Below are positions 1 to 56,310 of a DNA stretch of 56,310 bases, piece by piece (position 1 is the stretch's first letter; the number at the start of each line of letters is the position of its first letter). Origin of the DNA: Nemertoderma westbladi (Eukaryota > Animalia > Xenacoelomorpha); contig JAUCBJ010000239.1 in the NCBI GenBank assembly GCA_032718475.1, forward strand, positions 1-56,310, read 5' to 3'. A model generated the notes under the pieces. That model saw only the letters and a program-made list of their open reading frames with translations. It made no database searches and was not told the origin of the DNA. Made by a program: the position numbers and the translations under genes.

Positions 1-47
1 TATCAAATAGGAGAAGGGAGGATACTGGACGCAATCCCATCTTGCCA

Positions 48-151
48 ATTACTACTACTACTAGGATCGGCATGCTGCATTGCAGCTGCATTTTAAGAAT
101 GCTGTGCCGGCTGTCAACAAATTGCACCGCCACAACTCCCTATCACCCATG
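48..151 (-). mobile_element. 3' end fragment of RTE-type LINE with (TAG)n tail
   Basis: Near-identical to the 3' end of the LINE at 8330..8428 (ggcatgctgcattgcagctgcattttaagaatgctgtg...ccctatcacccatg); preceded on + by (act)n, i.e. a trinucleotide tail. Confidence 0.8.
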
Positions 152-189
152 GTCCCGCCTAATATCCCGCCTCAATGTTAAATTCTCAA

Positions 190-340
190 TTCGGGATAGG
201 AGCAGGTTACTGTGGCACGTTATTTAACCAAATCAATAAACTAAACACAATAGAACAGGTTACAGTTTTAGTTTTGAGTGTAATCAGCTGTTATTTGGGT
301 CGAATTCCCTTGGAGAGGGATGGAATTTTATTGCGTCCTG
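190..340. repeat. Dispersed repeat; homologous copy at ~15385..15533, partial copies at ~11455..11550
   Basis: Shared collinear blocks ggagcaggtt...gttatt..aaccaaa..aataaac...aacaggttacag...gtaatc.gctgttattt...ttgcgtc. Confidence 0.65.
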
Positions 341-1640
341 TTTCCTACGCTATCTACAAATAGTACCCCCACGTTGTGGGGCCATCGCGCAGCGCGAGAT
401 CTATATGTGAAATTGTATAAATATATCCAGACATCGTCTATAGTAAATACAAAATTTATTGACAATAATTTATTGTACAGTATTATATGTAGACTGTATT
501 TTTATATTAAAAACATTAGAAGGCCCTTCCAAAGTTATTAAGCATGACGATGAGATATACTTAGCGGCCTACCGTAAATTGCACTACATCACATCAGAAA
601 CTGTCTCATTTTATGAGAAAACTTCATAATGTAGGTCATCTGTGATAATATCGTGAAAATGTAGGAATGGGTTCAAAAGTTAAGCTTATTAGACGATTAT
701 ATTTCGTGCCACCTAGCGCCAGATAGTGACAATGCGGGCGTCGTCGTAATTCCACAGGCAATTTGTGAAAGTTAACCAAAACTTTATCTAAACTGTTCAT
801 AGATTGTCCCACTTCAAATCACATTTTATTACTGCACTTGCGCACGTTATTACGTGTAGTATTACGTGAGTGCGTAGGCCTATATGATACTAGTACGTGC
901 GGATGTGTTAGAAATTATTTTTTCTTCAAAGTCATGTCCCTTTAGGAAAGCTAATACTTGCCTCAGTCAAAACTGGCAAGAACGAAAATAAAACTAGATT
1001 CCGCTTTCCTATTTGTGCATTGTTCCTAGCCATTGGACGTGTTTACTGTTACTTGTTCCATTGTAGTACATAATTCCATAAACTTTGTCCTTAGATGATG
1101 ATGGATGTTTAACTTAGTGTGCTTCTGCTTATACAGTATTTATATTGGGTTTGTAGTTGATTGGGAGGTATTATTTATCTATTATATTTTTTGTATTATT
1201 TAGCACACGTACTTGAATTTGTTTAAGGCCTATTTATAGTATTTATATTCTTTTCAATTGTGTTTCCTGTGGTACCGTTTACCGTTTAGTGTGGGTTGAT
1301 GCAGTAGTTTATAGACCTACTGCTTTACTGTCACTGTAGGTACTGTAGGTCATGAGAAACCGAGTGCAGTGATATGCGGCTGTGCGATGATGTGGGAATT
1401 ACAAAATAGGAAGTTATGTTATACAATTGAATTATTTATAATATATTATTAAAGCTACAGTATGTTTTAATGTATCATTTGTGCGTTGACTTAATTTAAT
1501 TGTCTTCATATCGCTTTATTGTGTTGTGCACAGTATAATATTTAATTTATTAATTAAATTATTGTGATACAGGATATTAAACCGTCAGATTATTATAACC
1601 CTTTCATATTTTGAAATATAAAGATTATGTCGCATTATTA

Positions 1641-4551
1641 TGGAGGCACTCTAGCAACTCTGTAGTGGCACCAACTCATAATGGAGCCATTCTAGTGGCA
1701 CCAACTCATAATGGAACCATTCTGGTGGTACCAACTTATAATGGAGCCATTCTAGTGGTACCAATTCATAATGTAGCCATTCTAGTGGTACCAACTCATA
1801 ATGGAGTCTTTCTAGTGGCACCAACTCATAATGGAGCCATTCTAGTGGGCACCAACACATAATGGAGCCATTATAGTGACACCAACTCATAATGTAGCCA
1901 TTCTGGTGGTACCAACTCATAATGGAACCATTCTAGTGGGCACCAACTCATAATGGAGCCATTCTGGTGGTACCAACTCATAATGGAACCATTCTAGTGG
2001 CGCCAACTCATAATTGAGCCATTCTAGTGGCACCAACTCATAATGGAGCCATTCTGGTGGTACCAACTCATAATGAAGCATTCTAGTGGCACCAACTCAT
2101 AATGGAGCCATTCTAGTGACACCAACTCATAATGTAGCCATTCTGGTGGTACCAACTCATAATGGAACCATTCTAGTGGGCACCAACTCATAATGGAGCC
2201 ATTCTGGTGGTACCAACTCATAATGGAACCATTCTAGTGGCGCCAACTCATAATTGAGCCATTCTAGTGGCACCAACTCATAGAGGAGCCATTCTAGTGG
2301 GCACCAACTCATAATGAAGCATTCTAGTGGCACCAACTCATAATGAAGGCACTCTAGTGGTACCAACTCATAATGGAGCCACTGACCATTCTAGTGGCAC
2401 CAACTCATAGTGGACCCATTCTAGTGGCACCAACTCATAATGGACCCATTCTAGTGACACCAATTCATAATGGAGTCATTCTAGTGGCTCCAACTCATAA
2501 TGGAGCCATTCTAGTGGCACCAACTCATAATGGAGCCATTATACTGGAGCCATTCTAGTGGGCACCAGCTCACAATGGAGCCACTCTAGTGGTACCATAT
2601 CATAATGGAGGCACTCTAGTGGCACCAATTCAAAATAGAGGCACTCTAGTGGCACCAACTCATAATTGAGCCATTCTAGTGGCACCAACTCATAATTGAG
2701 CCATTCTAGTGGTACCAACTCATAATGGAACCATTCTAGTGGGCACCAACTCATAATGGAGCCATTCTGGTGGTACCAACTCATAATGGAACCATTCTAG
2801 TGGCGCCAACTCATAATTGAGCCATTCTAGTGGCACCAACTCATAATGGAGCCATTCTGGTGGTACCAACTCATAATGGAACCATTCTAGTGGCGCCAAC
2901 TCATAATTGAGCCATTCTAGTGGCACCAACTCATAGAGGAGCCATTCTAGTGGGCACCAACTCATAATGAAGCATTCTAGTGGCACCAACTCATAATGAA
3001 GGCACTCTAGTGGTACCAACTCATAATGGAGCCACTGACCATTCTAGTGGCACCAACTCATAGTGGACCCATTCTAGTGGCACCAACTCATAATGGACCC
3101 ATTCTAGTGACACCAATTCATAATGGAGTCATTCTAGTGGCTCCAACTCATAATGGAGCCATTCTAGTGGCACCAACTCATAATGGAACCATTATACTGG
3201 AGCCATTCTAGTGGGCACCAGCTCACAATGGAGCCACTCTAGTGGTACCATATCATAATGGAGGCACTCTAGTGGCACCAATTCAAAATAGAGGCACTCT
3301 AGTGGCACCAACTCATAATTGAGCCATTCTAGTGGCACCAACTCATAATTGAGCCATTCTAGTGGTACCAACTCATAATGGAACCATTCTAGTGGGCACC
3401 AACTCATAATGGAGCCATTCTGGTGGTACCAACTCATAATGGAACCATTCTAGTGGCGCCAACTCATAATTGAGCCATTCTAGTGGCACCAACTCATAAT
3501 GGAGCCATTCTGGTGGTACCAACTCATAATGAAGCATTCTAGTGGCACCAACTCATAATGGAGCCATTCTAGTGACACCAACTCATAATGTAGCCATTCT
3601 GGTGGTACCAACTCATAATGGAACCATTCTAGTGGGCACCAACTCATAATGGAGCCATTCTGGTGGTACCAACTCATAATGGAACCATTCTAGTGGCGCC
3701 AACTCATAATTGAGCCATTCTAGTGGCACCAACTCATAGAGGAGCCATTCTAGTGGGCACCAACTCATAATGAAGCATTCTAGTGGCACCAACTCATAAT
3801 GAAGGCACTCTAGTGGTACCAACTCATAATGGAGCCACTGACCATTCTAGTGGCACCAACTCATAGTGGACCCATTCTAGTGGCACCAACTCATAATGGA
3901 CCCATTCTAGTGACACCAATTCATAATGGAGTCATTCTAGTGGCTCCAACTCATAATGGAGCCATTCTAGTGGCACCAACTCATAATGGAGCCATTATAC
4001 TGGAGCCATTCTAGTGGGCACCAGCTCACAATGGAGCCACTCTAGTGGTACCATATCATAATGGAGGCACTCTAGTGGCACCAATTCAAAATAGAGGCAC
4101 TCTAGTGGCACCAACTCATAATTGAGCCATTCTAGTGGCACCAACTCATAATTGAGCCATTCTAGTGGTACCAACTCATAATGGAGCCATTCTAGTGGCA
4201 CCACCTCATAATGGAACCATTCTAATGGGCACCAACTCATAGTGGACCCATTCTAGTGGCACCAACTCATAATGGACCCATTCTAGTGACACCAATTCAT
4301 AATGGAGTCATTCTAGTGGCTCTAACTCATAATGGAGCCATTCTAGTGGCACCAACTCATAATGGAGCCATTATACTGGAGCCATTCTAGTGGGCACCAG
4401 CTCACAATGGAGGCACTCTAGTGGCACCAATTCAAAATAGAGGCACTCTAGTGGCACCAACTCATAATTGAGCCATTCTAGTGGCACCAACTCATAATTG
4501 AGCCATTCTAGTGGTACCAACTCATAATTGAGCCACTCTAGTGGTACCAAC
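1641..4551. repeat. 30-bp tandem satellite/minisatellite (~95-100 units), consensus CCATTCTAGTGGCACCAACTCATAATGGAG, with higher-order repeats
   Basis: Directly visible head-to-tail units. Diagnostic variants recur: actgaccattc near 2381/3034/3838 and ttatactggagcc near 2539/3192/3995/4371. All ORFs here are repeat translations. Confidence 0.97.
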
Positions 4552-4765
4552 GTAAAAATATCGAAAGCAAACATCGCGAGTATAGTACTAGCTAGTACCG
4601 GTACCATAGAAACAAAAATAAATATTGTTTTTGTAAATAAACTAGCCACCAATTGATAGCGGATCCATCCGCTGCACGCCACCTACCGAGAGAATGGGGG
4701 ACGGAGTGATTTACGAATCACAACCAGGTATCCAATATCCAATATAATATTGCATACCAAGGAAC

Positions 4766-5104
4766 ACACTCAAAAGAATATAAAATTCATTTTCCTAGCT
4801 TTAATTTAAATTTGTCCCAAATAGGTTGTTTGTGTCCCATATAAGGTGTTTGTGTCCCAAAATGCCTGCAGCTTTCTCAAAATGATTTCAAATAGTTCAT
4901 AAATGTAATGGAATACTGAAAAGAATATCGAATTCATTATCATAGCTTTACATCCAATTTGTCCCAAATAGGTTGTTTGTGTCCCATATAGGGTGTTTGT
5001 GTCCCATATGGGGTGTTTATGTCCCATATGGGATGTTTGTCTCCCAAATAGCGTGTGACTTTCTCCAAATGATTTCATATAGTTTCTAAATGTAATCTTT
5101 TCAG
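4766..5104 (-). repeat. Array of ~130-150 bp units with a 20-bp internal subrepeat (gggacacaaacaccctatat), inverted relative to the blocks at 7489..7826 and 9729..10068
   Basis: tttgtcccaaataggttgtttgtgtcccatat is the reverse complement of atatgggacacaaacaacctatttggga in the downstream blocks. Confidence 0.85.
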
Positions 5105-5108
5105 TATT

Positions 5109-6793
5109 GGCTCATTCCATGCAAATGTCAACCGCAGGGCCAATTTTGAAAAACGTGAATTATTGCTTCTCATATCAATTTTCAGAACCACTATATGATG
5201 CGGCTTACAAATTGAATACAAAAAACCGCATCAAAATTGGTTAACTTTCTGAAATCTGGTGTTATTCGCCCTTACCTCTAAAACTGCAAAAATACATTGA
5301 ACTGAGTGCATAATGTGACCTCCTCGTTTTATGAGTAGCTTTAGGCAGAAGGTAACGTAATAGAGTACTTTTCGAAGCAAAACAATCATATTTTCTAATG
5401 AAATCATTTGCTGTCAATAAAAACAACGTTGTGTCTAAAAGTTAATTGCTCAAAGTCTACTTACATCATAATGTCCCGCACTTTACGCTGAACACCATAT
5501 TTTGTTTGTATAGGATAGACATATTATAATACTGTAGCATGATGTTATTTCGTTTGTAAAACACAAATATATGTATCTTTAATCTGGAGTAGGCCTACTT
5601 AGTTTGTTTGTGGTGTCTCATGTTTTGTGGTATACAGGTCTCCCACACTTTACGTAAAGTGCGGGACAAAAAGTAGAAATATCAAAGGAAGTAGACTAAG
5701 CGTGTACTTTACATAGATCGAAGAACTTCAACTGGAATAATCATAACAGACATTTTAACTCCATAGAAATCTCTGATATTAAGACACTATGAAAAAATGC
5801 ATGAAGATCACATGTATTTCAGTAAATAAAATATTCTCAAAATTTTAATTCCTCTATTTGTATTTGTATTAGTATTTCCAAACTCTGAATAATATTTGTA
5901 GACCTGCCATTAACCCCTTCCAGGCTGGAGCGTATTGCAAGCTCCCATGCCACGGCCTAGACCGTACATTGTATGCTACTATTTATTAACTGAGAAAACT
6001 GCCCTCTTTTACGAACACATGTTTGGGAATTACCTTTTTGAAAAATATTCTCCACTTAATTATATTCACTTATTCGTAAAAGTGCCCTTTCCGGCAAAGC
6101 AAATATTAAAGTTACATTAGCAGCTAGAACATGTTAGGGTTCACATTATCCCAGTGCCAATGTGCTTTAAAAAGTACCCCACACATTTCGTATCGGACTT
6201 GGATATTTGTCATTATTTAAAAAATTAAAAAGTGCCCTTTTTTGAAAAAAACGAACCGACCTTTTAAAATCCTGGCTACGGGCCTGTAACGGTTTTATGG
6301 GTGCACTATACAGTTCCAGGTCTAATCAGGCTATCTAATCTGTATTACATTAGGCGCATTATACAGCGCACTTAAATGGTAATTTTACATAAGCCTAAAA
6401 TAATATTGAACTGCCTTGAGGTAATAATACAGTAAGTAGGAGCCACGCTGTACTAGGGCTTAGGCTACAAACAAATTATACAAACAAATTTGCTATCGCT
6501 GTGTCTACTCTTCTGTTTTACTTACAGTATTATGTATGCACTATATGTTGGCCTCCATTTGTTTTTCTCCTCCATTTGGGGGTGTTCGTACATTGCCAGT
6601 GGTGGTAGAGCAATGTTTTTGCGTCCTTTTTTTTTTTATGCTGGGCCAATTTTGAGAAAGGAAAAGGAAAAACTTGTTTTGAAACTTTGATACGTTACGC
6701 ATCCCAACATTGGAATGCTGGAATGGCGTATTAAAGCCCGCGCAGCCGTATGTTGGAGGCCTATTAATTATATCTATAATCCATGCGGTAATT

Positions 6794-6824
<31 letters not shown>

Positions 6825-7484
6825 ACTCGCCTCATCACTACAGTGTGCACTGTGTACTATAGAGGCCGGACCTCCAGTGGAATTGTATGCTTTAAATACT
6901 TTAACACTTACTTGACAGACTCCTCCACACTCACTTACTTTACACTACATTATACTGTAGATGTACGCAGTAGTAAGGGGCTTTACAGGGCCAACTAAGT
7001 TTGGTGGGTTAGGTTTTGGTAGGTTTAGTTGTATTGTCATTCATCTTTAAGTTCAAATTATATGTAGCAATCTCACTGAAAAGTTTATAACTATCACTGA
7101 TCCGCTCCACTGTTTCATTGAGGTTACCTACCAGCTTACTAAATGGCTGGCTAATTTATTTAATATCTAGGAACATCACGAAACCATAGCTTGCCCACTA
7201 ACTTTACGCAATTCGCTGAACTTTAGCAATGAATTTGACAGTTAAGAATTTCAATTTCGTACGCGTCCCACACTTAACAATTTTTTGAAGCAATAATTCT
7301 GAGACATAAACTGCTGCAGGTTTTCCAAACTGCTTTTTTTTTACTCAACCGATAATTGGTTTTTCTAAGAAACACAAGCATTACCGGTATAATATTTTAG
7401 TTCATTTTCTTGATGTGCAGTACTAAAGTTAAAGTATGCAAAAAAAAGTCGTACGAATGTCCCACGCTTTACATGGAATGAGCC
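5109..7484. mobile_element. Non-autonomous TIR DNA transposon with 4-bp TSD (Sola-like, tentative); carries nested fragments
   Basis: Termini GGCTCATTCCATGCAAA (5109) and TTTACATGGAATGAGCC (7484), flanked by TATT on both sides. Removing it restores the repeat unit cttttcagtatt-acattacattt. No transposase ORF. Confidence 0.75.
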
Positions 7485-7488
7485 TATT

Positions 7489-7826
7489 ACATTACATTTA
7501 TAAACTATTTGAAATCATATTGAGAAAGCCACAGGCTATTTGGGACGCAAACACCCTATATGGGACACAAACAACCTATTTGGGATAAATTTAAATTAAA
7601 GCTAGAAAAATGAATTTTATATTCTTTTGAGTATTACATTACATTTAGAAACTATTTAAAAGCAATTCACACCCTATATGGGACACAAACACCCTATATG
7701 GGACAAAAACAACCTATTTGGGACAAATTGGATTTAAAGCTATGATAATGAATTCGATATTCTTTTCAGTATTCCATTACATTTATAAACTGTTTGAAAT
7801 CATATTGTGAAAGCCACAGGCTATTT
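7489..7826 (+). repeat. Continuation of the ~130-150 bp unit array
   Basis: Repeated caccctatatgggacacaaac...ctatttggga..aaatt...aatgaatt...ttcttttgagtatt units. Confidence 0.85.
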
Positions 7827-7850
7827 ATTATAACTTTTTGTTGGGCACAG

Positions 7851-7942
7851 CTTTTGCAAAGTCGGCAATGACGTCCAGGTGGGATTGAACTGGTGACTTC
7901 CGGGTTTGAAGTCTGAAGCTCTAACCATTCAGCTAGCGGCTC
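7851..7942 (-). mobile_element. tRNA-derived SINE-like element (degenerate cloverleaf; TCA at the anticodon position)
   Basis: Minus strand reads GAGCCGCTAGCTGAATGGTTAGAGCTTCAGACTTCAAACCCGGAAGTCACCAGTTCAATCCCACCTGG, with A-box TAGCTGAATGG and B-box-like AGTTCAATCC. Stems pair poorly. Second partial copy at 8254..8318. Confidence 0.65.
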
Positions 7943-8253
7943 AGGTAAAAAATAGACCTGGTAATACTATCTGATACCTTGTATGTCCGCAATTTACCTC
8001 CTCATGGCCTCTCATCTGTCATACCATCTGCTGCCACTGTGCTCAACCCTACCGTACTTGGCCGTCTTTAACCACTCGCTACAATGAAAGGTAGTATATT
8101 AACCATGAACCAGCACGGCCACAATGATTAATTATACACTCTAACTACTAATTTAGGTAGGACAATTACTCCCATAGAGAAATGCGACCGGTATATTTAT
8201 AATTTATTATTGGTGTTATGGGTGAAAGAGTGGTTTCATATTACTGTATTATA

Positions 8254-8318
8254 CTTTTGCAAAGTCGGCAATGACGTCCAGGTGGAATCGAACTGGTGAC
8301 TTCCGGGTTTGAAATCTG
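8254..8318 (-). mobile_element. 5'-truncated second copy of the tRNA-derived SINE, abutting the LINE 3' tail
   Basis: cttttgcaaagtcggcaatgacgtccaggtgg...cgggtttgaa is shared with 7851..7910; B-box reads GTTCGATTCC in this copy. Confidence 0.7.
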
Positions 8319-8327
8319 CTATTTGGG

Positions 8328-9728
8328 CTAGTAGTAGGATTGGCATGCTGTATTGCAGCTGCATTTTTAAGAATGCTGTGCAGGCTTGTCAACAAAATTG
8401 CACCGCCACAACTCCCTATCACCCATGACATTTGCTAGATCATCCGCATCTTCAAGGCCAGTGTCCTTTAAGATGCGTCTCAAGAAAGTCATGGGCTGTC
8501 CACCATGCTTATTCACTCCATGAGGCTGCCAAAGTACAAGATTATGCACTGGCTGGTCCTCACGGCGAAAGCAATGTCCTGCAAAGCGGAGGCGATTTAG
8601 TTCTAGTGTCAAGCTTGGGGGAACCAATGAGACACCTCCAATGTTATATAGTGTCTGGTTGGAGATGTGTGCATTGTACTTGACACAATGAACCCGGCGT
8701 AGCATTCTTGTGAATGTGCCATCCAGAGATTTGGTGTCCTCAGCAGTTAGAGCCCAGCATGGACTCCCATAGAGGAGTACTGGAACTACTGCTGCTCTAA
8801 ATAATCGGACCTTAAGTTTCCGATTAATTCTCGGTGACTTCCAAATCCTGGAAAGCCTATTCAAGGCTGCCCATGCCTTTCCCTTACGTATTCGAAGGTC
8901 CTCACCTGACTTCCGGATCCATGATCCCAGGTAACAGAAGTCATCCACATGCTCAAGCATACCATCCTTTGAGCTTATGCTCATCCGATCAGAGACTTGC
9001 TGAGGACTTTCAAAGTTAACTGTCAGAATTTTGGTCTTTCTGGAGTTAATAAAAAGACCAACACTAGAAGCAGCATGTTCTAATGAGCTGAGGAGCCGTT
9101 GGGCTTCCTCTAATGATTCTGAGAGTACTCCTAAGTCATCAGCAAAGTCTAGATCAGTTAGGTACTTGGCAGGATTTCCTCGACTTCTGGAGCCAGTAGG
9201 TGGAGTTATCATCACCCCATCATCATTATAATGATCTAAGGACATGCGTAGAACATAGTCAACCACAATAATGAACAAGAATGGTGCAAGTGTGTCTCCT
9301 TGGAGGACGCCCCATAACACTTCAAATGGTTCTGTGTCACCGTCAACAGTAGACACAAATGTTGTCGAACCATCGTATACTGATCTGATTGCTGCAATAA
9401 TTTCATCAGGAATCCCATATAATGAAAGTATGCTGAACATACGTGAGCGAGAGACTGAATCAAAGGCCTTGAAGAAGTCAACAAAGATAACAGCCAGATG
9501 CCTGTCTTTCTTTTTTGATAACTCTTCAATTATCCTTCTAAGTGCCAAAATGGGCTCCATGGTCCCACGACCTTTACGGAACCCATTCTGATTTCCACGG
9601 AGCAGTCTCTCAATGGGATCCCTGATGCGATTTAATAGAATCCTATTGTATAGCTTTGGGATGGATGGTATGGCTTTGTCTCTCAATGGGATCCCTGATG
9701 CGATTTAATAGAATCCTATTGTATAGCT
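8328..9728 (-). mobile_element. 5'-truncated RTE-type non-LTR retrotransposon with an open RT domain
   Basis: ORF 8367..9686 has QNGFRKGRG, FVDFFKAFDSV, GVLQGDTLAPFLF, LDFADDL, FCYLGS, LLYGSPCW, RLRFAGHC; 3' UTR ends in a (CTA)n-like tail. Confidence 0.93.
8367..9686 (-). CDS. Reverse transcriptase domain plus C-terminus of the LINE ORF (endonuclease missing; N-terminal residues are not LINE-derived)
   Basis: 439-codon open frame with canonical non-LTR RT motifs including FADD. Confidence 0.85.
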   Translation of the reverse strand: MRDKAIPSIPKLYNRILLNRIRDPIERLLRGNQNGFRKGRGTMEPILALRRIIEELSKKKDRHLAVIFVDFFKAFDSVSRSRMFSILSLYGIPDEIIAAIRSVYDGSTTFVSTVDGDTEPFEVLWGVLQGDTLAPFLFIIVVDYVLRMSLDHYNDDGVMITPPTGSRSRGNPAKYLTDLDFADDLGVLSESLEEAQRLLSSLEHAASSVGLFINSRKTKILTVNFESPQQVSDRMSISSKDGMLEHVDDFCYLGSWIRKSGEDLRIRKGKAWAALNRLSRIWKSPRINRKLKVRLFRAAVVPVLLYGSPCWALTAEDTKSLDGTFTRMLRRVHCVKYNAHISNQTLYNIGGVSLVPPSLTLELNRLRFAGHCFRREDQPVHNLVLWQPHGVNKHGGQPMTFLRRILKDTGLEDADDLANVMGDRELWRCNFVDKPAQHS

Positions 9729-10068
9729 ATTTGGGATACAAATACCATATATGGGACAAAAACAACCTATTTGGGACAAATTGAAATTAAACCTATGATA
9801 ATGAATTCTATGTTCTTTTGAGTATTCCATTACATTTAGAAACTATTTAAAATCATTTTGAGATAGTCACACGCTATATGGGATACAAACAAACTATTCG
9901 GGACAAATTGGAATTATAGCTACAGTATGATAATGAATTATATATTCCTTTGAGTATTCCATTACATTTAGAAACTATTTGAAATTCTTTTTGAAAAAGC
10001 CACAGGCTATTTTGGACAAAAACACCCTATATGGGACACTAACAACCTACAGTATTTGGGGCAAATTT
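9729..10068 (+). repeat. Third block of the ~130-150 bp unit array
   Basis: Same units as 7489..7826. Confidence 0.85.
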
Positions 10069-10142
10069 TAGACTTATTAAGGACCATTTGGGATGAAGTT
10101 GAGTCTGGGGGAGGAGGGTGCGTTAATTTTATTATTAACTAT

Positions 10143-10740
10143 TTACATACTTGTGTGTAAAGCAGTTGATGATCCGAGTGGGTTTGTTACACGAACGAAC
10201 GTTAGTGAGTGAGTGAAAATAAAGCCACGAGGATCAGAACACTGTAAAGTACTTTGCAACAAGTGTGTATATAGTTTTATTCCAAAATTGTAACATTGCG
10301 AAATGATTGTACATAATATATAGTATTATAAGTGATAGAAACTGCACAAATTACTTTAGTTGCTGTATAAATAAATAAATGTAAAAATGACATAAATTAT
10401 GTTATAAATAAGTTAGCTTATATTTATGGTGGCGTTTGGAGCCATGTTAATAATATAGCTACTGGTCATTAATATAGCTATACCCCGCCTACCGGTAGGT
10501 AATGCAGTAGGCCTATCTGGCTGTCAGACAAATTTCCACCTATTGTTTACGTGGTAACCAATGACGGCGTTAAGTAATGTCCACTAAGGGGACATTACTT
10601 AACTGATAACACCAAATACAATACTAAATGTACAGGCCAATATAATGCTGTAATGTCCTCTAAAGTTGTAAAGTGCTAAATAACAACAACTCGCTGTTAA
10701 TACTAACGGCGTTGAGTAATGTTACAATTTTGGAATAATA
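10143..10740. mobile_element. Putative non-autonomous element with a long 5' hairpin and asymmetric inverted repeat (Crypton-like architecture, tentative)
   Basis: Perfect 21-bp inverted repeat 10277..10297 / 10718..10738; imperfect hairpin gatccgagtgggttt / aaagccacgaggatc around aacgaacgttagtgagtgagtg. Confidence 0.4.
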
Positions 10741-12570
10741 ATTAATTATTATTATACGAATGTATTTAGATTTATTATAAATGAATGAATTGCACAACCT
10801 GAATGAATTGCACATAACATGAAATTAAATATTGTGACTATGATGACACTATAGCTTATAATGCATCACAGTCTTCAGGCCATTTGCAAGGCACCCACAG
10901 TACTGTATATTTTTAACCATAACTAGGGAAATTGTATTCCAAATGCCCTTATTCAGAATGGGAATTTCCACTGTACATATACCGCAACCATATCCTACTC
11001 AATTGTCCCAAATACGTTGCTCTGTCCAGTGTTTGTTAAAATGAGCCCCAGATTCGTAGTTGACACTTGGATTATATATCAGTGGAATTTTCCATTAACT
11101 TTTACATTATATAGCCAATAAGGGAGATGCCTAACATTAGGAATGTGGTGTAACAGATGCCCCCCCTGGAGAAGAATGTGCCCCCCGGCCAATTTTTCAG
11201 GAAAAAATGCCCCCCCCCCTTAGGAAATTAATGCCCCCTCTGATTTACACTATTTTATTGAAGACTGTCTTGACTCGGAGAATGTATGCACAACTGAAAC
11301 CCAGCCTATGAAAGAGACTCTACCAACACCAACCATTACTTTGGGGACCATTGTATGAAACACTTTTATTATATACCGCTTATTTTGTGAAACACTTTAC
11401 AATTTTTTTCATAAACATTTTTTTTCATAGATTAGTAACACACGTCATAAACCAATTGAGGGAAGGGAGCAGGTTACAGATGCAGGCTTTTACTAACCAA
11501 AACAATAAAATGGCCACTATACCAATTGAGGGAAAGAAGCAGTTTACAGAGGCAGATACTGACATGACATATATATAATTAATATTCTACCTTTAATTAC
11601 TATATGTGTGAGTGCAATCATATATATATAGACGGCGGAAGACAAATAAATAAATTGAAATTGGTAGGCAGGCATAATTTCCTAGGAAAAAATGCCCGGC
11701 GGCATATTTTCAATCTCCTAGGATAAAATGCCCAGGGGGCATAGGCCTATTCTAGGGAGGGCTGATTTCCCTGCAGCGCTGCAGCCTGGCAGCATTATGG
11801 TCAGACAGCCAGTAGTCTGTAGTCACTCTATCTATATGCTATAGGCCTAACCAAAAACATCAGACAGTCAAGCAATACTGCAATAGGCTAATAGGTGCCG
11901 GTACCGGTACAGCGGTACGCAGTTCAGCGGTTGTAGAATGACAATTACAAACGGTTGAATAGGACGGTCCCCAAAGTAATAAGACCCACAAATACTGAAA
12001 CTGAAATACCGGTACCGTAGTGAATACAGGAATAGTAGGCCTAGCTGACATTTTTTGACTTGCTTTCTTTCTTATTTGTCTTGCAGGTCTTGCTATGCTC
12101 GACAAAAAGTCTACTTTTTTCTTCCACCACTTAAATCAGTAAATAGTTATTTGTGTTCTTTTATGTTTTAACTTTCTTTTCCCGGTCTGCCGGTAGGCCT
12201 ATGGTCAGACTGTCAGACGGTATCGGGTATGGTCGTTTATATAAACCATCAAATCCGTTTTTTAAAAATTGTTCTTTATCATCCTTGGTCTGCAGATTTG
12301 TACGTGCCTGAACTGAGACTAACCCCCAAGCCCAACCGCCCCCCTTACGTCCTTGCAGGTTACAATATTGGTTAGTACCGTTATACTGTTATAACTATAA
12401 CTTAGGCCTATACAAAATTATAATATTATCCAGATGATAGCCCTAGGCTATTGCTGTACCGTATTGTCTGTTGTTTATCAGTATACTGGTATATGACTAA
12501 TTTGTAACGACAACGCCACGAACTACATCTATCATTCTGATTATTATATTTATTTTTATAAATTTACCAA

Positions 12571-13161
12571 ATGGCGAACAATGGGTTAGTTGGAGCCGCC
12601 GTGATTTTCAGTGTGGTTTTATTTTTCACATGGCGCGATCTTTCTCAATCTTCAAGTTCCGCTCAACAACATGAAGTTGACGATTCCAGGAAACCGTTGA
12701 AACACTTTGCAGGCCCTGTCCTGCGAGTTCTTTACTGCACCTCCTGAGGTTACCAGAGGCTTTATCAGGATTTCTCATTCCTGGTGAAGCAACATTTCCC
12801 GGATATTGAGGTGCAAGGTGAGAATTTTCCACCTGGCCCTGTTTATTCGGCTGCTGCTCAAATTATATCCATGCTCAAAATGCTCACAATACTCTGTATA
12901 GTATTCCAAATCAATCCTTTTCAACATTTCGGGGTTGCTACCCCACCTTTGTTCGAGTGGGCTCTCGATAATAAGATGTACTCATGCCTTATGCTATTCT
13001 TCGTATGCAACGCAATAGAAACTCAGTTGATATCCACGGGTGCTTTTGAAGTGAGTTTCAATGATGTGTCTGTTTGGTCTAAACTCAAATCGGGTCGTGT
13101 CCCTTCCGTTGAGGAACTGGTGATGATAATAGAAAACCAGGCGAAGTTCAGACAGATGTAA
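12571..13161 (+). CDS. SELENOT: Selenoprotein T (thioredoxin-like Rdx family), 196 aa, Sec at TGA 12745..12747; coding region intronless
   Basis: Frame from ATG 12571 reads MANNGLVGAAVIFSVVLFFTW (signal-peptide-like)...GPVLRVLYCTS-U-GYQRLYQDFSFLVKQHFPDIEVQGENFPP...NKMYSCLMLFF...STGAFEVSFNDVSVWSKLKSGRVP. It is in frame with track ORF 12784..13161, carries the CxxU motif, and has a SECIS downstream. Confidence 0.95.
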
Positions 13162-13885
13162 TTAATTATGATTACACAATGATATTCTGAAAAGTATTTA
13201 TTTTAAATGTTTTATTGTTTCTTACCCGCTGGTATTTACCGGTACTGAGTTTTCATGTTCGGGTCATTGGTAAGATCATTTTTCGCATTCCATGAGGTTC
13301 ATAGCTCTGTACCGGTAAGCTTACCCTTTTTGCTGTAGGCTTCTGTGCATTACAATATAGTGCTTTTTCGTTTTGTGTGCTTGGGAAATAAAGGACCCCG
13401 TAGATTTTTTTATTATATAGATAGATATTGGTGGGGTTTTGGTTTCATTTCAATAACATAGTCAGTCAATTGGGAAATATAAAATATCAACTTGACTTAT
13501 TTTTGGCGTAAATTTTTTCCATGTGGAATTAGTTCCGACTTGCGCGTTTATGAGAATTGTACAATGTGGCACAATGTCCAGGTCCACAGTGTGCACTGTG
13601 CAGTGGGTTCATATTTAATAGACAATCCTTGTGGTATTTTTTAAGTATAGCAAATATTTCGGTATATACTATGTAGATATTCCTTTTTACCTATTCATTA
13701 AAGTTCAAACGATAACATAATTCTATTTGATATTATTCTTGAATATATACTTCAATCCTAATCTATATAGTAATTTTCTTAATTAAAGATTCTGTTTTTA
13801 TATGTTGCGATATCCATTATATCATCCACCTTACCCCTGTTATGTGTTGTTTAAAGGAAATAACTTCAAGTTCTATCTGAAAGTA

Positions 13886-13966
13886 ATATTTGCAGCGGTA
13901 TGACGGTATTTACTGAAACCGAAGTATTTCGGTTGTATCTACCTGAAGATTAATAATGCCAAATAT
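13886..13966 (+). promoter_or_regulatory. SECIS element (form 2) of SELENOT
   Basis: ATGA at 13900..13903; helix II GGTATTTAC/GTATCTACC; unpaired AAA 13916..13918; mini-stem CCGAA/TTCGG; closing TGAA 13944..13947; helix I ATATTTG/CAAATAT. Confidence 0.88.
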
Positions 13967-14083
13967 GTATGTTCAGATACGAACCTGTAGTTATTGGTTT
14001 GTTTATTTTTTTGTAATTAAGTATATATTATTAGCGTTAAGTGTACGTAGATAGCCGCTTGTTTAGGGTTTATGTATCCCAAC

Positions 14084-14105
14084 AATAAATATGTTATTCA
14101 ATAAA
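14084..14105 (+). promoter_or_regulatory. Candidate polyadenylation signals of SELENOT
   Basis: AATAAA at 14084..14089 and 14100..14105, ~120 nt after the SECIS. Confidence 0.5.
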
Positions 14106-14986
14106 TGTTTATCTTTCTATACAATCATATTTATCTATAGTTGGAGTAATTTAAAGTATACTGTATTTTCCATCAAAGAACCGCCGGAAATCAAACATAA
14201 TATTTTGTATATTGTATTTTTTATTTGGTCTCCAATATTCTGGGTATAAAGGACTCGAACTACAATTTTCCGGACGCATGGCCATAAAAATTAAAAGCCA
14301 TGGCCTTTACAGATAATGGCAATTCGGTATGAATTGTGTCGAATTACTCGTGTCCGAAATGAATGGTCCTAGTTGGTCGGAATTTTCCGGTCCCTTTTCC
14401 CGGTACTGCTACACGAATATATATCATTATCAAAACGAAACCCAGAATATATTTTCGTTTTCTGGTAATTTATTGTCCTTCTAACATGTTGTTTCAAGGT
14501 AACTCAAACACGAACCGAACATTGTATTCTGATACCTAAACCAATTTCGTTTCAAATACAAACGTTTTTTACAGGTAACATTGACTACGGCTATAGTTTC
14601 ATATTTATTCGAGATGGAGGAAAAATTAATTCTGTTAGTCATTAGCAAGAGATAAAAAGTTGCAACCTACCAAGTTAGTTTTTTTGTGAAACTTTATTAA
14701 ATTTAGTTATTGGTTTTTACTCCTTTCGTTTAGCATCTGCAAATTTTTTAGTTGTTAATCTAGTCATCAGTAATCACTATTGCGGGTGAGGGGGGGGGGG
14801 GGGGGGATCAATTGATCAATCAATCATACGATTGATTAATATGGTATAAGTAACTGTATAATAAATAAAATAATAACTATTTATATACCGGTATGTAATA
14901 TTTATTATCACTTTGGTTAATTTGCGGTGCAAGAAGTGATTTATATGTTTATCCAATAATATAATTGTTTTATAGAACCACCTGTT

Positions 14987-15043
14987 TTTATCAAGCCAGC
15001 ATAGCATTCTTGTATGCAGCTGCAATGCAGCATGCCTATTCTA
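14987..15043 (+). mobile_element. Short 3' end fragment of the RTE-type LINE
   Basis: caagccagcatagcattctt..atgcagctgcaatgcagcatgcctattcta matches the LINE stop codon and 3' UTR. Confidence 0.6.
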
Positions 15044-16119
15044 AATCTCGAGATACAGTGGAACATATTTACATCTTGATCAAATTATAAACAAGGAAAT
15101 AACACCCATTCAAATTGTATTTTACAGTTCGACAGACTACATGTGTACCAAGTTTGGATTAATTTCATAATTTAGATTGAGTGAGTTTTTAGCATACAAA
15201 CATTAGGCGACAGACAGACCGACCTACAGGCAGACAATGTGTGAAATAGCGGTGCTGGTATACTAAGCGTGCTGATTCACTACGTGGATCGCCGCACAGA
15301 TGTGGGAAATACAAAACTGATAGACGGGGGACTTGACGCAAATCACACCTCGGTGAATTCATATCTCTCTTCAATTACCCATTAAGGGAAAGGAGCAGGT
15401 TTCAGTGGTACGTTATTCTAACCAAAACAATAAACAAAAGCCAATTAAACAGGTTACAGGTTTATTTTTGGGAGTAATCTGCTGTTATTTGCATCCACTT
15501 TCCCCTGGAGCGAGATGAATTTTGATTGCGTCGAAAGCTCCGCATCTGATTGCTGGCCACATCTATAAGAGCATAACAGTTTGCAGTCAGAAAATATATT
15601 TGCCACTGACTGCAGTTGAATTCACAACAAGCTGATGAACACTACACAGTTATTAGAGGACATCTGATTATATTTTGATTATAATTATTTTGGAAGTCCT
15701 GTCACGTGCTGCGCGAAGGCCCCACTCCGTGTACTGTTGTAGGCCAAACACTGTTATGTGATTGATTTACATGTAAACAAATGAAGTATCATGAATGAAC
15801 TTTGAACTATATTTACAGTAGTATAAATAAGATAAATTGGGCGTGAAGAGTTAAATTATTATTTTGTAATTTAAATTATTAGTTTGATTTGATTTGGTTG
15901 GATGCTAATGCGAAGAAAGGGCTGGACGATTTGTGGTGGCATTTAATAATAATTTTTGTTATTTAATTTAATAAAGTAATATTGACTTTCAATTAATTTA
16001 ATTGATATTTTAATTTATTAATTTGTAAACTCGATATAACAAACACGACATCATCCATCATCGCGTTAGTTATACTGTAGTGTTTTCTAGGTCAGGTTAG
16101 GTATTCTAGGTCATTGATC

Positions 16120-18750
16120 AAGAAAACTTGCCACCTCCATGCAGCATAAAGGAGGTGCTCCCTTTGGCTGCAGAGACCCTCTTACAGGGCAAATCTGGTC
16201 CTGTAAATATGACCCCCTTCGTTCTGGGATAAGGACGCCCTTGGTCCTGGATTAAGGACGCATATACTTGGCTGCAGGGGTATATGGCCTGGCCAGGCAG
16301 ATGATGATCTACTAATGGCTGGTCAGTAGTAGTGTTTTCATGACCACTCTGAGTGCACCTGCGACCTGCACCTGGCAGCAGGGGTACAGGGCATTGCCCA
16401 GCAGATGAGCTGCACAGCCAATGGTGGGTCATGTGCGCGCGTCAGCATAGGTATGGGTGATGTGCCTCATATCTGACTCCACAGCGACACCCACCCTGTG
16501 GTATGGCAAACCAGGGTGTGGTACTGTATTTGTCCCGAGAGGTGACTCAGCAAAAAAGCACGCCCCAACCCCCACTATAGATTACATTAGTAATGCGCAG
16601 GTCCGGCAACTAGAGGCCAGTGGAATTACCGGACACAATTGGCCTGACATGCGTCAGTTATCTCAAAACGGCTGCCTGTCTCACCCCCTACTGGAGAGAG
16701 AGCGGCCAACAGTTCTGTGAGTCCCTTTCCTGATGACCTTTCTGGCCCAAACCCTGGGTCACCAGGGAGGCCAGATTGTGAGGGAGAGAGTGATTCTGGA
16801 GTTGGAGGCTACTCTCATGTTCCACCCCGACCAACCAAGCCATTGGTGAATCTGAGGCAAGTCACTAGACCTGCCTCAGTTAACACCCTAACACTCAGGT
16901 CCCCAAATGCGACAAGGTGAGCAGACTGCCTCGGCAGATAAGCTTTCTCTTAACGCAGTGGGTGTTCAAGAGCACCGAATGCAGACTGGACAGACTGATG
17001 AGGTTCTGATTAAGGACATGGGGGCGGCACTCGCCCTCGCATCAGAAGATTATAGTGGCAATGGTGGAATTGGTTTATTGATGAATCCAACTGCACATAC
17101 AGCATTGGATAAAATAGACCAAATCTCTAACAGCATCATCCATTGCCACTTCTCATGTTCTGGAAGACTGGCTAAGAAGTTTCCTAAGGTGGTTCTGATT
17201 GTGTACTACTCTCCAACTTGTGTTGCCACTGTAGAGGTGGAATATTTCTACCACAATCTACAAGCAGCTACCGATGGAGTGGATCAGCATGCATTCTTAA
17301 CATTCCTGGGAGACTTTAATGCAAGTCTGCATCAATCACCTACATCCCCTGGGTCTACACCCATAGTGATAGTGTTAACCGAAATTCCGTCCATCTACAG
17401 GATTTAATCTCTGAAAATGGATTGTTTTCGGCTGGAACCCAGTTCAAGAAGCGAACTGGAAAGCTATGGACTCATAGTGGACCCAGTGGTCACAAGTCAA
17501 GCCATATTCTGTTTCGTAGTAAATACAGGAGCTTTATTCAAGACTGTAATGCATTTACAGTTCGACCCTTCACCAGTGATCAACGCCTTATTGTGGCCAA
17601 GGTAAGACTTAGTCTGCGTGCTAGAAGAACAACGAAATCTGTCTTGCCGCGGCATGACTGGTCCTCTCTGTTGCAACAGCCAAATGTGAGATACAGCTTC
17701 ACACTACAGCTGAGCAACATGTACAGTATGAGGTTATTGTTTCTGAGGTAGCAGATCACTGCGAGGGCTACAGTATACTGCCTTCACAGAAGCAGTTAAG
17801 TTAGCAGCTGCTGAAACAGTTCCTGTATACCCTCGTAACAGGAAAAGGGCCCCCTGGGCTGACCACAAAATTCCGAAATGCCGAAATTACCTCTATAAGG
17901 CGCAGAAAGAGTCCCGACTCAAACAGACTACAGTGGCCAATGCAGTTCAAGCTGCATCTAGGTCCCTGTACAGGCAGTACTCTGTTTATCTACAGGAGCT
18001 TATAAACCAACATGTTGACGCCATCAATAATGCCGACCACAGCAGGCAATCATCCCAGGCACATCTACTTGCTTACAGTACTGGGAGGAAAAGCCAACCA
18101 ACCACCAAGGTTAAGGTAGAATCACCAGCCGATCGGCTCAATGGTTGGATGGCCCACTTTGAAAAGCTCCTCAATAATGACAGGATATTGCCCGATAACT
18201 TTATAGAAGTAAAAGTGTCTGAGTCTGTACTCCCAGATATTCCCATTGGCGATGTCTCCTTTCCAGAAGTGTAGGTTGCTGCAAATATCATTAAGACCAA
18301 TCGTGCCAGTGCCAGTGGAGTATATGGTGTTCCACCTGAGATCTTTAAAATACCCGAGTGGTTAAAGCGCATCTATCCCATCATAGTAGACATGTACAGA
18401 ACAACAAGAGTCCCACAAGAAATGAAAATAAATAAGTTGGTGCCAGTTCCCAAGAAGGGCAACTTAATTAACACTCCATGGTTCTTTTCGGGGAATGTCA
18501 TTGATCTCGATTGCTGCAAAAAATATACAATAGAATTCTATTAAATTGCATCAGTGAACCCATTGAGAGACTGCTCCATGGAAATCAGAATAGGTTCCGT
18601 AAAGGTCTTGGGACCATGGAGCAGGATCGACCAGGATAATTGAAGAGTTATCAAAAAAGAAAGACAGGCACCTGGCTGTTATCTTTGTTGACTTCTACAA
18701 CAAGGCCTTTGATTCAGTCTGACTGTATGTACGAACTGTATGTTCAGCAT
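16120..18750 (+). mobile_element. Decayed RTE-type LINE, 5' part (GC-richer 5' UTR, AP-endonuclease, start of RT); left boundary approximate
   Basis: Frameshifted pieces AVGVQEHR, GGIGLL, YSPT, LGDFNA, WTH, SDQRL, VPVPKKGN; 18525..18750 aligns to the minus-strand LINE RT. Confidence 0.9.
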
Positions 18751-19901
18751 TGTAAAGGCTTTTGCGGATCTAGCTAGTTATTTTCCCCGCAAAGTACTCT
18801 GTGTTTTAGTGGATATAAAGAGCCATTTCTTCTGTATGTGTGCTTTAGCGGACATAACTAGCTGTGTACTTTAGCGGACATAACTAGCGATCTTATGTCG
18901 CAATAAGCCAAAATCCTCTTGATACAGTGTAGTTACCATGACGACATCTAACAGCTGATATGTCCACGTGTAACATTTCTTTGTTCCTTGTTCTCTCTTT
19001 GTTCGGTCGACCAATCAGAGCGTTTTTTGACTCTGTGTTGGAGATTGTATACAGAAACTCATGAATTGAGTCAGTATGTGTATTTTGTCCACAGCCAGAA
19101 GACCGGCTTTGGAGTTACTGTGTTTCAGGCTTTAGCTAAACATTAGTAGGCTTTGGTCATAGAAACGTATAACTGTTATCAAACCAACTCAGTACATATG
19201 CATTATGCTTTCACCGCATTATTTCACTGCTATTTATGGTTTATTCGGTTATTAATTATATCAGTTGATGGAATCTTGTTATATTTGGATAATATCTATA
19301 AATAATCAGAAAACCCCAATCTTCTTGATATACTGAAGGTTAGAGAGACCGGTTACATATAACAATTGCGACTTACATTAAAGTGGTTTTGGAGTGAATC
19401 TAATGCTATTTCATAGGCACTACATGAGTCGTTTGCTGTTCTCTTTATATGTGACTAAAATTAGTGAAGGTCGGCAGATCGGTGTGCAGCATTGTGCAGT
19501 AGTGTGCATGATTGTGACTGATAACAAAGCATCTCCTAAAGAATGCGCTTTATACGTGAATCCATAGCCATCCCGTTGTGTCTAGTGTAAGTCATAACTC
19601 TGTTTACATATTTAGAGCGCCACGTCCTAGAGGAACTGTTAATATTTCCCGAAAGTGAATAATATTGGTCAGAGATTATATATTAACAATCAGTCGAATA
19701 ATACAGTAGGCCTACACCGCAATAAGGTCAAAGCTTCCGAATCCAGTCTCCCGGGTATATCCAGCGGGTGAATGGTCGCGCATAGACTGGCTTCGGCTAA
19801 TGTAGTGTATCAAATACTCGTCATAGGCTAAAGTCGATTTATAATCTAGAAGACATCCAAATTTGGCAGGTTAAACTGCTAAAGGTCTGAAAGCGCGAAC
19901 A
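18751..19901 (+). repeat. 5' LTR of element A (1151 bp)
   Basis: TGTAAAGG...GCGAACA; differs from the 3' LTR by about 5 substitutions and one 4-bp indel (by eye). Confidence 0.97.
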
Positions 19902-19912
19902 ATAACAGTTAT
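19902..19912 (+). promoter_or_regulatory. Non-tRNA primer-binding site of element A (ATAACAGTTAT), complementary to LTR 19169..19179
   Basis: No TGG after the LTR; exact reverse complement ATAACTGTTAT lies inside the LTR. Confidence 0.7.
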
Positions 19913-20182
19913 TGCTTCTGTATTGCAGTAGGCAATAAAGCTGAAGTACCGGTCAACTGGTACCCGCAGTAGACCTGACTGCCTAACTACCCGAACCGGT
20001 ACTTACAGCAGTACAGGTACAGCAGTATTATTCGATTTTGATAATTATATACCGGTAGGTCTTAATAAGTAATCGGGGACGCCTGGCTTTTATTGGGATT
20101 TTACTTAGGCCTATTTCTGTCAGTTTTATTTATTTGTAGGCTAATATTGAGCAGAAGACGTGTAAGCCTGCTCAGATTGTAC

Positions 20183-20761
20183 AGATAATTTGTAGGCTGG
20201 ACTGTTGTCTGACTGTTGTTAAGTCTGAAGAGATTGCGGTGTGTGTAGAGTGTATGTCCGATAAAGTACTAGTTAGGAAAGTAGGGGCTTCCAGTGCTGT
20301 GAGGTAAATCCCCTCGAAAGAATAAGTCGTACTACTCGGTTAGAACGCATACTAACTAACCATTTCGGAGTCTGCATATACTGTAGTTTGTTTAGGCTTG
20401 ATAGTAGTCTGCCAGAGTTTGGTCTGTATTTTGTATGTGTAGTCTGTACGGGTAGCGTAATATTTCTTATTTAGATAATTTGTAGGCTGGATTGTTGTCT
20501 GGCTGTTGTTAAGTTTGAAGAGATTGCGGTGTGTGTAGAGTGTATGTCCGATAAATTACTAGTTAGGAACGTAGGGGCTTCCAGTGCTGTGAGGTAAATC
20601 CCCTTGAAAGAATAAGTCGTACTACTCGGTTAGAACGCATACTAACTAACCATTTCGGAGTCTGCATATACTGTAGTTTGTTTGGGCTTGATAGTAGTAT
20701 GCCAGAGTTTGGTCTGTATTTTATTTGAGTAGTCTGTACGCGTAGCGTAATATTTATTATT
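20183..20761 (+). repeat. Two ~290-bp direct repeats in the 5' leader of element A
   Basis: agataatttgtaggctgga... begins at 20183 and 20473; copies are highly similar. Confidence 0.92.
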
Positions 20762-22100
20762 CAGAGTTTATGCGATTATTCGCAACATTCACAACCCCAA
20801 GTTTATTCCTACAGTAATTGTGCTTGTTATACATACCGTTATAGTTAAATTAACCCCGGTACTACATCAGGGCTGCTTGGCGTAGGTAAAGACTGGTGAT
20901 TTTGTGCCCCGGTCACTCCAGTAGATACCGTGGTTCTTTTAGCTGTACAAGTATTTCTAACTGCTAGTTATTTGTTGTATAAGTACTTGTACCTAATTGA
21001 GGGTTTAGTGTACAGTGCTTTCCGAAAGTAATTAGTGTGTAGGCAGTATATTTGTGTTGTAAAGTGGTTAATAGGCACGTTGGTTCTGGTAGACCGCGGT
21101 AATTAACTTCTAGGTAGGAACACTCCGTGGTACATAACGTAGTACTTATAGCAATATGGCTATAAGTCGTCAGACGGTGGTATTTTTCCTATCTGGACAA
21201 CGCAGTATATTTACTACTGCTTAGTTATTTTCAAATACCGTAGTATCCTGTCTGTTTGTAATAACCAGATATTCTAACCCTTTGTGAGGCTGGTTTGTAG
21301 ACTTCTTGTAAAATTACCCTAAAAATTCGTACGTGTAATTTTTGTGTTTATTTAGAGATTGTAATCTCACCCCGAATTGTACATAATTTGTAGTATTAAG
21401 TAACTTAGGTAAATTAGAATTATTTGTTTTAGTGTCCAACAAGTAGCACTTCACTGAGAGCGTACCGCTTCTGTGCAGTGACTCCTTCCCAGAAATAATA
21501 ACATTTATTTCAAATATTGACAAAACCCATTATAGGGATATAAATATTATAAATCAACTCAAACCGATTTATAAAATAGTAGGCCTGTCATACATCAATT
21601 AGGTCTTAATGTCAGTTGGACTACTGCTTAAATAACGGTAATCAAGTAAAGTAAAGTAACCAAGTAACCCCAAAAAAAAATTCAGAAATTCAATTATTCT
21701 AAAATAATTGACATACCGGTATTTACGATAGGCTTATTATATTTATTTCTATAAATTTAGGCTGAAATTATATAGCGGTATTCTGTAATTAATTCTAGTC
21801 CATAATTATACTTATATATACTATAAGTGTAAGCTGTATACCGGTATTCACGATAGGCCTATTATATATTTGTATATATTTGTGCTGAAATTATTTACTG
21901 GTATTCTGTGACAAACCTAGTCTGTAATAATACTTATATATATACTATAGGTGTATACCGGTATTCTAATATATTGTATATATATCACATTACATAGAGT
22001 AACGATATCGGTAATTAATTACTAGGCTAACGGTGATACTGAATTACTAGACTTGCTGTAACTGTAATATAGCAGTAGGCATTCAACTATACAATCAAAC

Positions 22101-25100
22101 ATGTCTGACACAAAACAAACACTGTCAGATAGTCTCTTAGAAAGTGCTAGAATGAGTGTTAGACAGGGTCTTAAAAAGATCTGGGACTCAGCTAAGAGTA
22201 TAGAACGTCTGAGACCAAAGTCCAAGTCCACTCCTACTATAAGCAAGGTCATCCCTACAGTAGTAGTGTCAGACCCTAGGCTAGTAGAGCACCATAGGTC
22301 TATCATAGGCACTAGGGCTCAAGTTAAGCGGGACCAAGAAGCAGCAGAACAGCAGCAACACTCGAGCCGAGAACTTATTTCTCAGCGGCCCGACAGCTCC
22401 AGTAGTACGGATACTGTAGAGCTGACACCCGAGCGCGGAGCAAAGATGGCAGATGCGGTTTATTCGGATCCCCTTCTCATCCTTCCTGCAGCCGTACTCA
22501 CTAGGGTATTGATTGCGGTGGAGGAACACCAGATTGATTGGGCGAGAAGTAAGCGATCGACCAAGGATAGTTATGCGGGATATACAAGGGAAGAACTGAA
22601 GTCTATTGTCGAGTCGCAATGGAACTTCCCCGGACCCGGACTCCCGTTTGACTTATCGGAAGCTGCCTGGGAAGACATACACAAGATGGGAGTGACAAAA
22701 GAAACCAGCGATCCAGCTGTGTGGAAGAGGTCAGCAGCCGGATACGTACAGGGATTCTTCAGCTCTATGGAGCGATTAGAGGAACAATTGTTTCGACAAC
22801 CACAAGGACCTCAAGAGCAGGGAGAGCTGCTTTATCAAGTTAGAATTCTAAGAATCAGACTAATCTTATCTGCCTTTGAGGAGGCTTCGAAAAGAAGACA
22901 AGACACGTCGTTGCAAGTTGCCGTAAAGACTTGGTTTCAGCGGGTGAGTCTCCAAGTTCAAAGAACTGCCCCGTGGAAATCTCAGTTGGATGAGCGCTCA
23001 ACCCATGGAGAATCAACAGACGCTACCTTTTCCCAAGTGGAAAGCGAAGAGACAGCAGAGAAACCGCATAAGAGGGATGCTATTGACATCTATCTGTCAG
23101 ACTATCAATGATTTGTAGGTGACGAAGAGTTGAGGAGACGGCTGGATGGACTTAGCCCTAATAGTGAAGGAGCCAAACTTGTGTTGGACGCAATCGATGC
23201 GGATATGTTAGCTGCGAACCAAGCTAAATTCGATGAAAGCATCCGCATCGTTAAGGTTCAAGAGGAACAAGTAAGGAAAAAACGTATAGAAGACAGAAAG
23301 ACAGCAGCAGCGGCAGAAGCAGAAGCGGAAAGAAAGGCAGCAGAAGTGGAAAAGAAAGCGGCAATGGCAGCGGCAGAAGCGGAAAGAAAGGCAGCAGAAG
23401 TGGAAAAGAAAGCGGCAATGGCAGCGGCAGAAGCGGAAAGAAAAGCGGCCGAAGCGGAAAGAAAAGTGGCCGAAGTGGAAAGAAAGGCGGCAATGGCATC
23501 GGCAGAAGCAGAAAGAAAAGCGGCAGTGGCAGAAGCAGAACGGAGGGCATCTGAAGAGACAACACAACTAGAGTTGGAAAATCTTCAAGAGAGGCAGGAC
23601 AACTTCAATAAACAGTTAACAGCTAGTCAAATGCAGATGATGAGTCGATCTACTCCCAAAAGACAGGGATTTACATCCTCTGATGAAGGCGATACCACCG
23701 ATCCTGAAGGCAGAGGAGATAGATCTCGTCTAAGTAGGCGTAGAAGAATGTCCCACTGTCAGAAATTGCCTGATTTGCCCCCAGCTGTTAGAAGGCAACT
23801 AGCTAGCACGGACTTAGGTAGTACAGAACCCACAGACCAAATAATTAAAATAGAAAGACTCCCTACTATAATAGATGAGCCTGAAGTAATTAGGCCTGTT
23901 CTCGAAGCCACCCCTTCGGTGATAGAGACACCTGTACTCCCAGAACCTACCTCTAAATTGCCTTTGCACAGCACTAAGCTACCTGTGCCCCACAGAACCA
24001 TCCCTGAAAATGTTCATGTCCTGGACTCCGAGCGAAATATTAATGATTTGTCGCCCGTTGTCCCTCATCCGCCCGCTACAACGTTGGCGGCTCCCGCTTC
24101 GGCGGTCGAGTGGGTGGATGAGAGACGACGGGGGATGGATCTCCTGCTCGGGCAGATGCAGGAGACTGTTCAGCAGTTCAAGGGCACAGTAAGGGAAAGT
24201 AGGTTAGAGTTGCAAGAAGTGCAGCAAAGTATCGCGTTAGAACGCGATAAATTAGTAAATACCCAAAGAGGTATACCACCACCCCCGGTAACAATGTGTC
24301 AACCTGTTAGGTCTGAAGTATCTCATGCGCAAGGTGTGGAGCCTACACGCATCTATACTGCTAGTGAAGTGGAAACTCCTATAGTAAACCCTATTAAGGG
24401 TAATTATAAACCTGTTGACAATGATATTCCATAAAGACTTGATAATAATCCGAGAAATTTATATACCGATAACTCGATATTAAATAACACGATGGCCCAA
24501 GAAAGTTTTATGCGTCAAATGGCTAGAACCGAAGCCCGTCAAGCGGTCAAGGTGGGAGAGATCGTCAAGTTCAATGGAGATGAGATGAAATGGTTACCTT
24601 TTAATGAATATTACAAAGATAACATACAGAACTCTGTGCTATCTAACGGAGAGAAACTGAGATTCCTCATCGAGTGCTTGGAAGGATCTCCCAAGTTAAT
24701 GGCGTTAAAGTTTATTGGACATCCAGATGGATTAAGACAAGTTTGAGATACACTGAACATCAGGTATGGTAATAGGACTAACATAGCTAGGTATTTATAT
24801 GCGAAATTAATGGCGCCCCAAAAGTTTCTTAGCAGCGGGATTATAGAGTTTTCCGACGAGATTCAGGAGATCTGTAGACAACTAGATTGGTTAGGTAAGT
24901 CTCATGAATACCAGAATTCTATGGTTGTAGGAGCCTTAGTATCTAATTTGCCCAAGGGCGGAGTAGGTACACGCTGGGACAAGACAGTGTTATATATGAT
25001 GGAACAACAACGAAGAGATCCTACCATGGCTGATCTCATGTCATTCTTAGATGGAGAGGTAAAATTACAGCTCCTAAAGCAGTCCAGAGAGAAGACACCG

Positions 25101-27047
25101 GAAAATAAGGTAAGTGAGAAACCCGTTTCTAGGAGAAAGGTAATACCAGTGTGTTATACAGACGACGGCGAAAGCCAGGCTTCTCAAGAGGAAGACAGCG
25201 GGAAAGACACTGAAAGATCTTACTATGACAACAAAGCGCCTAAGGACGTAAGTAAATTCAAGTCTCGAACCAATGACAGGAGAGAACAGGTAAGAAAAAC
25301 TCCTCCTACGTCTCCTAAGAGAATTCATGTAAGAAAGCCCGAGGAAAGAACGAGTGTGCACAACGTTACCCAAAGTAAGGTAAGTAACATCAAACCAAAA
25401 TGTGTGCTGTGCGACGGGCCCCACCGTTTAAGTGCGTGTGATGAATTCCTAAAGAAATCATTAAAGGATAGACGGGAAGTCATGTGGGATAAGCGGTTGT
25501 GTTATAATTGCCTCAGACAAGGACACCAACGGCGAACCTGTTACTCCGACGCAAGGTGTGCGAAGTGCGGCGCAAAACATCATATCTTGTTGCACACTGA
25601 ATTCGAACGAAACAGCCCGAGTCAGGTAAGTGAGTCCGAACTACATGTCCAATTCAGTGATGTGAACGACACTGACCAAAGTTCTGAGATGGAAGGATTC
25701 TATACGGACGAATTCTCCGACGAAGACGAATCCTGTTACATGATAAATACCGCAGTGTATCGAGCACTTACGTATGAAAAGGACACCGACAGCGAGCTCA
25801 CCCTAACTACTTCTGACCGACAACCATCTTGGAAAGCACCAACTTCCAATGTAGGAATCCGAGAATTTCCCGTAGTGCAGCTAAGGGTCCACGGACCTAA
25901 AAGGAGTTATATAGTGAACGCCCTCCTTGACTCCGGTAGCACAGGAACATTCATCGACAAAGAACTAGCCGAAGACATCTTTGCTGGACAACCCAAGTTC
26001 CGAACTAAATTAAACATGTCAGGAATTATGCAGGTTTGGAAATCTACAGTAATAGCGGATTATTATGTAGGTGCGTTGTCCACCCCCCAGGATGAACTAG
26101 GAGAACATAGTATAAGGTCAGTAAAAATGGTAGCGATAAAGAACTTCGCCACCAGCCAAGTAGAACCTTATAACTGGGATGAGGACGATTCCACCCAGCA
26201 GCTTAATATACCTAGATTCAACACGGATTACCCTGGAGTGCAAATACTCATTGGCCAAAATGCGCATGAAGCGCTTGAGACATTGGAGAAACGGCCTGCT
26301 CAACCGCAACCATTACAAGCCTATGCGGGAAGAACTAGAGTAGGTTGGTACTTTACTGGCCCTTCCCGTAGAACTCTAATGGAAAGGTTACCAAAAGAAC
26401 GGGTATACCAAGTAAGTGAATGGGAAGCGGAGAGCAGTGAGGTAGACGACCCAACTGAGGGAACACCATACTCCTCAGATAATGACGATATTAACTCCAA
26501 TGTAGATCAATGGAGATATTGCCCCGAGACGATTAATCTAGCCGACATCGCTTCCAGAGGAGCAACTCCTCAAGAACTGACAGATACTCCAGACTGGTTA
26601 GGTGGACCCGACTTCCTAAGTAAAGAGGATGAATGGCCTCCTCATCTTACCACGGCTGAGATTAGACAAGCCAAGGGAGCGGAGAAAGACAAACCTAAAA
26701 CCCGGACGTGTAAATCAAGGTTATTTAAACCCGTGATAGATCTGTCTGTATTACACATTGCCAGGGACGACGCTGTGGATCTAAACTCCCCCACCGCTAA
26801 CCGATCTGTTGTGGAGATCAGAGAGAGAGACTGGAGATCTGGAACACCAGACGTCTCGCCGGGACTCTCACCTCTCCTGCCGGGAGTGATGGACCACTAT
26901 AGATCCTGGAATCGGCTTTGTAAGGCCGTCGTGTATTTGAAGCGATGTTTCTATCGTCACTATTCCAGGACGAAGAGGAAACCTGGAATTGTCTTCGAGA
27001 CACAGCAGCTCAATCGCCCAGTTGGTCGTTTATGTTTACTGGAATGA
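22101..27047 (+). pseudogene. Gag-aspartic protease-Pol-remnant polyprotein of element A, broken by three in-frame stops
   Basis: Track ORFs 22101, 23130, 24492 and 24810 share one frame; stops at 23109, 24432 and 24744 correspond to R, Y and W in element B. Motifs: KFNGDEMKW/LSNGEKLRFL (BEL Gag), three Cys-His knuckles, ALLDSGS, RTRVGWYFTGP, NLADIASRG, WLGGPDFL, RPVGRLCLLE. Confidence 0.92.
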
Positions 27048-28779
27048 GACCGAGAACTGTCCGGAAACTATGGAAGGCAAGATACTCTTCCCACGACCAC
27101 CTCCCTAATCCAACAAACATCTAGGGACTCCCCAACGTAACAGCGTCTGGAGTGGGTGTGTGACTATATTATTTTATATTTGTTTTTATTATTTGATATT
27201 TATGTATGTATTATTATGTAATTTTATTATAATCGTTTTCTTTAATTTTATTTAGTAGAATGTTATTTTAGCGATTATTTAGTAGATTAGTGCAATATAT
27301 ATTCGTGTTTATTACTTAATTACTTATATATTATATATTTAGTGCGACGGCAAGAAATAATTCTTTTTCTCTTTCCTTACTGTCCGTATTACATTATAAA
27401 TACGTGACTACAGTAAGATGAAATATCCGTACTTATTAAAGTACAATAAAGCTCCTACTATATTCAAGTATTATTGGTAAAGTAGAGTATTAGGAATGCA
27501 AAATTCAGATCCTCGTGTCTCGGCTAAACCAAGCTCTGGGTAGACCTTGGAAACGACTTGCCTCTTCTCACTGACATTGCTTCGTGCGATATTGCTCTCA
27601 TACCGTATATTAAATAATACATATAGTAGCGTGATGTCCCTTTAACAGTAGCGTACAACGCAAATAAATCTGTTAAACCCTTTGACCATCTGCAATTCTA
27701 GTCGATTAAGATATTGCGGCACCCACTGATATACTTGAAAGACAAAATTCTAGAACCAGTGGTTAACGTCCCCAGACAAGTTCTGGAATGAACTGGTGCC
27801 CATCCTAAATATTAACTATTAATATTTATAAAATCTGCCAAATTTTAGATCCTTTAAAATTCTAGTCTATTAAGATATCGTAGCACTTACCGATATTCTT
27901 AAAAAGATCAATTTCCTAGAATCAAGGATCCCAGTCCCCAGACATGTTCTGGAATAAAATTGTGTCTATTTAATATTAAATAATAAAATTTACGGGAATA
28001 AATTTAAATTCATCTTTTAATGAATTTGATAAATTGTCATTTTTATACAATTTATAACATTCCCAAAATTCCATAAATTAATAGATCATGGGAGCGGAGA
28101 TTCACTCTATTAAGTATATTAGTGTGCGAGAATCTCCAATATATAGTCAATAGCCGACAAAATTCATAAAATCATGCATAAAGAGGAATATTGACAATTA
28201 AAGAATTACTATTAAATAGCATCCCAGATCTGTATGCATGGGAATTACCCTAATTCTACCACTAGCTTTCCATAATGTCACCATGGCAACAACCACGCTA
28301 GAATTAGAAGTGAGTTAAAAGAACAATAGAAAGCTTGCCCCATTGAATAGCATAGGGAACAAATAGCACACTGCTAGTATCCAAGGATACATAATAATAA
28401 CGTGACATTCTGGAAGGCACTTGACTAACGGACAAATGGCACGAATGTGTATAATTTGTGACAGTTGTGTGGAATGTGTGCGTTTATAGGTGAATGTTAC
28501 TACTAAAGTGTGTTTACAGTAGCGAGTCGCAATTGTGAAAGAAGCCCTAACTCTTCAGTAAGAACCTGAAGTAAATCTAAGCCTTTGGGACGGACGGTGG
28601 AGTGACTCGTGCTGGTTGTTGTAGTCGTTGTGCAGCTACGACGTTGGCGATAGGCACATCGGCGAAAGTACACCAGCGCTGAGGATCTCGCACTGTCCGG
28701 GGGCAGAGAGGGGTAGGCAGCGACGCCCGCTCGCCTAAATATAAACTCATTATAATATGGATAAACTTATATAGCAGAT

Positions 28780-30267
28780 ATGATTGAGTTGATAGAAGAT
28801 GATCTTGGTATCAGGGAGCGATATACTCTACCTTTACAAGCGTTTGTTGATAGCTTGATACGCGGCGACGCTGGTCCAACTACTACGGAGGACGATGGTC
28901 GTTATATCGAACCGCCAATGTCCCAAGAACAACTTACGCGTGAATTGGACTATAGAAAATTCACCGCTCGCTATACGCATCGTAATGGTACGTATATGGA
29001 CTTCTTAACTACTGGTCATCCTATCGACCTACACGATACGAACGATATAGACACCGAAAGGGAAATGGTTTTATTTAAATATCATACCCAGCGGAAGCGG
29101 AACGATAAACCGAGAATGGAACACGAGAATTCTATTCGAAACAGACTCGAAAGAGAAGACGTTGAAGAGCCGGATAAACGCAGCGACTTCAACGATTATC
29201 TGGAATTCCTGAGAGAAACATATCTCAATATTGCCAGTCAACAAAATCTAGAAACTCGATATCCTCCAGGTATATATCATGATCCTATGATAGAACTCAA
29301 ACGACTCTATTTCACTATGATGTATCTTACCGCCGATCGACCGCTACCTGTCATCCCAGATAGCTTCGAACAGATGGAGGAATACTGTAAAACCGTATAA
29401 ATATCACCCGCGTTTCCCCTACAAGACGTGCGTCTTTGGTATTATTGCGATGAATGCCCAAGACCCAACTAACAAACGGAAAGACATAAACATCCGCGGA
29501 GACGTTGCTTTAAACACGGTTTTACTCGCTATATTTACGGGAGTTTCGAGCGAAACTTGTTCGATGTATCACCTACGCTCGTTCGATTCAAACGATCCTT
29601 AAATAAACCTATGATCAGAGTTCCGGAATACTCGGTCAGACCTCCTCATTCCCTAGTTAGACCTCAGACTCTTGATCCTAATAGTATCACGGATCCTCCC
29701 GAGCTGTACTCACTGCTCAAAGATCTAGTGTTACCTGAACAATATTCGCCCATCTTACCTAGTCGGATTGGGACGCGGACATTTAATATCGCCATTCAAC
29801 CGTATCATCGTCCCTGTTTAACCCGATATAACCTGTCACCGAGGCGGAGGAGAGAGTTGTACGAAACGCGTTGGACACTATTCGTCAAAAGATCGGAAAA
29901 TGAACCTACAATTGTTTAGAGAAACGTAAATTGCAGTAGCAAGTCCAAGCAGTAAACGAATTAACTTTATCTCAGTTCGATCAGGAAATTCAGAATCTCT
30001 AAGAAGATATCGAACTTGGACGACCCTATTCTCTGCAAGAGTTTTGGACGAACGCATTCAACGATAAGCGGAGGAAAATCAGCTCGAGGAGAAGCATATT
30101 GAAATGGACGAGACATCGACCGTAACCCTAAACCTTCAGATGCAATTGTATTGCACCCTTTACCCAAGGGTTATAGCCCTCCTAGTAAAGTGGCTCGCCC
30201 CAAAGAGAAAAGGACTCTTGCTAGCCTCAAAAAACTGCGTAAACGCCGTCCGCGCAAGAAAAACTAA
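28780..30267 (+). pseudogene. Second (3') ORF of element A, unknown function, interrupted by stops
   Basis: 28780..29400, 29557..29919 and the terminal ...PPSKVARPKEKRTLASLKKLRKRRPRKKN* (stop 30265..30267) share a frame; N- and C-termini are homologous to element B. Confidence 0.7.
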
Positions 30268-30345
30268 CTGTTTAGAGTATTTTTATATTTTAGAAACTGT
30301 GATTTTTTATATTTTATAGAATTAAATCCCATTTTCTGGGAGCGG

Positions 30346-31500
30346 TGTAAAGGCTTTTGCGGATCTAGCTAGTTATTTTCCCCGCAAAGTACTCTGTAGG
30401 TGTTTTAGTGGATATAAAGAGCCATTTCTTCTGTATGTGTGCTTTAGCGGACATAACTAGCTGTGTACTTTAGCGGACATAACTAGCGATCTTATGTCGC
30501 AATAAGCCAAAATCCTCTTGATACAGTGTAGTTACCATGACGACATCTAACAGCTGATATGTCCACGTGTAACATTTCTTTGTTCTTTGTTCTCTCTTTG
30601 TTCGGTCGACCAATCAGAGCGTTTTTTGACTCTGTGTTGGAGATTGTATACAGAAACTCATGAATTGAGTCAGTATGTGTATTTTGTCCACAGCCAGAAG
30701 ACCGGCTTTGGAGTTGCTGTGTTTCAGGCTTTAGCTAAACATTAGTAGGCTTTGGTCATAGAAACGTATAACTGTTATCAAACCAACTCAGTACATATGC
30801 ATTATGCTTTCACCGCATTATTTCACTGCTATTTATGGTTTATTCGGTTATTAATTATATCAGTTGATGGAATCTTGTTATATTTGGATAATATCTATAA
30901 ATAATCAGAAAACCCCAATCTTCTTGATATACTGAAGGTTAGAGAGACCGGTTACATATAACAATTGCGACTTACATTAAAGTGGTTTTGGAGTGAATCT
31001 AATGCTATTTCATAGGCACTACATGAGTCGTTTGCTGTTCTCTTTATATGTGAGTAAAATTAGTGAAGGTCGGCAGATCGGTGTGCAGCATTGTGCAGTA
31101 GTGTGCATGATTGTGACTGATAACAAAGCATCTCCTAAAGTATGCGCTTTATACGTGAATCCATAGCCATCCCGTTGTGTCTAGTGTAAGTCATAACTCT
31201 GTTTACATATTTAGAGCGCCACGTCCTAGAGGAACTGTTAATATTTCCCGAAAGTGAATAATATTGGTCAGAGATTATATATTAACAATCAGTCGAATAA
31301 TACAGTAGGCCTACACCGCAATAAGGTCAAAGCCTCCGAATCCAGTCTCCCGGGTATATCCAGCGGGTGAATGGTCGCGCATAGACTGGCTTCGGCTAAT
31401 GTAGTGTATCAAATACTCGTCATAGGCTAAAGTCGATTTATAATCTAGAAGACATCCAAATTTGGCAGGTTAAACTGCTAAAGGTCTGAAAGCGCGAACA
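30346..31500 (+). repeat. 3' LTR of element A (1155 bp)
   Basis: Direct repeat of 18751..19901, preceded by ttttctgggagcgg. Confidence 0.97.
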
Positions 31501-32049
31501 AGCATACTTTCATTATATGGGATTCCTGATGAAATTATTGCAGCATTAAGATCAGTATACGATGATTCGACAACATGTGTCTACTGTTGACGGTGACACA
31601 GAACCATTTAAAGTGTTATGGGGAGTCCTCCAGGGAGACACACTTGCGCCATTCATGTTCATAATTGTGGTTGACTATATTCTACGCATGTCCTTAGATC
31701 ATCATATAATGATGATGGGGTGATGGTTTCTCCACCTACTGGCTCCAGAAGTGGAGGAAATCTTGCCAAGTACCTAACTAATCTAGACTTTGCTGATGAC
31801 TTAGGAGTACTCTCAGAATCACTAGAGGGAACCCAACGGCTCCTCAGGTCATTAGAACAGGTTGCTTCTAGTGTTGGTCTTTTTATTACCTCCAAAAAGA
31901 CCAACATTTTGACAGTTAACTTTGAAAGACCTCAGCAAGTCTCTGACCGGATGCTATGCTTGAGCATGTGGACGACTTGTGTTACCTGGGATCATGGATC
32001 CGTAAGTCAGGTGAGAACCTTCGAATACGCAAGGGAAAGGCATGGGCAG
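31501..32049 (+). mobile_element. Decayed RTE-type LINE, middle part (RT core)
   Basis: GVLQGDTLAPF, LDFADDL, CYLGSW, KGKAWA; aligns with 8870..9440 on the minus strand. Confidence 0.92.
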
Positions 32050-33092
32050 GTCCGTATTTAGGGGGGGGGGGGGGGGGGGGGGCGAAGGGCGAATGGCACA
32101 AGGCCCCCCACCACACGGGGCCCCCCACCACGATCCCACAACTATAGGGATCGACCGAACTATAGGAGCCGAACCGGAACCGAACTGAAACCGAACAGGC
32201 AATTTTGAATTTTGCCACTTATTTTTCTCAATATACAGTATATGAAAAACAGAAAGTTCGTGTTAAAAACAGCAAATATTTTTGAAGCTTATGAAATTAT
32301 ATTTTTTTCACTATCGATTGTTCCATTTTTTGATCAGCTGGAATGTTTTTATAGGGCCTACTGATATAAACAGGAACATGCTTCAAATATCTAATTTCCA
32401 AGTCTAATACGTATATAGGGATGTGAGTTTTCCTAAAATATGTTTTTCAAGGAAATTTTCGGAAAAGTACATTTCATCCGTAATTACAGTAAGCCTACGA
32501 CCACAAGAGACAAGACAACGAACCACCTAAACGCATCTAAGCGGGAATCCCTCGTTTCTAGTATTTACTCTACTTATGTTTTACTATATGATTTCAGAAT
32601 GTGCTAAATAAATAATTAATAAAATAGGAAATTTCCGGAAAATGTATAGGAAATTTCCGGAAAAATGCATAGGAAATTTTGGGAATTTCCAAACATTTCC
32701 TGACTCACATTTCCTACTAATATATCGTCACCTTCAAGGCAGAACCCCCTAAGTCGATTTTTTTCGATTTTCATGTTTTTGACTTTTTGGGTAATTCGAT
32801 ATCGGCTTTTTCGTCTGGCAGAACCCCGAAGCTTTTCTACCAGCCATTTTTGAGTTATAAGCCAAAGACAGTTCCCCGTAACTTATGCCCACTTCGAGGC
32901 AGAACCCCACAAGTCAATAATTGGCTTGCAAAACACCGTAAATTCAAGTATATGAAATTCAGTCCACCTGGCAAAACCCCTTAAATCAGAAATAACAACC
33001 TGTAAAACTCCTTAAATCAGAAACAATAGCCTGGCAAAACCCCGTAATTTATCATTTATATACTGGTTTGTATTGCGGCCTGGACACAAATA

Positions 33093-33652
33093 TTAATGAG
33101 GGACACAAACATTATTGTGGGACGCAAACATTAATGAGGGACACAAAACATTAATAGGGGTCCATGGTTGCCAATGGATATTAATATGAGCGATGGTGAT
33201 GCTTGCCATCAGACGATGAGATATTAAGTGATTAACTGGAAAAAATACTACCATGGGAACGTGAGCTTCGATCAAAGTGCCGCCGTTTCGTATACATTCC
33301 ATCTTCCTAATTAGATGGAAATTAATTGAAAGCGACGTTCGGTTACGTTGTTCAGCTGCCTGTTTTGCTGCTACCCCCCCCCCCCTCACGTACCTCATTA
33401 ATGTTTGTGTCCCTCATTAATGTTTGTGTCCCTCATTAATGTTTGTGTCCATCATTAATGTTTGTGTCCCTTATTAATGTTTGTGTCCCTCATTAATGTT
33501 TGTGTCCTATATCAATGTTTATGTCCCACATTAATGTTTGTGTCCTACATCAATGTTTATGTCCCACATTAATGTTTGTCCCCCTGATTAATGTTTGTCC
33601 CACATTAATGTTTGTGGCGCTGATAAATATATGTCCCTCATTTAATGTTTGT
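33093..33652. repeat. ~20-bp minisatellite (cattaatgtttgtgtccct) at 33395..33652 with inverted copies at 33093..33155
   Basis: Directly visible tandem units in both orientations. Confidence 0.85.
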
Positions 33653-33944
33653 ATCCAAGTTGCTATAAGTTACCCTAGGTTGCCGGACGTTTTGGACAAT
33701 TTGGTCAGCAACTAGCAACGTAATTTGAGTAACATTAACTTTTAGTCTCCGTTATATGAGGCATCTTTTACAGCAACAAAATTCGCGTTTACATAGAGCA
33801 ACTTGATCGGCAACCTGACATGCTCACTAAGTTGCTGATAGAGTTGCTCAAAATGTTGCCACGTACTGTAAAAAAAACAGTCTTTAATTATTCGTCATGA
33901 CGTACTGTAAGTGAACTTTACTTTAACTTTAACGTAGCTGTAAC

Positions 33945-35211
33945 TGTTCGCGCTTTCGAAGACCTTTAGCAGTTTAACCTGCCAAAATTTATATGTCTTT
34001 TCGTTAATTAAAACCACTTTAGCATACGACAATAATTTATGCTAATACGCAAAACATTAGCCGAAGTCAGCCCATGCGCGATCATTCACCCGATGGATCT
34101 ACACCCGGGAGACTGAATTCGGATGCTTGAATTGTATTATTACAGTGTAAGGTTGCAGTGTATACCTAATGTATTATTCGATAGATCGTTAATGATTAAT
34201 CTCTGACAGATATTATTGGCTTTCGGGAAATATTAACAGTTCCTTTAGGACGTGGCGCTTTACCTATTTAAACAGAACTAAGACTTATACTAAACGCAAC
34301 GATACTGCTGCTGATTAAAGTATAAAACGTATTCTTTAGGAAATACTTTGTTACCAATTACAATCATACACACTATTCTGCCGACAGTCAGTATATTTGA
34401 TCACACATAAAGAGAGCAGTAATTGACTCGCGTAGGGTCTGCTAAATAACATTGGATTCAATACACACCACATTAATATAAATCGCAATTGTTATATATA
34501 GCCGGTCTCTCTAACCTGTAGTGTTATCAAGAAAATTGGGAATTGGGTGATTTATCCGTATTATCCAAATAGCAATATTTCCATCAACAAATATTTACAA
34601 TTAATAACTGACGGTAAAATAACAGTACAAACCATATGATTAATGCAAAAGTATCAAGATTAGTTAATGAGTATGATTATCAAGTTAAATTAGTTCGGTA
34701 ACAGTTTATACTTTCGATAATTCAAGCAGTTCTGCAGTTCACGGTACAGCAGTATTGGTTACAAAATGCCGGTGTTTCTGGCTTAGACAGCAATAACCAC
34801 AAAAGTGACAACTCTCTCTCTCTCTCCAGTCCGAGCGAACACTCTCCATGATTTCCAGGAAAGCTACACGTCGACAGGAAAAATCGCCCTGATTGGCCCA
34901 AGCCAAACAAAGAACCACGCTGCCAATGGCTGTTTCCATGTCAGCAACCAGCTGCTAGATGTCGTAATATGAATCATCACGGCTAAGCTGTGAAAGGTGG
35001 TTTGTGTATTACAAGTTTTTGTCTTACCATGTCCGCTAAAACACGTATATAGCAGAATGATTTTTATGTCCGTTAAAACACCTGTAAAGGTACCTTGCGG
35101 GCGAGGGGAATATATATACAGTTAGAAAACCTTTTTTAGAGTATTCCAGCGCCGGGGGGGGAACTGGCCAGCCAAGGCAAACGTATCAGTTATCCCACAA
35201 AAGCTTTTACA
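33945..35211 (-). repeat. 3' LTR of element B (1267 bp)
   Basis: Direct repeat of 45105..46371; minus strand reads TGTAAAAG...GCGAACA. Confidence 0.97.
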
Positions 35212-35288
35212 CCGCTCCCAGAAAATGGGATTTAAGTCTATAAAATATACAAAATCACAGTTTCTAAATACAAAAATACTCTAAACAG

Positions 35289-36593
35289 TTAGTCTTTCTT
35301 GCGCGGACGGCGTTTACGCAGTTTTTTGAAGCTAGCAAGAGTCCTTTTCTCTTTGGGGCGAGCCACTTTACTAGGAGGGCTATAACTCCGGGGTGAAGGG
35401 TGCAATATGATTGCATCAGAAAGTATGGAATTGCGATCGGTATATCCGCCGGTCGAAGTACCGGGTTGATTAACATCAACGTCAGGGGAGAGGGGTCTAA
35501 TGGCTTTGAGAGCTCGTTTCAAGACAGCCGCTCTTACGGGTCCTTTACGAGTGGTCTGAACGAGGGCCGTGGGTGGACCATAGGCAGTTAGAAACTTCCT
35601 TGGTTTAATGGTTCTTTCCAACTCGCGTTCGCGGGCTTGGTACTCGTAAGGCCGTCGATATACTTCCTGTAACTCGATATGCGTGATTTCTGTTCGACAG
35701 AAGCGAATAGATAAGGATGGAACGCATAAATTCCTTCGTAAGCGCGTCCAGGATAATAGCGATGGCGCGAATCACGATGTAAATCAGCGTTCGCTTCCCA
35801 AGCTCTAATGTAACGTAGTACAATCATTTCATCTACGCTCTCTAAATCATGGTTAAAGGGACAATCAAAGCTGGCGTGTCCTTTTAATTGACAATGATGG
35901 CATTGAGTCATAAATTGAGGGCAAACCGCAAAAATGTGCAAATTATTAAATCTGCAATACGCGCAATAAATTTCCATCGCCGGTTGTTCGTGGAAATAGG
36001 AACAGCGGACGTTTGTGTCCATGGGCGTAACATGGTCTCTCGATGCGCATAACCGACAACGTTGCCGAGAAGCATAGTTGGCATGGCGATAATCGTACGC
36101 AGTGAGACACTGTGGACCTTGATACCATTCTAGGATGTAATCGTTGTCGCTGTTCCGAGCGCGATAGGCTGAATCTCCTCAGATTCTAAACATATTGGTT
36201 CGTCTTCCCAGTCTGTTACGAATATAATTTTCGTGATCTATTCTCGGTTTATCGTTACGACGCCGCTGGGTATGATATTTAAATAGAACCATTTCCCTTT
36301 CGGTGCCTACATCGTCCGTATCATGTAAATCGATAGGATGGCCGGTAGTTAAGAAGTCCATATACGTACCATTACGATGCGTATAGCGAGCGGTTAATTT
36401 TCGATAGTCCAATTCACGCGTAAGTTGCTCTTGGGACATCGGCGGTTCGATATCGTTAATCGATAAATAAACGACCATCGTCCTCCGTAATAGTCGGATC
36501 GGCTTCACCGCGTATCAAGCTATCCACAAACGCTTGTAAAGGTAGAGTATATCGCTCCCTGATACCAAGGTCATCTTCTATCAATTCCGTCAT
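35289..36593 (-). pseudogene. Second (3') ORF of element B with three CCHC-type zinc-knuckle motifs; disrupted
   Basis: ATG at 36593 (MTELIEDDLGIRERYTLPLQAF); frameshift near 36460; in-frame TGA 36179..36181; then CRLCASRDH, CAYCRFNNLHIFAVC, CHHCQLKGHASFDC; frameshift near 35600; basic tail KKLRKRRPRKKD. Confidence 0.72.
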
Positions 36594-38207
36594 ATCTGTT
36601 ATCTGAGTTTATTAATATCAATATGAGTTAATATTTTAGGCAAGCGGGCGTGGCTGCCTACTAGGCTTTGCCCCCGGACAGTGGGTTTCTCAGCGCCGAT
36701 GTACCGCTGTCGCAGTGTTTACGCCAACATGTAGCAATAGCACGACAACGATAACCGGCACAAGTCCCACCACTGTCCGTCCCAAAAGCTTGAATCCACT
36801 TGAGGTTATCTCGGTAGAGTTAGGGCTATTTTACAATTGCGATTAGCTACTGTAAACACACTTTAGTAGTAACATTCACCTATAAACGCACAAATTCCAT
36901 ACAATCATTACTTACTACACACATGCATGCCATTTGTCCGTTAGTCAGTGTCTTCCAGAATGTCACGTTATTACTATGTATCCTTGGATGCTAATAGTGC
37001 GCTATGTATACTCTTATGCTACGCAATGGGGCAAGCCTTTTATTGTTCTTTAACTTGCTTCTAATTCTAGCGTGGGTGTTGCCATGGTGACATTATGGAA
37101 AACTAGCGGTAGAATTAGGGCAATCCTCATGCATACAGATCTGGGATGTTATTTAATAGTAATTCTTTAATTGTCAATATCCTCTTTATGCATGATTTTA
37201 TAAATTTTATCGGCTATTGACTATATGCTGGAGATTCTCACACTCTAATACACTCAATATGAATCTCCGCTCCCATGATCTATTAATTACTGGAATTTTG
37301 GGAATGTTATAAATTGCACAAAATGACAATTTATGAAATTCATTTAAATATGAATTTAATTTATTCCCGTGAATTTTATTATTTGATGTTAAATTGACAT
37401 AAATTTTATTCCAGAGCATATCTGGGGACTCAGGATCCTTAATTCTGTAAAATTTGTCTTTCAAGAGTATCGGTAAGTGCTACGATATCTTAATCGACTA
37501 GAATTGTTAACGGATCTGAATTTTACAGATTTTAATAAATATTAAATTAATATTTAGGATGGGCACCAATTTATTCCAGAACTTGTCTGGGGACGTTAAC
37601 CACTGATTCTAGAATTTGTCTTTCAAGTATATCGGTGGGTGCCACGATATCTTAATCGACTAGAATTACAGATGGTCAAAAGTTTAACAGATTTATTTGC
37701 GATTGACGCTACTGTTAGAGGGACATCACGCTACTATATGTATTATTTGTTATAAGGTAGAAGAGCAATATCGCACGAAGCAATGTCAGTGTGAAGAGGC
37801 AAGTCGTTTCCAAGGTCTACCCAGAGCTTGGTTTAGCCGAGACACGAGGATCTGAACTTTGCATTCCTAATACTCTGCCTACCAATAATACTTAAATATA
37901 GTAGTGGCTTTATTGTACTTTAAGAAGTACTGACATGTCATCTTACTATAGTCTCGCATTTATAATATAATACGGACAGTAAGGAAAGAGAAAAGAATTA
38001 TTTCTCGCCGTCGCACTAGATATATTATGTAATTACGTAATAAACACTAATATATTGCACTAATCTACTAAATAATCTAAATAACATTCCACTAAATAAA
38101 ATTAAATAAAACGATTATAATAAAGTACACAATAATCCATACCTAAATATAAAATAATAATAAAAAAAATATAAAATAATATAGTCACACACCCACTCCA
38201 TATATAA

Positions 38208-41200
38208 TTACGTTATGGAGTCCCTAGATCTTTGTCGAATTAGGGAAGTGGTCGTAGGAAGAGTATCCTGCCTTCCATGGTTTCCGGACAGTTTTCGGTC
38301 TCTTTCCAGTAAACCTAAGCGACCAGCTGGGCGATTAGGCTGTCGTGTTACTTCCGCCGCTCCCTTGGCCTGTCTAATCTCCTCAGTGGTAAGATGAGGA
38401 GGCCATTCATCTTCTTCTTTACTTAGGGAGTCGGGTCCACCTAACCAGCCGGGAGTATCTATCCGTTCTTGAGGAGTTGCTCTTCTGGAATCGATGTCGG
38501 CTGGATTAATCGTCCCAAGACAATGTCTCCATTGATCTACATTGGAGTTAATATCGTCATTATCTGAGGAGTATGGTGTTCCCTCAGTTGGATCGTCCAC
38601 ATCACTGCTCTCCACTTCCCCCTTTACTTGGTATACCTGTTGTTGAGGTAATCTCTCTTTGAGAGTTCTACGGGAAGGGCCAGTGAAGTACCAACCTACT
38701 CTAGTTCTTACCGCATAGGTTTGTAGTGGCTGTGGTTGAGCAGGCCGTTTCTCTAATGGCTCGAGCGCCTCATGCGCGTTTTGGCCGATAAGTATTTGCA
38801 CTCCAGGATAATCTGTCTGGAATCGAGGTATCTTAAGATGTTGGACGCTCTCATCTTCGTCCCAATTATAAAGGTCTGCTTGAGTAGTAGCAAAGTTCTT
38901 TATAGCCACCATTTTTACTGACCTTACACCTTGTGTTCCTAACTTATCCTGGGGGGTGGACAACACACCTACATAGTAATCTGCCGTCAGGGTAGATTTC
39001 CAAACCTGCATAATTCCTGACATATTCAATTTAGTCCGGAACTTGGGTTGTCCAGCAAAGATATCTTCGGCTAGTTCTTGATCGATGAATGTTCCTGTGC
39101 TGCCGGAGTCAAGTAGGGCGTTCACTATGTAACTCTTGTTGGGACCATGAACTCGAACTTGCACTACAGGAAATTCTCTTATTCCTATGTTGGAAGTTGG
39201 AACTTTCCAAGATGGTTGTTTGTCAAAAGGAGTTGGAGTAAACTCGTCAGTGTCCTTTTCATCCGTAAGTGCTCGATACACTGTGGTATTTATTAGATAA
39301 CAGGATTCGTTGGCATCGGAGAATTCGTCTGTATAGAATCCTTCCCACTCAGAACCTTGGTCAGTGTCGTTCACATCACTGAATTGGACATGTAATTCGG
39401 GCTCACTTACCTGACTCGGGTTGTCTCGTTCGAACTCACTGTGTAACAAAATGTGATGTTTCGCGCCACACTTTGCACACTTTGCGTCGGAGTAACAGGT
39501 TCGCCGTTGGTGTCCTGATCTGAGGCAATTATAGCATAACCGCTTATTCCACAGGACTGTACGTCTGTCTACAGGGGATTTCTTTAGAAATTCAGCACAC
39601 GCACTCAAACGGTGAGGCCCGTCGCACAGCGCACATTTTGGTTTGATGTTACTTACTTTCACTTGCGTAGTTTGCTGCACTCTCGTTCTTTCTTCTGGCT
39701 TTCTCCCGCGCGTTCTGTTGGGAGACTGAGGAGGGGTCTTAGCAACTTGTTCTCTCCTATTATTGGTTCGAGCTTTGTATTTACTTACGTCCTGGGAGGT
39801 TTTGTCAATATAATAAGACCGTTCGGTGTCTTTCCCGCTGTCTTCGTCTTGGGAAACTTGGCTTTCGCCGTCATCAGTGTAACACACTGGTGTTACTCTT
39901 CTCCTGGAAGTGGGTTTCTCACTTACCTTATTTTCTGATGTTTTCTCTCTGGCTTGCTTGATGAGTTGTAGTCTGACTTCACCATCCAAGAACGACATGA
40001 GATCAGCCATGGTAGGGCTTCGTCGTTGTTGGTCATTCATGTACAACACCTTCTTGTCCCAGCGTGTACATACTCCACCCTTTGGTAAAGTAGAGACTAC
40101 GGCTCCAATAACCATGGAACTCTGGTATTCGTGCGACTTACCTAACCAGTCCAGTTGTCTACAGATCTCTTGTATTTCATCTGAAAATTCTATAATCCCA
40201 CTACTAAGGAAATGTCGGGGGGCTACCAATTTTGTATACAGATACTTAGCGATGTTGTCTTTATTACCATACCTGATGTTTAATGTATCCCAAACTTGTC
40301 TTAATCCATCTGGATGTCCAATAAACTTTAACGCCATTGACTTGGGGGGTCCTTCCAAACACTTGATGAGGAATCTAAGTTTCTCTCCATTAGATAGTAC
40401 AGAGTTCTGTATGCTATCTTTGTAATATTCGTTGAAAGGTAACCATTTCATCTCATCCCCATTGAATTTGACGATCTCTCCCACTTTGACCGCTTGGCGG
40501 GCTTCTGTTCTAGCCATCTGACGCGTAAAGCTTTCTTGGGCCATCGTGTTATTTAATATCGAATTATCGGTATCCAAATTTCTCGGATCATTATCAGGTC
40601 TATAGGGAATATCATTAATAACAGGTCTATAATCACCCTTAATAGGGTTTGCTATAGGAGTTTCAACTTCACTAGCAGTATAGATGCGTGTAGGCTCCAC
40701 ACCTTGCGCATGTAATACTTCAGACCTAACGGGTTGACACAATGTTACAGGAGGCATTGGTATGCCTTTTTGTATATTGACTAATTTGTCGCGTTCTAGC
40801 GCGATACTTTGCTGCACTTCTTGCAACTCTGCTCTACCTTCCCTCACTGTTCCCTTAAGTTGGTGGACAGTCTCCTGCATCTGTCCTAGCAGGAGATTCA
40901 TCCCCCGCCGTCCCTCTTCCACCCACTCAACCGCCGAAGCGGGAGTCGCCAACATAGTAGCGGGCTGACGCGGGACGACGGGAGACAAATTATTGATTTC
41001 TCTCTCTGCTATCTGGACAGGGGTATTTGCATGGACTGTTCCACCGGGTACAGGCAGTGTAGTGCTATGTAAAGGGAATTTAGAGTTAAGCTCTGGAAGT
41101 GTAGGGGTCTCTAGCACAGAAGTGACTTTGGGAACTACAGGCCTAATTATTTCAGGTTCATCGACTATAGTAGGGAGTCTTTTGACCTGGATAAATTGTT

Positions 41201-42848
41201 CTATGGGTCCTGCACTACCTAAATCCGTGCTAGTTAGCTGTCTTTTAACAGCTGGGGGCAAATCAGGCAATTTGCGACGGTAATAGGTTTTTCTACGCCT
41301 ACTTAGATGGGATCTATTTCCTCCGCCTTCAGGGTCGGTAGTATCGCCTTCCTCCGAGGATGTGTACCCCTGGCGCTTGGGAGTAGATTTTCTCATCATC
41401 TGCATTTGATTAGCAGTGAACTGTTTATTTATACTGTCTTGTGTCTCTTGCAGATTTTCCAACTCCAGTTGGGTAGTCTGCTCAGATGCTCTCCTTTCTA
41501 CTTCTGCCACTGCCTTCGCTGCCTTTCTTTCGGCTTCTGCTTCCGCCGCCTTTTTCTTTCTTTCGGCTTCTGCTTCTTTTCTTTCGGCTTCTGCTTCCGC
41601 TGCTCTTGCCTTTCTTTCGGCTTCTGCTTCTGCCATAACTGCCGCCATATCCGCCGCCTTTTGTTCCTCTATCCTTCTTTTCTTTATTTGTTCTTCTCGG
41701 ACTCTAGTGAGGCGGAGTTTTTCATCACATTCAGCTTGGTTTGCGGCTAACATTTCGGCATCGATCGCGTCCAATATAAGCTTGGTTCCTTCACTATTAG
41801 GGGAAAGTCCATGTAACCGTCTCCTCAACTCTTCGTCTCCTAGGAATCGCTGATAGTCGGACAAATAAATGTCGATAGCGTCTCTAGTTCGAGGTTTCTC
41901 GGCGGCCTCTTCGCTTTCCTCTTGAGCAAGGGTGACATCAGTTTGTTCATTGACATCAGTTGGTTCCTCATAGATTGATCTCTCAGCCAGCTGAGATTTC
42001 CACTGGGCTGTTTCCTGTACTTTGCGATCTACTCGATGTAGCCAAGTTTTGACAGCAACCTGCAGCGACGTGTCCTGTCTTCTTTTGGAAGTTTCCTCAA
42101 AGGCTGAGAGGATTAGTCGAATGCGTAGGGTTCTTTCGCGTATTTGATATAGCAGTTCTTCCTGCTCTTGAGGTCCGTGAGGTTGTCGAAACAGCTGCCC
42201 TTCCAATCGCTCCAAGGATTCGAAGAATCCCTGCACATATCCTGCTGCCGACCTCTTCCAAACAGCTGGATCCATTGTATCTTGAGCCACTCCCATCCTG
42301 TGTATATCTTCCCAAGTAGCCTCAGACAGGTCCAACGGGAGTCCGAGTCCGGGAAAGTTCCATTGTGATTCAACAATAGATATCAATTCTTCCCTGGCGT
42401 ATCCCGCGTAATCATCTTGGGTCGCTTGCTTATTCTTCGCCCAGTCGGCTTGATGTTCTTCCACCGCAATGAGTATAGTAGTCAGCACTGTAGCAGGAAG
42501 AGTAAGAAGGGGGTCTGAGTAGACTGTATCAGCCATCTGCACTCCATGTTCGGGAGTCAACTCTACAGTGTCCGAACTGCTGGAGCTATCTGGTCTCTGG
42601 GAAGTAGGTTCTTGACCAAGATGTTGCTGCGATAGGACAGCTGCCTCTTGGTCCCGTTTTACCTGTGCCCGAGTGCCTATGATGGACCTATGGTGGACTA
42701 GCCTAGGGTCTGATACTACTGGAGGGATGACCTTTTTTACAGTAGGAGGTGAGCCGAACTTCTCTATTATTCGCTCCACTCTCCTATCTGAATCACAGAT
42801 AGTGGTCTCGATCAGACTGTCCGACAGGTTTTGCTGAGTGTCAGACAT
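38208..42848 (-). CDS. Intact Gag-aspartic protease polyprotein (1546 aa) of element B, ending in Pol remnants
   Basis: Uninterrupted ORF: EAERKAA coiled-coil, BEL Gag core, CALCDGPHRLSAC / CYNCLRSGHQRRTC / CAKCGAKHHILLH, ALLDSGS protease, QWRHCLGTINPADIDSR...WLGGPDSL...EWP, RPAGRLGLLE. No YxDD or DDE domain. Confidence 0.93.
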   Translation of the reverse strand: MSDTQQNLSDSLIETTICDSDRRVERIIEKFGSPPTVKKVIPPVVSDPRLVHHRSIIGTRAQVKRDQEAAVLSQQHLGQEPTSQRPDSSSSSDTVELTPEHGVQMADTVYSDPLLTLPATVLTTILIAVEEHQADWAKNKQATQDDYAGYAREELISIVESQWNFPGLGLPLDLSEATWEDIHRMGVAQDTMDPAVWKRSAAGYVQGFFESLERLEGQLFRQPHGPQEQEELLYQIRERTLRIRLILSAFEETSKRRQDTSLQVAVKTWLHRVDRKVQETAQWKSQLAERSIYEEPTDVNEQTDVTLAQEESEEAAEKPRTRDAIDIYLSDYQRFLGDEELRRRLHGLSPNSEGTKLILDAIDAEMLAANQAECDEKLRLTRVREEQIKKRRIEEQKAADMAAVMAEAEAERKARAAEAEAERKEAEAERKKKAAEAEAERKAAKAVAEVERRASEQTTQLELENLQETQDSINKQFTANQMQMMRKSTPKRQGYTSSEEGDTTDPEGGGNRSHLSRRRKTYYRRKLPDLPPAVKRQLTSTDLGSAGPIEQFIQVKRLPTIVDEPEIIRPVVPKVTSVLETPTLPELNSKFPLHSTTLPVPGGTVHANTPVQIAEREINNLSPVVPRQPATMLATPASAVEWVEEGRRGMNLLLGQMQETVHQLKGTVREGRAELQEVQQSIALERDKLVNIQKGIPMPPVTLCQPVRSEVLHAQGVEPTRIYTASEVETPIANPIKGDYRPVINDIPYRPDNDPRNLDTDNSILNNTMAQESFTRQMARTEARQAVKVGEIVKFNGDEMKWLPFNEYYKDSIQNSVLSNGEKLRFLIKCLEGPPKSMALKFIGHPDGLRQVWDTLNIRYGNKDNIAKYLYTKLVAPRHFLSSGIIEFSDEIQEICRQLDWLGKSHEYQSSMVIGAVVSTLPKGGVCTRWDKKVLYMNDQQRRSPTMADLMSFLDGEVRLQLIKQAREKTSENKVSEKPTSRRRVTPVCYTDDGESQVSQDEDSGKDTERSYYIDKTSQDVSKYKARTNNRREQVAKTPPQSPNRTRGRKPEERTRVQQTTQVKVSNIKPKCALCDGPHRLSACAEFLKKSPVDRRTVLWNKRLCYNCLRSGHQRRTCYSDAKCAKCGAKHHILLHSEFERDNPSQVSEPELHVQFSDVNDTDQGSEWEGFYTDEFSDANESCYLINTTVYRALTDEKDTDEFTPTPFDKQPSWKVPTSNIGIREFPVVQVRVHGPNKSYIVNALLDSGSTGTFIDQELAEDIFAGQPKFRTKLNMSGIMQVWKSTLTADYYVGVLSTPQDKLGTQGVRSVKMVAIKNFATTQADLYNWDEDESVQHLKIPRFQTDYPGVQILIGQNAHEALEPLEKRPAQPQPLQTYAVRTRVGWYFTGPSRRTLKERLPQQQVYQVKGEVESSDVDDPTEGTPYSSDNDDINSNVDQWRHCLGTINPADIDSRRATPQERIDTPGWLGGPDSLSKEEDEWPPHLTTEEIRQAKGAAEVTRQPNRPAGRLGLLERDRKLSGNHGRQDTLPTTTSLIRQRSRDSIT

Positions 42849-44164
42849 GTTTAGTTATACAGTTGAATGTCTACTACTATAATTTCAGTTAAAGCAAATC
42901 TAGTAATTCAGTATAACCACAAGCCTAGCGATTTATTACCGGTACCGTTACTCAGTGGAACGTGATATATATACAATATATTAGAATACCGGTATGCTTA
43001 TAATATATAAGTATTATTACAGACTAGATTTGTCACAGAGTACCGGTATATAATTTTAGCACAAATATATATATATATAGTAGGCCTATAATGAATACCG
43101 GTATACAGCTTACACTTATAGTATATAAGTATAATTCTGAATTAGAATTAATTACAGAGTACCGGTATGATTTCAGCTCAAATTTATAGAAATAAATATA
43201 ATAAGCCTATGGTAAGTACCGGTATGTCAATTATTTTGAGAATAATTGAATTTCTGAATATTTTAGGGCTACTTGGTTATTTTAACTTACTTTGTTACCG
43301 TTGTTTAAGCAGTAGTCCAACTGATAGTGAGACCTAGTTTTGTATGACAGGCCTACTATTTATAAATCGTTTGAGTTGATTTATAATAGATATATACCCG
43401 TTTAAAAAGGGGTTTTGACAATATTTGAAATAAATGTTATTATTTCTGGGGGTCACTACACAGAAGCTGAGCGCTCTCAGTGAAGTGTTATTTATTTGAC
43501 ACTAAAACTGATAATTCTAATTTACCTAAGTTACTTAATACTACAAATTACTTACGATACGGGTGAGATTAATTCTCTAATTAAACACAACAAAATATTA
43601 CGGACGAAATTTTTAGGGTAATTTTACAGGAAGTCTACAAACCAGTCTAACAAAGGGTTAGATTTCTGGCTATTACAAAGGACAGGGTACTACGGTATTT
43701 AAATAATAAGTAGTAGTAAATATATTGTACTGTCCAGATAGGAAAATACCACCGCCTGACGACCTATAACCGTATCGCTATAGGTACAACGTTATGTATC
43801 ACGGATTGTTCCTACCCAGAAGTTAATAGAGCTAACGAAGGTGCCTATCAACCACTTTACAACACAAATATACTGCCTACACTAATTACTTCGGAAGGCA
43901 CTGTACTCTAAACCCTAAATTAGGTACAAGTACCGGTATAACAAATAATCAGTAGTTAAATATACTTGAACAGTTAAAAGAACCACGGCATCTGCTGGAG
44001 TGACCGAAGCACAAAGTCGTCAGTCTTTACCTACGCCAAGCAGCCCTGATGTAGTACCGGGGTTAGTTTAACTATAACGGTATGTATAACAAGCACAATT
44101 ACTGTAGGAATAAACTTGGGGACATGAATGTTGCGAATAATCGCATAAACTCTGAATAATAAAT

Positions 44165-44720
44165 ATTACGCTACCCGTACAGAATACTCAAACAAATACA
44201 AACCAAACGCTGGCGAACTACTATCAAGCCTAAACAAACTACTGTATGTGCAGATTCTGAAACTGTTAGTTAGTATGCGTGCTAACACGGTAGTACGACT
44301 TACTCTTTAAGAGGGGATTGACCTTACAGTGTTGACTGCCCCAACTTACTAACGGCGCTTGATCAGACCAACTCTACACACGCAGCAATCCCTTCAGACC
44401 CAAAAATAGCTAGACAACAATCCAGCCTACAAATATTTGAGTAATAACTATTACGGTACCTGAACAGACCACACAAACAAACACAGGCTAAAACACTGGC
44501 AGACTACGATCAAGCCTAAATAAACTACAGTATATGCAGACTCTGAAACTGTTAGTTAGTATGCGTGCTAACACGGTAGTACGACTTACTCTTTAAGAGG
44601 GGATTGACCTTACAGTGTTGACTGCCCCAACTTACTAACGGCACTTTATCAGACAAACTCTACACACGCCGTAATCTCTCCAAACCCAACCACAGTCAGA
44701 CAGCAGCTCAGCCTACAATT
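44165..44720 (-). repeat. Two ~286-bp direct repeats in the 5' leader of element B
   Basis: gttagttagtatgcgtgctaacacggtagtacgacttactc at 44265 and 44551. Confidence 0.88.
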
Positions 44721-45091
44721 ATCTGAACAATCTGAGCAGGGTCACACGCCTTCTGCTCAATATTAGCCTACTAGGAAATAAAACTGACAGAAATAAGTAA
44801 GCTCCAAAAGAAACAAGGGGTGTACAGTCCCTAATCTCTTAAACAGCCTACCGGTATACAATAATCAAAATCGAATAATACTAAAAGTACTTGTACAGCA
44901 GTACCGGTACCGGTGATGACAGTTAGGCCTACTGACCTACAAAGTACCGGTTCAGTTTTACCAGTCACTACGGTATTTTGCAACCTTATTGCCTACTGCA
45001 ATAAGATTGTAAACCGTTACTGTTCTCCAGAACAGTATTAAACTGTATTTAATGCCTACACTTGCAACCTTATTGCTTACTGCAATAAGAT

Positions 45092-45104
45092 TATAAACTG
45101 TTAC
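45092..45104 (-). promoter_or_regulatory. Non-tRNA primer-binding site of element B (GTAACAGTTTATA on minus), complementary to LTR 45858..45870
   Basis: Plus-strand TATAAACTGTTAC (45092..45104) and GTAACAGTTTATA (45858..45870) are exact reverse complements. Confidence 0.72.
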
Positions 45105-46371
45105 TGTTCGCGCTTTCGAAGACCTTTAGCAGTTTAACCTGCCAAAATTTATATGTCTTTTCGTTAATTAAAACCACTTTAGCATACGACAATAATTTAT
45201 GCTAATACGCAAAACATTAGCCGAAGTCAGCCCATGCGCGATCATTCACCCGATGGATCTACACCCGGGAGACTGAATTCGGATGCTTGAATTGTATTAT
45301 TACAGTGTAAGGTTGCAGTGTATACCTAATGTATTATTCGATAGATCGTTAATGATTAATCTCTGACAGATATTATTGGCTTTCGGGAAATATTAACAGT
45401 TCCTTTAGGACGTGGCGCTTTACCTATTTAAACAGAACTAAGACTTATACTAAACGCAACGATACTGCTGCTGATTAAAGTATAAAACGTATTCTTTAGG
45501 AAATACTTTGTTACCAATTACAATCATACACACTATTCTGCCGACAGTCAGTATATTTGATCACACATAAAGAGAGCAGTAATTGACTCGCGTAGGGTCT
45601 GCTAAATAACATTGGATTCAATACACACCACATTAATATAAATCGCAATTGTTATATATAGCCGGTCTCTCTAACCTGTAGTGTTATCAAGAAAATTGGG
45701 AATTGGGTGATTTATCCGTATTATCCAAATAGCAATATTTCCATCAACAAATATTTACAATTAATAACTGACGGTAAAATAACAGTACAAACCATATGAT
45801 TAATGCAAAAGTATCAAGATTAGTTAATGAGTATGATTATCAAGTTAAATTAGTTCGGTAACAGTTTATACTTTCGATAATTCAAGCAGTTCTGCAGTTC
45901 ACGGTACAGCAGTATTGGTTACAAAATGCCGGTGTTTCTGGCTTAGACAGCAATAACCACAAAAGTGACAACTCTCTCTCTCTCTCCAGTCCGAGCGAAC
46001 ACTCTCCATGATTTCCAGGAAAGCTACACGTCGACAGGAAAAATCGCCCTGATTGGCCCAAGCCAAACAAAGAACCACGCTGCCAATGGCTGTTTCCATG
46101 TCAGCAACCAGCTGCTAGATGTCGTAATATGAATCATCACGGCTAAGCTGTGAAAGGTGGTTTGTGTATTACAAGTTTTTGTCTTACCATGTCCGCTAAA
46201 ACACGTATATAGCAGAATGATTTTTATGTCCGTTAAAACACCTGTAAAGGTACCTTGCGGGCGAGGGGAATATATATACAGTTAGAAAACCTTTTTTAGA
46301 GTATTCCAGCGCCGGGGGGGGAACTGGCCAGCCAAGGCAAACGTATCAGTTATCCCACAAAAGCTTTTACA
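45105..46371 (-). repeat. 5' LTR of element B (1267 bp)
   Basis: Direct repeat of 33945..35211. Confidence 0.97.
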
Positions 46372-47209
46372 GTAACCCTGTAGCTAGACTTTGTTCTTAC
46401 TGTAGAGTACCACCCATGGCTATATTTTGTACTTAGAGTTGAGCTTTCTTGAATCTAAATTTTGTTCTTATAGTTCTGCATTTGGCTACATTTTGTTCAA
46501 TTTGTATTGATACATGAAACTACAGTCCCGTACTTATTTTAGAAGCAATTAATACCAAAATATCAAAAACTTATGGAGCACTTTAGAATTTTGAATTCAA
46601 AAATTTCCAACATGTGCGCAAGTGTGTTAGCTATATTGTATGTGATTATTTGTTATTATTGCGTTTACAGGTAATACTAACACCTGATTATGTGCTAGTT
46701 AACATGTTAGATAGCACGTATTAGCTAATAACAAAATGCGCACATGTATTACGTTCGCACTGCGCACTAAATAATTAAGGACGCACGATACGCCTTGGCT
46801 ATTATTTGATATATTTTGCGTGTTTTTTGTAAAAATTCGGACTTCTGGTGTTTTGCCTAATTGAGGATACCTTGTTTTCTAGGCAATACCCCGCAACTAT
46901 CGTATAGTTACGGGATAATACCAGAAAATGGTGTTCCCCTTTGTTTTGGCAAAACACCATAAGTCAGAATTTTTACAAAAAAACGCAATATATTTCAAAG
47001 GTAATTCTAAATCAAATTGAAAGTTTAGTTATATGAATTCTATATATATTTAGTTATTAAAAAACACAATAACAAGTAAACTGAGGCATCTCTCTAAAAA
47101 ATAAACAGTTTTTATCGATTATCTCAGAACTACAAAAATCGACTTAGGGGGTTCTGCCTTGAAGGTGACGATATTTACATCTATATTTACATCTACATTC
47201 AGGTTTCAT

Positions 47210-47576
47210 AATTAAACGGAAACTAAGGGCCGATTATTTAGAGCAGCAGTAGTTCCAGTACTCCTCTATGGGAGTCCAGTCCATGCTGGGCTCTAACTGC
47301 TGAGGACACCAAATCTCTGGTTGGCACATTCACAAGAATGCTACGCCGGGTTCATTGTGTCAAGTACAATGCACACATCTCCAACCAGACACTATATAAC
47401 ATTGGAGGTGTCTCATTGGTTCACCCAAGCTTGACACTATTACAAAGCCGCATCCACTTTGCAGGACATTGCTTTCGTCGTGCGAGGACCTGCCAGTGCA
47501 TAATCTTGTACTCTGCCAGCCTCATCATGGTGTGAATAAGCATGGTGGACAGCCCATGGCTTTCTTGAGACGCATC
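47210..47576 (+). mobile_element. Decayed RTE-type LINE, 3' part
   Basis: RLFRAAVVPVLLYGS, MLRRVHCVKYNAHISNQTLY, FAGHCFRR; aligns with 8470..8830 on the minus strand and resumes ~35 bp after the break at 32049. Confidence 0.92.
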
Positions 47577-47766
47577 CCAACCACATAAAAAGTCAAAATC
47601 AGCGGATATAATGAGTGATTTCAACGGACAAGAAAAATAATTGTGGGTAAAAAACCCATCACCAGCTTACTCTTAGATGAAATTTATGACGGCCTACTTA
47701 TTATAGTATGCCGTGGTTCAGAGGTACTGAAAACATTAGTGACACGTTCGTGGGGACTTCGCGCAG

Positions 47767-48344
47767 CACGTAGTCGGCAAGCCTTGGCATACGGTTCATA
47801 TAGAGCAAATGGGGCATGTCTAGTTTGGACCCAATATCCCATGCTATAAATGTATTCATTCGATATACAATCATATGTTAATCCGCTAGGTGGTGTCAAA
47901 TTGTTATTCTGCAATTTCGTACTTACCAGTGCAGCACTGTACAGCAGTACCGTACCGGTAGGCCTATGTCATTACTTCTGAGTCTCTAGCGGATCCCCAA
48001 TTAAATGTCTTAACTTTTCAATTTCGTAAAAGATAGACTTCATGATTCTCTACAGGCCACCAAAATTTCCGCTCAGGAAAATGAGGCCAGCCCGAGAAAT
48101 TTAACATTTTCTAAAAACCACATAATCTGTCGTAGCTGACGTCAGACTGCATGATTTTTCACCAAACTTTACAAACTTTCTAAACTTTCTCTCTACTACT
48201 TACCTACTAAGTTTGGTTCAATTCCGAACGAGCGATGCAGAGAAATTCGCGTTCAAACATTTACCAGACAGACAGACAGACAGACAGACGGACATGCCCC
48301 ATTTGCCCTATATGAACCGTATGCCAAGGCTCGCCGACTACGTG
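47767..48344. mobile_element. Non-autonomous element with a 54-bp inverted repeat and (CAGA)n microsatellite
   Basis: 47767..47820 and 48291..48344 are reverse complements with 2 mismatches; aagtttgg...(caga)n block resembles 15145..15235. Confidence 0.65.
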
Positions 48345-48885
48345 TCTCGCCCCACAGCCCTAACTGATCTGCCAAAGCCAATAGGAAAACAGTAATTAAT
48401 CATCCAATCGTAGCTCACTTGTTCCACTTATGGCTCCGCCCTCCCATCAACCTTCATCTATATTTTTAACTTTATTACAGTCTAATCCCGTAATCTATGA
48501 TATACACCTGCGATATCGATTTGTTTTAAAACATATTTCGATCATTGTATGCACCCCGCCTGCGTCGGCAAATATAGAGACGCATATACACTAACCCTGT
48601 TAGACATGGCACTGTCCAAAATGGTTCGTAGAACTAAACTGGGAAGATTTTTAAAAATGATATCTAATTTTGTCGAATTAAAAGCCGGGATTATTTTAAA
48701 ATTATTATTAATTAATATTATTACACTCTATTAAAATTGCTCTGTAAATAGGCTATACATAATTCAAGTTTAAAATGTAAAAAAATGGACCTTGATACCT
48801 TGACCTACCGGTACCACTTTGTGGAAGCCGCCAACCACTTTGAGGAAACCGCCTTGCCACTACGACAAACAATGGTATTCATGGG

Positions 48886-49960
48886 TAAATAGGGATAATA
48901 TTCGAAGGCCTACGCGTAGCTACGCGTAGTTCGCAACATTGGGTCATATATCATCAGTTTCAGAGTTTTAACATTAACTACGCGTAGCTACGCGTAGGTG
49001 CTACGTATAACTACGCGTAAGTGCTACCCATAACTATGCCTATACGTCCTTTATCATTAGTAGGCCTACGTATTCCAAGCGGTTCAGTACTAAAATAAGA
49101 TAATACGGTATGTTCAATAAACAACCCACAACCTTCAAATGCTTTCAACAGTAATGCATCCTATACCTGTATACTCTATATAGAGGAATACGCTAACACT
49201 ACATATTCTTCACTTCATGCGTTGCGGGTGCTAAAATGTGTTACCGGTAATAATGTTTAGAGTTCAAAAATAGTTTACAAAGGAAATAGGCCGATGGTTC
49301 TTATCGATTCTCTATGTTTTTTATTGCCTTTGTTCATGATAGGACAAGGATATATTTAATATGTTAACCCATTGACAAGGGAAGGGGAGAGACTAAATTG
49401 TCTACCATGATTGGTTGCACTTGTTATTTGACCAAACAATGGAATTATATGCAGTATTTATCTTATCAGCTTTCGCTTAACCACTTCACCGGTAGATTGG
49501 TAGCTTACTACTGTAGAATATTTAAATAATCCAATGGAAACAAAGATACTTGAATCATGAGACGTGAATTTTAAGTCTACTTTTTATTCATCCTGTGTTT
49601 GTATGTGAAAGAGCCGAATATTATTTATTACCAGTGCTGTATGTATGAGATATGAGTTTCCGATTCTGTTATTCCATTTGTCTGATAATCAGATACCTGG
49701 ACATATACCGATACTTGCCTAACAACTCAACCCTACCGGACCTGAAATGAAAAATCATTGTTATCAGGACTGCTAATACGCGTAGCACCTACGCGTAGTT
49801 TCAAAATACCTACGCGTAGTTCCAAAATAACTACGCGTAGTTTTAAAACACCTACGCGTAGTTGTTAAAAAGACAGTAAGTCTGGCCCTACCGGTAAATG
49901 ACAGGAATGGAAGTTACAAACTACGCGTAGCTACGCGTAGGTCGAAAAGATTTACCCCGT
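48886..49960. mobile_element. MITE-like element with about 12 copies of the palindrome CTACGCGTAG clustered at both ends
   Basis: cctacgcgtagctacgcgtagtt at ~48909 is inverted at ~49919..49942; further copies at 48978..49020 and 49777..49861. Confidence 0.55.
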
Positions 49961-50917
49961 AGTCATTGGCTTGCCCTAACATCAATTAACGTCCAAGACA
50001 CCGAAACGCAACCATATTTTTCACAAATTAATTATTTTTGCCTCAGTCATACCACTTTCACGGCGACAAAATTGTCATATATTTTCTTATAGAATATAGG
50101 CTTAGCTATTGTGCAGTTTATTAAACGGTATCATTTAGTGTATGGCGGGTAGGCTTAGGGTTGGGGTTGCGACACATACCTGTATGTTTAGCATGTATTT
50201 ATATTTGTTTGTGTTTGTGTGTTTGTTATTGTCTTTCGATTTGATGATTTCGATGACCCTAGGGGTCGAGAAATATTTTGTTCTAAATGTCCTGATTCTA
50301 TATTTTTTATTGGGGGTGTAAGACTCCTGTTCTTCCTTTAATTTAATCAATTAACGTGGCCGCCATTGAAGTGTACGTGTACTTGCGTACCGGTACTGTA
50401 CTAGCTTGTCGTCATAAAGTCTATATAACGGCTGATCCACTGGTTATCTCCATGCCATGCTGTTAGGTTACATAACGGTAACAGCCTAACTTTCCTTCTT
50501 GTTTGGCAGATTAGTTTAGACACCCATACAGCCATATGATGAGTATTTGATTGGCTGTGGCAGCTCTGTTGATGCTGTCCTGTCACTAATGTCTTGTTCA
50601 GAGGTACCGGCACTTGTGCCGGTACAGTAGTCTGGTAGTAGAACAGTTGTAGTAGACCTACTGTAGTTTATTTCTGTTATTGTTAGAGATAGATAGATAG
50701 ATATAATTATTTATACATTATGTAAAAACAATAACAAATACAGAAATACACCAAACAATGTAGGCCTACCGGTATAAAGGTATTGTCCAACATAACATAT
50801 AGGATTACCCATAACTGCCTAAAGCTTTGCAGCTTATTTCCAAGGGGGTCCTTTATGTTACTTGGTTAGCCTCTGGGCCTAGCCTAATACCGTACTGAAA
50901 TCAGGAAATATCAGAAT

Positions 50918-51952
50918 ATGGCTGAGAGGAAACAAGTGAACAAGTATTACCCCCCGGACTGGCGTCCCGAACATGGATCTGTTAATAAGTTCCAAGGTAC
51001 TCACGCGTTGCGGGACCGGGCGCGAAAACTCAACCAAGGGATCCTAATCGTGCGGTTCGAGATGCCATGCGATGTTTGGTGCGAGGGTTGCGGGAACCAC
51101 GTCGGGATGGGGGTGCGGTACAACGCTGAGAAAACCCGAGTTGGAAAGTACTATACAACTAATATCTACCAATTCCGCATGAAATGTCATTTGTGCGACA
51201 ACAAGTTCGAGATTAAAACCGATCCGAAAAACTGCGACTACGAGATTGTCGGAGGATGTCGTCGGAAGTTAAAGAAATGGGATTTATCGGAGAACGAGCA
51301 GGTGGTTCCCACGGATCATGGGACTGCTAAATCCTTAGCGCTGGACCCCATGTACAAGTTGGAGCACGGCGTGGCGGATAAGGAGAAGTTGGTTAAAGTC
51401 ATTCCGACGTTAAATGAGATTCAATCCGCTCAAGCCGACGTCTGGAAGGACGATTTCGCAGCGAATCAAACAGTTAGAAAAATATTTCGCGACGAGAAGA
51501 AACTTATAAGGGAGAAATCTGAGCGGGAGGAGTTGACTCGGAAGAGATTGAATCTCGCGATAAAACTCCTCCCTGAGTCGGAGGAGGATCGTACGCATTC
51601 CAAGTACTACCGAACTGCCCAGGAGAGAGAACGGCGGCTGTCGTTACCTGCAGGTAAACGAAGAGACTTGGTCGTTACCGGTGTGAAATCGACGCGACAA
51701 CGGAAACTACGTAAACTGTTAAAGAAGTTTTCGATTCCGGATTCGCGATTAAGTAGTTTACGAAAGTTGAACAGAATTAATAATAAACTACCGAAACTCG
51801 CTGCCCATTTGCGTGTCGGTCAATGTAATCCTTCCACTTCCGGTTACATTACTCCAAGTAGAACTCCCGTTGAGACGCAAATTTTAACTAAAAGTTGCAA
51901 CTATTCTAGAAATTCTATTGTTTCTATCGATTACGATAGTAACAGCGATTAA
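50918..51952 (+). CDS. YJU2B: Probable splicing factor YJU2B / CCDC130 (Saf4/Yju2, CWC16 family), 344 aa, intronless
   Basis: MAERKQVNKYYPPDW, ARKLNQGILIVRFEMP, WCEGC..HVGMGVRYNAEK, FRMKCHLC, TDPKNCDY, DPMYKLEHG, WKDDFAANQ; AATAAA at 51993..51998. Confidence 0.95.
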   Translation: MAERKQVNKYYPPDWRPEHGSVNKFQGTHALRDRARKLNQGILIVRFEMPCDVWCEGCGNHVGMGVRYNAEKTRVGKYYTTNIYQFRMKCHLCDNKFEIKTDPKNCDYEIVGGCRRKLKKWDLSENEQVVPTDHGTAKSLALDPMYKLEHGVADKEKLVKVIPTLNEIQSAQADVWKDDFAANQTVRKIFRDEKKLIREKSEREELTRKRLNLAIKLLPESEEDRTHSKYYRTAQERERRLSLPAGKRRDLVVTGVKSTRQRKLRKLLKKFSIPDSRLSSLRKLNRINNKLPKLAAHLRVGQCNPSTSGYITPSRTPVETQILTKSCNYSRNSIVSIDYDSNSD

Positions 51953-53654
51953 TTTGTTAAATGTTCTACCGATATAGACGATTTCCAATATAAATAAACA
52001 AACATGCCCAAGGCCCAATAATAAACCAAGGTAATAAACTTATATGACAGCCTAATTCAAAAGTTAACCTTTTTTCATAATTTCAAAATGAACTATTTCA
52101 AAAGTTAACCTCCCGCTCCCGTCACACCATTGCCTTGGTTGCGATTCTAGACATCATTTTGGATACCAAATAAAACCAATGTATTTTTTTTTTCATCAAA
52201 CGGCATTCGCTACCATTGCAATGGAATATTAATGTCGCGCAATTCTTTGTGAACATGTATCACAGTGAAGTCATTCTAAGCTGGAATGGCATAACGAAAC
52301 GAAACGAAAGAAATTTAAATTTCGTTTCGTTTTCAAAAATTTCGTTTCGTTTTTACAAATCCGATCAAATACTCGTTTCGTTTCCTTTTTTTATCAATCT
52401 ATGAAATTTTCGTTTCGTTTCCTTTTTTTCTAAAATTTGTGATTTTATCAAATAAAAGTTTTAAATCCCCCCCCCCCCCCCCTCCCTCCCTATACCAATA
52501 CGATATTGTAGTAAAATGTAGTACAATACAATGTACAATATTGTATAAAATAAAACATTATAATTCTATCAATATACAGGTGTTGACTGACTACCCATAA
52601 CTTTTTGAGGTATGTTCCCCTTTTGAGTTTTATACACTATATACTAGTAACACGTAACGTCCCGGCACGTGAAATGCCAGGTATACCAGTTGCTCTATTG
52701 TATGTATTAATTTACTATCAGTATTACCTTAGTGCCTTATTCAAGGCGTCCTATATAAAGGACGCCTTGGTTTTATTACAGTTCTACTGTAGCATGGCCC
52801 TAGTCTATTGCATTGCAATGGTAACGGAAACTGGTGGGCAATAAAGGTTGAAGTTGAAGTTTATTATTAACATTGTACATAGGTAAGCCATATTAAAATG
52901 TAAGACATAAAACATAACGTAATACACTAATGATAACCGGCATAAGTTGGAATCGGCTATAATATTTTAATTTAATACAAAAAATAGTGCATATTTCATA
53001 AATAAAATATAGATTTATCTTGTAGACATACAATGTTAGGGATAGCTCCATGAGGATAAACCTCGTTTCCATGGAGGTCCCTTTAAAAAGCACAGCATTA
53101 AAGTGAGCGCAGCGTTTAAATTACTAAAATAACAAATTAATTTGATAAAATATCCGAATGGTATTACAACTAGCTAGTAAATATTAGATTAAGAACTGTA
53201 TTAGATTCGAAAAGTGTTAAAAGTGCGCGATAGACAACACATGAATTAAACTTAATTATTTAGACTTAAAAATTGGCGCGATAGAAAAAAGAGTGAAACA
53301 GGCGAATATGGAACACCAAAACCTAGAAGTAAGTTCAATTAAAATAAATATAAATTAATAAAATAAGCACCGATCATTCAGACAGGAAAATAGTAATGTA
53401 TTTAATCTACAGTATCTTAAAACTCCATACCGAATCCAAAATAGATGTTTAATTAGAAAACATTACAATTTGGCTAAAAAAAACGTCTGGTGACTACAGT
53501 ATCGATATTATTTACAACACTAAATATGTTACAATTGAACTAAAAAATAAAATAAATTATTGAAATGTCAGTCAACTACATTATGTGTGGACCACTGAAA
53601 AAACTGCCGAATAACTGAATAATATTTACAATTGCCAGATTGAATGTTTATACT

Positions 53655-53835
53655 GCACTACTTGACTCAAAAAGTAATTTTTAACCTGGTGCTTAAAAGA
53701 CTGCAGAAAGGGCATTACGTATGTCTGGTGGCAGTGCGTTCCATATGGATGGACCCATAAATGAGAAGCACTCACAGCCCGTTGCTGTGTGCCGCGATTG
53801 GACTACTGCGTGTGGGTTGCCTATATTGAAGGAAA
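53655..53835 (-). mobile_element. Decayed CR1/L2-type LINE C-terminal fragment
   Basis: Minus strand translates to ...CFSFMGPSIWNALPPDIRNA, the typical end motif of CR1/L2 ORF2. Confidence 0.55.
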
Positions 53836-56310
53836 TAATTTACTCTATTTACATTACTACAACACCGCATTGTCACCATCGATCTGGTGGGGTATCGCTG
53901 GCGTCTCCATTTGGATCAAGTCCTGTTGTTCCACCGACTGCGCCCGTGATTATAGTGCCATCGAGTGGAGTCCTGGGTATCTGCCTTCCAGTCCCGAATT
54001 GACCTTCGCCCGAAACGATTGTTTCTGTTGGGTGATCTGTGTCGCTCATGTTTATCTGAGTTTGTGTTAAAGTTTGTACTCTACGCTCGTCCTGGTAACG
54101 TCTATAGTTCTTATGATGCTGTACCGCAACTCGTCGTTGTAGATTCGATTCGTTACGATCGTCCACATCCGTTCGGTGTCGTACCGCCTTCCTTCGGGTT
54201 CATTGAACTCCATCTTTGGTTCTCACTGGGTCCTTCCCCAGTGTCTGCCACTAATGAGGGCGTTCTATTCGTTGTCAAAGTAAAAGAGATCATCAACAAC
54301 GTCTTAACTTTGAATGCAGTCGATCATCGATCGACACTCATGTTAGACGTCAGTCTAACATTAAATGTCACTGACACTAAATGTCACTGAAAGAATTTAC
54401 TCTTTCATTAAATGTCACTGTAAGGGAACTGGCCTGCAACCCGGATCTATGCCAACCACCTCTTTACTCGAGTAAACATCCTTCACCTTTACCAGAACAT
54501 CTTCGCCGAGTATGGACGAGATTAAGGGTTATGGCAGCCATAATCTTCCTGTCGAGTACCAAAAGTTGAATCGAATTCCGAGACCGGAACGTGTGTGCCC
54601 GTGCGGTTTTAGGAATCATCAGAGGAGCACGTAATTTTAAGATGCCCGCTGATAAACTCGATAAGATCAGATTATTTTGAAAACTTTCCATCCTCTGTAA
54701 CCGACCTTTTTTCCGCAGATGATCAGAAGATAGTAGCATCATTCATATTTCGTGTATTTGAGTTCTTCGACAGCCAATAACATAGCCACTCCTTCCATTA
54801 AACATTTAATAATCCCGAATTTACAGAGTTTAGAGTTACATCGATTTGATATTTGGCTCCCCTTTACCGATACTTGTCTTATCTTACAATATAGTTATAA
54901 ACTGTTTAGTGTTCATTATATTATATGTATACTGGTGCCGGTGAACTAGTACAGTAACTAAGATATCGTGTAGTGCATTCTCTTTGACCTTGCCTTTCTA
55001 TGGTGTATATATGTATGTAATTGCTATTTGGGACTTTATACCCGCGGTATTTGGTTAATAAACTAACTAACTAACTAACTAGTACTATCTTACGTCCGGT
55101 GTGTGAGACAATCAAAACACCCTTATACGATCCCTTAGGTGCTCTCTAGTAGAATGCCTACCTCCCTTCCCACGTGACTTCCGGTTTCGCTCAGGGAACC
55201 TGCTGTCGGTCAACCAGTGGCCTGTAGAGGATATGTGTTAGACCCCGGAATCAGTGTAACAAACAAGAGGGTTCAGTTTGACTTGCAGTATAATGGCATT
55301 TACTAGATAATAAATAAAATCTCTCACCAATAATAGCTATTGCATGTACGGTGCGAAGTAGCGTATTACCAATAACACAATAATATACAACAGTAAAGTA
55401 ATATAGGAGAGGTGACAATTAATGTAGAAATGCACATAAGGAATGAAGTTCTTAATCAGAAACACAATATTACATACACCGCAATATTGACAATAATCAC
55501 TACTAACATCTGACTATCTCTAATAATAATCCATATAACACCTTCACCTGTTATACACCAAAATGTATGTAATGATATGTATTGTATATATATATCAATG
55601 TAATAATAGTCCCCTTTTACTGCAACAAATAACCGGATGCATTGTTCCTACTGTATTATACCTCATACAGTACTTATTTTATCATTGTTCGGTCTGTCGA
55701 TACGCAATATCTAATTGTGGATTTGAGACTCGCTATGCGTTCACATCTTTCTTCATGATTTTATTAATCATATCATACCACTACTCACTGCATAGCCAAT
55801 GATTCATCCACAGTTATTACCCTTCTAATTATCGTTTATTGGTGGTTTGGGATCACTCACTAACAATATAGTACGCTAAATGAAATAATAAATATTATTC
55901 TAAACTCAGTAAAAGCCCCACAATGGAGGAAAAAAATTGGATACTGATTATTAAACCTTGCAACGTAACAGTAACGAGAAACAAATCAAATAAATATAAA
56001 CGCTACTGTATAGAATAAGAATATACCATGTTATGGATATCCCTATCATAATTACTGCCACGAATTACTAAAAAATTAAAACTGAAATTAAAGCATATTA
56101 CAGAGCAGGAGTAAATCAACAAATCACATTAATTTATCTTTTTAATGGTGTAGTCTAATCACAATTTTTACATTTTTATAAATTGCGAGATATTCAAAAT
56201 AGCACATAAACCTCTATGTAACTTTCAACAAGATGTTTCAGGGCATTGCCCAATTAATTACTAAATAAAGGAATAAAAAAAGTTTGGTAATGAAATCAAA
56301 TGTTTCAGTT

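Follow-up and report, generated by a model that had tools for sequence, protein, structure and literature searches.

Candidate Tf1-like self-priming of reverse transcription in two non-autonomous BEL/Pao-type LTR elements of Nemertoderma westbladi

Introduction

In the Tf1 retrotransposon, the primer-binding site (PBS) directly follows the 5' LTR and is complementary over 11 bases to a site within the LTR itself (passages of PMC7175516), and the primer is freed by RNase H cleavage after the paired stretch (excerpts of PMC7175516 and PMC5341516). Priming by Tf1 is reported, in part of a preprint, to require three duplexes, namely the primer:PBS helix and one helix on either side of it, which adjoin the PBS and are formed with LTR sequence (bioRxiv 10.1101/2022.12.06.519325). 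Self-priming has been described for the Tf1/sushi group and predicted for Tj1 (passages of PMC4600332), and it has also been predicted for the plant element Tcn1 and for the TAR lineage of Ty1/copia elements (Houba, Osr-1), in the latter from sequence alone and within a group whose relatives use tRNA (excerpts of PMC6317226). Whether self-priming is ancestral or has arisen repeatedly is a question raised in a passage of PMC3601003.

Described BEL/Pao elements have a tRNA PBS, either of 18 bases and complementary to tRNA-Arg or tRNA-Gly at the 3' end (PMC8742986) or for tRNA-Tyr (a passage of PMC4580426). For the Belpaoviridae family as a whole, the ICTV profile states priming by tRNA, and it describes the family's replication as poorly understood (PMC8742986). 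Self-priming in any BEL/Pao element was not found in the open-access literature searched: passages of PMC3601003, PMC5443660 and PMC3286476 give none, and the BEL/Pao surveys PMC3118150, PMC554778 and PMC6238403 contain none of the priming-related terms looked for. To the first-pass annotation of the DNA considered here, the mechanism was likewise unfamiliar from BEL/Pao elements. In print, self-priming is documented for gypsy and copia groups.

Here we describe two related elements, A and B, in a stretch of 56,310 nucleotides from Nemertoderma westbladi (assembly GCA_032718475.1, contig JAUCBJ010000239.1), which as a whole is referred to as the window. With Belpaoviridae such as Tas and Achilles they share a DUF1759 Gag, a protease, a 5-bp target duplication, TG...CA LTRs and an animal host; unlike the described BEL/Pao elements, they lack a TGG after the 5' LTR, and their PBS matches the element itself. 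In this they resemble Tf1, Tf2, Tj1 and the Tf1/sushi group including plant Tcn1, in all of which the PBS adjoins the LTR and complements a site within it. Fungal GalEa copia elements (passages of PMC5445492) and bivalve TRIMs (passages of PMC6934838) likewise have no tRNA PBS and show conserved pairing near the LTR end; however, that pairing is a local hairpin, and the passages report no LTR complement, whereas the complement in A and B lies in the LTR.

Results

Structure and coding content of the two elements

Self-comparison of the window places the two related LTR elements in opposing orientation, A on the plus strand (18751-31500) and B on the minus strand (46371-33945), each delimited by an LTR pair and a target duplication. 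The 5' LTR of A (18751..19901, plus strand; 1151 bp, TG...CA) differs from the 3' LTR (30346..31500, plus strand) by 5 mismatches and one 4-base gap, and the 5' LTR of B (45105..46371, minus strand; 1267 bp, TG...CA) is identical to its 3' counterpart (33945..35211, minus strand). The 5-bp target duplications are AGCAT for A (18746-18750 and 31501-31505) and GTTAC for B (46372-46376 and 33940-33944). Because the LTR pairs are near-identical or identical within each element (99-100%), both elements are taken from their sequence to have transposed recently. Element A sits inside a fragment of a non-LTR element (18524-18720 and 31501-32049), for which a reverse transcriptase (RT) frame is found at 8367-9704; elsewhere, the window contains an uninterrupted YJU2B/CCDC130 frame (50888-51952; 54-62% identity among the best 120 matches listed, the named ones being from animals to none of which the host is close) and a tandem-repeat array of ~2.9 kb (1634-4560).

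The gag-protease coding region of A (22068..27047, plus strand), which includes a short remnant of the stretch past the Pao peptidase domain, is interrupted by stops at 23109-23111 and 24432-24434. In B the frame is open over 1548 codons (38208..42854, minus strand) and includes a DUF1759 match (E 9e-13), a CCHC region, the protease and the same remnant as A, and PF05380 (Pao retrotransposon peptidase) is present in 21 of the 22 homologues of this gag-protease. Four full-length homologues, when compared with the window, align to gag, protease and one short block of 46-86 residues after the Pao peptidase, and yield no RT or integrase match in A or B. By sequence, then, A and B are to be classed as non-autonomous BEL/Pao derivatives. 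The DUF1759 and PF05380 matches thus bear out the BEL/Pao assignment made in the first-pass annotation, as the missing RT and integrase matches do its supposition that a helper RT/RNase H is needed. No close autonomous relative was found among called proteins, where the best identities range from 21 to 45% and lie mostly near 30%; for the best 150 of 11,585 matches in one search they are 25-43%.

A purine-rich GGGAGCGG adjoins each 3' LTR as the likely polypurine tract (PPT) (30338..30345, plus strand, in A; 35212..35219, minus strand, in B), and together with the TG...CA ends and the target duplications it belongs to the LTR features typical of BEL/Pao elements. The same word occurs three times per element at matching places (26675, 28090 and 30338 on the plus strand; 38364, 37274 and 35219 on the minus strand), and the extra copies are possible additional plus-strand start sites. 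Additional coding sequence, partly shared between A and B and partly unrelated, precedes the 3' LTRs (28765-29919, plus strand; 35289-36514, minus strand), and includes in B a 196-residue frame with a weak, below-cut-off match to a zinc knuckle. Identity between A and B reaches 93% in the ends just before the 3' LTRs (30132-30362 and 35195-35424) and is 81-87% in the other interior parts, which may reflect recombination or stronger constraint near the PPT.

Complementarity between the LTR and the first bases downstream of it

Directly after both 5' LTRs, the TGG expected of a tRNA-type PBS is missing, as the first-pass annotation had stated. In A, the 11 nucleotides from the first base after the LTR onward (ATAACAGTTAT, 19902..19912, plus strand) are the perfect reverse complement of a site within the LTR (19169..19179, plus strand), and in B the same holds for 13 nucleotides (GTAACAGTTTATA, 45092..45104, minus strand) and a site that starts with TATAAA (45858..45870, minus strand); both matches were claimed previously, and their coordinates hold. 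The two LTR segments, here termed candidate self-primer sites, occupy homologous places, 722-753 bases from the LTR end. Since the ends of the LTRs are set independently, by the LTR pairs and the target duplications, the match does begin at the first post-LTR base.

The complementarity is real and well beyond chance. Among 20,000 dinucleotide shuffles each, an 11-base match was reached 20 times with the LTR of A and a 13-base match not once with that of B. Equally long upstream matches were found at 152 of the 36,754 sampled window positions for the length in A and at 77 of 36,676 for the length in B. When offsets of 0-40 bases past the LTR are compared, offset 0 gives the longest match in A as in B, the next independent ones being 8 and 10 bases long, and the flanks past the 3' LTRs, used as a control, match over 6 bases only in A and in B alike. 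The motif in A is near-palindromic and that in B is not, as had been cautioned earlier, with direct-repeat identities of 10/11 and 4/13 and homodimer energies of -5.0 and -1.8 kcal/mol, respectively. The relation common to both elements is therefore the inverted one.

Element B also contains a tandem second copy of the LTR end, the PBS and a leader hairpin (44978..45025, minus strand), 84 bases downstream. Of its 3 differences in 48 positions, 2 fall inside the 13-base PBS copy, and the match of this displaced copy to the primer site is reduced to 5 anchored bases. Joints skipping 89-96 bases within window positions 44956-45096 were seen in contigs of sequencing runs X1, X3 and X5 and mark family members without the tandem PBS-hairpin unit.

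Matched changes between A and B

The primer site and the PBS differ between the elements by one substitution and one 1-base indel, each mirrored on both partners, and the corresponding claim of covariation stands: the PBS begins with A in element A and with G in element B, and B has one additional base. When partners are swapped, the site of A matches the LTR of B over 8 bases and that of B matches the LTR of A over 5. The energies of the primer:PBS duplex behave accordingly, at -10.1 (A) and -13.9 (B) kcal/mol for cognate partners versus -8.5 and -8.2 kcal/mol for swapped ones. The covariation comprises two changes in two copies. In a crude simulation of neutral drift, run at the local A/B divergence, the site of A became a 12-base complement of the PBS of B in 434 of 2,000,000 runs.

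Across the R-U5-leader region as a whole, 7 of 170 mappable pairs predicted from A are compensatory in B, compared with 2.6 expected (28 of 5,000 permutations), and 33 are broken; from B, the figures are 5 of 100, 1.4 expected (46 of 5,000 permutations) and 18 broken. One listed compensatory pair, 19166/19556, is a misalignment by the program.

Predicted duplexes on either side of the PBS

When the primer and the PBS are held open or occupied during folding, both flanking duplexes of the Tf1 arrangement, known as the pretzel, form in A and in B. In A (plus strand), the predicted duplex 5' of the PBS joins 19776-19788 with 19884-19898 (pairing probability 0.92-0.97), and the one 3' of the PBS joins 19710-19734 in U5 with 19914-19933 in the leader (0.67-0.73 with the PBS occupied), the latter having a rival in a local hairpin at 19910-19937. 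In B (minus strand), the corresponding predictions are 45213-45207 with 45113-45107 (0.65) and a 25-bp helix of 45322-45297 in U5 with 45088-45057 in the leader (0.87-0.97), which includes a 16-base U5 insertion that is missing from A and is matched by the leader of B. A predicted closing helix of 12-13 bp, conserved in both elements, pairs 19692-19704 with 20025-20037 in A (plus strand), its core letters being identical in B, where it pairs 45342-45331 with 44881-44870 (minus strand). The U5-leader domains are more stable than 100 of 100 shuffles in each case (z -5.74 for A and -6.96 for B).

Pairing between primer and PBS itself has a probability of 0 in 8 of 8 unconstrained folds, which is partly forced, because the U5-leader helices are crossed by this one and pseudoknots are beyond the program; in addition, the second partner of the primer site occupies it in these folds. 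The zeros from nested folding and two-strand cofolding were therefore set aside, and sums of opening costs were used for the primer:PBS helix instead. Net of these costs, binding of a freed primer to the PBS is predicted at -7.1 (A) and -13.8 (B) kcal/mol, as against -0.8 and -5.0 kcal/mol for the strongest alternative in the top 8, which in B is the drifted second copy of the PBS. The duplex 5' of the PBS is without partner specificity (cognate -17.0 and -14.8, swapped -14.4 and -15.1 kcal/mol), and the U5 of A pairs with the leader of B as well as with its own (-21.9 versus -20.2 kcal/mol). In these models, partner specificity is thus supported by the swaps in the case of the primer duplex, and for the flanking duplexes only in part.

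A competing helix at the primer site

In separate folds of A and B, the primer site is predicted to pair with two stretches that lie 340-390 bases downstream, and the resulting three-way junction is the same in each. In A (plus strand), 19519-19526 pairs with 19174-19181 and 19550-19557 with 19165-19172, with a small hairpin in between; in B (minus strand), 45517-45509 pairs with 45863-45855 and 45486-45477 with 45874-45865. The T-to-C change at the last base of the primer is mirrored in this second partner (19179/19521, T-A to C-G), and the outer helix takes in four bases upstream of the primer site, again with a matched change. The energies of the outer helix are -8.1 and -8.3 kcal/mol with cognate partners and -4.7 and -5.2 kcal/mol with swapped ones, and the stability of the 5' rod domain as a whole is at the level of shuffled sequence (z -1.75 for A and +0.20 for B).

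Because of the matched changes in their pairing, the primer site and U5 are likely transcribed together in one RNA. Such an RNA may, according to the folding models, alternate between one state that hides the primer site and another that primes. Opening the primer site and the PBS would cost 8.1 (A) and 4.4 (B) kcal/mol, against primer:PBS duplexes of -10.1 and -13.9 kcal/mol, so in these models the switch is near balance in A and would probably need the help of a Gag chaperone.

Signals near the putative transcription start

The first-pass annotation had noted a conserved CCAAT-type motif upstream of both primer sites. The motif, CCAATCAG, is indeed present in A (19011..19018, plus strand) and in B (46049..46056, minus strand), but its spacing is variable, at 158 and 187 bases before the primer site. 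A second conserved block, AGCCAGAA (19093..19100, plus strand, in A), lies 76 bases before the site in A and 74 in B, and this near-constant spacing fits a start near the primer site without proving one. The primer site contains a TATA look-alike (TATAAA in B, TATAAC in A), and initiator look-alikes (TCAGT and TCATT) are found downstream; counted from the TATA-like T, they are 21 and 40 bases away. A start exactly at 19169 and 45870 is less favoured, because the four bases upstream pair with U5 and show a matched change, a hint of a start at least 4 bases earlier; from the folding models, the 5' end of the RNA would probably lie a few bases upstream of the primer, except if R extends far enough to let the helix form at the 3' end.

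Two candidate splicing schemes were considered. For a self-primer created by a splice junction, 10,350 donor-acceptor combinations in A and 8,556 in B yielded 0 junction-spanning complements of at least 9 bases, and the contiguous match is already perfect. An intron from the GT before the site to an AG ~400 bases on (19167-19568 in A; 45871-45471 in B) fits 0 of 7 contig joints, which come from runs not established as RNA.

Copies of the family in sequencing runs

The LTR is present in 6 of 9 listed sequencing runs, all searched as contigs and none recorded as RNA. With 9,414, 2,340, 208 and 77 contigs on 1.5 kb of the LTR region of B in four of these runs, the family is very abundant in the host, whose genome thereby provides many natural pairs in which covariation can be studied. 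In run X1, a 10-contig group among the 24 loose ends considered out of 289 represents a third leader after the same LTR end, which differs from A and B within its first 11 letters and also has no TGG. Such differences, present between the PBSs of the recently mobile A and B and extended by this further leader, would not be permitted by a fixed tRNA end. No letter variant falls in the PBS or the primer site of B among the 40 variants considered out of 192, which says little on minor variants; 12 of 41 indel variants in the contigs were also considered.

Run X5 shows T>C at 94 places of window positions 45102-45805, compared with 11-17 in the other three runs, the probable source of the excess being one 734-letter contig with 120 differences. 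If X5 were RNA (its listing as DNA is a guess), this would correspond to A-to-G on the sense strand, as from heavy A-to-I editing of a folded LTR RNA. In the same run, summed contig depth drops between window positions 45665 and 45715, directly past a GATAAA at 45716 (in A, TATAAA at 19297), being ~10,000 on the upstream side and a few hundred on the downstream side. This step, as a lead only, would be compatible with a poly(A) site were X5 an RNA run. Runs X1, X3 and X6 have no such step, and contig depth cannot reveal RNA ends.

Metagenome contigs gave 0 matches by DNA pattern and 517 by protein pattern, 0 of them confirmed; viral contigs gave 3 chance 17-base matches without further similarity and 81 unconfirmed pattern matches; and Rfam and ARAGORN found nothing in the window.

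Discussion

Tf1-like self-priming with a helper reverse transcriptase is the best reading of elements A and B, and one that we regard as quite probable. The sequence itself shows the complementarity, anchored where the LTR ends, and the substitution and indel that are mirrored on both partners; it also shows that RT and integrase have been lost and that the elements transposed recently. The self-priming proposed in the first-pass annotation is thereby retained and gains the flanking duplexes, which, like the open PBS, folding predicts; it has to accommodate the competing helix at the primer site, likewise a prediction from folding, of which the annotation made no mention.

By this reading, RNA polymerase II would start at or just before the LTR primer site, and the RNA would be packaged with Gag and with the Pol of the helper, an autonomous relative. 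The primer site would then come away from its U5 partner and anneal to the PBS, with a flanking duplex on either side, and the RT/RNase H of the helper would cut after base 11-13 and so free the 3' end of the primer. Minus-strand DNA would extend through U5 and R and jump to the 3' R, and in the course of plus-strand synthesis the primer would serve as template for the next PBS. In this sequence of events, the start site, the cleavage and the action of a helper in trans are carried over by analogy from Tf1. It is a general feature of LTR replication that the new PBS is templated by the primer during plus-strand synthesis, so an indel could appear on both partners without two separate mutations.

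The same templated covariation is predicted if the primer is derived from the element and acts in trans, as a small RNA or a cleaved fragment supplied by the second RNA of a dimer, by the 3' LTR copy or by the RNA of the helper. Such a source would suit a site that in its own molecule is occupied by the competing helix, and a free primer is calculated to bind the PBS well. The pretzel geometry, however, fits the cis mechanism of Tf1, and a primer shared through the helper is disfavoured, since the primers of A and B each bind the PBS of the other less well (-8.5 and -8.2 versus -10.1 and -13.9 kcal/mol); we consider priming in trans unlikely.

Decidedly unlikely, in our view, is that the pairing is a structural or regulatory switch, controlling packaging, translation or splicing, and that a host RNA such as a tRNA fragment primes. 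The region from R through U5 to the leader is structured throughout, with some covariation (7 versus 2.6 and 5 versus 1.4 expected), and half-tRNA primers are known in copia groups (excerpts of PMC6317226). Against this stand the start of the match exactly at the first post-LTR base in both elements and two forms of the PBS that, differing by a first-base substitution and an indel, a single host RNA cannot fit.

A further reading takes the LTR site for a TATA box, with a start ~30 bases downstream and the post-LTR complement as a by-product. TATAAA in B, TATAAC in A and the TCAGT and TCATT look-alikes downstream would suit it, but the spacing of the latter is not fixed (21 versus 40 bases from the T), the pairing of the site with U5 through matched changes needs both in one RNA, and the matched PBS is left unexplained, which together make this reading very improbable. 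A chance inverted repeat in AT-rich DNA, or an RNA-dimerisation palindrome, might be entertained for the near-palindromic motif of A (homodimer -5.0 kcal/mol), 11-base matches of such a kind being found at 0.4% of window positions, but has a negligible standing given the non-palindromic motif of B (-1.8 kcal/mol), the 0 of 20,000 shuffles and the 434 of 2,000,000 drift runs that reach the matched divergence.

Self-priming within the elements' own RNA thus remains the preferred explanation, and it invites comparison with Tf1. The Tf1/sushi elements are Ty3/gypsy chromoviruses, whereas A and B belong to BEL/Pao by their gag and their relatives and are non-autonomous. The three-duplex pretzel of Tf1 is a point of likeness, predicted for both. 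In contrast to Tf1, the primer site of A and B is predicted to be hidden by a second, covarying partner and lies 722-753 bases from the LTR end, and where the primer of Tf1 is the 5' end of the RNA, the RNA of A and B may start a few bases before the primer. The elements are thus not members of the Tf1/sushi group, their homologues being BEL/Pao polyproteins, yet they likely work alike at the priming step. The TAR lineage differs from A and B in being copia and in plants. A nematode BEL-type element reportedly encodes its own primer RNA.

What is new here is the prediction of both pretzel flanking duplexes in A and B, together with that of a second covarying partner for the primer site. We can further imagine, as a scenario that is quite possible though short of probable, that a BEL/Pao branch swapped tRNA priming for a self-primer and reached the Tf1 pretzel independently, as a third LTR superfamily to do so, that a 390-base R-U5 domain gates priming until it refolds in the particle, and that primer, PBS and U5 partner are under a three-way constraint, all three having shifted in concert from one element to the other.

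Such elements would be overlooked or misjudged by annotation tools for which a tRNA PBS is a requirement. If self-priming of A and B is true, tRNA-free initiation would be found in all three LTR superfamilies, which bears on the question of an ancestral or a repeated origin, and elements of this kind would presumably escape control by tRNA supply and by tRNA-fragment silencing.
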